DNA from: an uncultured bacterium
Lineage (GTDB): Bacteria; Armatimonadota; Hebobacteria; CAIYQO01
Assembly (NCBI GenBank): GCA_964590255.1
Contig: CAZPYA010000009.1
Span: forward strand, 791-64,790
Length of the DNA stretch: 64,000 nucleotides
Reading direction: 5' to 3'
Below the pieces are notes generated by a model. That model was not told where the DNA came from. It saw only the letters and a list, made by a program, of their open reading frames with translations, and did not search any database. Numbering within the stretch: position 1 is the first letter of the stretch; each line of letters opens with the position of its first letter. Shown here piece by piece: positions 1 to 64,000 of the stretch. Made by a program: the position numbers and the translations under genes.

Positions 1-1
1 T

Positions 2-1786
2 GGCACCAACCCGCATTTCCGCCTGGTTCCGAATCTGCTGTGCTCTGCCGACGACCGGGCGAAGCTGCGTGAAGCGGAGTTTCTGCTCCACGGCGACCTT
101 ACGCGCACCACGCGCGCCGGGCGGCTGCGCGCAATCTGGGAGCGCTACCCGGATAATCGCGCTCATTTCGCCCGCTACATCATGCAGATAGCCAACGAAG
201 ATGTCGCATCCGACGCGGAGTTGCATGCTCTCATGCAGGAGTTGGCGCTGGGCAGGCAATTGGATCCCGATAATGGATTATACGACTATATTGCGGCGAA
301 AACCTGGTCGAGTTTCCTGATACCATTCGAACCTATGCCTTGGAAGAAAGAGCGTTCAAGCACGTATCGTCCACGTATGACAGATGATGCGATTCGGGCG
401 CGAACCTTCGCCGCTCTGCGTGCCGGGGCCGCGAAACCATGGTGCACCACACATGATGGCGAAAGACGCCGGAATATCTTGGCGCAGATGCCCCGGTCGG
501 CTTCCGCTTTTGATCGCTCGACCGAACTCCCGACCCTCGATGACCCGACGCTAGAGCTATCTTTACTGATGAGTCCATTAATACGTGCCATTCCCGACCA
601 TGCGCCTCACCTGGCAGCCAGTGGTCATCGTGCGGAGGCTCTTGCCCTGCTCGACCTGTGGCAGCCCATCACCCGTCAGCGCCTGCGCAGTGCCGAGACT
701 TATACAGGCTGCATGATGGCTACATCGTCTGTGGTATATGCCAAGCGTTTCTTTGTGCCTGTGTATCGCGAGCTTGGCGAAGCCCGACGCGCAAAGACAG
801 TATTCGATCGCACCGACGCCATGCTGAATGCATTTCAAGCGAGTAATCCAACTCACACACAGCGCGTTCGAGATGCCGAGATGGAACGTGCCGGACTATT
901 AGGGCAGATTGTATTGGGGATCTACCCAGGTTATTTTCAAATTGACGAACTCACCCCCGAGCGGAAATTCTGGCAATTCAGAGTTGAGAAGGTGACGGCC
1001 TGCCTGCTGGTTATCGCGATGCTGGCACTGCTGGCGCGGGCGTGGTTGTTGTCGCTGCGCCATTTTCTGGGGTTGCGGCAGGCGAACGCTGTTCCGCTGT
1101 TGCTGCTGCCATCGTGGGGTGTGACGATCAAGGTGGTGGCGCTGACCATCGTCTTGCCCATCGCGCTCTATGTCCTGTATAGCCAGTACAGCGGTCTGGC
1201 CGGTCGCGAATATGGCGGCATAATGCACTGGTTGCGCATGAGCATCGAGTTGCTGACATTGCTCATCGTGCTGTTAATCTGGCCGGCGCGGATGCTGTCA
1301 CAGCATATCACCCGGCGCTGCCGGCAGCTTGGCGTGGCGGTGCCGGACACGAAGGCGGCGCGGAGAGCGGGAGCGGTTGCGTTTTTTGGGGCCATCGGCT
1401 GGCTGTCGCTGATCGCCATCGTCTGTGCTGCCTGGTTCAACAACGACGACCCATCTGACATTTTTACGAAGCTGCGTCCCGCGCTGTTGATCTTCCTCGT
1501 TCTCGTTTCGGCTGGCATCGTGTTGAGCGGCAGACGATCAGCACATAGCTTCTCGCTTTTCTACGGCACGCTGACCCGGTCGTTGTTGCCCGGTTATGCC
1601 TGTGCCGTTTTGCTTATCGGCCTGTGCTGGTATCCATATCTGCAGTACCAGGAGACATACTGGCTGCGGCAAGACCGGCTGATCTTTATTCAACCCGATA
1701 GTGACGAGGTGTATAGACCGATTGAGCTGCGGGTGATGAAGGCAGTGCGGCAGAAAGTCGAAGGCGCATTCGACAGTTTGCCGTGA
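2..1786 (+). CDS. hypothetical multi-pass membrane protein (5' end outside window)
   Basis: The frame of ORF 182..1786 stays open back to base 2, so the gene is cut by the window edge. Soluble N-terminal half, then several hydrophobic helices (VTACLLVIAMLALLARAWLL, VVALTIVLPIALYVLY, IELLTLLIVLLIWP, AFFGAIGWLSLIAIVCAAWF). No family recognised. Confidence 0.6.
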   Translation, partial: GTNPHFRLVPNLLCSADDRAKLREAEFLLHGDLTRTTRAGRLRAIWERYPDNRAHFARYIMQIANEDVASDAELHALMQELALGRQLDPDNGLYDYIAAKTWSSFLIPFEPMPWKKERSSTYRPRMTDDAIRARTFAALRAGAAKPWCTTHDGERRRNILAQMPRSASAFDRSTELPTLDDPTLELSLLMSPLIRAIPDHAPHLAASGHRAEALALLDLWQPITRQRLRSAETYTGCMMATSSVVYAKRFFVPVYRELGEARRAKTVFDRTDAMLNAFQASNPTHTQRVRDAEMERAGLLGQIVLGIYPGYFQIDELTPERKFWQFRVEKVTACLLVIAMLALLARAWLLSLRHFLGLRQANAVPLLLLPSWGVTIKVVALTIVLPIALYVLYSQYSGLAGREYGGIMHWLRMSIELLTLLIVLLIWPARMLSQHITRRCRQLGVAVPDTKAARRAGAVAFFGAIGWLSLIAIVCAAWFNNDDPSDIFTKLRPALLIFLVLVSAGIVLSGRRSAHSFSLFYGTLTRSLLPGYACAVLLIGLCWYPYLQYQETYWLRQDRLIFIQPDSDEVYRPIELRVMKAVRQKVEGAFDSLP

Positions 1787-1916
1787 TGACTGTTTAGTTA
1801 TATTCTGCCGTTACGCTATGCTATCGCTAACTTGTCTCATGTCACACACATAATGACACTCATCCGCTTGTCTTCGTGTTATACTATCCCTGATATGCCC
1901 GTAAGGGAGGCAGGCG

Positions 1917-2312
1917 ATGGGCGAGGGAGCGAGGGAGCGGCCGGTATATCAGGTGTTGATGATCGATGATGACCGCGACGTGCGCGCGATGGTGGTGGCG
2001 ATGCTGGGGCGGCAGTACCGGGTGATGGAGGCCGGCGACGGCGCGACGGGGCTGCGGCTGCTGGGCGAGCACGGCGCCGACCTGGTGATCCTCGACGTCA
2101 CCATGCCCGGCCTGAACGGCTGGGAGGTGTGCCGGCGCATCAAGGACGACCCCGCCACCGCCGGCGTGCCGGTGCTGATGCTGACGGTGCGCAGCGCGGT
2201 GCGCGACGAGATGGAAATGTCGCTGGCCCGCCCCGACGGCCTGCTGAACAAACCCTTTGACCGCGCGGATTTGTTCGGGCAGGTGGTGCGGTGTTTGCGG
2301 GCGGGGGGCTGA
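1917..2312 (+). CDS. single-domain response regulator (CheY-like receiver)
   Basis: VLMIDDDRDVR...DLVILDVTMPGLNGWEVCRRIK...VPVLMLT...LNKPF is a classic receiver-domain pattern (DD, phospho-Asp in LDVTMPG, T, K). SD AAGGGAGG lies 6-7 nt upstream of the ATG. TGnTATACT extended -10-like motif at 1877-1885. Confidence 0.9.
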   Translation: MGEGARERPVYQVLMIDDDRDVRAMVVAMLGRQYRVMEAGDGATGLRLLGEHGADLVILDVTMPGLNGWEVCRRIKDDPATAGVPVLMLTVRSAVRDEMEMSLARPDGLLNKPFDRADLFGQVVRCLRAGG

Positions 2313-2400
2313 GCATCCCCGCGACACGCACTGTGATACGACAGACTGCTGTGCGTGGAACCCGTGCGAACGTCTGTGGTTGCGCGCCCCCGGCTCCTTC

Positions 2401-2532
2401 GCGCGACCTCTCCCCCATCCCCCTCCCCTACCTGGGGAGGGGTGAAATGGGGAGGAACAACACTACCGCTCTCGTTTTCCAATTCTCTCCCCCTCCCCAG
2501 GTAGGGGAGGGGGCCGGGGGGAGAGGTTGCGC
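2401..2532. repeat. GC-rich palindromic intergenic element (family A, short form)
   Basis: Outer inverted repeat gcgcgacctctcccc (2401-2415) / ggggagaggttgcgc (2517-2531), one mismatch. Inner hairpins cccctcccc-tacc-tggggagggg and ccctcccc-aggta-ggggaggg. The core acctctccccca.cccctcccctacctggggagggg recurs at about 18003 and about 39165. Confidence 0.7.
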
Positions 2533-2625
2533 GGAGGGACCGTTGACGACCCTCTGCATACCCATGCGCGTGCTCGCGGCTCGACGAAGTCTCGCCCGCC
2601 AGCGATGCGCATTATCCTCCGTTTA

Positions 2626-5600
2626 TCAGAACGTCGCCTTCCCCGCGCCGCTGGTCACTGTCACGCCGCCGGCTTGCGGGGCCACGGTGACGGCGGGTTG
2701 TGTTCCCTTATTGTAGGCGACGATGATGACCTGGAAGGCGCCGGCGCCTTTGAGGCGCAGGATGGACTGGGTTTCGGGCATGACGTTTTTGTGGGCGTAC
2801 TGGGCGATGAAGGCCTCCTGCGGCGCGTCCGCGATGACATAGACATCCCAGTCGATGCCGCCCGCGGGGTGCTTGTCGAAGGTTTGGCCGGTGTAATGCA
2901 GCTTGGTGACCCCGGCGGGGATGGTGAAGCCCTCGCCTACGTTCTTCGGCCCCTGCGGCGTGTCGATGGCGCCGGCGTTCATCAGGTTCAACAGGAAGAC
3001 CTTGTTTTCGGGGGTCGTGAAGGCATCGCGGATGCCGATGGCGGCCACGTCGTCCTTCAGCATCGCCGTCTTCACCGTGCGCGTCCAGGTGGTGGGTCCC
3101 CAGGTGAAGCTGGCGGTGGACCACGCTTCGCGCTCCCGCGTCTGCACGTCGATGGTCTTCGGCGCGCCCCAGCGGCCGCCCTTGCTCACGTCCGGCGGGT
3201 TTTGCTTCCAGTCGCCCACCTGCGCCTCGGGCAGCACCAGGCTGTGCACGAAGCCGCCGCCTGAGTGCGGCGAATACATGGTGCCGAAGTCCAGCGACAG
3301 CGGCGCGCCGAGGGCGTAGATGATCGCCTCGCCCAGGTCGTTGGAGGCGTGGTCGCTGTAGAAGCCGCCGTTGACGAACCAGGTGGCGGTTTCGTTGGGC
3401 GTGCCCCAGCCGAAGCGCTGCACCGAGTACCAGCCCTCAACGTGCGCCGAGCCCAGCTTCGGGTCGACCGCGGGCAGGCTCTCGTCGATTTTGAAGGTAG
3501 TGGCGCCGTGGAAGTCGGAGTGGGGCTTGCCGCACTGCTGCCACGCGCCCATCAATCGCTTGGAATAGTCGGGGTCGAGATCGGCGTAGGCGGTGGCGAG
3601 CATGCCGAGGAATTCGGTGGCCTCGCCCGGGCAGGAGTCGCCGATGGCCGGGCGGGCGCGGCGGCCGAAGCGCGGGTCGACCGGCGTGCTGAGGTGCATC
3701 TCGAACTCGCCATATTTCTTCAGCCGCGGCTCTTCCTTGAACAGGTCGACGATGCCCGCTTGCTTGAGCTGCTGGCAGGTGGAGAGCAGCGGGCCGTTGG
3801 CGGCGCCGATGTAGTGGGTGCAGCCCATGTGCGCGCCGTGCTCGTTGATGGTGCCGCGCACCATGCCCCGCGCGCGCTCGGCCACGCCGGCGGCGCGCTC
3901 CTTCATCATCGGGTGGGTGGCCAGGTACAGCGCATACATGTCGCGGTAGCCCTGCTGCTGCACGGGCATGTTGGCGGTGCCCAGGTTCACGCCAGACGGC
4001 ACGGACAGCGGGGCGTGGTCGTCGTCCCACAGCGCGGTGGCGTAGAAGAGCGCCGCCTGGCGCGCCAGCGCCTTGTCCTCGTCGCTGGCTTTGTCCGAGG
4101 CCAGCACCTGGTCGATGCGCATCAGCGCGCGGCTGCCTTCCAGCCCGGCGTGCCAGTAGCCGAAGCCGTGGGTGCCCATGATGCCGCCGCGGTTCACCAG
4201 CGTGTCCAGGCCGTCGTGCGCGCCGCGCCACAGGAAGTAGGCCATGGTATGCACGCGGGCGCCGGACTGGTCTTTGATCATGTCGAGCAGGTCGCGGAAG
4301 TAGGTGACGGAGTTATAGGCGCCGCGGAAGAACTCCGGGTCTTCGCGCAGCTTGCGCACGACCTCGTCCGCGCCTTTCTTCGGCATATACATCGCGCCGT
4401 AGCCGGCCTTAGGCGCCGGGAAGTCATAGGTGAGGTTGGCGATTTTGTTCAGCGCGATGCCGCTGTGCAGGTTCATCTGCAGATTGATGGGTTGGATGTC
4501 GCGCCAGTCGCGCAGGTCGGCGCCCTTGCTGCCCACGAAGAGGCGCCACTGCCAGCGCTTCTCGAGGCTGATGCGGCCGTCCGGCCCGCGCTGCCACGCC
4601 TGCACGGTGATGCCGGTGCTGTTATCGGTGCGGGTGTAGACGCCCACGCCCACCGCGCCGGCATGGCGCAGGCGCGAGGCGCGGCCGTCGTAGTAGCCGA
4701 CCAGCGGGCTGGCGTCCGCGCCGTCCTTGTCATAGAGCATCCAGTAGCTGCCACTGTCGAACATCCACGGGTCCCATGGCTGCATCCAGCGGATGCACCC
4801 CTCGTTCAGGCTGGTGACGTAGTTGGAGCTGTAGTTCTTATCGAACGGCAGGTCGAAGAAGGCATCGGTGGACTGGCTGCTCACCGGGCGACCGTCGGGC
4901 CGATAGCCGAACTTCGGGTCGCGCACACTGTGGCCGCGGTAGCGCGCCTGGGTCAGCGTCAGGCCTTTCAGGCTGATGTTGTAGCTGAAGGTGCAGTCGG
5001 TCTCTTCCTCGAAGAGCACGGAGGGCTGGCCGGCCTGCACCTCGACGCGGCAGACGTATTTGCCGGGGCCGGCGGGGCAGACGACGGTGGCGCCGTAGTT
5101 GAATTGCGCGCGGTCCAGCTCGTAGGTCAGCTCGGCGACGGTTTTCAGCGGGCCTTGCTCCACCAGGTTCACGGTCACTTTATTCACGCGCGTGCCGGGG
5201 GTGAAGACGATGGGGGCGGGTTCGTTCGTCCACGCGCCGTTCGCCAACTGCACGGCCAGCACCGGCGCGGGGGCTTTCTGCGGGTCGGCGGGGACGTGCG
5301 ACACGGGCAGGCGCACGCCCAGCTTGCCGTTGGTGATCTCCCAGAACGTCTTCTCCGCGGGCTGCGTCACCTTCACGCCAGTGGTGACGGCTTTCGGCGC
5401 GCGGCCACTCTTCAGCGTCCACGTCCAGTCGATGAGCAGCTCGTGAATGCCTGTGCCGGGAGTGAGCAGATCGATGGGTTTGCCGCCCGGCTCGGCGCTC
5501 ACGGCGAAGCGGTCGGCGGTGGCGTTGCACAGATAATAGGTGGCGCCGATCTTCAGCGGCTGCGGCAGTTCGCCGAAGCTGCGGAACTTCACCGGCGCGC

Positions 5601-6237
5601 CGTTGACCAGCTTGTGACTATGCACGTAAAGCGTATTGGCGTCGACATCGGCCACCAGCGCCTGGGCGGTGATGCCGGCGTCGGTGCCCTGCTTCTCGAT
5701 GGGGATGGGCGCGCCGTCGGGGGTTTCGGCCAGGCCGATGAAGTATAAGCCCCAGCCGCCCTCCTCGCGGAACTCCAGCGGCCGCACGTAGTAATTCGTG
5801 TTGCGCTGCAGGCCCGCGGGCAGCGCCGCGCCGTCCACCTGCACCACGTCGCCGGGGGTGAAGTAGGGGCCGTCGGTCGACAGGCACTTCTCCACGCCCT
5901 TCGTGTCGAATTTCTTATAATTCGCCGCCCAGCCTTCGCAGGTGTTGCTGAGGCCGCGACGGATCGCCATGCGCGAGGCGGCCAGGTGGGTGCGCACGGC
6001 GAGTTGTTTGCCGCCATTCACCAGTTGATACGGCACCTCAGCGCCGTTGGGCGCCAGCAGGTAGCACTTCGCCGGGTCGACGGGCGCGGCCAGGTCGAAG
6101 GTGAGAATCTGGTCGGGGTGCTGCACGCCGAAGGTTTCCTTCAGCGTGAAGGCCGCCACCGCGTCCTTCGGTGTGCCCGCCTGGCCAAATGCCGCCACGG
6201 CCAGCGCCGCCAGCAGCAAGTAGAGCAGTTGTCGCAT
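2626..6237 (-). CDS. large secreted protein, possibly polysaccharide lyase (heparinase II/III-like C-terminal region)
   Basis: Start re-picked at ATG 6237 (MRQLLYLLLAALAVAAFGQAG is a signal peptide); the track's longer 6357 start would overlap the neighbouring gene. The middle region (GYWHAGLEGSRALMRIDQV...ALWDDDHAPLS) looks alpha/alpha-toroid-like. SDHASNDLGEAIIYALGAPLSLDFGTMY resembles the heparinase II/III H-x-D...G...D-G...Y pattern. Function is tentative. Confidence 0.75.
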   Translation of the reverse strand: MRQLLYLLLAALAVAAFGQAGTPKDAVAAFTLKETFGVQHPDQILTFDLAAPVDPAKCYLLAPNGAEVPYQLVNGGKQLAVRTHLAASRMAIRRGLSNTCEGWAANYKKFDTKGVEKCLSTDGPYFTPGDVVQVDGAALPAGLQRNTNYYVRPLEFREEGGWGLYFIGLAETPDGAPIPIEKQGTDAGITAQALVADVDANTLYVHSHKLVNGAPVKFRSFGELPQPLKIGATYYLCNATADRFAVSAEPGGKPIDLLTPGTGIHELLIDWTWTLKSGRAPKAVTTGVKVTQPAEKTFWEITNGKLGVRLPVSHVPADPQKAPAPVLAVQLANGAWTNEPAPIVFTPGTRVNKVTVNLVEQGPLKTVAELTYELDRAQFNYGATVVCPAGPGKYVCRVEVQAGQPSVLFEEETDCTFSYNISLKGLTLTQARYRGHSVRDPKFGYRPDGRPVSSQSTDAFFDLPFDKNYSSNYVTSLNEGCIRWMQPWDPWMFDSGSYWMLYDKDGADASPLVGYYDGRASRLRHAGAVGVGVYTRTDNSTGITVQAWQRGPDGRISLEKRWQWRLFVGSKGADLRDWRDIQPINLQMNLHSGIALNKIANLTYDFPAPKAGYGAMYMPKKGADEVVRKLREDPEFFRGAYNSVTYFRDLLDMIKDQSGARVHTMAYFLWRGAHDGLDTLVNRGGIMGTHGFGYWHAGLEGSRALMRIDQVLASDKASDEDKALARQAALFYATALWDDDHAPLSVPSGVNLGTANMPVQQQGYRDMYALYLATHPMMKERAAGVAERARGMVRGTINEHGAHMGCTHYIGAANGPLLSTCQQLKQAGIVDLFKEEPRLKKYGEFEMHLSTPVDPRFGRRARPAIGDSCPGEATEFLGMLATAYADLDPDYSKRLMGAWQQCGKPHSDFHGATTFKIDESLPAVDPKLGSAHVEGWYSVQRFGWGTPNETATWFVNGGFYSDHASNDLGEAIIYALGAPLSLDFGTMYSPHSGGGFVHSLVLPEAQVGDWKQNPPDVSKGGRWGAPKTIDVQTREREAWSTASFTWGPTTWTRTVKTAMLKDDVAAIGIRDAFTTPENKVFLLNLMNAGAIDTPQGPKNVGEGFTIPAGVTKLHYTGQTFDKHPAGGIDWDVYVIADAPQEAFIAQYAHKNVMPETQSILRLKGAGAFQVIIVAYNKGTQPAVTVAPQAGGVTVTSGAGKATF

Positions 6238-6325
6238 GGGAATCCCCCTCGCATAGATGAACTTGATTCGATTGGACACTGGAACACGGTTATAGTTGTA
6301 CGCGGGGCGCTTCCCTGCCGCCGGG

Positions 6326-7492
6326 TCAGGACTCCGGCATGTCCCGGTCGAAGACATCGGGACCCAGCGGAGGGTCTTCCGTGTCCGCGGTTTTCGCCGG
6401 CGCGGGGGGCCCGGTGGGGACGGGCTCGGGCGAGCGGCCCTCGTGGATGAGCGGGTAATACCACTCGTTGTAGAGCACCTTGATCACCGCGGCGGCGGGG
6501 ACGGCGATGATGGCGCCGAAGAGGCCGAAGAGGCCGGAGAAGATGACCAGGGCAAAGATGAGGCTGACGGGATGCAGGTTCAGCGTTTTTTGCATCACCA
6601 TCGGCACGATGAGGTTGTTTTCCAACTGCTGGATGATGAGGAAGGCGAACACCACCATCACGCCCAGGAGCGGATTGATGGAGAAGCCCACCAGCGCGGG
6701 CAGCGCGGTGGCGATGATGGGGCCGACCACCGGCACGACTTCCAGCAGCCCGCCGATGACCGCGAAGGTCTCGATAAAGGGGATGTTGTGCGGCGAAAAG
6801 GCGTTGATGAGCAGCAGCGCCACGTAGTTCAGCGTGCCGATGATGATCCCCAGCAGCAGCGTGCCGAGCACCCAGCCGCGGATGCCGGCGGCGGCGCCGG
6901 CGCCGATGCGCTCCAGTTGCGGCCACCAGGCAGAAGGAAATAACCCGCGAATGCCGTAGAGTAACGGCAGCGGCTGCAACAGGGTATAGATCGTCGACAC
7001 GAGCACCAGCAGGCTGGCGGTGATGATCCCGACGACGCCGGCGAAGATGGTGCGCGCGGTATTAAAGAGCCAGCCGGAGGCATTGCCCAATTCGCCGAAG
7101 ATGCGGTTGGCGTCCAGCGCCGCGGTCAGGTCGGGGTAGCGCGCGAGCAGCGGGGCGAAGCGAGCGACGGTGGCCGTCCAGAAGGCCGGCAACTGCGCGA
7201 TGAACTCCTCACCCTGTGCCATTAGGCGCGGCACGACCAGCGCGATGACCAGACCGACGAACAGCAGCATGCCGGCGACGACCAGGGCGACAGCCGCGCC
7301 GCGCGGCACGCGGCGATTGGTGAGGCGGCGCACGAGGGGTTCCAGCGCCAGCGCCAGCAGCACCACGACGATGAAGAGCTGCAGCACCGACCAGACCAGC
7401 GGCGCGAGAATGAAGAGGATGACGACCGCGGCGACCAGCGCGATGGTGGTGGTGATCAAGCGCAGGGCGTGCGGATATCTGGAATCGGGCAT
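6326..7492 (-). CDS. AI-2E family transporter (PerM/UPF0118)
   Basis: 8-TM profile with the family-typical C-terminal block LEVVPVVGPIIATALPALVG...IIQQLENNLIVPMVMQKTLNLHPVSLIFALVIFSGLFGLFGAIIAVP. SD GGAGGA lies 8 nt before ATG 7492. Confidence 0.9.
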   Translation of the reverse strand: MPDSRYPHALRLITTTIALVAAVVILFILAPLVWSVLQLFIVVVLLALALEPLVRRLTNRRVPRGAAVALVVAGMLLFVGLVIALVVPRLMAQGEEFIAQLPAFWTATVARFAPLLARYPDLTAALDANRIFGELGNASGWLFNTARTIFAGVVGIITASLLVLVSTIYTLLQPLPLLYGIRGLFPSAWWPQLERIGAGAAAGIRGWVLGTLLLGIIIGTLNYVALLLINAFSPHNIPFIETFAVIGGLLEVVPVVGPIIATALPALVGFSINPLLGVMVVFAFLIIQQLENNLIVPMVMQKTLNLHPVSLIFALVIFSGLFGLFGAIIAVPAAAVIKVLYNEWYYPLIHEGRSPEPVPTGPPAPAKTADTEDPPLGPDVFDRDMPES

Positions 7493-7585
7493 GGTAACGC
7501 TCCTCCGTGTTCCGGGCGCTGTCGCCCGTGAGTGTCCGCGTGGGGCGTGCCGCCGACTTCCGCGGCGGACAGGTTAAATCGGGCG

Positions 7586-7658
7586 TATCCGTGGTACAAT
7601 AGCACGGATATGGCGTGACCCGCCACCCTATTATACCGTATCACGGCGGGCGGGTCAG
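7586..7658. promoter_or_regulatory. putative divergent promoter region (AI-2E gene leftward, TPR gene rightward)
   Basis: Minus strand: CTGACC (7653-7658), 17 nt, TATAAT (7630-7635). Plus strand: extended -10 TGgTACAAT (7592-7600) sits in the loop of palindrome TATCCGTG...CACGGATA (7586-7610). Motif-level evidence only. Confidence 0.35.
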
Positions 7659-7765
7659 CGGCTTGCCGGCGCGTTGCGCGCCATTTTTGCGTAATAATTC
7701 CCGCACAGCGGCATCCTGCCGATACCGCCTGCGCGGCAACTGCAGCTACCGTAGTGGAGGAGATT

Positions 7766-10672
7766 ATGCGATCGATCCTGATTCGGCTGTTCCTCGTGCT
7801 GGCCATCGGGCTGTGCAGCATGGGCGTGGCGCTGGCCGCCGGCCCCGCGGACAAGGACTTCAAAGCCGCGGAACAGCTCTTCAACCTGCGCATGGATACG
7901 CAGGCCATCGACGAACTGACGAAGTTCGTGACGGCCTATCCGGCGGACCTGCGCGTGGCGAGAGCCAACTTCATGATCGGCCGGGCACAGCAGCGCCAGC
8001 AGAACTATCCGAAGGCGCTGGAGGCGTATGGCCAGGTCATCACGAAAGCGACGGCGCCCGACCAGACGGAACTGCGCGCCGAAACGCACTATTACATGGC
8101 TGAGTGCAACCTGGCGCTGAAGGCCTACGAGAAGGCGGCGAAATCGTACCGTTTCTGCCTGAGCATCCCCACCGCGGATAAAGACCTGACGCTGCGCGCG
8201 CAATACTGGCTGGCGGAATGCCTCTTTCAACTGAATAAGTTCCCCGAAGCGGTGACCGAATACCGGCGGGTGACGGAGCTGGCGCCCCAGCACGCGCTGG
8301 CGCCGTGGGCGCTCTACTCCATCGGCGACATCGAGCTGCGCCGCAACAGCTTCACCCCGGCCATCGCCGCGCTGGAGAAGGTGACCACCCAGTATAAAGA
8401 GTCGGAAGTGGCGGGTGAAGCGACGCTGACGCTGGCCTTCGCCTACGTGGGCCGCGCCCGCGCCGGCGCCGACACGAAGGCCGCCGACTATCGCCGCGCC
8501 ATCGAGTTGTTCACCGTCGTCATGGATAGCAAGAAATCCACCCGCACCGCCGCGCAGAAGGCGGCGGTGGCGTTGGGCCACGCCTTTTTCGACCTGCAGG
8601 ACTACCCGAAGGCGGCGGATGCCTACGCAAAAGCGCTGGAGACGCAGGATCCCGCCACGCAGGCCGCCGTGGAAACCCGCCTGTGGCGCGGCCACGCGCT
8701 GTATAACGGCGGCAAATTCGAGGAGTCGCTGACGGAATATACCCGCCTGACCGGCAGTAAATATCCCGAACTCGTGCTGCTCGGTCAGTACTGGTCGGGC
8801 AACGCCTGGTTCAAAGTCGCCACCGCCCCTGCTGCCACCCCCGAGCAGCGCGAGCGCGGCTACACCGAGGCGATCAATGCCTTCCAACGCTACCTGAAAG
8901 CGCCGGGCGCGAAAGCCGACGCCAACGTGCTGTTGGCCACGCTGCTGACAGGCTTCAGCCAGGAAGACCTGGCCGGGATGAACGTGACGGACATGCGCGA
9001 CAAGGCCATCACCACCTTCCGCGAGATCATCGTGAAGTGGCCGGCCTCGCGCGAGGCCAAGGAAGCGAACTCGGGCATCGCCCGCCTGACGCAGACGATG
9101 GATCCCGAAAAACTGAAGGCGCTCATCGGGCAGCTTCCGCCGGATGCCATCTCCGCCGTCGCGCTGCAACTGGCCCGCCAGGAGTTCCTCGCCGGCCGCT
9201 ACCAGGCGTCGATGGACGCGGCGAAGAAGGTGGTGGAGAGCAATCCGGCCCCGGAGATCATCACCCAGGCCACCTACCTCATCGCCGCCTCGCAGCATAA
9301 GCTGGGCGCGGTCGATGAGGCGATTGTCTCCTACAAGGCGGCGCTGGCGAAGGCGCCGGACAACGACCTGACCCCGCTGGTGCTGCGCGGCCTCACCCAG
9401 GCCTACCTGGATAAGCGCAACTACACCGAAGCGCTGACCAGCGCGCAGGCGCTGGCCGCCAACAAGCGCGTCAGCGGCAAGGAGATGGCGGAAGCGCTGA
9501 TGTTCCTCGCCGAGGCATACCTGAATAACGGCATGAAACCGGACGCGCTGGCTGCCTACAAGCGCGTCGTCACCGAGTTCCCGGGGTCGGAGCTGGCGCC
9601 GAACGCCATGCTCGGGCAGGCGTGGGTGCATGAGACGCTGAAGAACCGTCCCCAGGCCATCGCCGGCTTCAGCGATCTTGTCACGAAGTACCCGAAGCAC
9701 GAGCTGGTGTCGGACGCGTCGTTCCACCTCGGCTACAACTACGCCGAGCAAAAGGACTACGAGAACGCCATTACGCATTACACGAAAGTGCCGGCGACCC
9801 ACCGGCTGGCCGATCAGGCCGCTTACGCCATCGCCTGGGCGTATCGCGACCTGGGCAAAGACAAAGAGGCGAACGCGCAGTTCGCGAAGGTGGCCGAGAG
9901 CTTCCCGAAGAGCGCGCTGGCCTGCGACAGCCTGTATCGCATCGGCGAGCACTACCTGACGAATCTGCAGTATACCGACGCGATGTTGTATTTCGGTCGC
10001 GCGCAGGACCTGCACCCGGCGGACAAGCTGGCCCCGCTGGTCAGCTACAAGCTGGGGGTGTGCGCGTTCTTTGCCGAGCAGTACGCGGAGGCGGCCAACG
10101 CCTTCGGCCGCGTGACGGCGAACCACCCGACCAGCGAGTATGCCGCGGAAAGCCTTTTCTGGAGGGGGCAGTCGCAGGAGAAGCTGGGCCAGTTGGCGCC
10201 GGCGCGCGACGCGTATCAGGCGTATCTGACGAAGTATGCGAAGCAGAATCTGGCGCTGGACGCCGCGCTGGGCGCCGGCCGCATCGCGCTGCTCGCCAAG
10301 CAGTATCCGGTGGCCCGCGTCGACCTGCAGAAGGCGCTGGCGGCCTGCGACGAGGCGGATCAGGGGCCGAACGCCGCGCTGAAGGACCGCTCGAAGAACG
10401 TCGCCCCGGAGGCGCAGTTCTATCTGGGCCAGTGCTACTTCGAGGAGAAGAAGTACGACCAGGCGTTCAAGGAGTTCGCGGCGGTGGACGGCTACGGTTT
10501 CGAGCCGTGGGGCTCCCGCGCGCTGCTGCGGCTCGCGGAGTGCGGGGCTCTCACCGGGAAGCTGGACTCGGCCGCCTTCACGCTGACCAAGCTCATCACC
10601 ACCTACCCGGAGAGCGAGGCGGCGAAGGCCGCGCCCGAACTGGCGAAGAAATATAATATCCCGTTGAAGTAA
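7766..10672 (+). CDS. secreted TPR-repeat protein (YbgF/tol-pal-like repeats)
   Basis: SD GGAGGAG lies 4 nt before ATG 7766. Signal peptide MRSILIRLFLVLAIGLCSMGVALAAG. About 950 aa of tandem TPR-like units (recurrent A..Y..G......Y..A...F..V...YP.S..A..A). Confidence 0.9.
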   Translation: MRSILIRLFLVLAIGLCSMGVALAAGPADKDFKAAEQLFNLRMDTQAIDELTKFVTAYPADLRVARANFMIGRAQQRQQNYPKALEAYGQVITKATAPDQTELRAETHYYMAECNLALKAYEKAAKSYRFCLSIPTADKDLTLRAQYWLAECLFQLNKFPEAVTEYRRVTELAPQHALAPWALYSIGDIELRRNSFTPAIAALEKVTTQYKESEVAGEATLTLAFAYVGRARAGADTKAADYRRAIELFTVVMDSKKSTRTAAQKAAVALGHAFFDLQDYPKAADAYAKALETQDPATQAAVETRLWRGHALYNGGKFEESLTEYTRLTGSKYPELVLLGQYWSGNAWFKVATAPAATPEQRERGYTEAINAFQRYLKAPGAKADANVLLATLLTGFSQEDLAGMNVTDMRDKAITTFREIIVKWPASREAKEANSGIARLTQTMDPEKLKALIGQLPPDAISAVALQLARQEFLAGRYQASMDAAKKVVESNPAPEIITQATYLIAASQHKLGAVDEAIVSYKAALAKAPDNDLTPLVLRGLTQAYLDKRNYTEALTSAQALAANKRVSGKEMAEALMFLAEAYLNNGMKPDALAAYKRVVTEFPGSELAPNAMLGQAWVHETLKNRPQAIAGFSDLVTKYPKHELVSDASFHLGYNYAEQKDYENAITHYTKVPATHRLADQAAYAIAWAYRDLGKDKEANAQFAKVAESFPKSALACDSLYRIGEHYLTNLQYTDAMLYFGRAQDLHPADKLAPLVSYKLGVCAFFAEQYAEAANAFGRVTANHPTSEYAAESLFWRGQSQEKLGQLAPARDAYQAYLTKYAKQNLALDAALGAGRIALLAKQYPVARVDLQKALAACDEADQGPNAALKDRSKNVAPEAQFYLGQCYFEEKKYDQAFKEFAAVDGYGFEPWGSRALLRLAECGALTGKLDSAAFTLTKLITTYPESEAAKAAPELAKKYNIPLK

Positions 10673-10693
10673 CCGCGCGGGAGAGATCGGCAT

Positions 10694-10729
10694 GCACGGG
10701 GCGTCCAGCGGGGCGCCCCGTGCCATTTG
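10694..10729 (+). terminator. putative intrinsic terminator after the TPR gene
   Basis: GCACGGGGCG (10694-10703) pairs with CGCCCCGTGC (10714-10723), followed by CATTTGG. The T-tract is weak. Confidence 0.4.
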
Positions 10730-10792
10730 GTCGACGACAAATTGTTGGCAAAGCTGACCTGTATTGCCGTTATCTCGCCGCCGGCGGCGGGA

Positions 10793-11962
10793 ATGCTGTG
10801 CGATATGGACAAAATGAAGGCGGACACGATGGCGCATGATGCGTCGCGGCACCTTTCCGTGGTAGCGCATCGCTGGGGCAGCGGATTGACGCCGGAGATG
10901 CGCGCGATATGGCGCGCGGTATTGGCGCGCATCCCCGACGCGCCGGTGTTTTTGTATCCCGAATGGCTGGAGACGGCGGCGGCGGCGGGGATGGTCCGGC
11001 CCGCATACCTGCTGCAGGTGCGGCGCGACGGGGAAACCGCCATGCTGCTGCCGCTGACGGCGCGCGGGCCGTTGGCCTGGGCCGTGCCCGATCCGCTGTG
11101 CATGGATACCGCCATCCGCCTCATCGATCCCGAATGCGCCGACATTGCCTGGGCGGGCGTGGCTCGGGCGATGCGGGCGCACCGCGGGCTGGCGCACCTG
11201 GGTCTGGGCCGCATGGTGGACGAAGCGTGCCTCCACGGGCTGCGCGCGGCGGCACCGGCGGAGATGCCGCTGCACGACCGGCCGCTGGACCCCAGCTATC
11301 ACGTGCCGTTGGCGGCGTGGCCGGCGTATGTGGCCGGATTGGGCCGCTCCATGCGCGACAAGTTGCGTCGCATCGAGACGTACCTTGCCGCGCACCCGGC
11401 GGAATTCGTCGCCGGCCCGGTGGACGCGGCGGAGACCGCGCCGGTGCTGGACTCGCTCATCCGCCTGTACCGCCGGCGCTGGGGCGGGCAGGTGGGCGGC
11501 AGCGCGCTGTGCGACGCGCACACCGCCGACTTCTACCGCACGGTGCTGCACTGGGCGATCGCCCACGACTACGGGGCGCTGCTGACCTTTCGCCGCGGCG
11601 CGCAGGTGCTGGCGGCGGGCAGCGCGCTGCATATTCCCGGTCAGCCCACGGCGTATTTTCACCTGATGGCCCGCGACGAAGACCCCGACCCGCTGCCCCG
11701 CGCGGTGGAGAGCCCGGGCATCGTGCTCACCACCCGCGTCGTCCAGTGGGCTATCGCCCGCGGCGCCCGCACGCTGTGCATGGGGCGGGGCGACCCGGGG
11801 TACAAGCTGCTGCTGGGCGCGACCCCGACGCCGCTGTGGCAGCCCACGCTGGCGCGTACGCCCCTGGCGGACGTCGTGCTGCCGGTGGTGCAGCGAGGCC
11901 TGCACTTGCTGACCCGGCTGCCGGTGCATCTGCTGGCGCGCTGCCGGCAGGCGGTCGGATAG
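10793..11962 (+). CDS. GNAT-fold acetyltransferase, CelD/BioF2-like (FemAB-type) family
   Basis: LIRLYRRRWGGQVGGSALCDAHTADFYRTVLHWA...LLTFRRGAQVLAAGSALHIPGQPTAYFHLMARD...PGIVLTTRVVQWAIARGARTLCMGRGDPGYKLLLGA. Start is uncertain: the track uses TTG 10727, which lies inside the terminator stem; ATGs occur at 10793, 10805, 10814 and 10829. Confidence 0.7.
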   Translation: MLCDMDKMKADTMAHDASRHLSVVAHRWGSGLTPEMRAIWRAVLARIPDAPVFLYPEWLETAAAAGMVRPAYLLQVRRDGETAMLLPLTARGPLAWAVPDPLCMDTAIRLIDPECADIAWAGVARAMRAHRGLAHLGLGRMVDEACLHGLRAAAPAEMPLHDRPLDPSYHVPLAAWPAYVAGLGRSMRDKLRRIETYLAAHPAEFVAGPVDAAETAPVLDSLIRLYRRRWGGQVGGSALCDAHTADFYRTVLHWAIAHDYGALLTFRRGAQVLAAGSALHIPGQPTAYFHLMARDEDPDPLPRAVESPGIVLTTRVVQWAIARGARTLCMGRGDPGYKLLLGATPTPLWQPTLARTPLADVVLPVVQRGLHLLTRLPVHLLARCRQAVG

Positions 11963-12115
11963 CGGGCGCCGCCGTCCGCATTGTCGCGTTTTGCCCCGTG
12001 GGGTGGAAGCAATCTGCACATTGTTGTCGTCTGTTGCCCACGCGCCGTGCGCCGTCCGCTACAGTAAGGCTGCGTGCCTATTTATGGGCATCCACCACAG
12101 GAGGCATCGAGCGCC

Positions 12116-13270
12116 ATGGTGTATACGCTCTCGACCGAGCGCGATGTCTGCGAGTGCCGGCCACTGACCGACGACATCGACGCGGATCTGCTGGACTGCT
12201 GGCAGACCGTGGTGCGGCATGCTCCGGATACGCCGGTGTTCGCGCGCCCCGAGTGGGTGCTACAGGCGGTGCGCAGCGGCGTGACGCGCCAGGCGGCGCT
12301 GCTCGTTGCCTACCAGGCGGGCGTGCCCATCGGCATGCTGCCGGTGCAGCCGGTCATTCCCGGCTACTGGCAGGCGCTGATGCCCTTCAGCATGTCCGGC
12401 GCGGCGCTGGCGGCGCGGCCGGGCATGACCGAGACGGTCTGGACGCACGTCGCCGCCTGGCTGCGCGCGCGCGGCGGCCCGGGACTGCTCACCGCGGAGC
12501 TGAGCGCGGTCGGACCGCCGCTGCCGGCCGGTCTGGCGGTTGGGCGCCACGCCGTGCCGCCCAACCTGCGGGTACCGTTGGGGGAGAGCTGGGAGGCGTT
12601 TGTCGCCCGCCGTGGCCGCTCCACCCGCCGCAAGCTCAACACCCTCGCCGCGCGCCTCCATGACGGCATCCCCGGCCTGTCGATCGACATCATCACCCGC
12701 GAGGCGGAGGCGCCGGCGGCCATGGATACACTCATCAGCCTCTATCGCCGCCGCTGGGCCGACCAGGTGGGCGGCAGCCCGCTGTGCACCGGCTGCAACG
12801 CGCACTTCCTGCGCGAGGCGATGCGCTGGGCGGTGAGCCGCGGGTACGGTATCATCCCGGTCATCCGCTATCATGGCCGGCCCATTGCCCTCGGTACGGT
12901 ACTGGCTATCCCCGGTCAGCAAACGGCGTACTACCACTTCACCGTGCGCGACCCCGCCGGCGAGGTGCCGGCGCTGGTGAACAGCCCGGGCACGGCGCTG
13001 GCGGTGGTGGTGGCGCAATGGGCCATCGCCCACGGGTACCAGACGCTGGACATGGGCCGCGGCAGCGCGGGGTATAAGCAGCTCCTGGGTGGCGAGCCGT
13101 GCGGGCAGGAACGCCTCAGCCTCGCCACCTCGCCGCTGGCTGCCGCCGTGCTGCCCCGCCTCGCCCGCGCCGGCTACCTGCTGCAGCGCCTGCCCCTGCA
13201 CATCGGCTACCACGCCGGGCGCTGGTTGCGCCGGCCGGAACCGGTGGTCGAAGAGGCGCTGGCGGAGTGA
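12116..13270 (+). CDS. GNAT-fold acetyltransferase, CelD/BioF2-like (tandem paralog)
   Basis: Collinear with the previous gene (LISLYRRRWADQVGGSPLC...IPVIRYHGRPIALGTVLAIPGQQTAYYHFTVRD...VVAQWAIAHGYQTLDMGRGSAGYKQLLGG). SD CAGGAGG lies 11 nt before ATG 12116. Confidence 0.75.
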   Translation: MVYTLSTERDVCECRPLTDDIDADLLDCWQTVVRHAPDTPVFARPEWVLQAVRSGVTRQAALLVAYQAGVPIGMLPVQPVIPGYWQALMPFSMSGAALAARPGMTETVWTHVAAWLRARGGPGLLTAELSAVGPPLPAGLAVGRHAVPPNLRVPLGESWEAFVARRGRSTRRKLNTLAARLHDGIPGLSIDIITREAEAPAAMDTLISLYRRRWADQVGGSPLCTGCNAHFLREAMRWAVSRGYGIIPVIRYHGRPIALGTVLAIPGQQTAYYHFTVRDPAGEVPALVNSPGTALAVVVAQWAIAHGYQTLDMGRGSAGYKQLLGGEPCGQERLSLATSPLAAAVLPRLARAGYLLQRLPLHIGYHAGRWLRRPEPVVEEALAE

Positions 13271-13299
13271 GTATCCGGTTTCAGATTCCAATCTTGTTT

Positions 13300-13745
13300 C
13301 CAGCCGTTGAAACGGCTGGCTCGGTTCAGTCGTCCTTTCAGGACTGGCGGGGCGGGTATATGGTTCCAGCTTCTGTCTCCAGCCGTTGAAACGGCTGGCT
13401 AGATTCGGTCGTCTCTACGAGATTTGCGGGTAGGTATTCGGTTGCCGGGCTGCGTGATTGGCGATGAGGTGATGCCGGTACTTTCTCCAGCCGTTGGAAA
13501 TGGCTGGCTCGGTTCAGTCGTCCTTCCAGGACTGGCGGGGCGGGTATATGGTACCAGCTTCTGTCTCCAGCCGTTGAAACGGCTGGCTAGATTCGGTCGT
13601 CTCTACGAGATTTGCGGGTAGGTATTCGGTTGCCGGGCTGCGTGATTGGCGATGAGGTGATGCCGGTGTGCCTAATCGGACGCCACTCCGCCGCTGCTGC
13701 GTGGCTGACTACGAACGGGTTTTGTTGGTGAGCTGACCTATGATT
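13300..13745 (+). repeat. tandem structured repeat (family E): two ~187-bp units plus a conserved tail
   Basis: Hairpin CCAGCCGT-TGAA-ACGGCTGG at 13300-13319, 13379-13398, 13487-13507 (variant) and 13567-13586. Unit period is 187-188 bp. Tail cggacgccactcc...tgcgtggctgactacgaacgggtt..gtggtga.ctgacctat at about 13670-13745. A second locus lies at 33998-34200. Confidence 0.85.
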
Positions 13746-13838
13746 GGACATCGCAGACAGGTTGATGGCGGTGTGGTGACTATCTGCCACGAACGCCGCG
13801 GAGGGACGTTTGCTCCGCATACGGGCGGGAGTCATCGG

Positions 13839-14618
13839 TTACCGCTGGCCCAGTAGCACGTGCGTCTGCGGGATGACGCGGACGTCGCGCAGGTGGGCGG
13901 CGGCGCGGGCCTGGGCGTCGAGGGTGTCTGCGGCGGTGGGGGCGGCGGGGCCGCCGGGGCGGGGGGTGACGGGCTGGAGGATGCAGGGGATGGACGCGTC
14001 GCGGGCGGCGACGAGGGCGGCGGCGCGGGCGATGTCGTCGCCGCTGCCGGTGGCGAAGACCAGCTTCACCTGCAGGCCGGTGGCGCGGCGCGCCAGCGCG
14101 GCGTCGAGGAAGGCGGCGTGGGCATCCCACAGCGCCAGGCAGCCGGTGGCCGAAGGCAGCTTGATGTCCATCACCAGGTGGGTGGGCATCTCGTCCAGCC
14201 GCCACAGCTCGTCGGGGAGCATGCCGTTCGTCTCCAGGTAGGTGGCGATGCCTTCGCGGTGCAGTTCGGGCATGAGGATGTTCAGCGCCTCCCAGTGGCG
14301 CAGCGGCTCGCCGCCGGTGAGCGCCACCGAGTGGTGCGGGTAGGCGGTGAAGAGCGCGCGCGCCAGCCCCACCAGGTCGTCGGCGAAGAGCGGGTTGGGC
14401 AGCGCGTCGAAGACGCGCGACCCCGGCGCCGTCTCCACCTGGCAGGCGGCGGGGAATGCGGCGCGGCTGGCAGGCGTGTCGCAGTAGGCGCAGCGCAGCG
14501 GGCAACCGTGGAAACGCACGAAGAGCTGGCGCACGCCCACCAGCAAGCCCTCGCCCTGGATGCCGGAGAAGAGCTCGTGCAGCGTGGCGGCGACGCGGCC
14601 GGTGGAAAACAGGCTCAC
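13839..14618 (-). CDS. queE: 7-carboxy-7-deazaguanine synthase (radical SAM QueE)
   Basis: ELFSGIQGEGLLVGVRQLFVRFHGCPLRCAYCDTP (QueE N-terminal signature plus CxxxCxxC), GGEPL, C-terminal PQTHVLLG. GTG start at 14616-14618 overlaps the upstream TGA by 4 nt (GTGA). The track's longer N-terminus runs through the upstream gene. Confidence 0.85.
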   Translation of the reverse strand: MSLFSTGRVAATLHELFSGIQGEGLLVGVRQLFVRFHGCPLRCAYCDTPASRAAFPAACQVETAPGSRVFDALPNPLFADDLVGLARALFTAYPHHSVALTGGEPLRHWEALNILMPELHREGIATYLETNGMLPDELWRLDEMPTHLVMDIKLPSATGCLALWDAHAAFLDAALARRATGLQVKLVFATGSGDDIARAAALVAARDASIPCILQPVTPRPGGPAAPTAADTLDAQARAAAHLRDVRVIPQTHVLLGQR

Positions 14619-15301
14619 GGGTTCACCCCCGCCGGCAGCACGGTGATGGGCGCCACTGCCATCAGCCCGTTGAACTGCGCGATGACCCGCCCGTTGCCGG
14701 CAGCCTGCGCGTGGAAGAGGCCGTGTGGGGCGATGCCCGCCTCCGGCATGCGCGGCCCGAAGGAGCCGATGTCGCCTTTGAACGCCCAACTGGCCGGCAC
14801 CGGAATGATCTGCTTGTCGGTGGTGATGACCGACGCGGTGAAGAGGATATCGTCGCCCGGGTGTGCGGTAGCCACCGCCGCCGGGGTGATGAGCAGCGTG
14901 ACGGCGTTCGCCTGCGGCGGAGCGAGCATGAGCGAGATGCGCGCGGCATCGCGCTCGCTATCCATGTTCACCTCGACCTCGCCGTATTGCACGGCGAATT
15001 CGCCGGCGCGCACGCGCACTTTGCCTTTCGGCACGTTGCGGAAGATGAAGTAGCCGGCGTCATTGGTGGAGGTGCGCAGGATGGATCCGGTGCTCAGCTC
15101 CAGCTCGACCGGCGTGCCGGCTTGCGTCTGTAGTTCGAGATCGGCACGGTCACGCGTGAGTGGCTGGACGGCCACGGAGCGATAGACCCAGCCGTCCACC
15201 GTGCCGATGGGCACGCTGCCACCGGTGAGGCTGTTGACACCGGCGCAGCCGGTGAGGACGACCGCGAGACTGAGGAGCAGCAACAGCGCGAGCCATCTCA
15301 T
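14615..15301 (-). CDS. lipoprotein with CarboxypepD_reg-like and Big_2-like domains
   Basis: MRWLALLLLLSLAVVLTGC is a lipobox. TNDAGYFIFRNVPKGKVRVRAG is carboxypeptidase-regulatory-like. The C-terminal Ig-like segment is LLITPAAVATAHPGDDILFTASV...GNGRVIAQFNGLMAVAPITV. ATG 15301 overlaps the upstream TGA (ATGA). Confidence 0.8.
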   Translation of the reverse strand: MRWLALLLLLSLAVVLTGCAGVNSLTGGSVPIGTVDGWVYRSVAVQPLTRDRADLELQTQAGTPVELELSTGSILRTSTNDAGYFIFRNVPKGKVRVRAGEFAVQYGEVEVNMDSERDAARISLMLAPPQANAVTLLITPAAVATAHPGDDILFTASVITTDKQIIPVPASWAFKGDIGSFGPRMPEAGIAPHGLFHAQAAGNGRVIAQFNGLMAVAPITVLPAGVNP

Positions 15302-17016
15302 ACGGCATCCGCCTCCAGCGCGTCCAGCGGCGGCCATTCGGCGCCGGCGAGTGTCTCCACCGCGCGGGCGTCGTCGCCGCGCAGCCGGTACAGGTCCGCC
15401 AGCCGCAGGTACGGTTCCCAGGCCAGCCGGTATTCCAGGTAGGTGTCGCCGTCCGGCTCGCCGGCCAGCCCGGCGCGCAGCGCGCCCAGCACGGCGATGG
15501 CTTCGGTGAAGCAGCCTTCCGCGGCGTCCAGGTCATCGCCGGCCTGCATGCCGGCACGGAGCAGCGCCGGCCAGGCGAGCAGCGGGCAGTCGACTTCACG
15601 GGCGCGGGCGAGCAGCTCGTCGGCGTCCAGGCGCGATGCCTCCGGCGCGGCGGCGGCCAGCCCCAGGGCGGCCTGCAGCGCCGGCAGGCGCGCGCCCAGC
15701 GATTCGGCGAGGTCGAAAGCGGGGTCGTAGGCGATGTGCGCCTCGGCGGCGTCGCCGCGGGCCAGCGCGGCGTCGCCCAGCGCGATGAGCGCCTGCGCCT
15801 GGGCGTAGGGGTGAGCCAACAGCGTGCTGATTTCCCACGCCTGCGCGGCGTGATAGCGCGCTTCCTGCGGCAGGTCGGCGCGGCCGTAGCTGCCGGTGAG
15901 GGCCAGGTGGGCGGCCAATTCGGCGCGGCGGGCGCCGGTGGCGATGCCCTGCTGCAGCGCGTCCTTGGCCAGCACGCGGGCGTCGTCGTAGCGGCCGGCC
16001 TCCACCAGCGTGGCGGCGCTCTCGGCCCAGGCCAGCGCCTCGCGGCCTTTGTCCTCGGCCAGCCGCGCCCAGCGGGCGGCGGCGGCCAGCGTGGCGCGGC
16101 TGGCACCCAGCGCCCCGGCGGCCCGCTGGCACACGCCCAGCGTCAGCAGCGATTCGATATACTGATCGCGGTTGGCGGACTGCACCGCCAGCTCGCCGGC
16201 CTGCGCGGCTTCGGCGGCGGCGGTGGCCGCGTCGCCGCAGGCCAGGTGGATATTCGCCAGGTTGCCCGCGGCATACAGGCGCAGCACCTGCGCCGCGCGC
16301 GGGTCGGGGGCGCTCGTTTCCAGCGCCAGCGCCTGGTCCAGCCGCTCCAGCGCGCGGTCGTAGTGGCCCTGTTGCTCGGCCACCGCCGCCAGCGAGATAT
16401 AGCCTTGCCAGCGCGCCGTCCACTCGCCGCCGGCCACCACGCGCAGGAAGCAGGCCTCCGCCTCTTCCACGCGGCCCAGCGCCAGCAGCGCGTGCCCGCG
16501 GTTTTGCTCGGCGGCGGGCAGGCGCGCTTCCAGTCCGTGCTGGCGCAGGAAGGGGATGATGAGATCGAGGGCGGCCAGCGCCCGCGCCGGCTCGCCCTGC
16601 TGCAACAGGATGGCCGCCAGCCGCAGCCGCGCGCCGGCCTCCACGCGGGCGTCGCCCGCCTGCCGCGCCAGCGCGATCATCTGCTCGCAGGAGGACAGCG
16701 CCCCCTTCAGGTCCGGCGGGCTCACCTGCGCCGCCAGCAACTGCTGCAGCGCCTGCAACCGCTCGTCCAGGTTATCGGGCGTGGCTTCGCCGCCGTAGAA
16801 AAAGAGGAGCGACTTGCCGGTGATCTCGGCGATCTGCTGGATGCGGTCGGGCTGCGCCAGCGTGGCGCCGGAGACATACTGATAAATGAGCGCGCGCGAA
16901 CAGCCGATGCGCCGCGCTAGCGCCTCCAGCGACAGCCCGGCCTCTTCCGCCGCCTGCTGGATCAGCTTTCCCTGTCCCTTGCGCCCCTCGCGCGTCGTAA
17001 AATCCAATACGCCCAT
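15298..17016 (-). CDS. XRE-family HTH domain fused to a long TPR region
   Basis: N-terminus LIQQAAEEAGLSLEALARRIGCSRALIYQYVSGATLAQPDRIQQIAEITGKSL (HTH_XRE pattern), then about 480 aa of Ala/Leu-rich TPR-like repeats. ATG 17016 is preceded by GGAGGGG. Confidence 0.85.
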   Translation of the reverse strand: MGVLDFTTREGRKGQGKLIQQAAEEAGLSLEALARRIGCSRALIYQYVSGATLAQPDRIQQIAEITGKSLLFFYGGEATPDNLDERLQALQQLLAAQVSPPDLKGALSSCEQMIALARQAGDARVEAGARLRLAAILLQQGEPARALAALDLIIPFLRQHGLEARLPAAEQNRGHALLALGRVEEAEACFLRVVAGGEWTARWQGYISLAAVAEQQGHYDRALERLDQALALETSAPDPRAAQVLRLYAAGNLANIHLACGDAATAAAEAAQAGELAVQSANRDQYIESLLTLGVCQRAAGALGASRATLAAAARWARLAEDKGREALAWAESAATLVEAGRYDDARVLAKDALQQGIATGARRAELAAHLALTGSYGRADLPQEARYHAAQAWEISTLLAHPYAQAQALIALGDAALARGDAAEAHIAYDPAFDLAESLGARLPALQAALGLAAAAPEASRLDADELLARAREVDCPLLAWPALLRAGMQAGDDLDAAEGCFTEAIAVLGALRAGLAGEPDGDTYLEYRLAWEPYLRLADLYRLRGDDARAVETLAGAEWPPLDALEADAV

Positions 17017-17238
17017 GCCCCTCCGCCGCGCCCCCCGTCGTCTACCGATAGCGGACGGGGAGCTACCATGAGAGTATAGCAAAACTAGACAAGAACATCA
17101 AGCAACCCCTCTCCCGTCCGGCGCGGGGATGGTACAGATCTGTCCACATTTTCGTCCATGTCGCGCGCATATGCGCCGCGGCATGCGGAATACTACGGAG
17201 GAGCATCATCACAGTACGATTCGTGGAAAGGAGGCGGC

Positions 17239-17472
17239 ATGCGATTGGTTTCGCGCATACTCTCGTTGGTTTCGTTTTTCCTCGTCATCATTGGTGCGGT
17301 CAACTGGCTGCTGGTGGGGTTGACCCACTTTGACCTGGTGCGTTGGCTCTTCGGGCCGAAAAGCCTGTGGAGCCGCATCGTCTACAGCCTGGTGGGCACG
17401 GCCGGGGTGAACGAGCTGACGAACTTCATCATCCGGAGCGTCCGCACGCGGACGCTTTCGGCCATTCCGTAA
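17239..17472 (+). CDS. DUF378 small membrane protein
   Basis: SD AAGGAGG lies 4-5 nt before ATG 17239. FFLVIIGAVNWLLVGLTHFDLV..LFG....SRIVYSLVGTAGV matches the DUF378 signature (GA.NW.L.G...FDLV). Confidence 0.85.
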   Translation: MRLVSRILSLVSFFLVIIGAVNWLLVGLTHFDLVRWLFGPKSLWSRIVYSLVGTAGVNELTNFIIRSVRTRTLSAIP

Positions 17473-17507
17473 CGCTAACGCTCATGTAAGGAAGAGGTAA
17501 CGGACAT

Positions 17508-17750
17508 ATGCGTACCATGAATATGATTACACTGATCCTGGTCATCGTCGGCGCGTTGAACTGGCTGCTGGTGGGCCTGTTTGGGTTCGATCTGGTAGCG
17601 TGGCTCTTCGCGGACGGCTTTGGCACGCGGTCAATGCTCAGTAATCTCGTCTATCTCCTCGTCGGGCTCTCCGGCGTCTGGTTGCTCTTCACGCTGGTGC
17701 CGGCACTCAGCACCACGCCGACCTGGCGTGAGGCGCCCGACACCGCGTAG
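17508..17750 (+). CDS. DUF378 small membrane protein (tandem paralog)
   Basis: LILVIVGALNWLLVGLFGFDLVAWLF...NLVYLLVGLSGV. SD-like AGGAAGAGG lies upstream. Confidence 0.85.
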   Translation: MRTMNMITLILVIVGALNWLLVGLFGFDLVAWLFADGFGTRSMLSNLVYLLVGLSGVWLLFTLVPALSTTPTWREAPDTA

Positions 17751-17775
17751 CGCCGTCCCGATGCGGAAAGAATCC

Positions 17776-17820
17776 GCGCCCCGGCGTTGTCCCCTGCGAC
17801 GCCGGGGCGCGGTTATTTGG
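17776..17820 (+). terminator. intrinsic terminator after the DUF378 pair
   Basis: GCGCCCCGGCG (17776-17786) pairs with CGCCGGGGCGC (17800-17810), followed by GGTTATTTGGGATTTGGG. Confidence 0.6.
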
Positions 17821-17944
17821 GATTTGGGAGGAGTTGGCTGGCAGCGTTGCGCGCGCGTAGGGGTTGGATGCGATTGGTGACATACCGATGACCGTGAAAC
17901 CCGCGCAGACATATGTTGATCTGCGCGCGCGCCCCTAACGCGCA

Positions 17945-18125
17945 CGGCTCGACGGAGTCTCGCCCAATACCGTTCACATACGGGCTCTCGACCGGCACGC
18001 GCCACCTCTCCCCCAGACCCCTCCCCTACCTGGGGAGGGGAGAGTCATGAGGAAATATGGCGGCAGGGAGAGGCGGGTTCGCCCTATGCAGCAGGCTTAT
18101 TTGAACGGTATTGGGAGTCTCGCCC
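17945..18125. repeat. ~180-bp dispersed palindromic element (family A, long form)
   Basis: Near-identical to 39109-39287: cggctcgacggagtctcgcccaataccgttca.atacgggctctcgacc.gcacgcgccacctctcccccagacccctcccctac.tggggagggg...gcaggcttatttgaa.gg.attggg. Internal inverted segments are aataccgttca.ata / tatttgaacggtatt. Confidence 0.85.
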
Positions 18126-18302
18126 TCCAGTATGCGGCTCGACTAGCGTCTCGTCCGCCAGTAATTGCGTGGCGCCGCCAACTCGCGCCGGTTTTGTGGC
18201 TCGCTCAATACACCATGCTTACCGATTATCTAGACGGGGTATGCCCCAGTCAGTATAGTGAGGCAACTGTGCCTGTACCGTGAACAGGCAACGGAGGCAG
18301 CT

Positions 18303-19277
18303 ATGGACCGCGAGATGAGAATCCGCGCCTACCGGCAGATGGTGCTCATCCGCCACTTTGAAGACAAAGCGGGCGAGATGTATGGCCGGGGCAAGATCGG
18401 CGGCTTTCTGCACCTGTATATTGGCGAAGAGGCGTGCGCGGTGGGCGCGATTGCCGCGTTGCGCCCAGACGACTACATCACCACCCATTACCGCGACCAT
18501 GGCCACGCGCTGGCGAAGGGCAGTTCGGCGCGGGCGGTGATGGCGGAGCTGTTCGGCAAGCGCACCGGGGTGAGCCTGGGCCTGGGCGGCTCGATGCACC
18601 TTTTCGATGCGGAGCACCGGATGATGGGCGGCTACGCCATTGTCGGCGGCCACATCCCCATCGGCATGGGCATCGCGCTGGGCGCGCGGAAGCTGGGGAA
18701 AGACCACGTCTGCGCGGTCTTTTTTGGCGATGGCGCGGTGAACGAGGGCGAGTTCCACGAGGCGCTGAACATGGCGTCGGTGTGGAAACTGCCGGTGGTC
18801 TTCTTCTGCGAGAACAACTTCTACGCCATGGGCACCGCCATCACCCGCACCTCGGCGGTGACGGAAGTATACCGCCGTGCCGAGGCCTACGCCATGCCCG
18901 GCCAGCGCGTGGACGGCATGGACGTGGAAGCTGTATACCGGGCGATGTCCGACGCGGTGGCGCGGGCGCGCGGCGGCGGCGGGCCGACGCTGATCGAGGC
19001 GCTCACCTATCGTTTCAAAGGTCACTCCATGGCGGATGCGGTGGGCTATCGCACCCGCGAGGAAGAGGCGGAGTGGCACCCGCGCGACCCCATCGCCGTG
19101 CTGCGCGAGCGGCTGCTGGAGAGTGGCGAGGCGACCGAGGACGCACTGCAGGTCATCGACGCGGAAGTGCGCGCCGAAGTGGACGATGCCGTGCGCTTCG
19201 CTGACGAAAGCCCCGAACCGACGATGGCGGACGTGCTGGCGTCGGTGTACGCGCCGTGCCGGGCCTGCGCGGAATAG
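18303..19277 (+). CDS. pdhA: pyruvate (2-oxoacid) dehydrogenase E1 alpha subunit
   Basis: YRQMVLIRHFEDKAGEMYGRGKIGGFLHLYIGEEA...HYRDHGHALAKG...GSMH...FFGDGAVNEGEFHEALNMA..WKLPVVFFCENNFYAMGT (TPP-binding E1-alpha motifs). SD GGAGG lies 5 nt before ATG 18303. Confidence 0.95.
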   Translation: MDREMRIRAYRQMVLIRHFEDKAGEMYGRGKIGGFLHLYIGEEACAVGAIAALRPDDYITTHYRDHGHALAKGSSARAVMAELFGKRTGVSLGLGGSMHLFDAEHRMMGGYAIVGGHIPIGMGIALGARKLGKDHVCAVFFGDGAVNEGEFHEALNMASVWKLPVVFFCENNFYAMGTAITRTSAVTEVYRRAEAYAMPGQRVDGMDVEAVYRAMSDAVARARGGGGPTLIEALTYRFKGHSMADAVGYRTREEEAEWHPRDPIAVLRERLLESGEATEDALQVIDAEVRAEVDDAVRFADESPEPTMADVLASVYAPCRACAE

Positions 19278-19287
19278 GAGGCGCACC

Positions 19288-19373
19288 ATGATTATCACCT
19301 ATCGTGAAGCGGTTGTCGTTGCCACAGAAAAACGAACGGGGATGCGAAAATGATTATCACCTATCGTGAAGCG
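19288..19373 (+). repeat. 24-nt exact direct repeat of the pdhB start codon region, creating a 21-codon uORF (19288..19353)
   Basis: ATGATTATCACCTATCGTGAAGCG occurs at 19288-19311 and again at 19350-19373. The first copy follows the strong SD AGGAGG and reads MIITYREAVVVATEKRTGMRK-TGA. Its TGA (19351-19353) overlaps the pdhB ATG (19350-19352). Confidence 0.9.
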
Positions 19374-20321
19374 ATACGCCAGGCGCTCCGCGAGCTGCTG
19401 AAAGACCCGGCGGTGTTCCTTATGGGCGAGGACATCGGCGCCTATGGTGGCGCTTTCGCCGTCACGAAGGGATTTCTCGATGAATACGGTCCCGAGCGCA
19501 TCATGGATACGCCAATTTCCGAGTCCGGACTGGTGAGCGCGGCCATCGGCGCGGGCATGGCCGGCGCGCACCCGGTGGTGGAGGTGATGACCATCAACTT
19601 CACGTTACTCGCGTTCGACGCGCTGGTGAACCACGCGGCGAAAATCCACGCCATGTCCGGCGGGCACGTGGACGTGCCGCTCATTCTACGCACTGTCACC
19701 GGCTCGGGCAACCAGCTTGGCGCGCAACACTCGCAGAACATCGAGGGGCATTACGCCATGGTGCCGGGCCTGAAGGTGCTGGCTCCCGCCACGCCGGCCG
19801 ACGCGAAGGGCTTGCTGCTGTCCGCGTATTACGAGCCGAACCCGGTCTTCATCACCGAGCATTTCGCGCTGTATAACACGAAAGGCGAGGTGGACGAGAA
19901 GCCGGTGCGCGTGCCTATCAACACGGCGAACATCATGCGCGAGGGCAGCGACATCACGCTCATCGCCTACTCGCGCATGGCGATCGTCTGCACCCAGGCC
20001 GCCGAGCTGCTGGCGCAGGACGGCATCAGTGCCGAGGTGCTGGACATGCGCACGCTGCGCCCGCTGGACCTGGACACCATCTTTACCTCCATCGCCAAGA
20101 CGCACTACGCGGTGATGGTGGAGGAAACGGGCAAAGGCACCAGCATCGGCGGCTCGCTTATCGCCGAGGTGCAGGAGCAGATTTTCGATGAGCTGCGCGG
20201 TCCCATCCGCTGGGTGGCCGGCCTGCCCGTGCCTATGCCATACAATAAAACACTCGAACGCGAAGCGATACCCAATGCCGCCAGCATCGCGCAGGCGGCG
20301 CGGGAGTTGTTGAAGGCGTAA
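19350..20321 (+). CDS. pdhB: pyruvate (2-oxoacid) dehydrogenase E1 beta subunit
   Basis: MIITYREAIRQALRELLKDPAVFLMGEDIGAYGGAFAVTKGFLDEYGPERIMDTPISESGLVSAAIGAGMAG..PVVEVMTINF is a typical E1-beta sequence. Confidence 0.95.
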   Translation: MIITYREAIRQALRELLKDPAVFLMGEDIGAYGGAFAVTKGFLDEYGPERIMDTPISESGLVSAAIGAGMAGAHPVVEVMTINFTLLAFDALVNHAAKIHAMSGGHVDVPLILRTVTGSGNQLGAQHSQNIEGHYAMVPGLKVLAPATPADAKGLLLSAYYEPNPVFITEHFALYNTKGEVDEKPVRVPINTANIMREGSDITLIAYSRMAIVCTQAAELLAQDGISAEVLDMRTLRPLDLDTIFTSIAKTHYAVMVEETGKGTSIGGSLIAEVQEQIFDELRGPIRWVAGLPVPMPYNKTLEREAIPNAASIAQAARELLKA

Positions 20322-20359
20322 CGATACACAGACACATTGTTTCGGTACCAATCGGTTGC

Positions 20360-20573
20360 TCTGGTCCCCCGGATTGAAATCCGGGGCTGGAGAGACGAAG
20401 TCGGCCTACGCCGACTGGCCGGATCGGTTAATGGATACAGCGACGCATTGCTGACCGTGCCATGCGTGTGGGAGGAGTATATGCGCGAAAATGGGTACAG
20501 CAACGCATTTCCGGCTTCCCTATATTCGGTTACTATGTGCCTGATTGGGAAATGCGTTACAGTCCCCATTTTT
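20360..20573. repeat. composite hairpin/repeat block after pdhB (includes a family D pair)
   Basis: Hairpins ccccggattgaaatccgggg and agtcggc-ctac-gccgact. Family D arms are GAAAATGGGTACAGCAACGCATTTCC (20487-20512) and GGGAAATGCGTTACAGTCCCCATTT (20547-20573). Confidence 0.8.
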
Positions 20574-20600
20574 GGGCGATTGCGTTTTTGAGGAGATAAT

Positions 20601-20843
20601 ATGGCCACCACCGATGTCATCATGCCCCAGTTGGGCTTCGATATGGAAGAGGGCACTCTTCAGCGCTGGTTGAAGCAGGTGGGCGACCACGTGGAGCGCG
20701 GGGACGCCCTTGCCGAGGTGGAGACGGAGAAGGTGACGCTGCAGGTGGAGAGCTACGCCACCGGCACGCTGACCGCCATCATCAAGCACGAAGGCGAAAC
20801 CGTGCCCGTCGGCGAGAAGATCGGGGAGATTGAGGAAGGATAG
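20601..20843 (+). CDS. stand-alone lipoyl-attachment domain (N-terminal part of a split PDH E2)
   Basis: IMPQLGFDMEEGTLQRWLKQVGDHVERGDALAEVETEKVTLQVESYATGTLTAII is a lipoyl domain with the E-T-E-K lipoyl-lysine motif. The ORF ends at TAG 20841-20843, directly at the domain boundary. Confidence 0.85.
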   Translation: MATTDVIMPQLGFDMEEGTLQRWLKQVGDHVERGDALAEVETEKVTLQVESYATGTLTAIIKHEGETVPVGEKIGEIEEG

Positions 20844-20857
20844 GACCGGCTCGGTAG

Positions 20858-20936
20858 TCGGCCCCCCTCCCCAGCCCTCCCCCCGTGCCCTCCGTAACAC
20901 TGCGTGCACAGGGGGAGGGCCGGGGAGGGGGGCCGA
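20858..20936. repeat. GC-rich palindromic element (family C) inserted between the two E2 ORFs
   Basis: Arm tcggcccccctccccagccctccccc (from 20858) pairs with gggggagggccggggaggggggccga (to 20936), one mismatch, about 26-nt loop. Related copies lie at about 38705-39040. In the E2 frame the segment from the lipoyl-ORF stop through this element carries TAG 20841 and TAA 20895. Confidence 0.8.
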
Positions 20937-20978
20937 GTAGGCACCATGTTTCGTCTGCAACGACCAAAGGAGCATCCC

Positions 20979-21647
20979 ATGGCCTCACCCATGCGCCAGG
21001 CGATTGCGCGGCATATGTCGCACAGCAAGCAGAATATCCCCCATTACTACCTGACGATGTCTGCCGACATGGGGGCGGCGATGGCGCGGCGGACGGCGTG
21101 GAACGCCGCGCATGACGAGGACGCGCGCGTGTCGGTGAACGACCTCGTGGTGAAGGCGGCGGCCATCGCGCTGGCCAGCCACCCGCGCTTCAACGCCTTC
21201 TATCAGGATGACGACGGGCACCCGCAGGCGCGAATCAATATCGGTATTGCCGTGGCGTTGCCGGACGGGTTGATCGCGCCCGCCATTCTCGGCTGCCAGG
21301 CGCTGACCATCGACGAGATTGGCCGGCGCGGGCGCGATCTGGCGGCGAGGGCACGGCAGAAAACACTGAAAGCGGAAGAATATACCGCCGGCACCTTCAC
21401 GATTACCAACCTGGGGATGTACAATGTGGACAGCTTTGCCGCCATCATCGTGCCGCCGCAGGTGGCCATATTGGCCGTGGGCAGCGTGATGGAGACGCCG
21501 GCCGTGCACGATGGACATATCATCGTGGCGCGCCGGGCGGCCTTGACGCTGTCGGCCGACCACCGTGCCAGCGATGGGGCGGAAGGCGCATTGTTCCTGG
21601 GAGAAATTATTTCGTGCCTGCAGAATCCGGAAATCCTGTTCACGTAA
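20979..21647 (+). CDS. 2-oxoacid dehydrogenase acyltransferase catalytic domain (C-terminal part of a split PDH E2)
   Basis: SPMRQAIARHMSHSKQNIPHYYLT...NDLVVKAAAIALASHPRFNA...IGIAVALPDGLIAPAI...GTFTITNLGMYNVDSFAAIIVPPQVAILAVG...LTLSADHRASDGAEGALFL contains the catalytic DHRxxDG. It has its own SD AAGGAG (20967-20972) 6 nt before ATG 20979. Same reading frame as 20601..20843. Confidence 0.85.
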   Translation: MASPMRQAIARHMSHSKQNIPHYYLTMSADMGAAMARRTAWNAAHDEDARVSVNDLVVKAAAIALASHPRFNAFYQDDDGHPQARINIGIAVALPDGLIAPAILGCQALTIDEIGRRGRDLAARARQKTLKAEEYTAGTFTITNLGMYNVDSFAAIIVPPQVAILAVGSVMETPAVHDGHIIVARRAALTLSADHRASDGAEGALFLGEIISCLQNPEILFT

Positions 21648-22540
21648 CCCCCCGTTATGCCGCTGACGATCCCCGCGTGGGGTCGGCGGTCGGCGCGCGC
21701 CGGCCTGAGTGGCTGAAGGTGCGCGTGCCCGTTGGCGAGAACTATCACGACCTGAAGAAACTGGTGCGCGCCCACCGCCTGCACACCGTGTGCGAGAGCG
21801 CGCGCTGCCCGAACATTGGCGAGTGCTGGCAGTCGCGCACCGCCACCTTCCTCATTCTCGGCAACACCTGCACGCGGCGCTGCGCCTTCTGCGCGGTCGC
21901 CAGCGGGCAACCCACCGAATACGACCTGGACGAGCCGCGCCGCGTGGCGGAGGCGGTGGCGGCGCTCGATCTCAAATACGCGGTGATCACCTCGGTGACC
22001 CGCGACGACCTGGCCGACGGCGGCGCCTTCATCTTCGCCGAGACGATTCGCGCGGTGCGCGCGGCGGTGCCCGGCTGCCGGGTGGAGGTGCTCATCCCCG
22101 ATTTTCAAGGCGACGCCGACGCGCTGGCGGCGGTGGTGGCGGCGAAGCCGGACGTGCTGAACCACAACATCGAGACGGTGGCGCGCCTCTACAGCCTGGT
22201 GCGGCCGCAGGCGGACTATCGCCGCTCGCTGGAACTCATCAGCCGCGCGAAGGCCATCGACCCGGCGCAGACGACCAAATCCGGCTTGATGCTGGGGCTG
22301 GGGGAAACGGCGGACGAGGTGGAGGGCGCGCTGCGCGACCTGCGCGCCGCCGGCTGCGACATCGTCACCATCGGCCAGTACCTGCGCCCTTCAGCCGACC
22401 ACCTGCCGGTGCAGAAATACTGCGAGCCGGAGGAATTCGCCCATTATGCCGCCGTCGGCGCCGCCCTCGGCTTCCAACACGTGGAATCGGCGCCGCTGGT
22501 GCGGTCGTCGTATCATGCGCGGGAGCAGGCGGAGGGGTAA
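21614..22540 (+). CDS. lipA: lipoyl synthase
   Basis: RPEWLKVRVP...LHTVCESARCPNIGECW...TATFLILGNTCTRRCAFCAV has both LipA cysteine clusters. Start is uncertain: GTG 21614 overlaps the E2 end, and a later in-frame GTG also exists. Confidence 0.93.
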   Translation: MPAESGNPVHVTPRYAADDPRVGSAVGARRPEWLKVRVPVGENYHDLKKLVRAHRLHTVCESARCPNIGECWQSRTATFLILGNTCTRRCAFCAVASGQPTEYDLDEPRRVAEAVAALDLKYAVITSVTRDDLADGGAFIFAETIRAVRAAVPGCRVEVLIPDFQGDADALAAVVAAKPDVLNHNIETVARLYSLVRPQADYRRSLELISRAKAIDPAQTTKSGLMLGLGETADEVEGALRDLRAAGCDIVTIGQYLRPSADHLPVQKYCEPEEFAHYAAVGAALGFQHVESAPLVRSSYHAREQAEG

Positions 22541-22550
22541 GCGTGTATGG

Positions 22551-22638
22551 GGGAAATGGGTACAGCAACGCATTTCCAGCGGGCGCAGGATCGTATACCT
22601 GACGCATGAACGGGAAATGCGTTACAGTCCCCATTTCC
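22551..22638. repeat. family D inverted-repeat element after lipA
   Basis: GGGAAATGGGTACAGCAACGCATTTCC (22551-22577), 34-nt spacer, GGGAAATGCGTTACAGTCCCCATTTCC (22612-22638). Same pair as at 20487-20573. A solo arm lies at 25579-25604. Confidence 0.85.
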
Positions 22639-22726
22639 TCTGCTTCGTGTCCTCGCTTCGCGCATTCTCGCCGTCCGCTGCCGGATACAATGAGCGCGGA
22701 ACCCATTGCGCAAGGAGGGCGAAACG

Positions 22727-23026
22727 ATGGCGGTGGTGGCGGATATTTCGTTGATTCCGGTGGGCACGCAGTCCACCAGTTTGAGCCAGATGCTGGCGGA
22801 CAGCGTGAAGGTGCTGGACCAGTTCGGGCTGACGTATGACGTGACCCCCACGGGCACGAACGTGGAGGGCGACCTGGACACGATTTTCCAGGCGGTGAAG
22901 GCGATGGAGGAGGTGCCGTTTCAGGAGGGGGCCGACCGGGTGGTGATCCTGCTGAAGCTGGACGACCGGCGGGACAAGAATATCTCGCTGGATTACGAGG
23001 AGCGATCGCTGGAAGAGAAGTTGTAA
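22727..23026 (+). CDS. MTH1187/YkoF-family (DUF77) thiamine-binding-like protein
   Basis: SD AAGGAGG lies 8 nt before ATG 22727. MAVVADISLIPVGTQSTSLSQMLADSVKVLDQFGLTYDVTPTGTNVEGDLDTIFQAVKAM matches the UPF0045/MTH1187 pattern. Confidence 0.8.
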   Translation: MAVVADISLIPVGTQSTSLSQMLADSVKVLDQFGLTYDVTPTGTNVEGDLDTIFQAVKAMEEVPFQEGADRVVILLKLDDRRDKNISLDYEERSLEEKL

Positions 23027-23033
23027 ATGCATC

Positions 23034-23060
23034 GACGGCCCCCGCGAAGCGGGGGCCGTC
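23034..23060. terminator. bidirectional intrinsic terminator between convergent genes
   Basis: Perfect 12-bp stem GACGGCCCCCGC-GAA-GCGGGGGCCGTC followed by GTGTT. It lies between 22727..23026(+) and 23084..24280(-). Confidence 0.75.
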
Positions 23061-23083
23061 GTGTTACCGTTGATCGCGCGTGA

Positions 23084-24280
23084 TTAATCGAAGAGGAACG
23101 CGCCGGCGTGATCGACTTCCGCGCCGCCGGCGCCGCGCCAGATTTTTATCTGGATGGAGCCGGTGAAGCCGATATTCACATACATGCCCGACTTGCGGGT
23201 GGCGTTGTCCTGGCAGTGGGTTTTATCGCGCGGGAGCAGAATCGTCGGGGTCGCTTTGGCGGGGGTGGCCACGCTGACGACTTTGATATACTGGTCGCCG
23301 CCGGTACCGCTCCACGGATCATACTGCATGGTGTAGTAAGTGAGGGTGTGCGGCGCCGTTTCGGTGGCCGCGACGTTGACGGTCATCACCAGCGCGCCGG
23401 CTTCAGTGGTGCCGAGTTTGCGCGGGCCGCAGGCGGACATCAACGCGCCGCGATAGGTACCCTTGCTGCATGTGAGCGAGGCATAGTTGGCGCCATCGAA
23501 GAACTTCCACGCCGTGTCATAATTCGTCACGGAGTATGACGTCTGTCCGGATGGATATCCCAGCTTTGTGGCGGCATCGATATCCCAGCTGGTGACCCAG
23601 CTTGGAACCTGTTTCACTTGCGTGCTCTGGAAGATGATGTAGCCGGCAGTGCCGCGTTCGGGGATGTTGCACACCACGCCGGCGCCGCTGCCGGTCAGTT
23701 TGAAGGGCACCGGGCTGCCGTCGGGCACGATTACCCAGTTGTTCATCAGCACCACGTCCCAGAAGGTCAGTCCGGCGGGCACGGTTGCTCCCTGCACGTG
23801 GCCATCCGCGAAGGCCAGCACGGCCGCCTTGTTGTGACGGGTATCCACCTGAGTGTCGACGTCGGTGATGGTGTAGTTGGCGTTGACCGGCGGCATCACC
23901 ATGTCGGCGACCATGACGGTGTCAGACGGACGCTTATTGTCGCCGGCCGCCACGCCGAAGAAGTAGCCGTTGAGGCCGTATTCCGGCGTGGTGTTTTTCC
24001 CTTTGCCGGTTTTCGTCGGGCAGTCGTAGAGGCTGGGCTCGTTGTAGTCCTTCAACAGGGATGACCAGGCGTTGTTCTTCGTATCCGGCATGTAGGTCTC
24101 TTCATTGTCCTGGACATACATGCTAAGGGCCAGCGCGATCTGGCGCTGGTTGTTGAGACAGGTGTTCATGCGGGCCTTTTCACGGGCCTTCGCGAACACA
24201 GGGAAGAGGATGGCGGCCAGGATGGCGATAATGGCGATCACCACCAGCAGCTCAATGAGGGTGAAACCTCGGGCGCGCAT
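23084..24280 (-). CDS. prepilin-type N-terminal domain protein, DUF1559 / H-X9-DG family, with long C-terminal extension
   Basis: [61 protein letters not shown] (G-F-T-L-I-E cleavage/methylation motif). H-X9-DG at [23 protein letters not shown] lies upstream. Confidence 0.9.
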
Positions 24281-24326
24281 GGGCAGACCTCCTTATGAAG
24301 TTACAGGGACAGAACCCTTAATATGT

Positions 24327-24354
24327 ATTATAGGCCATTGCTGTTCCCTGTCAA
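24327..24354 (-). promoter_or_regulatory. sigma70-type promoter for the DUF1559 gene
   Basis: Minus strand reads TTGACA (24354-24349), 16 nt, TATAAT (24332-24327). ACAGGGAACAG overlapping the -35 is inverted-repeated as CTGTCCCTGT about 45 nt downstream, which could be an operator. Confidence 0.55.
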
Positions 24355-24384
24355 TGGGCATAACCGGACGGGCTGCACGGACGG

Positions 24385-25461
24385 TCAATATTCCCCATAT
24401 TCCCACGCCGCCTCGAACATCGCTACGGCGTTTTCGGTGGGGGTGTTGTCCTGCAGGCTGTGGGTTGGGGCCAGCAGGTAGCCGCCGCCGGGCTTCATGA
24501 TCTCCAGCGTCTGGCGCACGTCGGCGACGACGTCGTCCACCGTGCCGTAGGCCAGCGGGCCGGCGGTGGAGATGCAGCCGTGGCAGGCCAACCGGCCGCC
24601 GAAGTGGGACTTCAGGTACGCTGGCGACATGTTGGCTGCCTCGGGCTGCAGCGTGTCGACGACGCTGATGCCCATCTCGATGAAATCCTCATACGCCCAA
24701 CTGCTGGAGCCGCAGGTGTGGATCATCACCGGGATGCCGTAGGCCTTGCCCAGATCCACCACTTTTTGGTGGCGCGGGCGGATGTGTTTTCGAAAGAGCT
24801 CCAGGCTGATGAGCGGCGCGTGTTGGGTGCCCAGGTCCTCGCCCATCCAGAGGATGTCGATGCCGCCGTTGGCCGCTTCCAGCGTGCGGCGGGTCATCTC
24901 CACCAGCACGTCCAGCTTGCGGTCGATGATGCGCAAGCCGGCTTCATCATCGGTCATCAGGTCCACCAGCACCTGTTCCATGGTGCGCAGCATGCCGGTG
25001 CTGTTGATGATGTCGCCGATGCCCGGGCCGCCGACGGTGATGGCGTATTGTGCGTTGCGTTTACAACACTCCGCCACGCCTGAGTAGTCGAAATCGTCCG
25101 GGTTGGGCATCGGCCAGGTCTCCGCCTCCTCCAGCGTGGCGTCTTGCAACGGAAAGTCGCAGAAATCCCAGTAGCCGCCACTCTCGTGCTCGATCCAGCG
25201 GGTATGCACGCCGAAGAGTTGGTCCACATTGCGTCCGGGCAACTCCGCGTGCAGCCGGGGGCCAGTGTAGGGCACCCACGCGCCGCGCAGGTCCACCCGC
25301 AGCGCCTGGTTCAACCCCTCGTTATCGCTGACGCCGAAGTGCGCTTTCAGCCGCTGGTCGATATTGCCGTTACAGTGCACGCTGCCGATGGGCACGCGGT
25401 CCGGCTGCTGGTGGGCGATGGCGGTGAGCACGCGCTCTTTGGAGGTCATGGGTTTCGGCAT
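24385..25461 (-). CDS. uroporphyrinogen decarboxylase (URO-D) family protein, MtaA/CmuA-like
   Basis: MTSKERVLTAIAHQQPDRVPIG...ILWMGEDLGTQHAPLISLELFRKHIRPRHQKVVD...PVMIHTCGSS...LQPEAANM...CHGCIST shows the overall URO-D TIM-barrel family pattern. Substrate unknown. Confidence 0.75.
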   Translation of the reverse strand: MPKPMTSKERVLTAIAHQQPDRVPIGSVHCNGNIDQRLKAHFGVSDNEGLNQALRVDLRGAWVPYTGPRLHAELPGRNVDQLFGVHTRWIEHESGGYWDFCDFPLQDATLEEAETWPMPNPDDFDYSGVAECCKRNAQYAITVGGPGIGDIINSTGMLRTMEQVLVDLMTDDEAGLRIIDRKLDVLVEMTRRTLEAANGGIDILWMGEDLGTQHAPLISLELFRKHIRPRHQKVVDLGKAYGIPVMIHTCGSSSWAYEDFIEMGISVVDTLQPEAANMSPAYLKSHFGGRLACHGCISTAGPLAYGTVDDVVADVRQTLEIMKPGGGYLLAPTHSLQDNTPTENAVAMFEAAWEYGEY

Positions 25462-26008
25462 GGCGGATGTCCTTTTTCAACGACGTCTCTTCGCACGCAG
25501 AATAATTCGGTGACGGGGGTGGTAATGCCTTCTCCGATGTGTGAAATGGTGTATGTATCGGCGCCGGCGGCTGTGGGTGGGAAATGGGTATTGCAACGAA
25601 TTTCTGACTGCGTGGATGACGATGCCCAGGCACGTCAGCATAATCGATCCCCCCGCGTATGACTCTCCAGATACGCGGGGGGACGACCATCTCGCTGGGA
25701 ATAGGCGCGATGGTGCTTGCCATGCCAGCAGCACGACAACACTATATACGCCTTAGAGACTATCCCAAAACGTCTCGCAGCCGTCTTGCGGGTCTGGTTC
25801 GCGCCTGGCCGCGTTGGCTTCGCTGGCATGTATGTCCCCACACACTCTCGCGCATCCGCCTTGCCAGCCACGAACCAGCCTTCGCAATCCGACTACGATA
25901 CATTTTGAGATCGTTTCTTACTGGTCAAGCTTCGTGAAATACCAGTGGATCGTGGATTTCATCGCTACCATGCCCACTGTCTATCCCCTTCTTACCTGAC
26001 GTTGCCGC

Positions 26009-26359
26009 TTAATCATCGCCGCCGATGCCTCCCAGCAAGTCACCTAGCCATGACCCACGTTTCTTCTGCATGGGCCGTCCATGCTGGTCATATTGCGGAC
26101 GTCGGTGTTTGTCATCGTCATGGTCATCATCACGGTGCCGATGCTCATCACGATATTGTGGTTGTTCCTCACGCCGACGATTCTCGGCGGGGGCGCTGTG
26201 CGCATTCATCTGCGACGGCCCACCGATCGCTTCCAGCTCGATGATCTTTTCTAACTCGCCGCGGTCGAGCCAGACCCCTTTGCATCCGGGGCAGATATCG
26301 ATCTCGACACCATACTTTTGGATCGCGCGCAACGGCGCATCACAGACAGGACATTGCAT
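26009..26359 (-). CDS. TFIIB-type zinc-ribbon protein (zf-TFIIB family) with charged C-terminal tail
   Basis: MQCPVCDAPLRAIQKYGVEIDICPGCKGVWLDRGELEKII (CPxC...CPxC plus the GVWLD.GEL motif). The tail is rich in R/D/H/E. Confidence 0.8.
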   Translation of the reverse strand: MQCPVCDAPLRAIQKYGVEIDICPGCKGVWLDRGELEKIIELEAIGGPSQMNAHSAPAENRRREEQPQYRDEHRHRDDDHDDDKHRRPQYDQHGRPMQKKRGSWLGDLLGGIGGDD

Positions 26360-26418
26360 TCTCGTTCCTTTCTTTCCGATACACTCGACTCACGTCCGGT
26401 GCATAGGGCCCGTCAAGT

Positions 26419-26552
26419 AATAATCTCAACATTTTGCCTTGTTCGCTTGCCCGTGGGCGTTGTTGAGTACCCTTGAAATATGACCTCATATGTCGGCGGG
26501 CACTCGCCTAGCCCACGGACAAGCGCCCGGCGGCATAATTGTTGAGATTATT
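26419..26552. repeat. long imperfect hairpin with 13-bp perfect terminal inverted repeats
   Basis: AATAATCTCAACA (26419-26431) pairs with TGTTGAGATTATT (26540-26552). Inner arms are CTTGCCCGTGGGC and GCCCACGGACAAG. It lies in the intergenic gap between the ATPase operon end and the zinc-ribbon gene start. Confidence 0.7.
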
Positions 26553-26624
26553 CCTAGACGCGCCCATAGATCAGATCGCAGGCACCAGACGCTCCATCGT
26601 GCGCAGACTACTATAGCTGCGTCT

Positions 26625-26753
26625 TCATTTCACCACGTCGTCCTTGCTATCGCCTGAGTCGTCCCCTTGTTTCCACCAAGGCCGTTTAACGCCGGGCAGC
26701 CAGTGAGCAGACAGGTTAGCCCGACCAATAAGAGCAAATAGCAGAATACTCAC
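26625..26753 (-). CDS. candidate 42-aa small hydrophobic peptide downstream of the P-type ATPase
   Basis: Strong SD GAAGGAGG (26763-26770 on minus) begins 1 nt after the ATPase stop. ATG 26755 is immediately followed by TGA (a start-stop). The overlapping GTG 26753 opens MSILLFALIGRANLSAHWLPGVKRPWWKQGDDSGDSKDDVVK. It is below the ORF-track cutoff, with no homology evidence. Confidence 0.35.
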   Translation of the reverse strand: MSILLFALIGRANLSAHWLPGVKRPWWKQGDDSGDSKDDVVK

Positions 26754-26770
26754 ATGAATTTTTCCTCCTT

Positions 26771-29359
26771 CTATGGCGTGGCCGGCGCCTGTTGACGCAC
26801 CCGTACCATTTTCACCAGTTCAAACCAGACGACGCTGCCGATGCCCGCAGCCAGACAAATGCCGACTTGTGTACCTGTGAGAGGCGCAAACTGGAACAGC
26901 CTGGCCAGTATCGGGATATTCAGCAAACACAGCATGAGCAGCGTGGCTCCGCCGACGACCCACCACATGGCGCTGTTCGATGATCGCAAAGTCGCCAGCA
27001 GGCTTCTTGTCCAGGACACATTGGTGAGTATTAATAGTAGATTGGCCGTGATTAGCGTGACGAACGCCATCGTCCGCGCCGCGGCTTCTCCCATCGCCCA
27101 TTGCTGCGCTACCATAAACACCCCCAGGCTGACGAATAAAATACTGGCGCCTTGTACCAGACTCGTTATGAGCGTCGTGCGGTCGAAGATGGATTCCCGC
27201 GGCGAGCGCGGTGGGCGATGCATGACGTTGCGCTCCTCGGGTTCAGCCTCAAAGACGGTCGAGCATGCCGGGTCGATGATCAATTCCATCAGGACGATGT
27301 GGATGGGGAGCAATAATAACGGCCACCCCAACGTGATCGGAATCAACGATAGCCCGGCAATCGGCACATGAATGGAGAAGATATATGCCATCGCCTTGCG
27401 GAGATTGTCGTAAATGCGGCGCCCCAACCGCACGGCGGCGACGATAGAGGAAAAGTCATCTTCCAGTAAGACTAATCCGGCGGCTTCACGCGCCACGTCC
27501 GTCCCGCGTCCGCCCATGGCGATGCCAATATCAGCGGCTTTGAGCGCCGGCGCGTCATTGACGCCGTCGCCAGTCATGGCCACCACTTCACCCGTCGCCT
27601 GCAGTGCCTGTACCAGGCGCAACTTCTGCTCCGGCACCACGCGCGCAAAGACATTGATCTGGCGCACCTGTTCACGCAATGTCGCATCGTCCATTTGCAT
27701 GAGTGCATCGCCCGTCAAGACATTTTCGGGTGACCTCAACCCGATTTGCCGGGCAATGGTCCGTGCGGTCGCCGGATAATCGCCGGTGATCATTACCACA
27801 CGAATACCGGCGTTAGCGCATTCCGCAATGGCGGCGGGGACGGACGGACGGACGGGATCGATGAGGCCGACCAGCCCGAGAAAGCGAAAGTCAAAGTCGT
27901 GCTGTATTGCCGGCAACGCCGTGCCGTTTGGTATGTCGGCGCACGCAACACCCAGTACCCGAAGCCCGCGACTCGCCATCTCGTTAATGCTGACCGCGAG
28001 TTGCTGGCGTTGTGCTTCATCGAAGTGACACAGATCGGCTATCGCTTCCGGAGCGCCTTTGGTGGCGATGATATACGCGTTACGCGTCGTCGATCGCCAG
28101 ACCTGCGACATCGCCAGCAGTTCCGGCGATAATGGGTATTGCTGCACGACGGTCCAATCCTCGTGCAGGTGTTCCGTTTGGGCCAGATGCACTTGCCCAA
28201 ACCGATGGAAGGCCTTTTCCATGGGATCGAAGGGGTCGCGTTGGCTGGCGAGGATACTGAATTCAACCAGCTCATGTAATGCATCCGGCAGCGGTTCGCT
28301 CTGCCCGGGCATGATCTGATGTGTCACGTCCCCGGCGTTCAACTCGCCGACCGACATTTGATTGAGCGTGAGGGTTCCGGTTTTATCCACGCATAACACG
28401 GTGGCAGATCCCAATATTTCTACCGCGTGCATGCGACGGGCCAATACTTGCCGGCGTGAGATGCGCCAGGCGCCCAGCGCCAGGAAGATCGTCAGCACGA
28501 CCGGGAATTCTTCCGGCAGCATCGCCATCGCCAGTGCGACACCAGCCAGCACGCCATGCAACCAGTCGCCGCGCATCAGGCCATACACCAGCATGACGAT
28601 CACGCTTAGGCCCAGGCCGACTATAGCTAGATTGCGCACTAATCGCCTGGTCTGTTTTTGCAGGGCAGTCTGTTCAGGCACGAGAAGCTGCAATGATTTT
28701 CCGATTTTCCCGATTTCGGTGTGCAACCCCGTCCGTAGTATTGTAATGGTGGCCTGCCCCTGCACGACCAATGTGCCGGAGTAGACAAACGGTTCGTCTT
28801 CCCCACCGGGACGCTGCATGTCCGTTTTGCCGTCCCAGGTCCGTTTCCGTACGGGAACGGATTCTCCCGTAAGTAGCGACTCGTCAACCGACAGATTCGT
28901 AGCTACACGAATCGCCCCATCCGCGGGAATACGGTCGCCTTCCGCTACCAATATGACATCTCCCCGCACGACCTCGCGTCCAGGAATGAAACGCGCATCG
29001 CCATCACGGATAACGCGCGCCCGTGGGCTGGATAGATTCTTCAACGCTTGAAGTGCGTTTTCAGTTTTGCGCTCCTGGTAGAGTGTGATGCCAATAATGA
29101 CAAACACAAACCCGAGCAACAGCAACGCTTCTTGCAGATCGCCAAGCAGCAAATAGATGGTGCCACCGGCCAGTAGGAGTAAAAACATGGGCTCACGCAG
29201 CACTTCCAGAGTAATCTGCAGCAGACTGCGCGGCTTGGCCGATGGTAATTCATTCGGGCCATCTTGCAGCAGACGTGCAGCGGCTTCCGCCGAGGAGAGT
29301 CCCGTCAGAATGTCCTCCACGTCATGTTCTACTTCACGACGATCTGATTGGTCTGTCAT
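26771..29359 (-). CDS. cation-transporting P-type ATPase (P2-type, Ca2+/Mg2+-like)
   Basis: LTGES, VLCVDKTGTLT (phospho-Asp), MITGDYPATA, VAMTGDGVNDAPALKAADIGIAMG, and N-terminal GLSSAEAAARL...GPNEL. About 10 TM helices. GC is visibly lower than the neighbours (27001-27060: 27/60). Confidence 0.95.
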   Translation of the reverse strand: MTDQSDRREVEHDVEDILTGLSSAEAAARLLQDGPNELPSAKPRSLLQITLEVLREPMFLLLLAGGTIYLLLGDLQEALLLLGFVFVIIGITLYQERKTENALQALKNLSSPRARVIRDGDARFIPGREVVRGDVILVAEGDRIPADGAIRVATNLSVDESLLTGESVPVRKRTWDGKTDMQRPGGEDEPFVYSGTLVVQGQATITILRTGLHTEIGKIGKSLQLLVPEQTALQKQTRRLVRNLAIVGLGLSVIVMLVYGLMRGDWLHGVLAGVALAMAMLPEEFPVVLTIFLALGAWRISRRQVLARRMHAVEILGSATVLCVDKTGTLTLNQMSVGELNAGDVTHQIMPGQSEPLPDALHELVEFSILASQRDPFDPMEKAFHRFGQVHLAQTEHLHEDWTVVQQYPLSPELLAMSQVWRSTTRNAYIIATKGAPEAIADLCHFDEAQRQQLAVSINEMASRGLRVLGVACADIPNGTALPAIQHDFDFRFLGLVGLIDPVRPSVPAAIAECANAGIRVVMITGDYPATARTIARQIGLRSPENVLTGDALMQMDDATLREQVRQINVFARVVPEQKLRLVQALQATGEVVAMTGDGVNDAPALKAADIGIAMGGRGTDVAREAAGLVLLEDDFSSIVAAVRLGRRIYDNLRKAMAYIFSIHVPIAGLSLIPITLGWPLLLLPIHIVLMELIIDPACSTVFEAEPEERNVMHRPPRSPRESIFDRTTLITSLVQGASILFVSLGVFMVAQQWAMGEAAARTMAFVTLITANLLLILTNVSWTRSLLATLRSSNSAMWWVVGGATLLMLCLLNIPILARLFQFAPLTGTQVGICLAAGIGSVVWFELVKMVRVRQQAPATP

Positions 29360-29630
29360 GCCATTCTCCTGAATCTTGCTTGCATTAAAGTATCAAATGT
29401 CTACCACCGGCCCACATCCCACTGCCCTGTATCACGGTGCCGTATGCTCTGTTGCCAGACACGGTATGCTTGAGACATGGGATGGTTACGTCATGAAAGC
29501 ACGGGTTCGCATGCTGCCCATGTGCCGATACCTTGCGGCGCATACGCTGATGATTGTGCATGGCTTTTTCGGTAGGCGATCATCGGATCATGCGAAGGGG
29601 TACAGCGAATACACACGTCTGATGCGTGCG

Positions 29631-29930
29631 TTACTTCGCCTGCGGAGGATGAAAAATGGAGGCGTATAGAAGCTTCGACATCAAACGATCGCGTTGTGGA
29701 TACGAAGCGGCAGTAGTATCGTTGGGAGTGAAGGCACCAACAGCAGCTTTGGCATCATCTCGGATGCATTCCCCATGCGAATCAATGTGGTGCTCGCACA
29801 CCGGTGACGAAGTCTCCAGGGTGACATGGTGGATCATCGTCATACCGTTGACCATCAATGCCGTAAGCACGATGAGCAGCATGACGCGCATCCATGGCCC
29901 CTGATTTCGGCGTGCTGTATGCCGAAACAT
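29631..29930 (-). CDS. hypothetical small membrane-anchored His/Cys-rich protein
   Basis: ATG 29930 with AAGGGG 8 nt upstream. One TM helix (WMRVMLLIVLTALMVNGMTMI), then HHVTLETSSPVCEHHIDSHGEC. Directly upstream of the ATPase on the same strand. Weak evidence; the longer track ORF (to 30251) looks non-coding. Confidence 0.3.
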   Translation of the reverse strand: MFRHTARRNQGPWMRVMLLIVLTALMVNGMTMIHHVTLETSSPVCEHHIDSHGECIRDDAKAAVGAFTPNDTTAASYPQRDRLMSKLLYASIFHPPQAK

Positions 29931-30422
29931 GTCACCGACCCCTTTCGCGATATACCGGGGCATACTGAAAATGCGGAATAAAAAACCCCGCAGTGCATGT
30001 CCGCGCTGCGAGGCATCATTATCCCCGCAGAACGGTGTTTCGTGGAATTGCCCCATCACATCTCCACGATACATCAATCCCACGGGATCGTAATTATCCC
30101 GTTGCCTATCAAGGCCCAGCCGCATCCCAGTCGTATTGGGACCGCCTGATTCTAAAAACAGTATAGCCCGGGAGGCATGCTCAGTCAAGCCGGCATTGAT
30201 GGGTTCGTAATACCAGTTGTACCGAGTGTGATTCGCATGACGCACTCTCACGAGACTGATTTCGGAAGTGACGCCGGTTCAACTTCGTGTTATTGCATGG
30301 TATGGCTATCCCGATGCTTCCATACGCCGGCCTTCCGGCGCAATTCCCCCGTCCTCTTGCCCGCTGGCCCGGCGATGCGCTATAGTGCAGTTGTCACTTA
30401 CCGCAGACATGGAGGCATGATC

Positions 30423-30992
30423 ATGCGCACCTGGTTGTTGCTGCTGATGGCCCTCACCCTCGCCGGTCCCGCGCTGGCGGACAACGGCTTTGGGATGTTT
30501 TACTGGCGTGGGCCGGCGGATGACGGCGGCACCGGATTGCGTTATCTGCATCTCGAAGACTCCTACAGTTTTGAGCTGAACTGGGGGTATCGCTGGCCGG
30601 CGCCGGAAGAATCCATCGGCACGGTGCGCGCGCTGCTGGCGGCGCCGGTGGTCAAGTGGCCGCGCGGGTCCATCAGCGTGGGCCCGGCCGTCACCTGGTA
30701 CTGGGTGGCGGAGGCGCGTCCCGGCCTGGAAGACGCCCTCTTCGATCCCCAGCACGACACGCTGCTGGAAACGCTGCTGGGCCTGGCCGTCTACGCCACC
30801 CTCGACGCCGTCACCTCGCCCTTCGCCAGCGCCGGGCAGGACGGGCACGGCATCAAAATCCGCCCCGCCGTCAACCTGCGCCACGCGCTCACCGACGGGC
30901 TGTATCTCGATGCCGGCTACGACTTCGGCCACGGCAGCCAGGACCTGTTCCACGGCACGAATTTGAGCCTGACGTTCACCGGTGCATTTTAA
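30423..30992 (+). CDS. putative small outer-membrane beta-barrel protein
   Basis: SD GGAGG lies 7 nt before ATG 30423. Signal peptide MRTWLLLLMALTLAGPALA. Alternating beta-strand-like pattern and a C-terminal ...NLSLTFTGAF with terminal Phe. The track's N-terminal extension (30177) is rejected. Confidence 0.65.
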   Translation: MRTWLLLLMALTLAGPALADNGFGMFYWRGPADDGGTGLRYLHLEDSYSFELNWGYRWPAPEESIGTVRALLAAPVVKWPRGSISVGPAVTWYWVAEARPGLEDALFDPQHDTLLETLLGLAVYATLDAVTSPFASAGQDGHGIKIRPAVNLRHALTDGLYLDAGYDFGHGSQDLFHGTNLSLTFTGAF

Positions 30993-31021
30993 TACCGCGC
31001 CTCAAGTAGGAGGATCATGAC

Positions 31022-32041
31022 ATGCACGACGATAGCGAGCACGTGGAACGCCTTTTCCGCATCGAGGCGATGAAGGGGGAGCTGGAAGAGCTGTCCGGCG
31101 GGCAGATGCAGATGGGCATGGCGGAGGATATTCCACCGGAGATGGCGGAGGAGTTCCTGAGCAACGTGCTGGCGTATGAAAAGTCGCCGCAGGTGACGCA
31201 CGCGGCGCTGCTGGCGCGCGACGGCGTGGAACTGCCCTCGCCCGACGAGCTGGACGACGACCAGCTCGCGCTGAAGCTCATCGAAGTGATCCAGACGCTG
31301 GCGGACCGGCATACCTACGTGGAATGCACCAATCATTTGAGTGACCGGGAGCTGTATGACTACCTGTACCACGAGGCGCTGAACGAGTCGGTGCCGGACC
31401 TGGGGGCGTCCAGCGGTATGAGCTGGCACATCGACCTGATCTCCAGCGGCAGCGATGTGGACACCCGGCTGTGGATGCAGTATTACGCCGACGCGGAGAC
31501 GCGGGCGCACTGGGCGATGCAGTTTCCCGATTTCGACATGCCGCCGCACATCGACCCGCCGTATGATCGTGACCGCCACCTGCCCATGCCACCTCCACCC
31601 GCCAATCCGTATGACGACCCCGCGATGGCGGCGGAGTTCTGGGCGGAGTGCCGGCCGACGCTGGAGCGCCTGCTGGACGACGAGGGATTCCACTACGCGC
31701 CGTTGTCCGAAGAGCCGGAAGGCTGGGCGCCGCCCTACGCCTGCATCTGGAAAGTCTGCCCGCCGGACGCGCCCGACACGCTGGCCTATTGGGGCATCAG
31801 TGGCGATCTGCCCACCGCGGTCATCAATGCGGAAGGGATGCCGACGCTGCGCGAGTTCCTCGATTACATCAGCCGGCGCTGGATGGGGGACGCCATGCGC
31901 CTGGCGGAGGGCGACCCACCCGACGAGTTGAAGGCCATCCCGGAAGCGGAACGCACCCGCATGGCCCACGCGCTGGGGCACGTGGCCGACGTGCTGCACC
32001 AGTGGGTGGAGGATGAGGCGGAGTGGTCGGACGATCATTGA
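31022..32041 (+). CDS. hypothetical acidic cytoplasmic protein
   Basis: SD AGGAGGA lies 7 nt before ATG 31022. 339 aa, D/E-rich, coding-like third-position GC. No family recognised with confidence. Confidence 0.65.
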   Translation: MHDDSEHVERLFRIEAMKGELEELSGGQMQMGMAEDIPPEMAEEFLSNVLAYEKSPQVTHAALLARDGVELPSPDELDDDQLALKLIEVIQTLADRHTYVECTNHLSDRELYDYLYHEALNESVPDLGASSGMSWHIDLISSGSDVDTRLWMQYYADAETRAHWAMQFPDFDMPPHIDPPYDRDRHLPMPPPPANPYDDPAMAAEFWAECRPTLERLLDDEGFHYAPLSEEPEGWAPPYACIWKVCPPDAPDTLAYWGISGDLPTAVINAEGMPTLREFLDYISRRWMGDAMRLAEGDPPDELKAIPEAERTRMAHALGHVADVLHQWVEDEAEWSDDH

Positions 32042-32155
32042 CGTGGAGAATCGTCGCATATAGCCCGTTGTCGCATCATCCGCGGTTACCTCGCCGCCCC
32101 GCGGGAATCACACAGGTATTCCTGTGCCGTTGGTGCGCGGGAGCGGGAGGCACGT

Positions 32156-32368
32156 ATGCGCCGATTCCTTTGGCGCCTGGCCGGCATGTATACCCTGTTG
32201 CGGCTGGCGACCGCCTTCTTCGCCGGCGGGTGGACGCGCCGCGGCGCGCTGCTGCGCACAGTGCCGTGGATGCTGAACCACCTACTGGCGCGGCAGCCGC
32301 GGCTGCGGCGCCTGCTGGACGCGGTGGCGAAACTGGCCATGACACGTATGCGGGCACAGCGGATGTAG
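32156..32368 (+). CDS. hypothetical 70-aa Arg-rich small protein
   Basis: SD GGGAGG lies 5 nt before ATG 32156, with a terminator hairpin right after the stop. MRRFLWRLAGMYTLLRLATAFFAGGW has a hydrophobic N-terminus followed by an R-rich helix. Confidence 0.5.
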   Translation: MRRFLWRLAGMYTLLRLATAFFAGGWTRRGALLRTVPWMLNHLLARQPRLRRLLDAVAKLAMTRMRAQRM

Positions 32369-32386
32369 CGGCTCGGGTATTACCGC

Positions 32387-32426
32387 AACGCTGGCGACAG
32401 AAATCCTCCGGCGCCAGCGTTATTTG
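32387..32426 (+). terminator. intrinsic terminator
   Basis: AACGCTGGCG (32387-32396) pairs with CGCCAGCGTT (32412-32421), followed by ATTTG. Confidence 0.6.
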
Positions 32427-32477
32427 CGGTTCGCTGTCCGTGCGCACGCCGCGCAATAAGCGCGGCAATGATCGCGC

Positions 32478-33809
32478 TCACAGATATTCGTGCAGTTGCG
32501 CGATGGTCTCCACGTCGACGTTGGGCGGGATGTGGATGCCGGCGGGGAGTTTCAGGCGGGGGTGGATGACCACGCCTTCGGGCAGGGTGACGCCGGCGCG
32601 GATGACCACTTCGTCGCCGAGAGCTACGCGGCTGTGCAGGCGCACGGGCGCCGACAGGGTGGACTGCAGGTCGACCATGAAGCCAAGTAGCGCGTCCTCC
32701 ATGTGGCTGCCCGGGCCGATGAGCGAGCCGGGGCCCAGCGAGGAGCGGAGGATGGTGGCTTCTTCGAGGATTTCGCAGTCGTCGTCGATATTGCTTTCGG
32801 CGATGGTGACGCCGGGGGCGATGGAGACGTAGCGGCCGATGCGCACCGGCGGGGTGATGGTGACCAGCCCGCGCGCCATCTTCTCCGCCAGGGTCAGCCG
32901 GCTGTGCGGGTCGCGCAGCGCCAGCGTGGCGGGGTCGATCATCAGCCCGCCGCCGTCGCAGTCGCCCGGCAGGCACGGATTGAGCTTGGTGAAACGGCCG
33001 TGCATCACGTCGAGCATCGTCTCCAGGTAGCTGGGAATATTGCCCAGGTCGCCCATGCGCCCCAGCGCGAAGGTGTGCACCGGGTAGCCGTGCTCCACCA
33101 GCCAGGGCAGCAGGTCGCCGCCGATGTCGAAGGCGCGGCGGCGGCGCTCCTGGATCGCGTCCAGGCCGGCGATGGCGCGCAGCGCGGCGATGTCGAAGAT
33201 GTAGAAGCCGCTATTGGTGGTGAGCGGCGGCAGCGGGGCGTCGTCTCCGGCACCGTACAGCCCGCGAATCTCGGCCAGCGAGGGCTTTTCGTGAAAGCCC
33301 AGCACCGCGCCGTCGCCGGCGCAGCGCACCAGCCCATAGCGCCCGGCGATCTCTTCGGCGGGGTGGGTTGCCACGGCGATGGTGGCTACCGCACCGGTGG
33401 CGCGATGGTGCGCGAGCATGGCCGGCAAGTCGATGTCGAAGACGGTGTCGGTGGCGAAGACTACGGCGGTGCCGTCCATCTCGAAGAACGCCAGATTCGC
33501 CAGCAGCGCGTCGGCGCTGCCGACATTCGTGTTATCCAGGCTCACCGGCGAGTAGCGGATGCGCACCCCCAGGTCGTCACCGTAGCCGACGATTTGCTTG
33601 ATCTGGTAGCGGTTTTCCTTGCCCTTGGTGATGATGAGATAGTCGTCCAGCCCCTGCATGCGCAGCAGATCGAGGATCCAGTCGATGACGCGCCGCCCGA
33701 GCAGGGTGATGGCCGCCTTGGCGCGCAGATAGCCCGGCGCCTTCAGCGTCAACGGCCGAATGCGCACCCCGCTGCCCCCCGCCAGACCGATGCCGATAAT
33801 TGGTTCCAT
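32478..33809 (-). CDS. sugar-phosphate nucleotidyltransferase with C-terminal left-handed beta-helix domain
   Basis: SD GGGAGGTG lies before ATG 33809. IGLAGGSGVRIRPLTLKAPGYLRAKA is a G-x-G-x-R-x-x-P NTP-transferase motif. The C-terminus carries hexapeptide-like repeats (IGRYVSIAPGVTIAESNIDDDCEILEEATI...). Confidence 0.85.
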   Translation of the reverse strand: MEPIIGIGLAGGSGVRIRPLTLKAPGYLRAKAAITLLGRRVIDWILDLLRMQGLDDYLIITKGKENRYQIKQIVGYGDDLGVRIRYSPVSLDNTNVGSADALLANLAFFEMDGTAVVFATDTVFDIDLPAMLAHHRATGAVATIAVATHPAEEIAGRYGLVRCAGDGAVLGFHEKPSLAEIRGLYGAGDDAPLPPLTTNSGFYIFDIAALRAIAGLDAIQERRRRAFDIGGDLLPWLVEHGYPVHTFALGRMGDLGNIPSYLETMLDVMHGRFTKLNPCLPGDCDGGGLMIDPATLALRDPHSRLTLAEKMARGLVTITPPVRIGRYVSIAPGVTIAESNIDDDCEILEEATILRSSLGPGSLIGPGSHMEDALLGFMVDLQSTLSAPVRLHSRVALGDEVVIRAGVTLPEGVVIHPRLKLPAGIHIPPNVDVETIAQLHEYL

Positions 33810-33997
33810 CGCGTCACCTCCCTCTGCTGATATTATGTATAGCACGATAAGGTTACGTATAGATTTCAGCAGGAGCGCGGGCGAACCGGGAGATGTTTTC
33901 GTTTCTTACTCCCGCCCTGGCCCCGCCCTGGGGCACACATTGAAAAATCGGGGCCAAGGACACAATTGCGATTGTGTTATGCCAGCCTTTATCAGCT

Positions 33998-34200
33998 CCA
34001 GCCGTTGAAACGACTGGCTCGCTTCGGGCGTCCCGCTGGGACGGGCGGGGTGGTATGGTGTTTTCAGGGTGCATGCCCTCATGATAGGTCGGAGGCGGTG
34101 TGCGTGGTCGGACGCCACTCCACTCTCGTTGCGTGGCTGACTACGAACGGGTTCTAGTGGTGACTTGACCTATACTCGTGCGGATTGAAAATCCGCGCTC
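33998..34200 (+). repeat. family E structured element, single-unit copy
   Basis: CCAGCCGTTGAAACGACTGG (33998-34017), hairpin CGTCCC-GCT-GGGACG (34029-34043), conserved tail cggacgccactcc...tgcgtggctgactacgaacgggtt.tagtggtgacttgacctat, then hairpin gcggattgaaaatccgc. Confidence 0.85.
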
Positions 34201-34271
34201 CCAGTGTTGGCGAAGTATAGCAGAGTTGGCGGTTTTTGTCAAGCGGATGTTTGTGTTGGCGCGGTGTGGGG

Positions 34272-34889
34272 TCAGGGGGTTTTCGGCTTGACGTCGAAGC
34301 GCAGGCCGGCCTTTTTCACCGCGTCGGTGATGTGTGTGCCAATGGGCACCGGCAGCAGGCCGACGTGGCCGTCGACGGCGCTGTAGACGAGTTCCGTGCC
34401 ATGCATGTGGCGGGGGTCGAGGACCTTGTCATAGTAGCTGGCGGCCGCCGGATCGGTGGCGGTGACGGCGTAGCTGCCGGTGCTGCCGGCGCGGCCTAGG
34501 TCGGCGGTGAGGATGGTTGCCGCCGGTTTCTCAACATCACCTAATAACTGGCCGAACAGGTTAGCGTTAAAGCCATATTCCGGTTTGTCATACGTGCCCC
34601 TGCCGGACAATACCGGGCAGTCCATTAGCCGATCTCTGATATCTTCAGATTTATACTTTTTCAGCACGACCGACCAGGCATGTGTCTTCGGATCGGGTAT
34701 GAACAACTCACCGTTATCTTGTGCATACATGCTGATTGCGATAACGATTTGCCGCTGGTTATTCATGCAGGGGTTCTGCCGGTCAACTTCACGCGAACGG
34801 GCTAACACCGGGAAGAAGATGGCAAACAGTATGGCGAGGACGGCAATCACTACGAGCGCCTCGATCAGCCTGAAACCACGATACCGCAT
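34272..34889 (-). CDS. prepilin-type N-terminal domain protein, DUF1559 / H-X9-DG family
   Basis: MRYRGFRLIEALVVIAVLAILFAIFFPVLARSREVDRQNPCMNNQRQIVIAISMYAQDNGE. H-X9-DG at HGTELVYSAVDG. SD AAAGGAGG lies upstream. Confidence 0.9.
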   Translation of the reverse strand: MRYRGFRLIEALVVIAVLAILFAIFFPVLARSREVDRQNPCMNNQRQIVIAISMYAQDNGELFIPDPKTHAWSVVLKKYKSEDIRDRLMDCPVLSGRGTYDKPEYGFNANLFGQLLGDVEKPAATILTADLGRAGSTGSYAVTATDPAAASYYDKVLDPRHMHGTELVYSAVDGHVGLLPVPIGTHITDAVKKAGLRFDVKPKTP

Positions 34890-35020
34890 GGCAGTCCTCC
34901 TTTGCGCCGGGGTTTTTCAGTATTGTCGCTAAAACGGCGCGTGGCATTACAGCATATATCGACTTTTCATATCAGTGACCACGCCGGCGTTCGACTTATG
35001 TGCATTGGGTCGTAAGCAGA

Positions 35021-35133
35021 GCAGCGAGTCTGGAAGGCGGCAAGAGCCGCGCGCCGGGAGTCGATATAGCATCGGTAGCATTTTCCATTGAAATAGCCTG
35101 TGCGCGGCTCGCGCCGGCTTCCAGACTCGCTGC
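35021..35133. repeat. long inverted repeat (~32-bp arms) downstream of a DUF1559 gene
   Basis: gcagcgagtctggaaggcggcaagagccgcgcg (35021-35053) pairs with gcgcggctcgcgccggcttccagactcgctgc (35102-35133). It sits immediately 3' of the stop of 35151..35744(-). Confidence 0.75.
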
Positions 35134-35150
35134 CATTGATACTACCAAAT

Positions 35151-35744
35151 TCATGGCGTCTTCACCTTGACGGCAAACTGCATGCCCGCCTTTTTCACCG
35201 CGTCAGTGATGATGGTGCCTTCTGGCACCGGCAGGTACCCCGCAGAACCGTCGGCGGCGCAGTAGACGAAACCATGCATATGCCTGAGATCGATAGCTGT
35301 ACCATAATAGCCGGGAGCGGTCACATCTTTGGTAAACGAATAATTTTGCGCCTTGCCGCTGGTGGCAAGGTCAGCAGTCACGATCGTAGCCATCGGGTTA
35401 TCCATATCTGCTGAGTGGCTATACAGACAGGCATTGAAGCCATATTCCGGTGCATCACTCGTGCCTTTGCCAGTTCGTGTTGGGCAGTCGAAGAGTCTCC
35501 CATCGTCATATTTCGCAAACACCGTCGACCATGCCGTCGTGGTCGGGTCAGGGAAATATCGCTCATCATGATCTTGCACATACATCATGATGGCGATCCC
35601 TAACTGGCGTTGGTTGTTGGTACAGGTATCTTGCCGCGCGCCTCTATGTCGCCGAAAGATAAACGGAGAGAGGACTGCTGCCAGCATGACCAGGATGATA
35701 ATTATGACAATCGCTTCGACCAGCGTGAATCCGCGGTATCGCAT
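35151..35744 (-). CDS. prepilin-type N-terminal domain protein, DUF1559 / H-X9-DG family
   Basis: Start re-picked at ATG 35744 (SD AAAGGAGG). MRYRGFTLVEAIVIIIILVMLAAVLSPFIFRRHRGARQDTCTNNQRQLGIAIMMYVQDHDE. H-X9-DG at HMHGFVYCAADG. Confidence 0.9.
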   Translation of the reverse strand: MRYRGFTLVEAIVIIIILVMLAAVLSPFIFRRHRGARQDTCTNNQRQLGIAIMMYVQDHDERYFPDPTTTAWSTVFAKYDDGRLFDCPTRTGKGTSDAPEYGFNACLYSHSADMDNPMATIVTADLATSGKAQNYSFTKDVTAPGYYGTAIDLRHMHGFVYCAADGSAGYLPVPEGTIITDAVKKAGMQFAVKVKTP

Positions 35745-35892
35745 GGCAGGCCTCCTTTGTGCCGGTGGTAATATCAGTATAGTCGCTAAAACGGCGTGTG
35801 GCATTACAGCGGGACCGAACATTCTTCAACCTGGTTGCATGGGCGGACGCGGCTTGCTGTGCGGCGCCGCTACTGAGAACTTCATCGTTCGG

Positions 35893-36498
35893 TCACGGGT
35901 GCAGCGTTTTCACTGTGGCTTTCAGCCGCAATCCGGCCTGCTGCATCGCTGTCACAATCGACGTGTCTCGCGGCACCTGCAGGACGGCGGCATGGCCGTC
36001 GGCGGCGCACCACACCAGACGATCGTTATGCCGGGGATCAAGCACGACATCCGCATAATGTGCACCAGCAGGATTCGTGCTGAAGGTGTATTGCCCCTCT
36101 CGTCCGCTGGTGCCCAGGTCGGCGGTGAGGACAATCGCATCGGGCCGTGTCAGTTCGGCGGCAGAGACGCCAAAGAGGTTCGCGTTGAAGCCGTAGTCCG
36201 GGTCATCGATCTGTCCCCGGTGCGTGATCGTCGGACAATCGTATTGCCACCGCGTGCTGGCATATGGCGCGAGACGCCGGCTCCAGGGAGATCGTTTCGC
36301 GGCGAAGAGATAGCGGCCGGCATGGTCTTGTAGATGCTCCTGGATCGCGATGCCGATGGTGCGCTGGTTGTCCAGGCATACAGTTTGTCTTGCCGAGTTT
36401 TTTCTGGGAGCAAGCACTGGGAAAAGGATTGCCGCCAGTATCAGCACGGTGATGGTGATGCCCAGCCAATCGAGCCAGGTGATGCGGGGTTTATGCAT
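35893..36498 (-). CDS. DUF1559 / H-X9-DG family protein with degenerate prepilin leader
   Basis: SD AGGAGG lies 5 nt before ATG 36498. [61 protein letters not shown] has no G-F-x-x-x-E cleavage motif. H-X9-DG at HNDRLVWCAADG. Confidence 0.85.
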   Translation of the reverse strand: MHKPRITWLDWLGITITVLILAAILFPVLAPRKNSARQTVCLDNQRTIGIAIQEHLQDHAGRYLFAAKRSPWSRRLAPYASTRWQYDCPTITHRGQIDDPDYGFNANLFGVSAAELTRPDAIVLTADLGTSGREGQYTFSTNPAGAHYADVVLDPRHNDRLVWCAADGHAAVLQVPRDTSIVTAMQQAGLRLKATVKTLHP

Positions 36499-36748
36499 AA
36501 GTGCCTCCTGCAGCACGCATATTTGCATGGTGATTCGCTGTGCCGGGGCGCGGGGCGCGCTCCCGCGCGCGCCCTCACCCCCAGCCCCTCTCCCAATGCT
36601 GGGCGAGGGGGGGCACCGTGAGGAGAATCGCGTGTGCCCCGAATGAGTACCATCCTCATCATAGCCCAACCTGTCAATTTGTCAATGTCTCGCTGTGCGG
36701 AACCGGTGGGGTTGTCGTTCGGCGATAGCTTGGGTATGATATGAGCAT

Positions 36749-38620
36749 ATGCCCGGACTCGTGATCTTGCGACGCATGTGTGTTGTGCTTGCCGCCCTGT
36801 GCCTGTTGGCGGGGGTGGCGCGTGCCGCCGACCCGTATGAGGCGATTGAGCGCGCGTTGAAGTTGGCGACCAGCGGCGATGCCGACGCGGCGCGCACGGC
36901 GCTGGCGGGCATGACGGGCGAGGCGGACGCCGATCCGCTGCGGCTGGCCGCGCTGGGGACCGTCGACCTGTACAGCGGCCGCATCCCCGACGCCGACCGC
37001 AGCTTCCGCGCGGCGCTGGCGCAGGACCCGCAGCAGGTGGCCTCGCTCTGGGGTCTCAGCCTCTGCTTGCTGAAGCGCAACCGCGTCTTTGAAGCCTCGG
37101 CGCTGCTGGACCGCGCGTCGATTGTCGCCCCGCAGGACCCCCGCGTGAAAACGCTGCAGGCCTATGCCTACTGCCTGCTCACCCGCGTCAGCGACGCCGC
37201 CCAGTCGGGCAAGGCAGCGCTGGACGGCGGCGAAAAATCGCCCTTTCTGCTGGCCACGCTGGCGGTCATTCAGCGGCGCATGGGCTACACGCGCAAGGCG
37301 CTGGAGTTCGGCGGGTTTGCCGCGCGCGCCTACTACGGCATGGATTTCCTGAGTCCGATCGACGCGGTGAGTCTGCCGCTGACGATGACGGTGGTAGACA
37401 CCCCGCAGGCGGTGAACACCCCCGCCGAAACGAAGCCGGGGGCGAAGGCGCGCCCCGAATTGGAACTGCCGTCGGCGAAGAGCTCGGCGCGCGAGGGGCA
37501 ACCGCTGCAAATCGTGGCGCCGGCGGCGGGCAGCACGGTGCGCGGGCTGCAGCGCGTGCAGGCGGTCTTCCGCGACCCGGGCGACATGAAATTCCTCATC
37601 TTCCAGGTGGACGGCGTGCTGCGCGGCATGATCACCGAGCTGCCCTACCACTTCCCGTGGGACAGCGACGCGGCGGCGCCGGGGGTGCATACCCTGTGCG
37701 TGCGCGCCTACGACAGCCGCGGCCTGCTGCTTACTGAAGACAGCATCAGCGTCACCACCACCGCCGGCACGCCGGTGGCGCCTCGGCCGGCGCCGGCGCG
37801 CGCCGCCGAACTGCAGCGGGCGATGATGACGCTGACGATGCCGGCGCCCGCCCCGCTGTCGCTGTATACCCAGCTCGGCGGCTGGCACCGCGAGGTCAAC
37901 GAGCTGCCGCAGGCGCAGGCGGCTTTTGAAAAGGCGGCGGCCATCGACCCCACCAGCGCCGGCGTACTGACCACGCTGGCTGCCCTCTACGAGGGGGTGG
38001 GGCTGCATCCCATCTCGGCCACCGGCGAGGCGTGGCGCGGGCCGGCGGGCAGCAAGCGCGTGGCGCTGACCTTCGACGACGGCCCGAATCCGCTCTACAC
38101 CCCGGGCATCATGGAGGTGCTGAAACAATACGATGGCCGCGCCACCTTTTTCCTGGTGGGCAAGATGGCGCAGCAGTACCCCGACCTGGTGTTGGAGTTG
38201 CTGGCGCAGGGGCACGAGCTGGGCAACCACTCCTACACCCACCCGAATATCACCAAGCTGAAGCAGAGCGAGCTCATTGCCGAGGTGCTGCGCACGCGGG
38301 TGCTCATCAAGGATATCTCCAGCCGGCAGACCTACCTCTTCCGCCCGCCCGGCGGCAACATCGACGAAGCCACCACGAAGCAACTGCGCGCGCTGGACTA
38401 CAACATCGTCTACTGGGACGTGAACGCCGGCGAATTTAAAAAATCCGCCACCCCCGAAGCGCAGACCGCGCGCATGCTGGCGACGATCAAGGACGGCAGC
38501 ATCGTGCTGATGCACAACGGCCCGGTGGACGGCACGCTAAGCATCCTCCCCGGGCTGATGGCGGCGCTGCACGCGAAGGGGTACCGCTTTGTGACGGTGT
38601 CGGAGTTGGTGAAGAAGTAA
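36749..38620 (+). CDS. secreted TPR + Ig-like + polysaccharide deacetylase (NodB-homology) protein
   Basis: Signal peptide MPGLVILRRMCVVLAALCLLAGVARA, with N-terminal TPR-like repeats. C-terminus: VALTFDDGPNPLYTPGIMEVLKQYDGRATFFLVG...GHELGNHSYTHP...LFRPPGG...IVLMHNG (NodB motifs TFDDG, H-x-x-x-H, RPP, LxH). Confidence 0.9.
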   Translation: MPGLVILRRMCVVLAALCLLAGVARAADPYEAIERALKLATSGDADAARTALAGMTGEADADPLRLAALGTVDLYSGRIPDADRSFRAALAQDPQQVASLWGLSLCLLKRNRVFEASALLDRASIVAPQDPRVKTLQAYAYCLLTRVSDAAQSGKAALDGGEKSPFLLATLAVIQRRMGYTRKALEFGGFAARAYYGMDFLSPIDAVSLPLTMTVVDTPQAVNTPAETKPGAKARPELELPSAKSSAREGQPLQIVAPAAGSTVRGLQRVQAVFRDPGDMKFLIFQVDGVLRGMITELPYHFPWDSDAAAPGVHTLCVRAYDSRGLLLTEDSISVTTTAGTPVAPRPAPARAAELQRAMMTLTMPAPAPLSLYTQLGGWHREVNELPQAQAAFEKAAAIDPTSAGVLTTLAALYEGVGLHPISATGEAWRGPAGSKRVALTFDDGPNPLYTPGIMEVLKQYDGRATFFLVGKMAQQYPDLVLELLAQGHELGNHSYTHPNITKLKQSELIAEVLRTRVLIKDISSRQTYLFRPPGGNIDEATTKQLRALDYNIVYWDVNAGEFKKSATPEAQTARMLATIKDGSIVLMHNGPVDGTLSILPGLMAALHAKGYRFVTVSELVKK

Positions 38621-39320
38621 GGGCGGTGACGCCCCCTCACCCCCTGCCCCCTCTCCCCGAGGCCCCGTGGCAAGGGGATATTTGCTGGCACACCCGGTGT
38701 GCCTGATCGGCCCCCCTCCCCGGCCCTCATTCGCGCTGCATTTATGCCTAATCGGCCCCCATCCCCCAGCCCTTTCCCCCGCTCCACTGCGCTGCGCAAG
38801 GGAAGGGGAGAACGGTGCCATGACGCGGCACACTCGACCACAATGTAGACGCTCAATATGCACTAATGTAGCGCGTATGTCCCCGGCCCTCCCCCCGCTC
38901 CGCTGCGCTGCGCAAGGGAAGGGAGATGGCACATGACACCGTAACAGCCTCGTATAACCAGCTACAGTGTTACACGATTGACATACTCCTCCCTTGCGCA
39001 GCACAGCGGAGCGAGGGAGGGGAATGGGGTGGGGGCCGATGACCAGCAGCGCGATTACTGAATCATGACGTCTATGGGGGCAGGGGGTGAGGGGGCGAGT
39101 ATTATTCGCGGCTCGACGGAGTCTCGCCCAATACCGTTCAAATACGGGCTCTCGACCGCCACGCGCCACCTCTCCCCCAGACCCCTCCCCTACGTGGGGA
39201 GGGGGGAGTGATGAGGAAAAAAGACGGCGTAGGAGGCTGGTTCGCCACACGCAGCAGGCTTATTTGAATGGCATTGGGGCTCCCGCCCTGTTCCAGACAG
39301 TAACTACAGCTTGGTACCGG
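38621..39320. repeat. 700-bp intergenic repeat cluster (families A, B, C nested)
   Basis: A 22-nt perfect long-range inverted repeat: cgccccctcaccccctgccccc (38630-38651) / gggggcagggggtgagggggcg (39076-39097). Several family C units are present (atcggccccc.tcccc.gccct...gctcc.ctgcgctgcgcaagggaaggg), both forward and inverted (about 38985-39040). One full family A element lies at 39109-39287. Confidence 0.85.
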
Positions 39321-39321
39321 T

Positions 39322-40524
39322 TTATGTGCCCGGGGCGCGGAGGCTGGCCTGGGCGAGGCGGCGGATCATCTGGCGCATTTCGGTGGCGTTGCCGGCGTAG
39401 GCGACGGCGTTTTGCTCGGTGATCATGCCGTCGCGGTAGTGGCCGAGGAGCGACATGTTCATCGACTGCATGCCGTAGTAGGCGCCTTCGGTGATGGCCG
39501 CGGGGATGGAGCCGGGGCGGCCTTCCTCGATGAATTTGGCGATGGAGGGGGTGTTGATCATCACTTCCAACGCGCAGACGCGGCGCTTGCCGTCGATGGT
39601 GGGCACCAGTTTCTGCGAGATGACGCCTTTCAGCGTGGTGGAGAGGCGCATGCAGATCTGCTCTTTTTCGTGCGGCGGGAACATATTGACGATGCGTTCG
39701 ATGGTTTCCGCGGCGCTGTTGGTGTGCAGGGTGGAGAAGACCAGGTGGCCCGTTTCGGCCGCGGTCATGCCCACCGCCATTGTTTCCACGTCGCGCATTT
39801 CGCCGACGAGGATGACGTCCGGCGCCTGGCGGAGCACGGCGCGCAGGGCGTCGTGGAAGTTGCCGGTGTCGACGCCGACTTCGCGCTGGCTGACGATGCC
39901 CAGCTTGTCGCGGTGGGAGAACTCGATGGGGTCTTCGATGGTGACGACATTCACGCGGCGGTTGGAGTTGATGAGGTCGATGATGGCTGCCAGCGTGGTG
40001 GTCTTGCCCGAGCCGGTGGGGCCGGTGACGATGACCATGCCCTGCTTGGGGGTGGCGAACTGCGCCAGCACTTTCGGCAGGCCCAGCTCTTCCAACGTGG
40101 GCATTTCCAGCGGAATCAAGCGCATGACGCAGCCCAGCGCGCCGCGCTGCTTGTAGATGTTCACGCGGAAGCGGATAACGTCGGGGATTTCCAGCGCGGT
40201 ATCGCACTCGGGCCGCTGCTTGAATTTCTCGCGCTGCTCCTCGTTCATCACCCCGTAGAAAAAGATTTCATCCATCTGCTTGGGGGTGAGCGGCTCGATG
40301 TCCATCTGCACGATCTTGCCGGAGATGCGCACCGATGGCGGCGCGCCGGCCTTCCAGAAGATGTCCGAGGCGCGCTCTTCCACCGCCTGAACGCAGATGG
40401 CGTCGAAGAAGGAGCGCGGATTCGTCGCCAGCAGGTCCTGCAGCTCCGCTTCCGACATCTTTGGCGAAATGACCTCTTTGATGTCGGTTAAGAGCTCATT
40501 TAACTCCTGTTCGGATTCCGTCAT
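39322..40524 (-). CDS. pilT: type IV pilus retraction ATPase, PilT/PilU family
   Basis: GMVIVTGPTGSGKTTTLAAIID (Walker A), NVVTIEDPIEF, APDVILVGEMRD (Walker B), TGHLVFSTLHTNSAAETIERI. ATG 40524 overlaps the upstream TGA (ATGA). The track's longer start is rejected. Confidence 0.9.
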   Translation of the reverse strand: MTESEQELNELLTDIKEVISPKMSEAELQDLLATNPRSFFDAICVQAVEERASDIFWKAGAPPSVRISGKIVQMDIEPLTPKQMDEIFFYGVMNEEQREKFKQRPECDTALEIPDVIRFRVNIYKQRGALGCVMRLIPLEMPTLEELGLPKVLAQFATPKQGMVIVTGPTGSGKTTTLAAIIDLINSNRRVNVVTIEDPIEFSHRDKLGIVSQREVGVDTGNFHDALRAVLRQAPDVILVGEMRDVETMAVGMTAAETGHLVFSTLHTNSAAETIERIVNMFPPHEKEQICMRLSTTLKGVISQKLVPTIDGKRRVCALEVMINTPSIAKFIEEGRPGSIPAAITEGAYYGMQSMNMSLLGHYRDGMITEQNAVAYAGNATEMRQMIRRLAQASLRAPGT

Positions 40525-41264
40525 GATGGCCCCCTTGTGGGTGGTGTGTCGCTCAAGCCGGCGGCGGCTTTCCAGCGTTCCAGCAGCTTCGCGCCGACCA
40601 GGCCGATGCCCGCGCCGATAAGACCGGCGAGCAGTATCCAAAGCAGTATTCGCCAGATGGGGTGCTGCACCTTCTCGTTCGCGTAACGCGGCATGGCCAC
40701 CGCGTGCAGATTCGGGTCAGAAATCAACACGTTGACGGCATAAATGGCCATGGGGGTGCCCACGCCGGGCGGGCTGACGTCCGGCGGGTCTACCGAGACG
40801 CGCACGCCGTCCGCCGCGAACTGCTGCACTCCGCGGTAGGTGAACGCTCCCTGGACCATATAGCCGATCTGCACTTCCGCGGCGTGCGGCGCCAGCGCTT
40901 CGACAAACGGGGCGATGGGCAGGAAGCCGTCGTTGCGCGGCACCACCGGCATGGTGAAGGTGAGGGCGATGCCTTTGTCGCTGATGTAATCGGCATGGCC
41001 GGTCGTGTATTCGAGGTGGTCGGGCGAGGTGTTCAGCTTCGTGCCGAGCGCCAGCGCGATATCGAGCAGCTTCGCCTTGTCGGTGTTATCGACGATGCGG
41101 ATGGTAACGGAATCCGCGGCGCCGGCGGCGGTCATGTCCGCCATCACGCCGACGATGGCCTTGCCGCGGGCAGCCTGCGCCGCCGCCGGCGGCGCGGCGA
41201 CCCCCAGCGCGAGCAGGGCGATGAGCAGGGGCCATACACAGGTGATGCGGCGCAGATTGTTCAC
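40521..41264 (-). CDS. hypothetical bitopic membrane protein, translationally coupled to pilT
   Basis: N-terminal signal/anchor ITCVWPLLIALLALGVAAPPAAAQA and C-terminal TM IWRILLWILLAGLIGAGIGLVGAKLL. Start is uncertain (GTG 41264 proposed); the track start at 41426 runs through the tRNA gene. Confidence 0.6.
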   Translation of the reverse strand: MNNLRRITCVWPLLIALLALGVAAPPAAAQAARGKAIVGVMADMTAAGAADSVTIRIVDNTDKAKLLDIALALGTKLNTSPDHLEYTTGHADYISDKGIALTFTMPVVPRNDGFLPIAPFVEALAPHAAEVQIGYMVQGAFTYRGVQQFAADGVRVSVDPPDVSPPGVGTPMAIYAVNVLISDPNLHAVAMPRYANEKVQHPIWRILLWILLAGLIGAGIGLVGAKLLERWKAAAGLSDTPPTRGPS

Positions 41265-41365
41265 GGAGGTGTGATACCCATCCCGGCGAGCCGGCAACCG
41301 GATGGCCAGTGACGCGGCAAGAAAAAACCGCCCGGCATCAGTGCGCGAGCGGTGTGCAAACTGGG

Positions 41366-41441
41366 TGGTGGAGCCAGACGGACTCGAACCGACGACCCCT
41401 TGCATGCCATGCAAGTGCTCTCCCAACTGAGCTATGGCCCC
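41366..41441 (-). tRNA. tRNA-Ala: tRNA-Ala (anticodon GGC), CCA encoded
   Basis: GGGGCCATAGCTCAGTTGGGAGAGCACTTGCATGGCATGCAAGGGGTCGTCGGTTCGAGTCCGTCTGGCTCCACCA. Cloverleaf folds by hand with the G3:U70 Ala identity pair, anticodon loop A-T-GGC-A-T and T-loop TTCGAGT. There is one U-U mismatch in the T stem. Confidence 0.9.
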
Positions 41442-41564
41442 ACGTGAACGACGAGATGATACCGAATTTTTTTCTCCCTGTCAAGGTGCCGGCCACAGCA
41501 AATCTATGCGAGCCGCATTGCCGTGCCGGAAGACGCGGAGTACAATGCCAGCGGGGTGCCTGAC

Positions 41565-42596
41565 ATGCCGGAACCGATGACAATTGACGGCCATCACCTG
41601 CTGTGCGCGGTCTGCGCGCGGGGCGGGTGCCCGACGATGCCGGACGAGGCGGTACTGTCGCCGCTGCTGATGGCGATGTGGGAAGACCCGTACCTGCCGC
41701 TGCGCCTCACCGCGGACGTGGACGCCACCTGCGCGCATTTCGCGGCCATTGCCGCCGGCGAGACCACGGCGCCGGACGACCACGTGCTGCGCCGGAAGGA
41801 TCTGGCGGTGCTGCGCATACTCGGCCTGGCGCCGGGCGGGGTGCTGCCGGCCTTCTGGGCGTACCGCATCCTCTTCAGCCGCCAGCCGACGCTGGCGGGC
41901 TTGTGCCGCACCGAATCCGCGCCCTCTGCCGCCTGGCCGGAGTGCCCGCACGCACGCGGCGGCTATTACGAGCGCATCGCCGGCGATGGCGAGGTGGGCA
42001 ACCTGAGCGTGCAGCGCGAGCTGGGCGAGGAGCTGGCCGGGCGCGGCTTGTGGGCGATGGTGAAGCCGCGCACCCGCGGCGAGATGGCGGCGGCGAAGGC
42101 GGCCTCCGCGGCGCGCATCATGGCCGCGGAGCGGCTCTTCATCCGCCCCAACCACCTGCTGTGCATCCTCTGCACCGCCGTCCAGGACGCGCCGCTGGCG
42201 GAAGACAACCTGATCGAGCTGCGCCGGCGCATGGAGGCAGACCCGTCCATCCCGGTGACGCTCACCGAGGGATGCTGCATGGTGTGCGACCCGTGCAATG
42301 TCTACGATCCCCGGCGGCACCTGTGCTACCACGCGCACATCAAAAATAGCCTGCGCGACCTGATGATTCTCGAACGGCTGGGCCTGCCGCCCGGCGCCAC
42401 GCTGCCCGCGGGCGATTTATACGCGCTGATTTACGCGAAGATCGAGGCACAGAAAACGATCTGCGGCTGGGGTGATGGCGCTAACACCGCGCCGTGCTGG
42501 GCGCCATGCGGGTATGACACCCCCGCTTACGCCGAGGCGCGCGCGGGGGGCTTGCTGGCCGGCGCCATTGAGCACACGCCGACGCCCGGTCGATAA
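41565..42596 (+). CDS. Cys-rich protein with two DUF1284-like halves
   Basis: Two copies of the DUF1284-type opening motif: IDGHHLLCAVCARGGC (N-terminal half) and IRPNHLLCILCTAV...EGCCMVCDPC (C-terminal half). Start is uncertain (ATG 41565 or 41577; the track uses GTG 41523). Family call is from memory of the motif, not an HMM. Confidence 0.6.
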   Translation: MPEPMTIDGHHLLCAVCARGGCPTMPDEAVLSPLLMAMWEDPYLPLRLTADVDATCAHFAAIAAGETTAPDDHVLRRKDLAVLRILGLAPGGVLPAFWAYRILFSRQPTLAGLCRTESAPSAAWPECPHARGGYYERIAGDGEVGNLSVQRELGEELAGRGLWAMVKPRTRGEMAAAKAASAARIMAAERLFIRPNHLLCILCTAVQDAPLAEDNLIELRRRMEADPSIPVTLTEGCCMVCDPCNVYDPRRHLCYHAHIKNSLRDLMILERLGLPPGATLPAGDLYALIYAKIEAQKTICGWGDGANTAPCWAPCGYDTPAYAEARAGGLLAGAIEHTPTPGR

Positions 42597-42602
42597 AGCC
42601 GT

Positions 42603-43706
42603 ATGCACGCGATGAAGGACACCCCGATGGATACGGTATATCTGGACGGTTCGCACGGCGAAGGCGGCGGGCAGATTCTGCGCACCGCGGCGTCGCTGGC
42701 GGCGATGACCGGCACGCCGGTGGAAATCAGCCACATCCGCGCCGGCCGGTCGAAACCCGGGCTGCAGCCGCAGCACCTGGCGGCGGTGACGGCCGCGGCG
42801 CGCCTGTGCAACGCCGAGTTGCACGGCGCCACGGTCGGCTCCAGCTTCCTGCGCTTCACCCCGCGGGCGGCGGTGGCGCCGGGCGCGCATGACATCGACA
42901 TCGGCACCGCCGGCGCTGCGCCGCTGGTGCTTCAGACGCTGCTGCTGCCGCTGGCCGTGGCCAATGCGGAGTGCAACTCCGCGCTCACAGCGTCCCGCGT
43001 CACCATTACCGGCGGCACCCATGTGCCGCACGCGCCGACGGGCGAATACCTGCTCGGCGTCTACCTGCCGGCGCTGACACGCATGGGCATCACGGCGACG
43101 GCGGCGATGCCGCGGGCGGGCTTTTACCCGCGTGGCGGCGGCGCGTTGCGAGCGGAGATCGCCCCGGCGGGCCGGCTGTTGCCCCTCACGCTGTGCGAGC
43201 GCGGGAAAATACTGGAGTTGACCGCGCACGTCCTCACCGCGCTGCTGCCCGACCACGTGGGCGAGCGCGGCCGCGAGGCGGCCGAACGCGCGCTGGGCAA
43301 GCTGGGCTTTTCCGGCCAGGTAATCCAGACGGCGCTGCCGTCCAATGGCCCGGGGGCAGCGGCGGTGCTCACCGTGCGCTGCGAGGGCGGGCACGCCGGC
43401 TTTTCCGCGCTGGGCGTCCGCGGCAAGCCGATGGAGCGCGTGGTCGAGGAAGCGTTCGCCGATTTCTTGCGCTGGTGGAAGACCGGCGCCGCCTGCGACG
43501 AGCACCTGGCCGACCAACTCGTCCTCCCCGCGGCCCTCGCCCCCGGCGAGAGCCGCTGGTCCGCCCCCGCCGCCAGCCCGCACCTGCGCACCGTGCTGTG
43601 GGTGGCGGCGCAGTTTGTGCCCATCCGCTACGCCATCGACGCGCGGGCAGATGGATTCATCGAGGTGCGACTCACGCACGACATTTCAGGCGATGCCGGG
43701 GATTGA
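42603..43706 (+). CDS. rtcA: RNA 3'-terminal phosphate cyclase
   Basis: LDGSHGEGGGQILRTAASLAAMTGTPVEISHIRAGRSKPGLQPQHLAAV...GFYPRGGG...EHLADQLVLPAAL...SPHLRTVLWV is collinear with E. coli RtcA, including the catalytic His region. Confidence 0.93.
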   Translation: MHAMKDTPMDTVYLDGSHGEGGGQILRTAASLAAMTGTPVEISHIRAGRSKPGLQPQHLAAVTAAARLCNAELHGATVGSSFLRFTPRAAVAPGAHDIDIGTAGAAPLVLQTLLLPLAVANAECNSALTASRVTITGGTHVPHAPTGEYLLGVYLPALTRMGITATAAMPRAGFYPRGGGALRAEIAPAGRLLPLTLCERGKILELTAHVLTALLPDHVGERGREAAERALGKLGFSGQVIQTALPSNGPGAAAVLTVRCEGGHAGFSALGVRGKPMERVVEEAFADFLRWWKTGAACDEHLADQLVLPAALAPGESRWSAPAASPHLRTVLWVAAQFVPIRYAIDARADGFIEVRLTHDISGDAGD

Positions 43707-43765
43707 CAACCCGCCGTACCGGGGATAAGATAGCAGATATAGTTGTACAACATGTACAACTATAT
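43703..43765 (+). promoter_or_regulatory. TA-module promoter plus palindromic operator
   Basis: TTGACA (43703-43708), 17 nt, TAAGAT (43726-43731). The 29-nt palindrome ATATAGTTGTACA-ACA-TGTACAACTATAT (43737-43765) lies just downstream. SD GGAAGAGGGG then precedes ATG 43786. Confidence 0.65.
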
Positions 43766-43785
43766 CCACCGGAAGAGGGGATATT

Positions 43786-44034
43786 ATGGCAGCACTGGCT
43801 GACATCACCACCAGCGGCATCGCCTGGTTCCGCGCGCACCTGTCGGAAATTCTCGACCGGGTGACGTTTCAGAATACCTGCGTATTGCTGAAGCGGAATA
43901 AGCGCGTGCGGGCGATCATTCTGCCGCTATACAGCACGCAGCATCTGGAAGAGCGGTTGATGCGTTTCCTCGCGGAAGACAAGGCACTTGCGGCAATGGA
44001 AGAGGAACGTCCGACGCGTGAAGGAAAGCCATAA
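43786..44034 (+). CDS. Phd/YefM-type antitoxin
   Basis: FRAHLSEILDRVTFQNTCVLLKRNKRVRAIILPL fits the Phd/YefM N-terminal pattern (R..L.E.LD.V......V.I.R.G...AVL). 82 aa, immediately upstream of a RelE/ParE-like ORF. Confidence 0.7.
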   Translation: MAALADITTSGIAWFRAHLSEILDRVTFQNTCVLLKRNKRVRAIILPLYSTQHLEERLMRFLAEDKALAAMEEERPTREGKP

Positions 44035-44048
44035 CGCTGTCGCGAACA

Positions 44049-44395
44049 ATGCAGGGAGGAGTGAATGGCTCTATGCTGGTCGTTACATATGCACCCATGG
44101 CCGAAAATGATCTGGACCACATTCGCGCACACCATCCGGGTCATGCGAGCCGGATACTGCATCTGATCGCACGCTGGTCACAGACACCCCCTCGGATTGC
44201 GAGCCGCTCACGTATCCGAAAAATGCACGGATGATCACCGTTGAGCTGGGAAAGTCCCGTTATGCGATTGTCTTTTTGCATCGCGACGCACCGCAAAACG
44301 AGTTGCGTGTCGTGGCCGTATGCTCATCGTATCAATGCGAAACCGCTGATATTGCAGAAGACGATCGCGACTATTTCGACATCAGTCTGACATGA
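44049..44395 (+). pseudogene. RelE/ParE-family toxin, apparently frameshifted
   Basis: The N-terminal part is in one frame (MLVVTYAPMAENDLDHIRAHHPGHASRILHLIARWSQTPP, stop 44232-44234). The C-terminal part is in the -1/+2 frame (...DCEPLTYPKNARMITVELGKSRYAIVFLHRDAPQNELRVVAVCS..., stop 44393-44395). The frames overlap over 44106-44234, and a C5 run (ACACCCCCTCGG, about 44180s) is a plausible slip site. Confidence 0.55.
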
Positions 44396-44396
44396 C

Positions 44397-44954
44397 TCAC
44401 TTCGCGCCACCCCCAATATACCGCACATCGTGCCCCGCCGCATGCGCCTGCTCGATGTGCCGGTAGATGACGCGGATATCCGGGGGCATTTCGTCCAGCG
44501 CCCAGCGGCGTTCTTCGGGGAGGAGTCGCATCCAGACGCGCTGGCGCTGCTCGGCGTCCTGAATGCTCCACCAGTGCAGAAAATCGCGCCGGCGGTCCGC
44601 GTCGCTCGCGAAGAGCGGTGTCGCCGCGCCGTCCAGCAGGCGGTCGTGAGGCCAGCGGAGCGGCGGGTCCAACAGCATGAGGAACGGCGTGATGCCGAAG
44701 AGGATGGCGAATGGCAGCAGATCGAGATCGCGCAGCACCATGAAAATGTCGATATAGTAGATGGCGGCGTAGGTGGAGATGACCAGCAACAGACCCCAGA
44801 CCGCGCCGTGCCGCAGGCGCAGCAGCAACAGCCACAGGACGAACGGCACCACCAGCAGCGGCGCCGTCTCGATCCGCGTGAGCATGCCCCATCCCATCAG
44901 TAGTAACAATCCCACCACCGCGCCCCAGGCGATCATGTAGGATAGCGGTCGCAT
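44397..44954 (-). CDS. hypothetical membrane protein
   Basis: SD GGGAGG lies 7 nt before ATG 44954. Four hydrophobic helices (AWGAVVGLLLLMGWGML, LLVVPFVLWLLLL, VWGLLLVISTYAAIYYIDIFMV, LLPFAILFGITPFLMLL), then a soluble C-terminal region. The track N-terminus is rejected. Confidence 0.7.
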   Translation of the reverse strand: MRPLSYMIAWGAVVGLLLLMGWGMLTRIETAPLLVVPFVLWLLLLRLRHGAVWGLLLVISTYAAIYYIDIFMVLRDLDLLPFAILFGITPFLMLLDPPLRWPHDRLLDGAATPLFASDADRRRDFLHWWSIQDAEQRQRVWMRLLPEERRWALDEMPPDIRVIYRHIEQAHAAGHDVRYIGGGAK

Positions 44955-45312
44955 CGCACACCTCCCTGCATGAGCGGAGACCGGGTTGCACGGCGATGGC
45001 ATCTCGGGGGCATGAGACTGCAGCGCTCTAACGAATCCCGTCTTCTCTTCTCCCGTATCTATTCCATACTCGCCGGTTATTTTTACAGCGCGCCGGTGAA
45101 AACGTGCCTGGCACAAGGGACCCCACCATTCATCGAAAACACGAGGGGCTGACTCTTCATCGGAAAATGGATCGGTTCCGATGCCCGCGCCGCCGCCAGC
45201 CGCGAAAAGAATGAAAGCGCTGCTGTCGTCGGCGCCTCGGCGTCAATGGTATTGCCTATCGCCAGGTAGGCGCCCTCTTTTTGTCTATTTCAAGTCTTTC
45301 GCATCCTCGTTC

Positions 45313-45364
45313 GGCCCTCACCCCCCTGCCCCCCTCTCCCAATCCTGGGAGAGGGGGGTGAAGC
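45313..45364. repeat. family B GC-rich hairpin element
   Basis: ggccctcacccccctgcccccctctcccaatcctgggagaggggggtg, with hairpin CCCCTCTCCCA-ATCC-TGGGAGAGGGG. Related copies lie at 36571-36612 (gccctcacccccagcccctctcccaatgctgggcgagggg) and 38630-38665. Confidence 0.75.
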
Positions 45365-45465
45365 GAAAATCCTGTATTTATACGATTGCCCGGTAGAATA
45401 CCGGCACGGAATGCAGGGATTTGCCGCCGCATGGCGGATATATAACATCTGTCACTTTTCGGTGA

Positions 45466-48400
45466 ATGGAGACCACAATGAACGGTACCCTGCGACGATC
45501 CTTGCCCGCGCTGTTGCTGCTGTGCGCGCTGGCGCTGTGCGCCGCGGCCGGCCGATGCGCCGAGCTGCCCGCCTTGAAGACCGGCGGCAAGGCCGGCGGG
45601 CCGATTGCGATTCTATTCGTCGGCCCTTATGCCGGCATGGACGGCGCCTACGCGGCCGAATTGACGCGGCAAGGCGCGGTGTTTGCCAACGCTTCGTTTT
45701 TTACGCCGTTGTCCGACGCGTTCTTCCAGCGCTTCAACGTCATCGTCATCGACAAGCTGCCGTTTATCGGCGAAGAATTCGATACGTTCGGCCAGCGCAT
45801 GATGACGTATTGGGCGAACATGCGAAAAATCCGGCAGCGCGCCGCGGAAGGCGCCGGGGTGCTGGTCTACGTGAATGTCACCGACGGCGGCGGGGCGAAC
45901 GCCGGGGGATGGAACCAGGAGATGCAGCCCTGGGGCATCCAGATTCAGCAGGCCTGCATCCGCGACGCGGCCCGGCGCATCGAACCATGGAACGTCTACG
46001 GCGGCGAGTGCTACTACTCCTGGACGGAAAACCTGGCGAAGCATCCGGTGACCGACGGCCTGAAACGCATCTACTGGCCATCGGTGAATATGCGTTGGGA
46101 CGATTGTTATGCCGCGCCGCCGCTGCTTGCTGATAAGAACTGGACGCCGCTGGTGATGGCGATGCCCGGCGCCACCGCCGCGCGCCAGGTCGATGACAAA
46201 TGGGTCGATGATCCCCAGTCGAAAGACGGGCTGGTGCTGTGCGCGGTGCGCCCGGTGGGCAAAGGCCGCGTGGCGGCCCTCGCCATCCATCCCTGGTACA
46301 CCCACGGGATGGGCTACACGAAAGTCGCGAGCAAGTCGGTGGGCGAGATGAGCCCGGGCATCATCGACGGCATCATCCTGAAAAAGGGCGACGGCACGGT
46401 GCCCAGCGACACCGGCGCGCTGGTGTCGCGCCTGTATGCCTGGCTGGCGGGCGACTCCGCGGCCGCCGGTTTCGGCGGCTACCAAACCGGCGATCCGATC
46501 CAAACTGACCCGCCGCTGCTCACCGAGGAAGAGAAGCAGTTCAAGCCGGTGCTGGATTTTGACGGCAATGTCTTTCCCCCATCCTGGCGCCACCGCGGCG
46601 CGCTGGTGCGCACGGCCGACAACCAGTATTACCCGGAGGTGAGCGATCCGCTGCTGACCGGTCCGCTGCACTTCTACAAGGCGCTCATCGGCGCGCGGAC
46701 GAAGCTGAGCGATGGCAAAGGGACGGTAGCCGACTACGCGAAACAGGCGAAGAAGGCCGGCTATGCGCTCATCGTCTTCACCGAGACCTTCGAGAAGCTC
46801 ACATTTGCGGAGTGGCGCGAACTAGTCGCCCAGTGCGCGAAATACAGCTCCGATACCTTTGTCTGCCTGCCCGGCTACGACATTCAGGACCCGGATGGCA
46901 ACCATTTCGTGCTCATCGGCCCGCCGGAGCTGCCCCGCGCCTCGTGGCTGACGGCGGACGGCACGCGGTTGGCGAAGACACAGATGGTCAACTTCCTCTT
47001 CTATAATCACATGGTCGTCTGCCATCGTCCCGCCGCCGGCCCGCTGCCCTACGAGCGGCTGAAGCACTTCCAGGGGATATCCGTCTACACCTATCGCGGG
47101 GGGAAGGTCGTCGACGACGGCCTGAAGGCCTACCAGTGGAAGGTGGAAAGCGCTTCGAACCCGCACCCCATCGTCGTGCATGAGCTATTCAGCCCTTCCG
47201 AGGTGGCACAAGCGGCGAAGACGGGCTTCCAGCAGTTGATGCCATCGGATACCGTGCGCAACGCGGTGGCCTACTTCCGCATCGGCTCGCCGCACTTCTT
47301 CGAGGCGCCGGCGCGCTACCTGATCAGCGAAGGGCCGCAGGTACACACCTGGGTCAGCAGCCCGAAGGACATCGGCCCGGCGTCGGAAAATCGCACGCAC
47401 TTTCGGGTGGCCGTTGGCGTGCGCAGCGACGTGCCGCTCAAATCGGTGCTGCTCTATGACGGCACACATCTGCTGCGGCGCTGGCTGCCCGGCACGACGG
47501 AGTTCCAGGCGATGGCCGATTTCGAGCACTGTCGCCAATACGATCTCTTCATCATCGCCGAGGACGCGAACGGCCGCCGTGCCATCACCAATTCCATCCG
47601 CACCGTCGCCGAGCGTTATCACTACCGCTGCGGTGACCGGCAGAACTGGCTCTCCGATGTCGGCTTCCACAACTGCTATACCGGCTCGCGCCTGCCCGAC
47701 GGCCTGGACTTCATCATGCCGGTGAAGGGCACCGCGGAAGCGAGCAGCCTCTTCCCGAACGTGCGCGGCGCGATGATGGCGCCGAAGATCACCTTCCCCT
47801 TTACCTGCAACGACGTAGTGGTGCAAGACGTGCTGCTGGACGAAAAATATACCCGGGCGCTCATCGATGAGGTGGGGCTGGACGCCATGCCCAGCCTTCT
47901 CAGCCAGCCAAGCGACGTCTACACCGCGCGCCGGCGTAATTACAGCTTCACGCCCGGACGGACCGGCAAGCACTGGATCGTGCTGACGGAGTATGAGATC
48001 ACGCTGAAGCGCGACGTCGAGCCGGTCAATCCCGCCGGGCTGTTCCCCGCCTTCAGCCGGCTGCGCACCAGCAAATATTATCGCTGGGAGAATGGAAAGC
48101 TGGCCACCAGCGAGATAACCGGCACCACCGTGCAGGATGTCCCGGCCGGCACGCTGGCGGGTGGGTATATCGCCATGGGCCCGGGCCTGCAGGTGCGCGA
48201 CGGTCAGTTCGGCCTGGCGCCACACGCGGGCAACCCGGCCAAACTCCCCGCCGGCACGAAGCGCACCGCGCGCTTCCTGTACGCCTACAACGGTTTTTCG
48301 CCCTACGCGTGGAACTGGAAGGGCGGTTACGGCTTTGACGACGAACCGGAGGGGCTGCTGCGCGCCATGGGCTTCGCCGGTCCCACGCCGTATCAATTGA

Positions 48401-48852
48401 CCATGACCCGCGGCACACTGGACCGTATCGCCTACCTCGCCGAGATGACCCCCGACCGCGGCGGCGTCGCCGGCACGGTAGCCAACACCGCCGAGGTGCT
48501 CTTCGACATCCCGCTGCAGCTTCGCGGGGTGAACGCCAACTGGCCGGCCGGCCTCTGGCGCGCGGGACAGCCCATCGCCTACACCGGCGTCTTCGAGGGC
48601 ACTGCCTGGCCGCGCCTCGACGTCTCGAAAGCCGGCGCCTTCTATGCCGGCAACCTGCTGACGGCAACGCACCCCAACCTGGTTATCGCCGTGGTGCGCT
48701 GGACGAAGGACGGCATCAAGCTGGAACTGCACAACCCCACCGAGACCGCCATCGAGGCGACGGTGTCGACGGCGGCGGAACTCACGGGTTACAAAGCGTT
48801 CACGCGCAAGGTGGCGGTGCCGGCAGGCACGACGGTTTACGTGAGCGAATAA
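45466..48852 (+). CDS. giant secreted protein of unknown function (1128 aa)
   Basis: Signal peptide RRSLPALLLLCALALCAAAGRCA. Strong coding periodicity. The N-terminal ~200 aa (IAILFVGPY...FNVIVIDKLPF...VLVYVNV) resembles a class-I glutamine-amidotransferase-like/ThuA-type fold (tentative). First gene of a five-gene same-strand block. Confidence 0.8.
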   Translation: METTMNGTLRRSLPALLLLCALALCAAAGRCAELPALKTGGKAGGPIAILFVGPYAGMDGAYAAELTRQGAVFANASFFTPLSDAFFQRFNVIVIDKLPFIGEEFDTFGQRMMTYWANMRKIRQRAAEGAGVLVYVNVTDGGGANAGGWNQEMQPWGIQIQQACIRDAARRIEPWNVYGGECYYSWTENLAKHPVTDGLKRIYWPSVNMRWDDCYAAPPLLADKNWTPLVMAMPGATAARQVDDKWVDDPQSKDGLVLCAVRPVGKGRVAALAIHPWYTHGMGYTKVASKSVGEMSPGIIDGIILKKGDGTVPSDTGALVSRLYAWLAGDSAAAGFGGYQTGDPIQTDPPLLTEEEKQFKPVLDFDGNVFPPSWRHRGALVRTADNQYYPEVSDPLLTGPLHFYKALIGARTKLSDGKGTVADYAKQAKKAGYALIVFTETFEKLTFAEWRELVAQCAKYSSDTFVCLPGYDIQDPDGNHFVLIGPPELPRASWLTADGTRLAKTQMVNFLFYNHMVVCHRPAAGPLPYERLKHFQGISVYTYRGGKVVDDGLKAYQWKVESASNPHPIVVHELFSPSEVAQAAKTGFQQLMPSDTVRNAVAYFRIGSPHFFEAPARYLISEGPQVHTWVSSPKDIGPASENRTHFRVAVGVRSDVPLKSVLLYDGTHLLRRWLPGTTEFQAMADFEHCRQYDLFIIAEDANGRRAITNSIRTVAERYHYRCGDRQNWLSDVGFHNCYTGSRLPDGLDFIMPVKGTAEASSLFPNVRGAMMAPKITFPFTCNDVVVQDVLLDEKYTRALIDEVGLDAMPSLLSQPSDVYTARRRNYSFTPGRTGKHWIVLTEYEITLKRDVEPVNPAGLFPAFSRLRTSKYYRWENGKLATSEITGTTVQDVPAGTLAGGYIAMGPGLQVRDGQFGLAPHAGNPAKLPAGTKRTARFLYAYNGFSPYAWNWKGGYGFDDEPEGLLRAMGFAGPTPYQLTMTRGTLDRIAYLAEMTPDRGGVAGTVANTAEVLFDIPLQLRGVNANWPAGLWRAGQPIAYTGVFEGTAWPRLDVSKAGAFYAGNLLTATHPNLVIAVVRWTKDGIKLELHNPTETAIEATVSTAAELTGYKAFTRKVAVPAGTTVYVSE

Positions 48853-48906
48853 GCCATCCCGCGCATGAATGACTGCATGATGACAGGATTGTGAAAGGGG
48901 TTTCCG

Positions 48907-51273
48907 ATGCCGCGTATCATCGCGTTGTGTTTACTGATCGTATGTCTGCTGGCCGCGTGGCCCGTCGCCTGCCATGCGGAAAGTTATCAATACTGGCAGA
49001 TCACCGTGGACGCCGCCGGCGCCGTTTCCGCGCCGGCGCGGCTGCCCGCGGTCGAGGTGGCCACGTCGCCCAGTCCGGAGGCGCCCGTCTCGGTGACGCC
49101 GAAGCCGTCGGAAACCGCCGCGGAATACCGCATCCTCCGCGTGCCCACCCACGCCCCCGCCCCGCCCACGGTGGAGGTGGTGAACAAGGGGAAGGACACC
49201 GCCTACTACTGGCTGGTGGCGCACGTGGGTCTGCTGCGCTCGCCCATCGCCGGTCCGGCGGTCGCCGCGAATTGCGATCTGAACAACTTGAAAAACATTG
49301 TGCGTTGGCCGAAATCCATACCGTATACCCAATATACCGTGTTGCGCACCGCCACCCCGGAACTGCCCGCCGGCGTGCTACAGGTGCTGCGAATATGGGG
49401 CCAGCCGGTGACCGAATACACCGACACCAACGGCACGCGGCTCAGTCACGACTACCCCTGTTACCCGCAAGGCACGGTGGCCGGCTCCGCGCCTATCGGC
49501 GACGGCCCCTACCTGGTCGGTATCGGCAAGGGGCCGATGGCTAAAGGCGTCGATGCCGCCGCGGTGAACGCGCCGGTACAGGATACCGGAGCGCTGAAGG
49601 CCATCGACGTGGCGCCGACCCGGCAGGTGTCGAACGTCTTCCTGTCGCCTAGCCTCGACCAGGCGACAATGAATGCGCAGAACGCGACGAATAACGGCGC
49701 GCTGCAGATCAACATCACCAACACCCAGCCGAAGGGCAAGTATGATTTCGGCGGGCCCATGGGCCTCTTCGTCAACCAGCGTGACGTAGCCGGCGGGCAC
49801 AATGACTACGGCCTGTTCGGCGGCAGCCCGCTGCAGAAGAGTTTTCACATCCCCTTCCGCGTCGACCAATACAACTACACCGCCGGGCAGATGGCCACCA
49901 TGGTGATGTTCACCAGCAAATACGGCGAAGGCGATAACGTGCTCTTCACCACCCATACCACCAGCGAAGGCTTGACGGAAGATGGGGGCGATGAGGGCAC
50001 CGAAATCTTCATGGCCAGCGCCAACTTGCGGCGCATAGCCGGCGACTATGAGATGGAGGCGGACGCGGCGAAACACAGCACCCGCCTGCGCGCGAAGGCG
50101 CTGAAACAGGCCACCGTCGCCACCGGCCGGCCGGTCGTCAATCTCACCCAGGCGGTGAGCGCCGGCGCCATCATCCGCATCGACGATGACATGCCGGTCG
50201 ATCCCAATGAAAAGGAGTATGTCGCCGCGAACCGCGTCACCCGGCTGACCGGGGAAGGGACCGCGTTCACCAAAGAGATGGAAGGCTGGTATATCTCGCT
50301 GGATTGCGATACCACCGCGGGCGGCCTGCGCCAGTGGTACCGGGTGACCCGCGTGAACTCGCCGACCTCGCTGGATATCTACGCTTACACCTTCTTCAGC
50401 GGCTCCACCTACCTGGGGCATGCCGCCAACGTGGTCTACCACGGCGAGAAATATCGCGGCGGCATCAAAACCGAACCCCGGGTGAAACCGGACCCGAAGA
50501 GCGCGAAAGATGGCCGCGAGCGCTATCTGCTTGCCCCGGCGACCACCATCGCCGAGTATCCGGGCACGGGCGCGGGCAACCTGACAGTGATGCCGCTCAA
50601 GCAGCCGTGGAACAAAGGCGACAAAATCCAACTCGTCGCCGGCCCGCAGACGAATCTGTCGCTGGGTAAATTCGGCATCGGCGGCAACCTGCTGCCGCAG
50701 GACTTCGCCTACGGCTTCTGGATCCACAACGATACCGACCGGTTGAGCAACGACCCGGCCTTCTACATCATGGGCGCCTGGCGCTCGGCGGTGAAGATGG
50801 AGTTGGACGGCCGCGGTCTGAGCAACGGCATGGAGTTCCTGGGCAAGGCTAATCCGGACGGCGGCATCTTCGTCTGCCCACCGGACACCAACCTGCTGCG
50901 CGTCACCGGGGTGCCAGTGGTGCTGGGCAGCTCGGCGAAAAACGGGGAACTGGTCTTTGCGACGGGCACGCATGACGGCGAGAAAGTCGTCGGCATCAGC
51001 GCAGGGCAACTGGCGCTGGGCGACCATGTCAGCTTGAAGGGCGGCGCCATGCTGCGCGGACGGGCTGCCCTGTCCGGCGACGGCAAAGCAACTGCCTTCA
51101 CCATCAAGTTCCCCCGCGCCTACCCGGCAGCGCCATATGTGGTGGCGGGCAGCAACCTGCCCCTCGGCATCGGGGTGACAAACGTGACAACCGAAGGCTT
51201 CACCGTCACCTTCGCCGCCGCGCCCCCGGCCGGCAAGGACAATGTGACCGTGACGTGGATGGTGATGGAGTAA
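48907..51273 (+). CDS. secreted protein of unknown function (788 aa), possible C-terminal H-type-lectin-like domain
   Basis: Signal peptide MPRIIALCLLIVCLLAAWPVACHA. The C-terminal ~100 aa (KATAFTIKFPRAYPAAPYVVAGSNLPLGIGVTNVTTEGFTVTFAAAP...VTVTWMVME) resembles the H_lectin pattern (tentative). Confidence 0.8.
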   Translation: MPRIIALCLLIVCLLAAWPVACHAESYQYWQITVDAAGAVSAPARLPAVEVATSPSPEAPVSVTPKPSETAAEYRILRVPTHAPAPPTVEVVNKGKDTAYYWLVAHVGLLRSPIAGPAVAANCDLNNLKNIVRWPKSIPYTQYTVLRTATPELPAGVLQVLRIWGQPVTEYTDTNGTRLSHDYPCYPQGTVAGSAPIGDGPYLVGIGKGPMAKGVDAAAVNAPVQDTGALKAIDVAPTRQVSNVFLSPSLDQATMNAQNATNNGALQINITNTQPKGKYDFGGPMGLFVNQRDVAGGHNDYGLFGGSPLQKSFHIPFRVDQYNYTAGQMATMVMFTSKYGEGDNVLFTTHTTSEGLTEDGGDEGTEIFMASANLRRIAGDYEMEADAAKHSTRLRAKALKQATVATGRPVVNLTQAVSAGAIIRIDDDMPVDPNEKEYVAANRVTRLTGEGTAFTKEMEGWYISLDCDTTAGGLRQWYRVTRVNSPTSLDIYAYTFFSGSTYLGHAANVVYHGEKYRGGIKTEPRVKPDPKSAKDGRERYLLAPATTIAEYPGTGAGNLTVMPLKQPWNKGDKIQLVAGPQTNLSLGKFGIGGNLLPQDFAYGFWIHNDTDRLSNDPAFYIMGAWRSAVKMELDGRGLSNGMEFLGKANPDGGIFVCPPDTNLLRVTGVPVVLGSSAKNGELVFATGTHDGEKVVGISAGQLALGDHVSLKGGAMLRGRAALSGDGKATAFTIKFPRAYPAAPYVVAGSNLPLGIGVTNVTTEGFTVTFAAAPPAGKDNVTVTWMVME

Positions 51274-51318
51274 TAGAGACGCGTATATGACAGTTGACCA
51301 ATCGGAGGTATTCGAGCT

Positions 51319-52542
51319 ATGAACCTGGAAAATGTGCATCCCACCGTGCCCGCGCACGGCTATATTGTTCCCATGCAGGAAGGCGACGGCATGTGGTCGG
51401 CCATGGGGGTCGGCTCAGATGGCAGCGTCTACATGGTGGTCTCCAGCATGTGCCTGCAGCCGTGCCGCCTGATACGGCTCACCCCCGGGGATGGCCGGGT
51501 TGAGGTCGTTGGGATCATACAGGAGATCTGCGGCGAAACCGACCCGGAGCTGGTGCCGCAGACGAAAATCCATACCCAGCTTATCGAAGACAGTCGTGGC
51601 CGCATCTGGTTCGGCAGCGACTCCGACGAGTTATACCCCGCCGACGCCCATGACTGGTGCGCCGCGACGGGCAAATATCTCAAGGGGTATACCGGCGGAC
51701 ATCTCATCAGCTACGATCCCGCCACCGGGCAGTGTCAGGATCACGGCGTGCACTTCCCGAAAAAGCAGGAATATCCCCGGGACATCACCGAGTGCGGCCT
51801 GTACTACATGACGATCACGAAGGACCCACAGCGGGACGTCCTCTATTTCATGACCGGCAACGAAATCTATCTGGGCGCCTACGATATGGCGACCGAGACG
51901 TTGATCGACAGCCAGCCGCTGCCCATCCCCTATCCCTTCGAGCCCGATCCGGCCCGCGACGGCTGCACCGGCTTCTACCACTGCCGGGATATGAAGGTCG
52001 GGGCCGACGGCTGGCTGTATACCTTCACCCGCGAGGGGCAGGTTGTCCGCTACAGCGACCGCGAGCGTCGCATCGAAATGACCGGCGTGTGGATTCCGGG
52101 GGTCGACCGCGTCGGGCCGAATATGCCGTATGCCCTGACAGTCAGCCGCGACCGCACGCGCATCTACGGCGGCGCCTCCGTCACCGGGCACCTCTTTGAG
52201 TTGGTGGTGGAGCCAGGCCAGCCGCCGGTGGTGCATGACCTGGGCGACTCCGGCGTGCATCTGCAGCAGGGGTTGCGCGTGGTGCATGCCATTACGACCG
52301 GTCAGGATGACATGATCTACTATCTCTCGGCGACCAGCCCGTGGCTCTTCCGCTTCGATCCGGCGACCCGGTGCATCACAACGCTGGGAGAGGTGTACCT
52401 GGCAAACCTGGATGACCAGAAATCCCAGGGGGGCATGGCCGGCGCCACCACCTCGGACGGCACGCTCTGGTTCGGCAGTTGGTTCTCGACAGGGCAGCAG
52501 GTCTTCGTCGGCATCGATCCCGCGGCTTGCACGACCCGGTAA
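51319..52542 (+). CDS. hypothetical beta-propeller-like protein (407 aa)
   Basis: SD GGAGG lies upstream. Repeated D-G-x-(L/I/V)-(W/Y)-F/Y-type blades (DSRGRIWFGS, GADGWLYTFT, SDGTLWFGS). No signal peptide seen. Confidence 0.7.
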   Translation: MNLENVHPTVPAHGYIVPMQEGDGMWSAMGVGSDGSVYMVVSSMCLQPCRLIRLTPGDGRVEVVGIIQEICGETDPELVPQTKIHTQLIEDSRGRIWFGSDSDELYPADAHDWCAATGKYLKGYTGGHLISYDPATGQCQDHGVHFPKKQEYPRDITECGLYYMTITKDPQRDVLYFMTGNEIYLGAYDMATETLIDSQPLPIPYPFEPDPARDGCTGFYHCRDMKVGADGWLYTFTREGQVVRYSDRERRIEMTGVWIPGVDRVGPNMPYALTVSRDRTRIYGGASVTGHLFELVVEPGQPPVVHDLGDSGVHLQQGLRVVHAITTGQDDMIYYLSATSPWLFRFDPATRCITTLGEVYLANLDDQKSQGGMAGATTSDGTLWFGSWFSTGQQVFVGIDPAACTTR

Positions 52543-52597
52543 AGCGCTCCGCCGGCCATGACCGCGACGTCGCTGACACGATTAAGGGAGCGATCAC

Positions 52598-55015
52598 ATG
52601 ACACTTGCCACATACCTGCTGCTGGGCATCTGCGTGCTGAGCAGCCTGGCGGCTGTTGCCGTGAACCCCCAGTTGCCGGATTTGCGTTGGGAAAAGCGCT
52701 CCGACTGGGTGGATGTCCGGTCACTGGGCGCGAAAGGCGACGGGGTCGCCGACGACACCGCGGCCATCCAGGCCGCGCTGGACTCGCTGGTTGATTGGGA
52801 ACGCAGCGGGTGGAAGCCCGTCTACGGCCCGAAAACGGTGTATCTGCCACCGGGAACCTATCGCATCACCGACACGCTGCACCTGTATCGTATGTCCGGC
52901 GCCATGCTGGTCGGGCATGGCCGCGGCACGCGCGTCGTCTGGGACGGCGCCGCCGGCAAAACGATGTTCTGGAGCGATGGCTCGCGATGCGCGCGCTTCA
53001 TCGGCATCACCTGGGACGGCCGCGGGAAAGCCGGACGCGGGTATGATCACGCCGCGACGACCAAAGGCGCCTACTTTGAAACCGAGATCCTCCACCAGTA
53101 CGAAGCGTTCATCGGGATGCAACACGGCGTCAACCTCGGCATTAGCGGGCAGGGGGGCGTGGCGACGGACAACGTCTTCCTCAAGCATTGTCTGTTCATC
53201 GACTGCGCGCGCGGCATCTCAGTCGACAATTTCAACTACTACCACTACAGCATCGACGGCTGCGAGTTCCACGGGTGCGGCACTGGTGTCTACTTCCGGC
53301 GCGGCATGGGATACGTGCGGAATTCGCACTTTCGCGGCAGCACGGAAACCGATGTCTACATCTATCTCGGGTATCCGGTCGACTGCTCGGTGCGCCGCGT
53401 CACCTCGGTCGGGTCGCGCCGCTTCGTCACCGGCGGCGGCGGCGGGTGGGTGAGCGCCTCGGAAGTGTCGGATTGCCGCGTGAGCGGATGGACCGATCCT
53501 GACGGGGCCATCGTCATCGACAGCGCCGCCTCGCTGCTACTGTATGACATCGTTTTCACGAATCCGCCCGGCACAAAACCGCCCATCCGCCTGGCCAACC
53601 GTATGCCCGATTACCCCATACTGCTGACGGTCACCGGTAATCGGTGCGCCGGCGTCTCCTCCCTGATCGATCCGGGACCGAATTCCCGTATCATCACCCT
53701 GCCGTCCGGCAAGGAAAAGCGGTTGCTGCGCGCCGATGACGAGACGTTCTTCCCGGGACGCGTGGATGTCGTTCCCGGAAAGATCTTTGACGCCCGGCGC
53801 GATTTCCGCGCGAAAGGCGATGACAAAACCGATGATACCGCCGCGTTGCAGGCGACCATCGACGCCGCCCGCGCCTGCGGGAAGGACGCCATGGCCTATT
53901 TCCCGCCCGGTCGGTATCGCGTCAGCAAAACGCTGGTCATCACCGGCGCGGACTACCGCGTGGGCGGCGGCGGCAACCGCGAACACTGCCGGCTGCAGTG
54001 GACCGGTTCCCGCGATGGCGTGGTCGTGCATGTGCAGGACCCGCGGCAGGTGAAGCTGGAATATGTCGAGATTCGCGGCGGCGAAAATACCGGATGCTGC
54101 GCGATTCGCCAGACCGGTACCGGCGCGGGATCCAACATGCGCTATGAAGGCATCTCCGTGCCAGGCGCCTACATTGCCTATACACCGCGCCCGCGCGGCC
54201 TGGAACTGATTAGCCTGGGGCGCCGCGATGTCGTGCTGATGGAAGGCAACAATAACGGCGACCTGCGCATCACCAATTGCGGCCGCGCGACGATTCTGGT
54301 CAGCAGCCTGGTCGCCTCGCCCATCATCATCGAGGGCGACGAACGCATCCGCGACGGCTTCATCGGCTTTCTCGCCTACATGGGCTTGAACGTCGGCGAC
54401 CCGCTAATCCATGTGAAAAACAACCAGAATCTGGTCATTAGCGACGCCTACCTGGAAGTCACGCCGGGCACTCACGTGGCGCTGGAGGGCAATCCGGGTG
54501 AACCGGCCGGGGCCGTCACCATCATGGGCACCGAACGCTATACGATGCACCCCGGGGCCGCGTGGCTGGTTGGGGGTAAAAAAGTTGAGCAGCGCGCCGA
54601 TATTATTCGGGTGTCGAACTATAAAGGCCGGTATTGTGAAGGCCGCAACCTGTTCAGCAATCCCCCCAAAGACGGCTACCTCGTCGCGCACACCGGCGAC
54701 CGCCCGCTGGACCTGATCTTCCTGGCCAACTGCTGGATGACGCTGGACGCATACTGGAAGAACGGGCAGACGCGGCCCGCCTTCGCGGATGCGCCGCGTT
54801 TCCAACTGGGCAAAGGCGCACGGCTCATTCAGCTTCAGAACACGATCTACGACCTGCAGGGCGCCGATAAAGCCGGCGACCGCATGGTGGTGGGCACCTG
54901 GCCGGAGCAATTGCCCAACCGCGTGCCGCGCGGCGGCCTGGCGCAGGTGACCGCGGCGCTGGATGACGTGCGCCGGCTCGGAGCGATCGACCTGCAATTA
55001 AACTACGGACGCTGA
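52598..55015 (+). CDS. secreted right-handed beta-helix protein with two Pectate_lyase_3 / tailspike-type modules (GH55-like architecture)
   Basis: Signal/anchor LLLGICVLSSLAAVA. There are two copies of the module-opening motif: DVRSLGAKGDGVADDTAAIQAALDSL...VYLPPGTYRITDTL and DFRAKGDDKTDDTAALQATIDAA...AYFPPGRYRVSKTL. Confidence 0.8.
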   Translation: MTLATYLLLGICVLSSLAAVAVNPQLPDLRWEKRSDWVDVRSLGAKGDGVADDTAAIQAALDSLVDWERSGWKPVYGPKTVYLPPGTYRITDTLHLYRMSGAMLVGHGRGTRVVWDGAAGKTMFWSDGSRCARFIGITWDGRGKAGRGYDHAATTKGAYFETEILHQYEAFIGMQHGVNLGISGQGGVATDNVFLKHCLFIDCARGISVDNFNYYHYSIDGCEFHGCGTGVYFRRGMGYVRNSHFRGSTETDVYIYLGYPVDCSVRRVTSVGSRRFVTGGGGGWVSASEVSDCRVSGWTDPDGAIVIDSAASLLLYDIVFTNPPGTKPPIRLANRMPDYPILLTVTGNRCAGVSSLIDPGPNSRIITLPSGKEKRLLRADDETFFPGRVDVVPGKIFDARRDFRAKGDDKTDDTAALQATIDAARACGKDAMAYFPPGRYRVSKTLVITGADYRVGGGGNREHCRLQWTGSRDGVVVHVQDPRQVKLEYVEIRGGENTGCCAIRQTGTGAGSNMRYEGISVPGAYIAYTPRPRGLELISLGRRDVVLMEGNNNGDLRITNCGRATILVSSLVASPIIIEGDERIRDGFIGFLAYMGLNVGDPLIHVKNNQNLVISDAYLEVTPGTHVALEGNPGEPAGAVTIMGTERYTMHPGAAWLVGGKKVEQRADIIRVSNYKGRYCEGRNLFSNPPKDGYLVAHTGDRPLDLIFLANCWMTLDAYWKNGQTRPAFADAPRFQLGKGARLIQLQNTIYDLQGADKAGDRMVVGTWPEQLPNRVPRGGLAQVTAALDDVRRLGAIDLQLNYGR

Positions 55016-55070
55016 TGCCCGGCAGACTGACCCGGAAGGCATCAGCAACACCACACGAAAGGCAACAACC

Positions 55071-56150
55071 ATGTTCAACCATATGGCGATGTGGACCTGG
55101 CCCGACGCGATCTGGAGCCAGGAGCCGGCGCGGATCATCGATCGCCTGCAAGCCGCGCATATCGATATCATCATCCCCTACATCTCGCGGCGCTCGGCCG
55201 AAGGCGCGGTCTTTGGCGAGGCGGCGGCGTCGGCGGAGCAGTATGAGGAGCGGCTGCGCGCCGTCATCGCGGAAGCGCACCGCCAGGGGATGCAGGTGCA
55301 CGCCTGCTTCGACGAATTGAATGCCTACCCGTCGATGCCCGCCGACGCCTACGCCTGCCGGCAGGTGCGCGAGGACGGCACGGTGACTGAGACGCTGTGC
55401 CCCGCCAATCCCGGCACCACTGCCTACCTCGTCGCCGAGCTGGAGCAGGTACTGACCCATTTCGACTACGACGGCGTGGGCCTGGAAGACGGCTATGTCT
55501 ATAACAACGCGACGATCTACGACGCACAGAACATCAACCCGGACACCTACCAGGTCATCCCCGTGTGCTACTGCGACCACTGCCGCGCCCACGCGCCTAT
55601 CGGCGCGCCGGAGTGGGCGCAGTGGAAGCGCGACCGCATGACCGAGGTCATCGCCGCGGAACGGGCATGCATCCAGCGGCTGCGCCCGGGCATCCCCTTC
55701 TCGGTGGCCGCGCGCATGCCGTATGCCCAGGCGTTCTACACGCCCTACCGCGACGAGGTGCCCTACTACGGCGGCTGGGCCTACTGCGCGGCGCGCGACA
55801 ACCTTTGCGCCGACTGGCTGGAGTGGCTGCGCCAGGGGCACATCGACTTCATCTGCCCGATGAGCTACTTCCACGCCCCGCGCCTGGTTGAACTGCAGAC
55901 GCTGGAATGCCGGAGCCTGATCCCCGACGCCGCCGAGAAGGTATGGGTGGGCCTGGGGCTGGACTACATCGCCGCGGAATACTGGCAAGGCGACATGAAG
56001 GGCAACGACGCGGCGCGCAACGACGCCGCCGCCCTCGGCCGGCAGCTCGACCTGTTGGAGTCGCTGGGGCAAAAGAATTGCCTCTTCTTCAGCCACCAGT
56101 TCCTGCTCGACGAGCACATCCCCGTCATCGCCGCCCACCGCGCGGGATGA
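55071..56150 (+). CDS. putative glycoside-hydrolase-like TIM-barrel protein (GHL10/YngK-like)
   Basis: SD GAAAGG lies 8 nt upstream. 359 aa. IDIIIPYISRR...MQVHACFDE...DYDGVGLEDGYV...IDFICPMSYF is reminiscent of hypothetical glycosyl-hydrolase-like family 10. Tentative. Confidence 0.6.
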   Translation: MFNHMAMWTWPDAIWSQEPARIIDRLQAAHIDIIIPYISRRSAEGAVFGEAAASAEQYEERLRAVIAEAHRQGMQVHACFDELNAYPSMPADAYACRQVREDGTVTETLCPANPGTTAYLVAELEQVLTHFDYDGVGLEDGYVYNNATIYDAQNINPDTYQVIPVCYCDHCRAHAPIGAPEWAQWKRDRMTEVIAAERACIQRLRPGIPFSVAARMPYAQAFYTPYRDEVPYYGGWAYCAARDNLCADWLEWLRQGHIDFICPMSYFHAPRLVELQTLECRSLIPDAAEKVWVGLGLDYIAAEYWQGDMKGNDAARNDAAALGRQLDLLESLGQKNCLFFSHQFLLDEHIPVIAAHRAG

Positions 56151-56222
56151 GACGTTTGCGGCAAAGAACACACTGAGGACTGTCTTGAAAGTGATCGTTG
56201 CCGGATCGCGAACGATTCGGAA

Positions 56223-56849
56223 GTGACAAACAAGAGATACTACGACCTTGAACGAGTTCTGGCAGTTGGGTATCGCAATCTGATAAGATATCCTGCTTGG
56301 CTTGAGTGGTTCCTATCACCGGCATTGCAGCGGGCGAACTGGAGGTATGCCGTGTTTCTTATACGGAGGATGGTAGACGCATATGAGCGAAAGAAGATGA
56401 AAGCAATTAGCGATTACGAACGATCATGTGAAGAGGATATTGCTCTCATAACGTCACTATTTCAGTTTCTGGTTGATGAATATGGTTATACGCTATCTCA
56501 CGCAAATTTGAAGAGTTATGGCTATGATGTGGTCTTTGATCGCGGTTGGCAGCAGGTGCATATAGTATACGCTTTTCTACCAGATAATGAACTTACGATA
56601 ACTATCGCTGATCCTGGGGGTAAAACGCTCAGGTTAACCGATTTATTGCAGGCGAGAGCGCCTGCAGTGAGAATACGATTATCGCCATCTTTTCTGGAGA
56701 CGTTTTCAGGTTTTTTCAAACGTGAACTGCCTATCCAAGCGGCGTTATTCAAACAATACGCCGATGATATCATTTCGGCGAGGAATCGCGATGAATATGT
56801 AGAAATATATCGTAGTCTGAAAAAGACTGATACGCATTGTGGAAAGTGA
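56223..56849 (+). CDS. AT-rich orphan hypothetical protein
   Basis: It is the only long ORF in a segment with a sharp GC drop (56401-56460: 23/60 GC). Start is uncertain (GTG 56223 in the track; internal ATGs at MVDAYE and MKAISD). No family recognised. Confidence 0.55.
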   Translation: MTNKRYYDLERVLAVGYRNLIRYPAWLEWFLSPALQRANWRYAVFLIRRMVDAYERKKMKAISDYERSCEEDIALITSLFQFLVDEYGYTLSHANLKSYGYDVVFDRGWQQVHIVYAFLPDNELTITIADPGGKTLRLTDLLQARAPAVRIRLSPSFLETFSGFFKRELPIQAALFKQYADDIISARNRDEYVEIYRSLKKTDTHCGK

Positions 56850-57004
56850 CATTAGTCACTCCCGGCATTGATAAGCAATAAACTAAGCGCAGTGACCATA
56901 ATCAGATGCTTGGACTGGCCTTGCTGGCTAGCTTGAGCGCTTTATGAGAATTATACGGGTTACTCGTTACGGTACCCATCTCCCATTGAAACGGAGGCTC
57001 ACTT

Positions 57005-59701
57005 ATGTCCGGAACCCTGACACGCCAACTGGGGCTGTTTGCCCTCATCCTGCTCGCCATGCTGGGGGCGCGGGCGCAACTCTCCCTCGCCGACGCGGTG
57101 GCCGCTGCCGGCGCGAAATACACCACCGTCACGGTGTCGACGCCGCAGGAGGTGGCCGCCGACCTGGTGGTGCCGGTCAACGTGACGCTGAGCATCACCG
57201 GCGAGGGCCGGCTGGCCGTCGCGACCGGCAAGACGCTCACCATCCGCGGGCCGCTGCTGGCGCCCGTGGCGCCTATTTTCGCCAACGCCTTGCCCGGCCA
57301 GGGCGCCGTCAGCTTCGAGGGCAACAGCGCGCTGCAGGCGGTGTATCCGGAATGGTGGGGCGCCTCGCCCGCGGCGCAACCCGCCGTCAACACCCCGGCG
57401 CTGCAGGCGGCTATCTACGGCGCCTACGGCACCAACCGGAAAAACGGCTCGGAGGGCATGAAGTACAACCGCGTGCTGAAATTCTCCAGCATCTACGCCA
57501 TTGACGATGAGCTGAAGTGCTACCACATGAACGGCTTTCGCTGGGAAGGCCAGAGCAAAATCACCGCCGGCCTCTACCAGACTCGCGAGAACCGGCGCAT
57601 CATTGACGGGCAGTCGGTCTCCTTCGGCGTCTTTTCCAATCTCAACTTCGCCACCGGTGCCAAACAAGGCGACGGCATGGCGTTGCTGGACATCAACTAC
57701 GACGGCAGCCAGGGCAACGACCTGCGCCCGCAGAACATCACCTTCCAGGACTGCATGTTCAACGGCAACAACCTGGGGCTCATTGGCGTATGGCTGTGCC
57801 GCGCCGGCGGCGGCGCGCAAGGCGACAACATCCGCTTCTACAACTGCTACGCCAGCGGCTTCACCTTCGCTGCCGCGGTGCTGGGCGGCAACAACACCCC
57901 GCCGCTGACGAAATCCGGCTACGCCTACAACGCCATCTACGTGCAGTGGATCGGCGGCGACATTCAGGCGTGCCCGAAGTACGGCCTCGCGTCCTACGCC
58001 GGCAGTTGGATCGTCAAGCACATCACCATGGAGAACCAGTGCGTGGACGGCGTCGGCAGTCCCACCCAGACGGGCGCCGACTTCTACTTCGAGGCGCCGC
58101 AAAACTGGTGCATATTGGAGGACATCCGCAGCGAGTCGCTGCGCTTCGTGCAGGGCAGCGCTATCATCCGCAACTGCACCACCATCAGTTGGGCGCAGCC
58201 GTGGTACACCGCCAACGGCGGCTACTTCTTGCCCGGCCGCGCGAGCTATAAAAATCAGCTCATCACCGGTACTAGCGTCGCCGGCGACGGGAAGACCTAC
58301 CGCGTCACCGCCGCGCCGGCCGGGGCCGTCTTCGGCGGGCTGCCGCCGACGAAAGCGACTGCCACCGCCGCCGGCCCGCCGGCGACAGTCACCGTGCAGG
58401 GGGCGACCTGGACGCCCAACGCCTTCGCCGGCTACCGGATGACCATCCTCTCCGCCGCGCACGGCCAGCGCCAATACGGCATCATCGCCGGTAATACCGC
58501 CGACACCATCACGCTGAAGGAGATGAGTGACGGCGCGTACTATACCTCCGACTTCGTGCCGCATCTGCTCTATCCCGACTTCAAAATCGTCAATCCTTCC
58601 GGCGACGTCGAGTTCGTCGTGGAGCCGAACTGGGGGGTGCAGACACAGAGCACAGTGAACGGCCTCACCACCGAATGGCAGGAATTTCCGTATAACACGG
58701 TGGACGGCGCGCTGGGCGCGCGCTTCTCCGGCGTCATCGACGGCTTTTCCGCCCACGGGAAGGTACGCGCCGGCGCCAGCACCATCCGCGACCTGTGGGT
58801 GAGCCAGCAGGACTGGGCCAGCGAAGCGCATGGCGTTTCCTCCTCGCTGACCTCGGAGCGCTGGTCGGGCATCCACGTGCGCGGCGGCGGGGTGCCGTGG
58901 ACCTTCCCGGCAAACCAGGGGCCGATTACCTTTCCCTCTACCAGCGTGGAACAGAAGGGCAGCGACTGGATCGTGTGGAACCGCGCCGGCTACGGCGGCG
59001 CGCCGCGCTATCCCACCCTGGGCATCGGGCCCGGCGACGACGCTTACGGCGGCCCCGCGGCCGACGCCAACTACCAGATCAATAAAGACATCCTCGCCTT
59101 CTGGGGCAAGCTGGGCCGGCAGACGCCCAACGGGCTGGATAAGCCCGGCGCGCCCATGCAACTGATTGGCGGTCTCTCCACCGGGTCAGGCAAGCCCGGC
59201 GCCATCGAGTTCTGGTTCGGCCGCACCGGTGGACCCGGCGCGCAGGTGAACGGCCCGGCGACGCGTCACGCGACGCTCGACGCCGGCGGCCTGACGCTGG
59301 GGCCGGGCGCCGGCTCCCCGGCCATCGGCGCCGCGCCGACCCACGGCCAGAGCCTGCAGTTCCTCGCCGGCGAGGAGGTGGTCACCCTCGCCACCGCGCC
59401 CAGCACGAAAACGGCCATGCACCTGCCGCCCCACGCCGTGGTCTACGCCGTCAGCGTGCGCCTCCTCGCCGACATCCCCGGCGCGACGGCGCTCACCGTC
59501 GCCTGCGGCGACCGCACCGTCAGCACCGCGCCCATCCCCGCCAAAGCCGGCAGCACCGACCCCGGCACCGCCAACGCCCCCTTCACCCTGAGTGCCACGC
59601 CTACGCCCATCACCCTCACCCCCGACCGCCCCCCCACCGCCCCAACCGCCCGCGCGCGGGTGACGGTGCACTACTACCTGGTGACGCCGGCGGCGGAGTG
59701 A
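57005..59701 (+). CDS. secreted beta-helix / tailspike-like protein (898 aa)
   Basis: SD ACGGAGG lies upstream. Signal peptide LGLFALILLAMLGARAQ. VYPEWWGASPA...NTPALQAAIYGA is a Pectate_lyase_3-type opening. Many short G/N/T-rich beta-strand repeats. Confidence 0.8.
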   Translation: MSGTLTRQLGLFALILLAMLGARAQLSLADAVAAAGAKYTTVTVSTPQEVAADLVVPVNVTLSITGEGRLAVATGKTLTIRGPLLAPVAPIFANALPGQGAVSFEGNSALQAVYPEWWGASPAAQPAVNTPALQAAIYGAYGTNRKNGSEGMKYNRVLKFSSIYAIDDELKCYHMNGFRWEGQSKITAGLYQTRENRRIIDGQSVSFGVFSNLNFATGAKQGDGMALLDINYDGSQGNDLRPQNITFQDCMFNGNNLGLIGVWLCRAGGGAQGDNIRFYNCYASGFTFAAAVLGGNNTPPLTKSGYAYNAIYVQWIGGDIQACPKYGLASYAGSWIVKHITMENQCVDGVGSPTQTGADFYFEAPQNWCILEDIRSESLRFVQGSAIIRNCTTISWAQPWYTANGGYFLPGRASYKNQLITGTSVAGDGKTYRVTAAPAGAVFGGLPPTKATATAAGPPATVTVQGATWTPNAFAGYRMTILSAAHGQRQYGIIAGNTADTITLKEMSDGAYYTSDFVPHLLYPDFKIVNPSGDVEFVVEPNWGVQTQSTVNGLTTEWQEFPYNTVDGALGARFSGVIDGFSAHGKVRAGASTIRDLWVSQQDWASEAHGVSSSLTSERWSGIHVRGGGVPWTFPANQGPITFPSTSVEQKGSDWIVWNRAGYGGAPRYPTLGIGPGDDAYGGPAADANYQINKDILAFWGKLGRQTPNGLDKPGAPMQLIGGLSTGSGKPGAIEFWFGRTGGPGAQVNGPATRHATLDAGGLTLGPGAGSPAIGAAPTHGQSLQFLAGEEVVTLATAPSTKTAMHLPPHAVVYAVSVRLLADIPGATALTVACGDRTVSTAPIPAKAGSTDPGTANAPFTLSATPTPITLTPDRPPTAPTARARVTVHYYLVTPAAE

Positions 59702-59736
59702 GGCTGGGTAACACCGGCGGCTGCTGGAACTGCTCG

Positions 59737-60768
59737 TTACATGACGTGCAGCCCCAGCAGCGCAGTCTCATAACAGTCGCCGGGTGACTCAACCACGCGA
59801 AGCTGCATCGATAGGTTTGATGGCCCTTCCTCGATACTCCACAGGGTGATGTCGACCTCCCACTGTGTAGGGCCCGGGATGTCCAGCGGCTCCGCCAGGT
59901 CGATGAGTTCGCGCCAGCGGCTGCGCGGCGGCAGAGTGAAGGTGGCTGGATAATCGAGGTATTCCTCGATCACCAGCGCCCACTCCTCGTCCGTGCCGGG
60001 GAAATAGGGGCGCAAGCCGTCAGCATCCCGCGCCGCCACCAGCTCGAATAGCGGCATCACCGAGCGAATGAGCTTCTGCTGGTTGATCTGGCGCACCCGT
60101 GGCTGTCGGATGGCAAGGGCGGCAGCTTTCGTATAGACAGGGATCGGCTCAACCGTTCCACCGACGGGTAGCGCCGAAACGGGAGACCGACGCACGGAAT
60201 ACACCGCATCCCCCAGGTGATCCAAAAAGCATTCGGCGCCTGCCTGCTGAATCACCGAAATTTCCTCGGGGTAAATGGGATACGTTTGCCAGAGCTGTAG
60301 CTCGCGATCCGGCAGCTCGAAGCGCAGCTCCGGAGAGAACAGCCGCGGGGACGCCACCAGAAAAGCCGTCATGGCACTCGCTTCCTGCACCAAATCCGGA
60401 TGATTATAGTCGAAGCCCGTCAGGCGCCCCAGCGATGTCTCGAAATCAACAATCGACGGCAGCGGCGGCGTCGGTTGCTGCCCCCGTAGTACCCACGCCG
60501 CATCCGCCAGCATCACCGTCCAGTCGCGATCTGTCGAGTCTAAGCAAAGCACCAATTCCGGTCGCGCCTCCGCCCACTCCTTCCGTTTGGCAGAAGAGAG
60601 GCCATATGTAAAGACGGTCTCGAAATCTCGCGTTGGATAATACGTCGTCATAACCCGAATGATCGGACGATGGTATTCGGCAGTACCATAATATACCAGA
60701 CTATTCGACTGAAGCAGGTATTCAACCTGATTGTAAAACACCGTGAAGCTTGATATATGTAAATTCAT
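59737..60768 (-). CDS. candidate immunity protein (SUFU-like) of the RHS toxin cassette
   Basis: Starts 17 nt after the toxin-module stop. YYPTRDFETVFTYGLSSAKRKEWAEARPELVLCLDSTDRDWTVMLADAAW resembles the bacterial Suppressor-of-fused-like pattern (T.GLS...EL.l.l....W....L). GC is lower than the genome background. Confidence 0.6.
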   Translation of the reverse strand: MNLHISSFTVFYNQVEYLLQSNSLVYYGTAEYHRPIIRVMTTYYPTRDFETVFTYGLSSAKRKEWAEARPELVLCLDSTDRDWTVMLADAAWVLRGQQPTPPLPSIVDFETSLGRLTGFDYNHPDLVQEASAMTAFLVASPRLFSPELRFELPDRELQLWQTYPIYPEEISVIQQAGAECFLDHLGDAVYSVRRSPVSALPVGGTVEPIPVYTKAAALAIRQPRVRQINQQKLIRSVMPLFELVAARDADGLRPYFPGTDEEWALVIEEYLDYPATFTLPPRSRWRELIDLAEPLDIPGPTQWEVDITLWSIEEGPSNLSMQLRVVESPGDCYETALLGLHVM

Positions 60769-60785
60769 GCGTGCGCCTTTCGAGA

Positions 60786-61097
60786 TTACCTACGACGGTT
60801 TCTAGGAATGGGAAGAGGTGTATTATTACCTACACCAAGTCCATGAAAATATTTATCTGCTTCTTCGATAATTTTTCGTGCATCTTCTTTTGATATTCCG
60901 GCATCACGTAATGCTCGATAACCAATGACACGTTCAGCACCATATGTTCCTCCTCCTTTTCTCCGCTGCGCCGCAAAAGTTTTTATATGGTCGATGATCG
61001 TCAACTTAATTGTTGGAGACCCACCCCAGCGACTATAACCTTTCAATCCTTTCACTGCCGCATGTTGAATAACATGGTGGCGAACAATTTTTAAGTT
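60786..61097 (-). other. 103-codon toxin-tip module in the RHS frame, beyond an in-frame TAA (HNH/EndoVII-like xHH motif)
   Basis: Directly after TAA 61098-61100 the same frame reads NLKIVRHHVIQHAAVKGLKGYSRWGGSPTIKLTIIDHIKTFAAQRRKGGG...PIPRNRRR-TAA. The only internal start is GTG 61055, downstream of the RHH motif. Very AT-rich (61081-61140: 22/60 GC). Confidence 0.45.
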
Positions 61098-64000
61098 TTA
61101 AATTCCGGCAAGAAAACCACCAGCAACAGGAATTGCATAGCTGGTTCGCTTTAATGCATCCTTCTTATTCCCCCGTGCTAATGATATCCCTGCATTGAGA
61201 AGGTCGGCTGCATCACCAACACCCGGAATCAAGCCTGTGTTGTCTAAATTATCCTGCATCTCATCAAGCTTATCATCGGTAAACGGCGTCGTCGCCCCCA
61301 TGCTCCCATAGGCACTGCCCAGGCTGCCGTTGCCGTTGAAGAAGCGATCCAGGTCGGGATCATCGCCGCCGTTGGAGCACCACCCCATCGGATCCGCCGC
61401 GTCCACAGGGTTGTTGTCGCAGTAGCGGTAGAGGTTCAGGCCGCCGGCGTAGCCGATGGGGTCTTCGGTGAGGAAGCGGCCGGCGAATGGGTCATAGTAG
61501 CGGGTGGTGCAGAGGAGGAGGTCGGTTTCGCGGTCGGTGTAGTAGCCGAACTGCGCCTTGTAGCCCCACGGGTCGTCGAGGAGGTCGACCGGGTCGTCAT
61601 CGGCGTCGCGGCAGGCGAGGAGGGCGCCCCACACGTCGTAGAGGTCGTTGGCGAGCACCGCGCCCGTCTCATCGAGCCGCTGGGCGACGCTGCCCTGCGG
61701 GTCGAAGGTGTAGAAGCGGGTGGTCCAACCCTCCGCGGGGGCCGGCACCGATCGGGCATACAGCCCGCCGGCGCCGAAGGCGTTATAGGCCGTCACCTGC
61801 AGACCGGCCTGCGGGTCGAGCTGCAACTCGCACACCGGCTCGATGCCGTCATAGAGGAAGTAGGTGCGCTCGGCCGGCGCGGCGGTGGCCGGCCCCTTCC
61901 AGGCGCGCAGGTCATCGCCAGTGTAGCCGGCGCTCAGCGCGGTGCCGTATTGTCGCAGGTGGTTCGCCGCGTCGAAGACGCCGTCGACGCCGCGGTAGCG
62001 TGTCGGATTGCCCAGCGCATCATACGCAAAGCCGCTATAGTCCGGCACATGGTCGACGAGCTCGCCGATCCAGTGGTTGGCGGGGTCATACAGGCGCGGG
62101 TTGGCGCCGGTGCGGTGCTGCAGGATATTGCCAGCGAGATCGTAGCGGAAGTCGTGCGCATACCCCGTGCCGCCGCCGCGCGTGCTCACCTCCTGGAAGA
62201 GCTTATCGTCCGAATAGTACGTGTAGCCGGTGCCGCCGCTGAACCGCGCCGGCTGGTTCGGCACGGCGGCAGCCAATCCGGTGCGGTTGCCCGCGCCGTC
62301 ATAGCCGATGCCGGTATACTCGGTGCGCGTCACCGGTCCCGGCGCGGCGTTATGCAGGCTGGTCAGCCGCCCGGCGGCGTCGTGGCCATAGGTGGTGGTG
62401 ACCAGCGGCGTTTGCCCGTTCAACAGCGTCTGCGTCTGCAGCCAGCCGTTCGGCTGATACGCCCACTCGGCCGCATGGTTCAGCGGATCGAGCTGCCGCG
62501 TGGGTCGCCCGGCCTCGTCGTAGTAGTAGCTGACCAGGCCGGCGTTGGGGGTATTCGTCGCCGGTGTCTGCATCGCCGCTCGCAGACCATTCCGGTAATA
62601 GGCAAATCCGAGAGTGAGCGGCGCCAACCCGTCATGCGCCGTGGTGGCAAAGAGCACGTTGCCCAGCATGTCGTAGCTGTAACTCTTCGTACCCACGCCG
62701 TCCGTGGCCATGCTCGCCAGCGTGCCATCCGCATTGTAGCTGTAGGTGACAGACGGTGCCGTCATGCCACCCTGCACGGTGACGCCGGCAAGCTGGCCGG
62801 TGGCGGGGATATACGACAACTCCGTCACGATATCCGCGTCGTCGTTTTCCACCTCCTGCCGCGTCAGCCGCCCGGCGGCGTCATACGCGGTATAGCGCAC
62901 CGACCGATTATCCGGGTACTGTGTGGCCGCCATCCGGCCGAGCCCATCGTAGAAATACACCGTCGACGGCGCGTTCCAGTCGCCGTGCTGGATGGCGGTG
63001 ACCCGCCCGAGAAAGTCGTACGTCGTTGCCGCAAATTCCACGTTGCCGCTGCGGGTAATCAGCCGGCCTTCAGCATCGTACTGGTACGAGACCGCGCGTA
63101 CCGCGCCCGGCACCATGGCCTCGTTGTAGAGCGTGGTGCTGGTAACCGGCCCGCCGAGGTAGCGGTATTCGGTATCGACCCGGCTGCGCCCCGGTCCGGT
63201 CTGCCCGGTGGCGGGCAGCATCACGCTGGTCGTTTGCCCGGCGATGTTATACTCGTAGTCGGTCTGATGCCCCTCCTCGTCATACACCCGTCGCAGGAAC
63301 GGCGTGAGTTGCCCCTGGGCATTCGTGTAGCGCAGGTGCGTCGAGCGCTCCACGCCCCCGATGATCTGCGACACCTTCAACGGCTGCCCCGCTCGCGGCG
63401 CCTGCGGCCCCACCGGGTCCGCGGCAAAGGTGTCCTGCGTATAGTTGTAATTAACAGTGACGGTGGCATTCAGGTTGTTCGAGTCGTTGCCCGGCCCGGT
63501 CACCGACAGCAAGTTGCCGAAGACATCGTAGGTGAACGTCGTGGTCACGGTATCATACGGCGGGGTGGTTGTGCCCGGCGCCGGCCCGGTGATCGTCTGC
63601 AACAAACCATTCAGATAATATTCAAAGGTCACCGGCGGCTTCCCGGATTCCTGCACGCTGGTGCGCCGGCCAAACGGCGCATCTGCCGTCGGCGCGCTGT
63701 AGGAGGACGTGGTGGTGCCAAATGGGGTGGTGGTGGTCGCCACGTTCCCCAGCGCATCATACGTCACCGTGATGGTCTTCCCGTCCTTCCCCGACCAACT
63801 GTGCGCCTTGTTAGGGAAAGTCGTATCGTACGCGATCGACGTCGACACTCCTGCGGCATCAGTCGTGCCGGTCTCCCGCCCCTGCTCGTCGAAGCGCGTC
63901 GTCCACCGCGTCAGCAGGTTGCCGGCGGAGTCGGCCACGCGCACCTGCGTCGCGCCGTCCTGATACACGTATGATCGGGTGGTGCCCGTCAGATTCCGCT
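61098..64000 (-). CDS. RHS/YD-repeat polymorphic toxin protein (5' end outside window)
   Basis: The frame is open to the window edge. Dozens of YD repeats (YDALGN, YDAAGRLT, YDEAGRPT, YDGAGNRT...). Core-terminal motif RYYDPFAGRFLTEDPIGYAGGLNLYRYCDNNPVDAADPMGW. A 93-aa tail follows with LIPGVGDAADLLNAGISLARG...AIPVAGG (pre-toxin TG-like). Confidence 0.92.
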   Translation of the reverse strand, partial: RNLTGTTRSYVYQDGATQVRVADSAGNLLTRWTTRFDEQGRETGTTDAAGVSTSIAYDTTFPNKAHSWSGKDGKTITVTYDALGNVATTTTPFGTTTSSYSAPTADAPFGRRTSVQESGKPPVTFEYYLNGLLQTITGPAPGTTTPPYDTVTTTFTYDVFGNLLSVTGPGNDSNNLNATVTVNYNYTQDTFAADPVGPQAPRAGQPLKVSQIIGGVERSTHLRYTNAQGQLTPFLRRVYDEEGHQTDYEYNIAGQTTSVMLPATGQTGPGRSRVDTEYRYLGGPVTSTTLYNEAMVPGAVRAVSYQYDAEGRLITRSGNVEFAATTYDFLGRVTAIQHGDWNAPSTVYFYDGLGRMAATQYPDNRSVRYTAYDAAGRLTRQEVENDDADIVTELSYIPATGQLAGVTVQGGMTAPSVTYSYNADGTLASMATDGVGTKSYSYDMLGNVLFATTAHDGLAPLTLGFAYYRNGLRAAMQTPATNTPNAGLVSYYYDEAGRPTRQLDPLNHAAEWAYQPNGWLQTQTLLNGQTPLVTTTYGHDAAGRLTSLHNAAPGPVTRTEYTGIGYDGAGNRTGLAAAVPNQPARFSGGTGYTYYSDDKLFQEVSTRGGGTGYAHDFRYDLAGNILQHRTGANPRLYDPANHWIGELVDHVPDYSGFAYDALGNPTRYRGVDGVFDAANHLRQYGTALSAGYTGDDLRAWKGPATAAPAERTYFLYDGIEPVCELQLDPQAGLQVTAYNAFGAGGLYARSVPAPAEGWTTRFYTFDPQGSVAQRLDETGAVLANDLYDVWGALLACRDADDDPVDLLDDPWGYKAQFGYYTDRETDLLLCTTRYYDPFAGRFLTEDPIGYAGGLNLYRYCDNNPVDAADPMGWCSNGGDDPDLDRFFNGNGSLGSAYGSMGATTPFTDDKLDEMQDNLDNTGLIPGVGDAADLLNAGISLARGNKKDALKRTSYAIPVAGGFLAGI

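What the first reader, a model, noticed from the sequence alone, without database searches (positions are those of the whole stretch)
13300..13745. Tandem 187-bp structured repeat (family E) built from CCAGCCGT-TGAA-ACGGCTGG hairpins
Seen in sequence:
- Four copies of a 20-nt perfect hairpin (8-bp stem, TGAA loop) lie at 13300, 13379, 13487 and 13567.
- They are organised as two near-identical 187/188-bp units. Each unit contains two sub-modules of the form hairpin-1, CT...TTC.G, short hairpin-2, GCGGG.
- A ~75-nt tail follows (cggacgccactcc...tgcgtggctgactacgaacgggtt...ctgacctat), with a GCCAC/GTGGC stem around a variable loop.
- The third hairpin-1 copy changes ACGGCTGG to ATGGCTGG, which keeps pairing as G-U.
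- The block fills the 570-bp gap between convergent genes and has no credible ORF.

This is not CRISPR-like: the units are long and there are no unique short spacers. It looks like a BIME/REP-type array or a tandemly duplicated small RNA gene.
Basis: seen in the sequence. Interest (0 to 1): 0.6.

Follow-up and report, generated by a model that had tools for sequence, protein, structure and literature searches.

The report
Hairpin-repeat mosaic: Acido-Lenti-1 modules plus REP
The 570-base gap between two genes holds a recently duplicated array of a catalogued but unexplained hairpin motif (Rfam "Acido-Lenti-1"), capped by a short palindromic repeat that flanks a dedicated transposase-like gene in related bacteria, so it looks like selfish repeat DNA and not a new RNA gene.

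Summary
Positions 13299-13667 are two 188-bp units at 97% identity. Each unit has two double-hairpin modules, and a roughly 60-nt tail follows, ending at 13741.

- **Modules.** All four modules, a fifth at 33998 and a diverged sixth at 20367 match Rfam RF01687 (Acido-Lenti-1). This is an abundant motif of unknown function whose original members already stand in tandem arrays with 69-200 nt spacing.
- **Tail.** The tail is a separate repeat, a REP. In two other Armatimonadota MAGs, inverted doublets of this unit flank both sides of a 197-198-aa REP-associated tyrosine transposase (RAYT). That protein scores 103.8 bits against NCBIfam NF047646, has NHYH and YIHNNP motifs, and matches PDB 4ER8.
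- **Link between the two.** One relative carries Acido-Lenti-1 modules whose first hairpin holds the REP's 13-nt loop.
- **Orthologous sites.** Close relatives lack the element at the orthologous sites.
- **Transcription.** No RNA was seen, but the organism's coverage in the metatranscriptomes is very thin.

My reading is a BIME-like mosaic of REP-type hairpin repeats, expanded locally by tandem duplication (confidence 0.6). A structured RNA is not excluded.

The parts
13299..13667 (+). Tandem array of two 188-bp units (A1+B1, A2+B2) at 97% identity, a recent local duplication
   Evidence: TRF; alignment
13274..13299 (+). AT-richer leader (GGTTTCAGATTCCAATCTTGTTT). It is partly conserved in front of other copies in the metagenomes. 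The boundary is uncertain.
   Evidence: Loose-end consensus sequences before 13299 and 13486 (agreement 0.59-0.70); sequence
13300..13345 (+). Module A1 (Acido-Lenti-1). Hairpin 1 is 13300-13319 (8 bp, TGAA loop), the linker is 13320-13331, hairpin 2 is 13332-13344 (GTCCT-TTC-AGGAC).
   Evidence: Rfam RF01687, 42.2 bits against a gathering score of 37; model R1, 52.3 bits
13379..13424 (+). Module B1 (Acido-Lenti-1). Hairpin 2 is GTCTC-TAC-GAGAT. It is followed by a spacer-like extension to 13486.
   Evidence: Rfam, 29 bits, E 3e-4; R1, 47.1 bits
13487..13533 (+). Module A2. Hairpin 1 has one extra loop base and a G-T pair.
   Evidence: Rfam, 25.1 bits; R1, 35.7 bits
13567..13612 (+). Module B2, identical to B1
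13613..13679 (+). Spacer ('middle'). Its 3' end (GTGCCTAATCG) aligns with the spacer of REP doublets in relatives.
   Evidence: Alignment A5
13680..13719 (+). T unit, a REP. The hairpin is GCCAC-14 nt-GTGGC (13682-13705) and the box is TGACTACGAACGGG (13706-13719). On the minus strand it reads CCCGTTC-GTAG-TCAG-hairpin.
   Evidence: The same unit occurs in L002, L003, L024, L110 and L111 and flanks RAYT genes
13720..13741 (+). Tail extension TTTTGTTGGTGAGCTGACCTAT. The AGCTGACCTA part matches the sequence that lies beside T units in L111, so it is probably a fragment of a neighbouring unit.
   Evidence: the right end at 13741 is supported by loose ends
33998..34043 (+). Module C (Acido-Lenti-1). 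Hairpin 2 is GTCCC-GCT-GGGAC, compensatory relative to A and B.
   Evidence: R1, 41.4 bits; sequence
34044..34173 (+). Spacer plus T unit (hairpin 34114-34137, box 34138-34151) plus extension ending at 34173
20367..20418 (+). Diverged sixth module: CCCCGGAT-TGAA-ATCCGGGG, linker, GTCGGC-CTAC-GCCGAC
   Evidence: R1, 20.7 bits, E 7e-4 with filters off; sequence

Best explanation
The block is a BIME-like mosaic of two related kinds of REP-type hairpin repeat. It is non-coding DNA that spreads through intergenic regions as single-stranded hairpins handled in trans by a HUH tyrosine (Y1) enzyme.

Its parts are as follows.
- Four co-oriented Acido-Lenti-1 double-hairpin modules.
- A spacer.
- One T unit. 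This is a REP with a 5-bp stem, a 13-14-nt loop and an ACTACGAACGG box, which reads GTAG 5' of the hairpin on the minus strand.

The basic dispersed element is module + spacer + T, about 176 nt, as at 33998-34173. At 13300 an extra solo module (A) lies in front of it. A 188-bp piece (A plus most of B) was then duplicated in tandem, probably by slippage or unequal exchange.

Shown:
- the anatomy of the block;
- covariation in both module hairpins and in the T stem;
- membership of the modules in RF01687;
- multi-copy status in the source metagenomes;
- absence from the orthologous sites of close relatives;
- T-unit doublets flanking bona fide RAYT genes in two other Armatimonadota MAGs.

Inferred:
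- a RAYT of this genome moves or maintains the T units;
- the Acido-Lenti-1 modules are substrates of the same or a similar enzyme;
- any host use, such as protection of transcript ends, is secondary.
For: (1) The modules are Acido-Lenti-1. The two hairpins covary strongly across 53 sequences. 95.5% of cells are paired, 12 of 13 pairs change on both sides, and the covariation score is 0.74 against at most 0.12 for the slid controls.

(2) The family behaves like a dispersed repeat and not like a single gene.
- The original seed holds dozens of copies per genome, in tandem arrays at 69-200 nt spacing and in alternating orientation (coordinates).
- My loci show tandem arrays (L013 with five copies, L014) and inverted doublets (L004, L008, L012, L014, L015, L027).

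(3) The tail is a separate repeat.
- It forms a BIME-like cluster of about eight direct and inverted copies in L002.
- It occurs as a singleton in L003 and as doublets in L024 and L027.
- The stem covaries with no mismatch: GCCAC/GTGGC, GGCAC/GTGCC and GCTAC/GTAGC.

(4) T doublets lie on both sides of a 198-aa gene in L110 and of its 50%-identical homologue in L111.
- The L110 protein P0241 scores 103.8 bits against NCBIfam NF047646, REP-associated tyrosine transposase (cut-off 80). The L111 homologue P0297 scores 62.7 bits, below that cut-off (E 3e-17).
- P0241 matches E. coli TnpA-REP, PDB 4ER8, at E 9e-8.
- The HuH motif NHYH is invariant across the seven aligned homologues, and P0241 carries the Y motif YIHNNP (class 2 signatures in PMC6006769).

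(5) There is a link between the two repeat kinds. In L027 the Acido-Lenti-1 hairpin 1 carries the T-type 13-nt loop TCCGCTGCGCTGC, and both kinds keep ...CT plus a 12-nt linker ending GAAC.

(6) Depth in the source metagenomes rises from about 7 to 49 over module A and to 102 over the T core. Many contigs run off into other flanks.

(7) Relatives with 87-92% identical flanking proteins have no module or T unit at the corresponding sites. A relative at 74% has only 28 nt after queE.

(8) On the plus strand I found no promoter or terminator, no ORF with a family match and no other Rfam match.
Against: - No RAYT or other Y1 gene was found in the 64-kb window or in most held loci.
- The RAYT genes I found are flanked by T units and not by Acido-Lenti-1 modules. 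R1 finds nothing near them. The REP nature of the modules therefore rests on architecture, genomic behaviour and the L027 hybrid.
- Synteny is broken at both orthologous sites, so there is no clean empty-site comparison and no target-site rule.
- All six module copies in the window point the same way, which a strand-specific RNA would also explain.
- Wobble-pair counts do not settle which strand folds. The seed gives 8 G-U against 38 A-C on the annotated strand. My independent set gives 5 against 4. The window's own copies have two independent G-T pairs on the plus strand and one on the minus strand.
Confidence: 0.6

Rival explanations
1. The modules, with or without the tail, work as structured RNA. 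One form is a family of small RNAs made from their own promoters. The other is cis-acting hairpin arrays inside neighbouring transcripts, for example docking sites for an RNA-binding protein or blocks to exonucleases. In this reading the tandem array simply multiplies the binding sites.
For: - Rfam files the family as an sRNA, and one copy passes its gathering score.
- Covariation keeps both hairpins.
- In the seed, loops on the strand opposite the annotation are GNRA in 28 of 44 copies, GNNA in 35 of 44, and GNA triloops in 32 of 44. These are typical of folded RNA.
- At locus 2 a near-consensus sigma-70-type promoter (TTGACA, 17 nt, TG-n-TATACT, 11 of 12 matches) on the minus strand at 34242-34214 would transcribe the element's minus strand.
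- At locus 1 the minus strand lies directly after the queE stop codon.
- All six copies in the window share one orientation.
Against: - There are dozens of copies per genome, and many loci show inverted doublets. This is unusual for RNA genes.
- Orientation relative to transcription is inconsistent within the window. The copy at 20367 is sense to plus-strand genes, the copy at 33998 is antisense to the flanking minus-strand genes, and locus 1 lies between convergent genes.
- No promoter or terminator was found on the plus strand.
- Three metatranscriptomes from the same samples give read-length contigs on neighbouring coding sequences (12107-12430, 32586-33459) and none on any module or tail. 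This evidence is weak because coverage is very thin.
- The element is absent at the orthologous sites of close relatives.
- G...A loops are also the stable loop type in single-stranded DNA (established knowledge).
Confidence: 0.25
2. The block is a miniature transposon (MITE) moved by a DDE-type transposase, or a functionless minisatellite that grew only by slippage. In this reading the hairpins are incidental.
For: - The 188-bp units are 97% identical, so local duplication certainly happened.
- One related contig has a DDE_Tnp_1 gene about 1 kb from an Acido-Lenti-1 doublet.
Against: - There are no terminal inverted repeats and no target-site duplication at either locus. The left ends are ...TTGTTT|CCAGCC and ...ATCAGCT|CCAGCC. 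The right ends are GACCTAT|GATTGG and GACCTAT|ACTCGT.
- Compensatory changes across phyla show selection for pairing, which a neutral satellite would not show.
- The same units recur at unrelated loci and in unrelated genomes.
Confidence: 0.08

Closest known systems
Rfam RF01687, Acido-Lenti-1 RNA motif (Weinberg et al. 2010, PMC2864571)
   Same: It has the same layout: an 8-bp hairpin with a 4-nt loop, an invariant GGCU foot, a 12-nt linker and a 5-bp hairpin with a 3-nt loop. It also occurs in tandem arrays and in many copies per genome. One copy here passes the gathering score.
   Different: It was described from Acidobacteria and Lentisphaerae, and this member is in Armatimonadota. Here the modules are fused to a spacer and a REP (T unit) to form a composite of about 176 nt. 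Four of the five strong copies score below Rfam's gathering threshold. [quoted passage not shown]
REP / BIME / REPIN repeats with their RAYT (TnpA-REP) genes, e.g. E. coli (PDB 4ER8) and Pseudomonas
   Same: They are short GC-rich intergenic palindromes with GTAG 5' of the hairpin (minus strand of the T unit). They occur as singletons, inverted doublets and mixed clusters. In relatives the RAYT gene is flanked on both sides by the repeat. There are no inverted ends and no target duplications.
   Different: The T hairpin has a short 5-bp stem and a large conserved 13-14-nt loop. GTAG lies 4 nt from the stem and not directly at it. The RAYT is a 197-aa form (NHYH, WY, YIHNNP), closest by its motifs to subclass 2.8 or 2.6 of Quentin et al. 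2018, and here it occurs in Armatimonadota. The Acido-Lenti-1 modules have a second hairpin and a YAG foot in place of GTAG.
IS200/IS605 elements and their transposase-less derivatives (PATEs)
   Same: They have subterminal hairpins, no inverted repeats and no target duplication, and they are handled as single-stranded DNA by a Y1 HUH enzyme.
   Different: 49 canonical IS200-type loci gave no module match apart from one weak hit of 19 bits. No left and right end pair and no conserved target tetranucleotide could be defined from the two full copies.
Multi-hairpin protein-sponge RNAs (CsrB/RsmZ type)
   Same: They carry repeated short hairpins in tandem on one strand.
   Different: There is no GGA-type loop motif, no promoter or terminator, no transcript evidence, and the units also occur in inverted orientation.

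Membership tests
Rfam RF01687 Acido-Lenti-1 | Covariance-model score at or above the gathering score (37 bits) | tested here: met
   13300-13345 scores 42.2 bits. The other four copies score 25-29 bits (E 3e-4 to 4e-3), below the gathering score. They score 35.7-47.1 bits with model R1, which was built from the seed plus new copies.
Rfam RF01687 Acido-Lenti-1 | 8-bp hairpin with 4-nt loop, GGCU foot, 12-nt linker, 5-bp hairpin with 3-nt loop, with pairing kept by compensatory change | tested here: met
   Alignments. Hairpin 2 varies as GTCCT/AGGAC, GTCTC/GAGAT and GTCCC/GGGAC. The covariation score is 0.74 against at most 0.12 for controls.
Rfam RF01687 Acido-Lenti-1 | It is an RNA (Rfam type 'Gene; sRNA') | tested here: inconclusive
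   No RNA contig lies over any copy in three metatranscriptomes, while neighbouring coding sequences have a few. Coverage is far too thin to decide.
REP/BIME with RAYT (REPtron) | Short imperfect palindrome with conserved GTAG 5' of the hairpin | tested here: met
   The T unit on the minus strand reads CCCGTTC-GTAG-TCAG-GCCAC...GTGGC. GTAG is 4 nt from the stem. The modules have only YAG at the foot.
REP/BIME with RAYT (REPtron) | Occurs in intergenic DNA as singletons, inverted doublets and clusters of direct and inverted copies | tested here: met
   L002 cluster, L003 singleton, and doublets in L024, L027, L110 and L111. All lie between genes.
REP/BIME with RAYT (REPtron) | A cognate RAYT gene flanked by the same REPs | tested here: met
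   This is met in relatives and not in this genome. L110 6001-6597 has T doublets at 5713-5975 and 6613-6738. L111 3501-4094 has T units at 3300-3428 and 4112-4284. The proteins score 103.8 and 62.7 bits against NF047646 (cut-off 80) and match PDB 4ER8 at E 9e-8.
REP/BIME with RAYT (REPtron) | A RAYT gene and many REP copies in this same genome | not testable with these tools
tblastn of the window found no Y1 gene. The depth excess in the source metagenomes suggests tens of copies.
MITE of a DDE transposon | Terminal inverted repeats and target-site duplication | tested here: not met
   The ends and flanks of both full copies were read directly and show neither feature.
CRISPR array | Short constant repeats alternating with unique spacers of similar length | tested here: not met
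   The units are 79 and 108 nt and the 'spacers' are themselves duplicated at 97%.
IS200/IS605 ends | The modules flank a canonical IS200-type tnpA | tested here: not met
   49 of the 80 IS200-type loci fetched from viral contigs were searched. Only one weak R1 hit was found (19.1 bits).

The most novel reading that the evidence does not exclude
Acido-Lenti-1, catalogued since 2010 as an orphan small RNA, would not be an RNA gene. It would be one branch of a REP superfamily whose hairpins are single-strand DNA substrates of HUH tyrosine enzymes. The Armatimonadota T unit would be a large-loop relative of its first hairpin, with hybrids such as the L027 copy as intermediates. It is demonstrably the REP of a 197-aa RAYT family spread over Armatimonadota, Chloroflexota and Planctomycetota. 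The loops in the seed read G...A on the strand opposite the Rfam annotation. This would mean the database strand is the wrong one.
Probability: 0.4. Interest if true: 0.6.

Novelty: new member of a known kind. Interest (0 to 1): 0.42.

Why it matters
For genome annotation, the block should be labelled as repeat DNA (Acido-Lenti-1 modules plus a REP). It should not be labelled as a new RNA gene, a CRISPR-like array or a regulatory leader.

More broadly, it gives a concrete handle on an abundant motif that has had no explanation for sixteen years. Here the motif stands in one array with a repeat that has a clear RAYT partner in related genomes, and one relative carries a hybrid of the two. This makes the RNA-or-DNA-repeat question testable with a defined enzyme family and defined oligonucleotides. 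It also extends REP-RAYT systems to Armatimonadota.

Tried and rejected
- **Other known RNA families.** cmscan of 12800-14300 at E<=10 gave only Acido-Lenti-1 plus two chance hits. ARAGORN finds no tRNA or tmRNA there.
- **Coding potential.** The three ORFs in the gap have no Pfam hit.
- **Single-sequence folding.** The z-scores are -0.4 to -1.2, which is uninformative.
- **Phage or plasmid origin.** The module and tail patterns are absent from viral contigs. The one 19-mer hit (L001) lies inside a coding sequence and is chance. There is no plasmid match.
- **Y1 or RAYT gene in the window or first loci.** The IS200 sequence later matched real loci at 100%.
- **Canonical IS200 ends.** They are not related to the modules.
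- **Strain-level variants of the array.** Contigs from the source metagenomes break at the repeat, so copy-number polymorphism could not be read.
- **Empty-site test.** Relatives lack the element, but the neighbouring genes differ too, so this does not prove insertion.
- **Folded strand from wobble pairs.** The seed favours the reverse strand, but my independent set and the window's own copies do not.
- **GC skew.** It changes sign within the window and is not usable.

Full report
**1. What is there**

Tandem Repeats Finder reports one array at 13299-13667 with period 188, 2.0 copies and 97% matches. Each unit consists of a 79-nt A module and a 108-nt B module. Both have the same layout:
- an 8-bp hairpin, CCAGCCGT-TGAA-ACGGCTGG;
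- the foot CT;
- a 12-nt linker;
- a 5-bp hairpin with a 3-nt loop;
- GCGGG..GGTAT..GGT.

The 20-mer hairpin is exact at 13300, 13379 and 13567. It has an extra loop base and a G-T pair at 13487, and one mismatch at 33998. The chance expectation is 0.01 matches. After B2 come a spacer and a tail that ends at 13741. The locus at 33998-34173 has one module, a spacer and the same tail.

The gap lies between the stop of a GNAT-like gene (13270) and the stop of queE (13839-13841, minus strand). The gene limits of queE were confirmed by an exact protein look-up. The short ORFs in the gap have no family match.

**2. The modules are a known motif**

All five copies match Rfam RF01687, Acido-Lenti-1. 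The first copy scores 42.2 bits against a gathering score of 37. The others score 25-29 bits.

The motif was described by Weinberg et al. 2010 (PMC2864571) in Acidobacteria and Lentisphaerae, with no function assigned. [quoted passage not shown]

Coordinates in the original alignment show that its members already stand in tandem arrays. Spacings are 69, 74, 110-115 and 192-200 nt. Some members stand in alternating orientation. A 188-bp tandem arrangement is therefore normal for the family.

I built a model (R1) from 44 seed sequences plus 9 new copies. On that alignment 95.5% of cells pair. Twelve of 13 pairs change on both sides. The covariation score is 0.74, against at most 0.12 when the partners are slid.

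With filters off, R1 finds the five copies and a diverged sixth module at 20367-20418. All six are on the plus strand.

**3. The family behaves like dispersed repeat DNA**

A pattern scan of metagenome contigs returned 13 loci from soils and waters. They carry different stems that keep pairing: CCAGGGG.., CCGGGCG.., CCAGGCG...
- Tandem arrays occur in L013 (five copies, period about 67) and L014.
- Inverted doublets occur in L004, L008, L012, L014, L015 and later L027.

In the lake metagenomes that hold this organism, summed contig depth rises from about 7 on the flanking genes to 49 over module A and 102 over the tail core. Many contigs leave the element into other flanks. Some join an A-type module to variant spacers and then to the tail. 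The unit module + spacer + tail is therefore itself multi-copy.

**4. The tail is a separate repeat, a REP**

The exact tail core occurs in two other MAGs.
- In L002 it forms a cluster of about eight direct and inverted 39-nt units with no module.
- In L003 it is single.
- Further copies appear as inverted doublets in L024/L025 and L027.

The 5-bp stem changes in a compensatory way: GCCAC/GTGGC, GGCAC/GTGCC and GCTAC/GTAGC. No mismatch occurs in about two dozen units. On the minus strand the unit reads CCCGTTC-GTAG-TCAG-hairpin, which is the REP layout.

**5. The REP has a RAYT partner in relatives**

Beside the L027 doublet lies a 198-aa ORF with no precomputed Pfam family. It gave a weak Y1_Tnp hit (E 0.0016). 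The following results establish it as a RAYT.
- It scores 103.8 bits against NCBIfam NF047646, "REP-associated tyrosine transposase" (cut-off 80).
- It matches E. coli TnpA-REP (PDB 4ER8) at E 9e-8.
- It carries NHYH and YIHNNP. These are the HuH and Y---NP signatures of class 2 in Quentin et al. 2018. NHYH is invariant across seven homologues.

Fetching more flank (L110) shows two T doublets upstream (5713-5975) and one downstream (6613-6738) of the gene.

A 50%-identical homologue in another Armatimonadota MAG (L111) is flanked in the same way. Its T units have the same GCCAC stem as the window's tail.

The protein family has 608 members at E<=1e-5. They are about 197 aa long. Sources name them transposase or RAYT in Armatimonadota, Chloroflexota, Anaerolineae and Planctomycetota.

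**6. Link between modules and T units**

In L027 the Acido-Lenti-1 copies have hairpin 1 = CCCAGGGT-TCCGCTGCGCTGC-ACCCTGGG. This is the 13-nt loop of the T hairpin set in an Acido-Lenti-1 stem. It is followed by CT, a 12-nt linker ending GAAC, and hairpin 2. T units keep the same CT foot and a linker ending GAAC, but lack hairpin 2.

All T loops start with T and end with C on the plus strand. In a 44-sequence subset of the seed, hairpin-1 loops are UNNC in 35 copies and hairpin-2 loops are UNC in 32 copies. On the opposite strand all of these read G...A (GNRA, GNNA, GNA).

I read the T unit as a large-loop relative of hairpin 1. This is an inference. R1 finds no module next to the two RAYT genes.

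**7. Which strand folds is not settled**

- In the seed, the annotated strand has 8 G-U cells and 38 A-C cells. Together with the G...A loops, this points to the opposite strand. However, the 38 cells come mostly from two polymorphisms in Lentisphaera.
- My independent set gives 5 G-T against 4 A-C.
- The window's own copies have G-T pairs that work only on the plus strand (A2 hairpin 1, B hairpin 2) and one that works only on the minus strand (C hairpin 1).

**8. Context and transcription**

Locus 1 lies between convergent genes. Locus 2 lies between two minus-strand genes. The sixth module lies between plus-strand genes. Orientation relative to transcription is therefore not constant.

No promoter or terminator was found on the plus strand. 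At locus 2 a near-consensus promoter on the minus strand (34242-34214) points into the element. The gene downstream also has a conserved proximal promoter region shared with a sister lineage that lacks the element.

Three metatranscriptomes from the same samples give a few read-length contigs on neighbouring coding sequences and none on any module or tail. Coverage is too thin for more than a weak argument against an abundant sRNA.

**9. Relatives**

- The lineage with 92% (NDP-sugar synthase) and 87% (QueE) identical proteins has no module or T unit at either site. Another repeat (CCTTGTGGGG three times) follows queE there.
- A 74% relative has only 28 nt after queE.
- Neighbouring genes differ in each case. 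This shows lineage-specific repeat content but is not a clean empty site.

**10. Verdict**

The finding is real and is a member of a known motif family. The best-supported reading is a BIME-like mosaic of REP-type hairpin repeats with a recent 188-bp tandem duplication. The tail's REP-RAYT identity is well supported. The modules' identity as REP-type repeats is inferred.

Noticed in passing
L110:6001-6597 (= L027:20718-21314, minus strand); L111:3501-4094: A 197-198-aa RAYT family (NHYH, WY, YIHNNP) that has no precomputed Pfam hit in most members. It has 608 homologues spread over Armatimonadota, Chloroflexota and Planctomycetota. Many lie on very short contigs, as expected if repeats flank the gene.
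   Followed up: partly
window 34214-34242 (minus strand) and 34177-34193: A near-consensus sigma-70-type promoter (TTGACA, 17 nt, TG-n-TATACT, 11 of 12) just after the stop of the DUF1559 gene. It is followed by a small hairpin, GCGGATTTTCAATCCGC, and points into the element and towards the NDP-sugar synthase gene.
   Followed up: partly
window 20367-20418: The palindrome between the two PDH E2 genes is a diverged Acido-Lenti-1-type module: 8-bp hairpin with TGAA loop, GGCT foot, linker and 6-bp second hairpin.
   Followed up: partly
window 30073-30162 (minus strand): A NiCo (nickel/cobalt) riboswitch match, 43 bits against a gathering score of 37.
   Followed up: no
L003:7540-7760 and L024:9236-9400: Another hairpin repeat family in the JAKPKV01 Armatimonadota MAG (GGGGACAGTCCCC). 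One copy is followed by ATTTCACGACGAACGGGATGG, the same ACGAACGGG box as the T unit. L024 has a larger nested palindrome around its T doublet.
   Followed up: no
L111:3300-3361 and 4112-4173: T units whose loop carries a nested extra hairpin (CCCAATCAACGCGGAGTACCGCGTTGGGG). The large loop therefore tolerates insertions.
   Followed up: no
L028:3806-3934: In the sister lineage, queE is followed by a different repeat: CCTTGTGGGG three times, with an inverted CCCACAAGG.
   Followed up: no
Weinberg 2010 seed alignment: On the annotated strand the seed has 38 A-C cells but only 8 G-U cells. Its loops read GNRA or GNA on the opposite strand, so the Rfam strand assignment may be reversed.
   Followed up: partly

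What the first reader, a model, noticed from the sequence alone, without database searches (positions are those of the whole stretch)
20601..21647. PDH E2 split in frame into lipoyl-domain and catalytic-domain ORFs by a palindromic repeat, with no E3-binding domain
Seen in sequence:
- An 80-aa ORF holds a complete lipoyl domain (ETEK motif) ending at TAG 20841.
- A ~80-bp GC-rich inverted repeat (20858-20936, family C) follows. The stretch between the two ORFs carries two stops in the E2 frame: the lipoyl ORF's own TAG at 20841, just 5' of the repeat, and TAA at 20895, inside it.
- A catalytic domain with DHRASDG restarts in the SAME frame at ATG 20979, with its own AAGGAG SD 6 nt upstream.
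- The two parts together come to about 300 aa. I see no peripheral subunit-binding domain between them, although canonical E2 proteins have lipoyl-linker-PSBD-linker-catalytic architecture.
- Read-through of the element would give a Pro/Ala-rich, linker-like peptide (RPPSPALPPCPP).

Inference: either a repeat insertion has broken E2 (a pseudogene in a central-metabolism operon), or the organism runs a two-polypeptide E2 in which the lipoyl carrier is free-standing. The second would be unusual for PDH complexes.
Basis: partly seen in the sequence, partly recalled or inferred. Interest (0 to 1): 0.62.

Follow-up and report, generated by a model that had tools for sequence, protein, structure and literature searches.

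The report
Two-gene PDH E2 without docking domain
In an uncultured group of Armatimonadota, the E2 core of pyruvate dehydrogenase is made from two conserved genes, an 80-residue lipoyl carrier and a bare catalytic domain, with no domain for docking E1 or E3; the palindrome between them is a later repeat insertion, not the cause of the split.

Summary

- Ten related Armatimonadota lineages (59-86% identical catalytic protein; nine with DNA, one with gene calls only) have the same gene order: pdhA, pdhB, lipoyl gene (79-82 aa), catalytic gene (218-223 aa), lipA.
- Their spacers are 12-176 nt, in different frames, and use all three stop codons.
- Both genes are under purifying selection (dN/dS 0.09-0.32). 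Both give confident, complete folds. Both appear in freshwater metatranscriptome contigs.
- The clade is monophyletic, with about 55-70 protein clusters.
- Its nearest fused relative is a canonical 437-aa E2 that has a PSBD.

The palindrome (20854-20944) is a multi-copy dispersed repeat that landed in a spacer that already existed. Four unrelated palindromes occupy this same spacer in different lineages.

Best model (inferred): an untethered PDH in which the free lipoyl protein shuttles between E1, a bare catalytic core and an E3 encoded elsewhere. E. coli domains work this way in vitro.

I found three further split, PSBD-less examples in Actinomycetes and Thauera MAGs, and no published description. 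E3 and genome-wide PSBD absence remain untested.

The parts
17158..17750 (+). Two tandem DUF378 small membrane-protein genes (17158-17472 and 17508-17750). They are conserved upstream of the operon in most relatives. Any role in PDH is unknown.
   Evidence: PF04070 at E about 1e-20 for each. Same position in L001, L002, L004, L007 and the P0002 contig. Highest RNA contig depth in X19.
18258..19277 (+). pdhA, the E1 alpha subunit. The mechanical ORF starts at GTG 18258. The likely start is ATG 18303, which gives 324 aa as in relatives.
   Evidence: PF00676 at E=2.8e-94. TIGR03182 PDH_E1_alph_y scores 442.8 bits against a cutoff of 393.85. Relatives are 318-324 aa.
19350..20321 (+). pdhB, the E1 beta subunit (323 aa).
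   Evidence: PF02779 and PF02780. NF006667 scores 370.5 bits against a cutoff of 321.
20322..20600 (+). Enlarged E1beta-lipoyl spacer (279 nt, against 12-41 nt in most relatives). It holds a copy of a second inverted-repeat family, with arms at 20483-20512 and 20548-20577.
   Evidence: The same repeat occurs at 22552-22638.
20601..20843 (+). Free-standing lipoyl-domain (carrier) gene, 80 aa, with the predicted lipoyl-lysine at K44 (ETEK). GAGGAG lies upstream of its ATG.
   Evidence: PF00364 at E=1e-18 over the full profile. AF2 pLDDT 91.3, with K44 in the turn between strands 36-41 and 46-50. TM 0.91 to the human E2p L2 domain. 53 clusters of 79-82 aa at 63-100% identity. dN/dS 0.09-0.24.
20854..20944 (.). 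GC-rich palindromic dispersed repeat, about 91 nt, with 41-nt arms at 20855-20895 and 20899-20939. It is inserted in the lipoyl-catalytic spacer. GTAG is present at both ends (20854-20857 and 20937-20940).
   Evidence: Logan word depth is 60-290 in the arms against 3-9 in the flanks, and contigs diverge at 20854/20858 and 20944. L200 diverges exactly after 20944. A homologous element sits at the same site in L006. No Rfam family matches and there is no T-run terminator.
20967..20972 (+). Shine-Dalgarno site AAGGAG of the catalytic gene, 6 nt before the ATG and outside the hairpin.
   Evidence: Read directly from the sequence. Similar AAGGAG or GGAGG sites precede the catalytic gene in relatives.
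20979..21647 (+). Free-standing E2 catalytic (acetyltransferase) domain gene, 222 aa, with DHRASDG. It has no linker, no PSBD and no lipoyl domain.
   Evidence: PF00198 at E=3.3e-70. Residues 3-218 align to the human E2p core 3b8k at E=3.5e-42. AF2 pLDDT 88.3, TM 0.91-0.94 to E2 cores. About 65 relatives are all 210-239 aa with no PF02817. dN/dS 0.20-0.32.
21614..22540 (+). lipA, lipoyl synthase. It overlaps the catalytic gene by 34 nt, and this overlap is conserved in close relatives.
   Evidence: NF004019 scores 433.9 bits. The same 34-nt overlap is seen in the P0002 contig, L004 and L006.

Best explanation
The locus is an intact operon, not a broken gene. Its order is (DUF378 x2)-pdhA-pdhB-lipoyl carrier gene-E2 catalytic gene-lipA.

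Origin. In one uncultured Armatimonadota clade, a canonical E2 (lipoyl domain, linker, PSBD, linker, catalytic domain) lost the roughly 140-residue linker-PSBD-linker region. It became two cistrons, each with its own stop, Shine-Dalgarno site and start.

Inferred mechanism:
1. The 80-aa protein is lipoylated on K44. LipA, encoded in the same operon, does the sulfur insertion.
2. E1 (alpha2beta2) reductively acetylates the free carrier.
3. The acetylated carrier diffuses to the bare catalytic core, which passes the acetyl group to CoA.
4. An E3 encoded elsewhere re-oxidises the carrier.
Without a PSBD or a tether, the lipoyl protein acts as a soluble co-substrate. It resembles the H-protein of the glycine cleavage system rather than a swinging arm on an assembled complex.

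The palindrome. The 91-nt element is a multi-copy dispersed repeat, REP-like in shape. It inserted secondarily into the short spacer that already existed, and it leaves the Shine-Dalgarno site free. Unrelated palindromes have settled in this same spacer at least four times. It may therefore also act as an mRNA hairpin that keeps the upstream half (E1 plus carrier) more abundant than the downstream half (core plus LipA). That last step is speculation.
For: SHOWN: the split is conserved.
- Ten relatives (nine with DNA; the P0002 contig from gene calls only), 59-86% identical in the catalytic protein, all have E1a, E1b, a lipoyl gene of 79-82 aa, a catalytic gene of 218-223 aa and lipA.
- Spacers are 12, 47, 48, 57, 110, 114, 116, 128, 135 and 176 nt. 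Frame offsets are 0 or 2. TAA, TAG and TGA are all used as the lipoyl gene's stop.
- All catalytic hits of 55% identity or more are 210-239 aa and lack PF02817. They form one clade in a neighbour-joining tree.
- There are 53 clusters of stand-alone lipoyl proteins.

SHOWN: both genes look functional.
- dN/dS is 0.09-0.24 for the lipoyl gene and 0.20-0.32 for the catalytic gene, at dS 0.4-1.9.
- H195 and D199 of DHRxxDG, and K44, are invariant.
- Both folds are complete and confident.
- E1a passes the PDH equivalog cutoff.
- Metatranscriptome contigs cover both ORFs, and one contig (20879-21029) joins the right half of the palindrome to the start of the catalytic ORF.

SHOWN: no PSBD nearby.
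- None is found in the 64-kb window or in the relatives' loci, while the same HMM finds 23 of 23 control loci.
- The nearest fused relative, L010, has a lipoyl domain with the same ETEKV motif, then a PSBD, then a catalytic domain, 437 aa in all.

SHOWN: the palindrome is secondary and multi-copy.

PRECEDENT: free E. coli lipoyl domain, a separate catalytic domain, E1o and E3 together produce NADH. kcat/Km is 0.124e6 against 1.07e6 M-1 s-1 for intact E2o, and activity does not saturate up to 70 uM lipoyl domain. The authors report similar findings for E2p (PMC5986005).

INDEPENDENT RECURRENCE: the same layout, with overlapping or adjacent stop and start codons, occurs in two Actinomycetes MAGs and a Thauera MAG.
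Against: - No E3 gene was found in the window or in the flanks of relatives. The rest of each genome could not be searched, so a PSBD-bearing protein, a second canonical E2 or an unusual E3 may exist elsewhere.
- Untethered operation is inferred only from missing domains. A new, PSBD-independent docking interface cannot be excluded.
- RNA support is thin: Logan contigs at depth 2-3, and DNA carry-over is possible.
- All clade members are MAGs or metagenome contigs. No protein or activity data exist.
- The regulatory role of the hairpin has no direct support. The window and L090 also carry repeats in the E1b-lipoyl spacer, so the operon's spacers may simply tolerate insertions.
Confidence: 0.7

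Rival explanations
1. Pseudogene: a repeat insertion recently broke a normal E2, and the two ORFs are decaying remnants.
For: The palindrome lies exactly between the two domains and carries an in-frame TAA. The canonical linker-PSBD region is missing.
Against: Relatives without any palindrome have the same split, with spacers of 12-57 nt. Both ORFs have their own Shine-Dalgarno site and start codon and are under purifying selection. The clade holds about 55-70 clusters, all split. RNA contigs cover both ORFs. A 91-nt insertion cannot account for the loss of about 140 codons.
Confidence: 0.02
2. The complex is still assembled. The two polypeptides, E1 and E3 associate stably through interfaces other than a PSBD. 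Examples would be the lipoyl protein docking on the core or on E1, or E1-beta or E3 binding the core directly. In that case the system behaves like a normal tethered PDH complex.
For: The lipoyl protein is unusually conserved, at 74-90% identity where the catalytic domain is 59-82%, as expected for a protein with many binding partners. Its acidic C-terminal tail (E-I/M-x-E-x) is conserved. The C-terminal hydrophobic ...LF motif of the catalytic domain is retained, which from general knowledge of E2 cores is compatible with a higher-order core.
Against: No extra domains or extensions are seen on E1a (324 aa), E1b (323-330 aa), the lipoyl protein or the catalytic protein. No linker is present on either product.
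Confidence: 0.2
3. The 80-aa protein is mainly a lipoyl-assembly or relay carrier. It would be a substrate for LipA whose cofactor is passed on, as GcvH does in Bacillus. Alternatively the catalytic protein works with lipoyl domains of another E2 encoded elsewhere, as OdhA does in Corynebacterium.
For: lipA is always in the operon and overlaps the catalytic gene. Single-domain lipoyl proteins of unclear role are a recognised class (PMC3904984; B. subtilis BLAP, PMC4016012).
Against: The lipoyl gene always sits between pdhB and the catalytic gene. Its sequence is an E2p-type lipoyl domain (best PDB and NCBIfam matches are E2 lipoyl domains) and is closest to the lipoyl domain of the fused relative L010. 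A catalytic core with no lipoyl source in the operon would otherwise have no substrate.
Confidence: 0.07
4. Recoding: stop-codon read-through or frameshifting across the spacer produces a fused E2 whose Pro/Ala-rich read-through peptide serves as a linker.
For: In the window the ORFs share a frame, and read-through would give RPPSPALPPCPP.
Against: Two stops would have to be read through here. In relatives the frame offset is 2 in five of nine loci. Spacers vary from 12 to 176 nt with unrelated sequences, and all three stop codons are used. The catalytic gene has its own conserved Shine-Dalgarno site and Met start.
Confidence: 0.01

Closest known systems
Canonical E2p (dihydrolipoyllysine-residue acetyltransferase: lipoyl domain, linker, PSBD, linker, catalytic domain), for example Geobacillus stearothermophilus, human DLAT, the Chloroflexi relatives P0099 and P0113, and the Armatimonadetes MAG locus L010
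   Same: The lipoyl domain and catalytic domain belong to the same families (PF00364, PF00198). The catalytic DHRxxDG motif and the lipoyl-lysine are present. E1 is the alpha/beta PDH type. The best NCBIfam match of the catalytic part is TIGR01349, positions 215-434 of 437.
   Different: There are two separate genes and products. There is no PSBD (PF02817) and no Ala/Pro linkers. The whole-protein TIGR01349 score of 217 is far below the cutoff of 445. Nothing visible could tether E1 or E3 to the core.
Glycine cleavage system H-protein (GcvH)
   Same: In both, a small free-standing lipoylated carrier would shuttle between separate, non-assembled enzymes, including dihydrolipoamide dehydrogenase. 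This is a functional analogy based on established knowledge of the glycine cleavage system.
   Different: The families differ. The match to PF01597 GCV_H is only E=0.0029, below its cutoff. The partner enzymes and the chemistry also differ.
Actinobacterial OdhA/Kgd with E2p (Corynebacterium, Mycobacterium): a catalytic domain with no lipoyl domain of its own that uses lipoyl domains supplied in trans, and non-canonical small E2p cores (commentary PMC8740704 and PMC12995895, both listed)
   Same: There too, an acyltransferase catalytic domain works without a covalently attached lipoyl domain, departing from the textbook megacomplex.
   Different: There the catalytic domain is fused to E1o, and the lipoyl domains remain tethered to an E2p that still has a PSBD. 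Here the lipoyl domain is entirely free and no PSBD is seen.
In vitro split E2 of E. coli: independently expressed catalytic domain plus free lipoyl domain (Chakraborty et al. 2018, PMC5986005)
   Same: The components are the same as those encoded here, with no covalent link. With E1 and E3 they support the overall reaction.
   Different: That is an engineered system. Its efficiency is about 9-fold lower than intact E2o and it does not saturate with lipoyl domain up to 70 uM. E. coli E1 and E3 normally bind a PSBD.
Single-domain biotin/lipoyl attachment proteins, such as B. subtilis BLAP/YngHB and the archaeal 'single domain proteins' class
   Same: Both are free-standing proteins of about 75-80 aa with the biotin/lipoyl fold (PMC4016012; PMC3904984).
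   Different: Those proteins have no assigned partner, and BLAP is not lipoylated by its own organism's enzymes. Here the gene is embedded between pdhB and an E2 catalytic gene and is an E2p-type lipoyl domain.
REP/REPIN-type repetitive extragenic palindromes, including the intercistronic REP of the E. coli malEFG operon, which stabilises upstream mRNA (from memory, not tested here)
   Same: The element is an imperfect palindrome of about 90 nt. It is multi-copy, intergenic, has GTAG at its 5' end and sits between cistrons of an operon.
   Different: No RAYT transposase was looked for or found. No effect on mRNA has been shown. The 25-nt arm motif is shared across several phyla, which is unusual for REPs.

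Membership tests
E2 acyltransferase catalytic domain (PF00198, 2-oxoacid_dh) | Profile match above the gathering score over the whole domain | tested here: met
   236.6 bits against a cutoff of 23, profile positions 10-231 of 232.
E2 acyltransferase catalytic domain (PF00198, 2-oxoacid_dh) | Catalytic DHRxxDG motif (His and Asp), conserved across relatives | tested here: met
   DHRASDG is present. H195, R196, D199 and G200 are invariant in 19 sequences.
E2 acyltransferase catalytic domain (PF00198, 2-oxoacid_dh) | Chloramphenicol-acetyltransferase-like fold of solved E2 cores | tested here: met
   AF2 pLDDT 88.3. Foldseek TM 0.91-0.94 to human, pig, Listeria and E. coli E2 cores.
E2 acyltransferase catalytic domain (PF00198, 2-oxoacid_dh) | Assembly into trimers and 24- or 60-mer cores; acetyl transfer to CoA | not testable with these tools
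   Only monomer prediction was available. The C-terminal hydrophobic ...LF motif is retained, which is suggestive only.
Lipoyl domain (PF00364) | Profile match above the gathering score over the whole domain | tested here: met
   67.4 bits against a cutoff of 22.1, profile positions 2-73 of 73.
Lipoyl domain (PF00364) | Target lysine at the tip of the beta-hairpin, aligned with known lipoyl-lysines | tested here: met
   K44 aligns with the DK(A/V) lysine of the human and M. tuberculosis E2p lipoyl domains. It is invariant in 20 sequences. It lies in the turn between strands 36-41 and 46-50 of the model. TM is 0.91 to the human L2 domain.
Lipoyl domain (PF00364) | The protein is actually lipoylated (not biotinylated) in vivo | not testable with these tools
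   Needs mass spectrometry or an anti-lipoate blot. The co-operonic lipA is circumstantial.
Canonical multidomain E2p (TIGR01349 / NF008814 equivalogs) | Whole-protein score above the curated cutoff | tested here: not met
   The catalytic ORF scores 217.3 and the lipoyl ORF 59.3, against a cutoff of 445.
Canonical multidomain E2p (TIGR01349 / NF008814 equivalogs) | Peripheral subunit-binding domain (PF02817) between the lipoyl and catalytic domains | tested here: not met
   No Pfam hit at E<=0.1. My own PSBD HMM finds 23 of 23 controls but nothing in the window or in the clade loci, where the best E-value is 0.04. None of about 65 clade proteins carries PF02817.
Canonical multidomain E2p (TIGR01349 / NF008814 equivalogs) | Lipoyl and catalytic domains on one polypeptide | tested here: not met
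   Separate ORFs in the window and in the ten related lineages (nine with DNA, one from gene calls), with varying frames and spacers.
Pyruvate dehydrogenase E1 (alpha/beta type) | E1 alpha and E1 beta pass the NCBIfam PDH models | tested here: met
   TIGR03182: 442.8 bits against a cutoff of 393.85. NF006667: 370.5 bits against a cutoff of 321.
Pseudogene | Disrupted conserved domains, relaxed selection, intact orthologues in close relatives | tested here: not met
   Both domains are complete. dN/dS is 0.09-0.32. No relative in the clade has a contiguous gene.
REP/REPIN-like dispersed palindromic repeat | Imperfect palindrome, many copies per genome, intergenic | tested here: met
   41-nt arms. 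Arm word depth is 10- to 40-fold above the flanks, and many contigs diverge at the element's ends. The element is intergenic here and in L006.
REP/REPIN-like dispersed palindromic repeat | Association with a RAYT (Y1 transposase) and a conserved 5' GTAG | tested here: inconclusive
   GTAG is present at 20854-20857 and 20937-20940. No RAYT was searched for, and the genome is not available.
Intrinsic (rho-independent) terminator | GC-rich hairpin followed by a T-run | tested here: not met
   The scan reports no terminator-like site at the palindrome, and no T-run follows it.

The most novel reading that the evidence does not exclude
A natural PDH that works as a set of loose enzymes rather than a megacomplex. 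A soluble lipoyl carrier protein would diffuse between unassembled E1, a bare E2 core and E3. The carrier-to-core ratio would be set by recurrently captured intercistronic hairpins. This form arose in Armatimonadota and, independently, in Actinomycetes and Thauera lineages.
Probability: 0.4. Interest if true: 0.75.

Novelty: new variant of a known kind. Interest (0 to 1): 0.6.

Why it matters
2-oxoacid dehydrogenases are the textbook case for substrate channelling by lipoyl arms tethered to a core, with E1 and E3 docked on a PSBD. A clade-wide, selected form that lacks both the tether and the PSBD would have three consequences.

- It would show that the tether and the docking domain are dispensable in nature. 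So far this has been shown only for engineered E. coli domains.
- It would give a minimal system of small, separable parts for measuring what tethering actually contributes.
- It would matter for annotation. These genes are currently labelled 'lipoyl domain-containing protein' and 'dihydrolipoamide acetyltransferase family protein' (some catalytic-domain hits elsewhere in the search carry 'partial'). They could be miscounted as broken PDH when the metabolism of MAGs is reconstructed.

The recurrent palindromes in one spacer also offer a natural test of whether REP-like hairpins tune expression ratios within an operon.

Tried and rejected
- Other apparent stand-alone or PSBD+catalytic-only proteins at 55% identity or less looked like intermediates but are artefacts. 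L118 has a 10-N scaffold gap and L202 a 100-N gap inside a normal E2. P0083 (L119) and P0085 lie at contig starts, and P0119 (L203) starts 68 nt from a contig end.
It served instead as a background set: nearly all of about 75 loci have fused E2s with N-terminal extensions of 160-300 aa.
- The window's own genome is not among the GTDB representative genomes, so the rest of the genome could not be searched for lpdA, a PSBD or a second E2.
- A search for the E3 redox-disulfide motif and Pfam scans of 30 further window ORFs found no E3 or E2.
- Rfam gave only sub-threshold matches of the hairpin to eukaryotic miRNA precursor models, which are generic hairpin matches.
- The promoter and terminator consensus scan found nothing in the spacer.
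- Six literature searches found no description of a natural split, PSBD-less E2. A 'lipoyl carrier protein' mentioned in Pelobacter is GcvH-like and unrelated.
- RNA depth from Logan contigs is too low to compare expression on the two sides of the hairpin.
Full report
**Observation**

On the + strand lie:
- pdhA (ORF 18258-19277, probable start ATG 18303);
- pdhB (19350-20321);
- an 80-aa ORF (20601-20843) that is a complete lipoyl domain (PF00364, E=1e-18, profile 2-73 of 73, ETEK motif);
- a 135-nt spacer;
- a 222-aa ORF (ATG 20979-21647) that is a complete E2 catalytic domain (PF00198, E=3.3e-70, profile 10-231 of 232, DHRASDG);
- lipA (21614-22540), which overlaps the catalytic ORF by 34 nt.

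The spacer holds an inverted repeat with 41-nt arms (20855-20895 and 20899-20939, 85% complementary). As RNA it folds at -89 kcal/mol, z = -6.6. The two ORFs share a frame. TAG 20841 and TAA 20895 are the in-frame stops. AAGGAG lies 6 nt before the ATG. Read-through would give ...RPPSPALPPCPP*. Neither ORF hits PF02817.

The assembly is sound. An independent JGI assembly (L201) is identical from the lipoyl ORF through the palindrome into the catalytic ORF. Logan contigs from four freshwater or lake metagenomes match both flanks without a difference. None shows a version without stops.

**The split is conserved and older than the palindrome**

A search with the catalytic ORF returned about 65 clusters at 55-86% identity. 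All are 210-239 aa with PF00198 only, and those with a name are Armatimonadota MAGs. A search with the lipoyl ORF returned 53 clusters of 79-82 aa at 63-100% identity, named 'lipoyl domain-containing protein [Armatimonadota bacterium]'.

In every relative whose context I could read, the order is E1a, E1b, lipoyl gene, catalytic gene, lipA. These are L001, L002, L004/L089, L006, L007/L092, L090, L091, L093 and the P0002 contig. Two DUF378 genes usually lie upstream.

The lipoyl-catalytic spacer measures 12 nt (L093), 47 (P0002 contig), 48 (L002), 57 (L090), 110, 114, 116, 128, 135 (window) and 176 nt. The frame offset is 0 in some loci and 2 in others, and the lipoyl gene ends in TAA, TAG or TGA. 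So the shared frame in the window is coincidence, recoding is implausible, and the short palindrome-free spacers are the likely ancestral state.

In a neighbour-joining tree of the 120 best hits, the split proteins form one clade, apart from Chloroflexi-type E2s. The closest fused relative I found is an 'Armatimonadetes' groundwater MAG (L010). It has a canonical 437-aa E2: a lipoyl domain with the same ETEKV motif, a linker, a PSBD, a linker and a catalytic domain. The clade therefore lost about 140 residues of linker-PSBD-linker and gained a stop, a Shine-Dalgarno site and a start.

**Both genes look functional**

Against eight relatives, dN/dS is 0.09-0.24 for the lipoyl gene and 0.20-0.32 for the catalytic gene, at dS 0.4-1.9. 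The lipoyl protein is the more conserved of the two (74-90% against 59-82% identity).

K44 and the DHRxxDG His and Asp are invariant. AlphaFold models are confident:
- Catalytic domain: pLDDT 88.3, TM 0.91-0.94 to solved E2 cores.
- Lipoyl domain: pLDDT 91.3, TM 0.91 to the human L2 domain, with K44 in the hairpin turn.

E1a passes NCBI's PDH E1-alpha equivalog cutoff and E1b its subfamily cutoff. The catalytic part best matches positions 215-434 of 437 of the mitochondrial-type E2p model.

Freshwater metatranscriptome contigs cover the 5' end of the lipoyl ORF (20424-20695), the catalytic ORF (21102-21643) and a piece joining the right half of the palindrome to the catalytic start (20879-21029). 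Depth is low, at 2-3.

**No PSBD and no E3 within reach**

I built a PSBD HMM from 12 canonical E2 loci. It detects a PSBD in 23 of 23 independent control loci (E<=5e-9). It finds nothing in the six-frame translation of the 64-kb window or in the loci of nine relatives, where the best E-value is 0.04 inside a DUF378 gene.

No E3 redox-disulfide motif occurs in that same sequence set, and no further 2-oxoacid dehydrogenase part turned up in Pfam scans of 30 other window ORFs. The genome is not among the GTDB representatives. Whether lpdA, a PSBD or a second E2 lies elsewhere therefore remains open.

**The palindrome**

Logan word depth jumps from 3-9 in the flanks to 60-290 in the arms. Many contigs diverge at 20854/20858 and at 20944, and L200 switches to another gene exactly after 20944. 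The element is therefore a multi-copy dispersed repeat of about 91 nt (20854-20944), with GTAG at both ends. L006 carries a homologous copy at the same site.

It has no Rfam family, no T-run and no promoter consensus nearby.

Other lineages carry unrelated long palindromes in this very spacer:
- L001: 30-nt arms in the repeat scan, extending to a stem of about 40 bp in the RNA fold;
- L007/L092: 39-nt perfect arms, with a degenerate remnant in L004;
- L091: a GGGGTTAGGG-type palindrome.

That makes at least four separate acquisitions. By comparison I count about two in the E1b-lipoyl spacer (window, L090) and one possible case in the E1a-E1b spacer.

Either the site is especially permissive, or a strong hairpin after the carrier gene is useful. 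It could stabilise the upstream mRNA or partly terminate transcription, keeping E1 and the carrier in excess over the core and LipA. This idea is untested.

**How it probably works**

With no tether and no PSBD, the simplest model is a free lipoyl carrier that E1 acetylates, the bare core de-acetylates onto CoA, and an E3 re-oxidises. This is the logic of the glycine cleavage H-protein.

It is biochemically feasible. With E. coli proteins, a separately expressed catalytic domain plus free lipoyl domain, E1o and E3 produce NADH. kcat/Km is 0.124e6 against 1.07e6 M-1 s-1 for intact E2o, with no saturation up to 70 uM lipoyl domain. The authors note similar findings for E2p (PMC5986005). The lack of saturation is why a high carrier level would be advantageous.

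A hidden, PSBD-independent assembly cannot be excluded. Neither can a role of the small protein in lipoyl relay.

**Known or new**

- Six full-text searches found no description of a natural lipoyl-gene plus catalytic-gene, PSBD-less E2.
- Single-domain lipoyl proteins are a recognised but unexplained class.
- The layout is not unique to this clade. Among about 98 other E2 loci fetched, three show it. Two Actinomycetes MAGs have overlapping stop and start codons: TGATG in L022 and GTGA in L067. A Thauera MAG (L081) has the stop, 3 nt, then GTG. Each sits next to E1a and E1b and has no PSBD.
- Other short 'stand-alone' hits turned out to be N-gap or contig-end artefacts.

**Verdict**

The 'broken by a repeat' reading is rejected. 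The 'two-polypeptide E2' reading is supported as a conserved, selected and recurrent variant of the PDH E2. The mechanism and the E3 partner still need complete genomes and biochemistry.

Noticed in passing
L022:2910-3853, L067:~1871-2796, L081:3183-4136: The same split, PSBD-less layout (a free lipoyl gene directly followed by a free catalytic gene, next to E1a and E1b) occurs in two Actinomycetes MAGs and a Thauera MAG. The stop and start codons overlap or abut: TGATG in L022, GTGA in L067, and TGA then 3 nt then GTG in L081. These catalytic domains are only 38-42% identical to the window's, so the origins are probably independent.
   Followed up: partly
window 20860-20884 and 20910-20934; loci L120-L199: The 25-nt arm motif GGCCCCCCTYCYCRGCCCTCCCCCC occurs exactly in at least 80 places in GTDB representative genomes. 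There are dozens of copies in one Chloroflexaceae MAG and in several Longimicrobium MAGs. It also occurs in Chthonomonadaceae, Planctomycetota, Myxococcales, Rhodobacter and another Armatimonadota MAG. It is always part of a CCCTCCCCCC-loop-GGGGGGAGGG hairpin, but inside different larger repeats. I have no explanation for this sharing across phyla.
   Followed up: partly
L001:5885-5975, L007:3841-3950, L091:~1437-1533, L006:3511-3584: At least four unrelated long palindromes occupy the same lipoyl-catalytic spacer in different lineages of the clade. This points to an insertion hotspot or to selection for a hairpin at this position.
   Followed up: partly
window 20483-20577 and 22552-22638: A second inverted-repeat family has arms AATGGGTACAGCAACGCATTTCC and its imperfect complement, 35 nt apart. 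One copy sits in the enlarged E1b-lipoyl spacer and another just after lipA, so the two copies bracket the lipoyl, catalytic and lipA genes.
   Followed up: partly
window 30073-30162 (-) and 26771-29359 (-): A NiCo (nickel/cobalt) riboswitch scores 43 bits against a gathering score of 37. It lies about 700 nt upstream, on the same strand, of an 862-aa ORF whose sequence looks like a P-type cation ATPase. That identification is my reading of the translation; I did not run it against Pfam.
   Followed up: no
window 13300-13345 (+); 41369-41441 (-): An Acido-Lenti-1 sRNA motif (42.2 bits against a gathering score of 37) and one tRNA gene.
   Followed up: no
window 17158-17750 (+): Two tandem DUF378 genes for small membrane proteins are conserved immediately upstream of pdhA in most clade members. 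In one metatranscriptome (X19, depth about 17) they are far more abundant than the PDH genes. Any link to the operon is unknown.
   Followed up: partly
window 22706-23026 (+): A thiamine-binding protein gene (PF01910, E=2e-27) follows lipA, next to a ThDP-dependent E1. It has the highest RNA contig depth in the region (8-20) in three runs. It is not syntenic in relatives.
   Followed up: no
window 21614-21647; L004, L006, P0002 contig: The 34-nt overlap between the end of the catalytic gene and the start of lipA is conserved in the closest relatives. This suggests translational coupling of the core and lipoyl synthase.
   Followed up: partly
L118:~3940-3950, L202:~3880-3980, L119:1, L203:69: Many catalytic-domain 'proteins' of 215-218 aa, or PSBD-plus-catalytic only, in public protein sets are artefacts of scaffold N-gaps or contig ends. 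There the gene caller starts at the conserved Met of the catalytic domain. They can mimic split E2s.
   Followed up: yes
window 23084-24280 (-): A 398-aa protein has a prepilin-type N-terminal methylation motif (PF07963) and no other Pfam match. Several other large ORFs have no Pfam match at all: 2626-6357, 45466-48852, 48907-51273 and 57005-59701.
   Followed up: no
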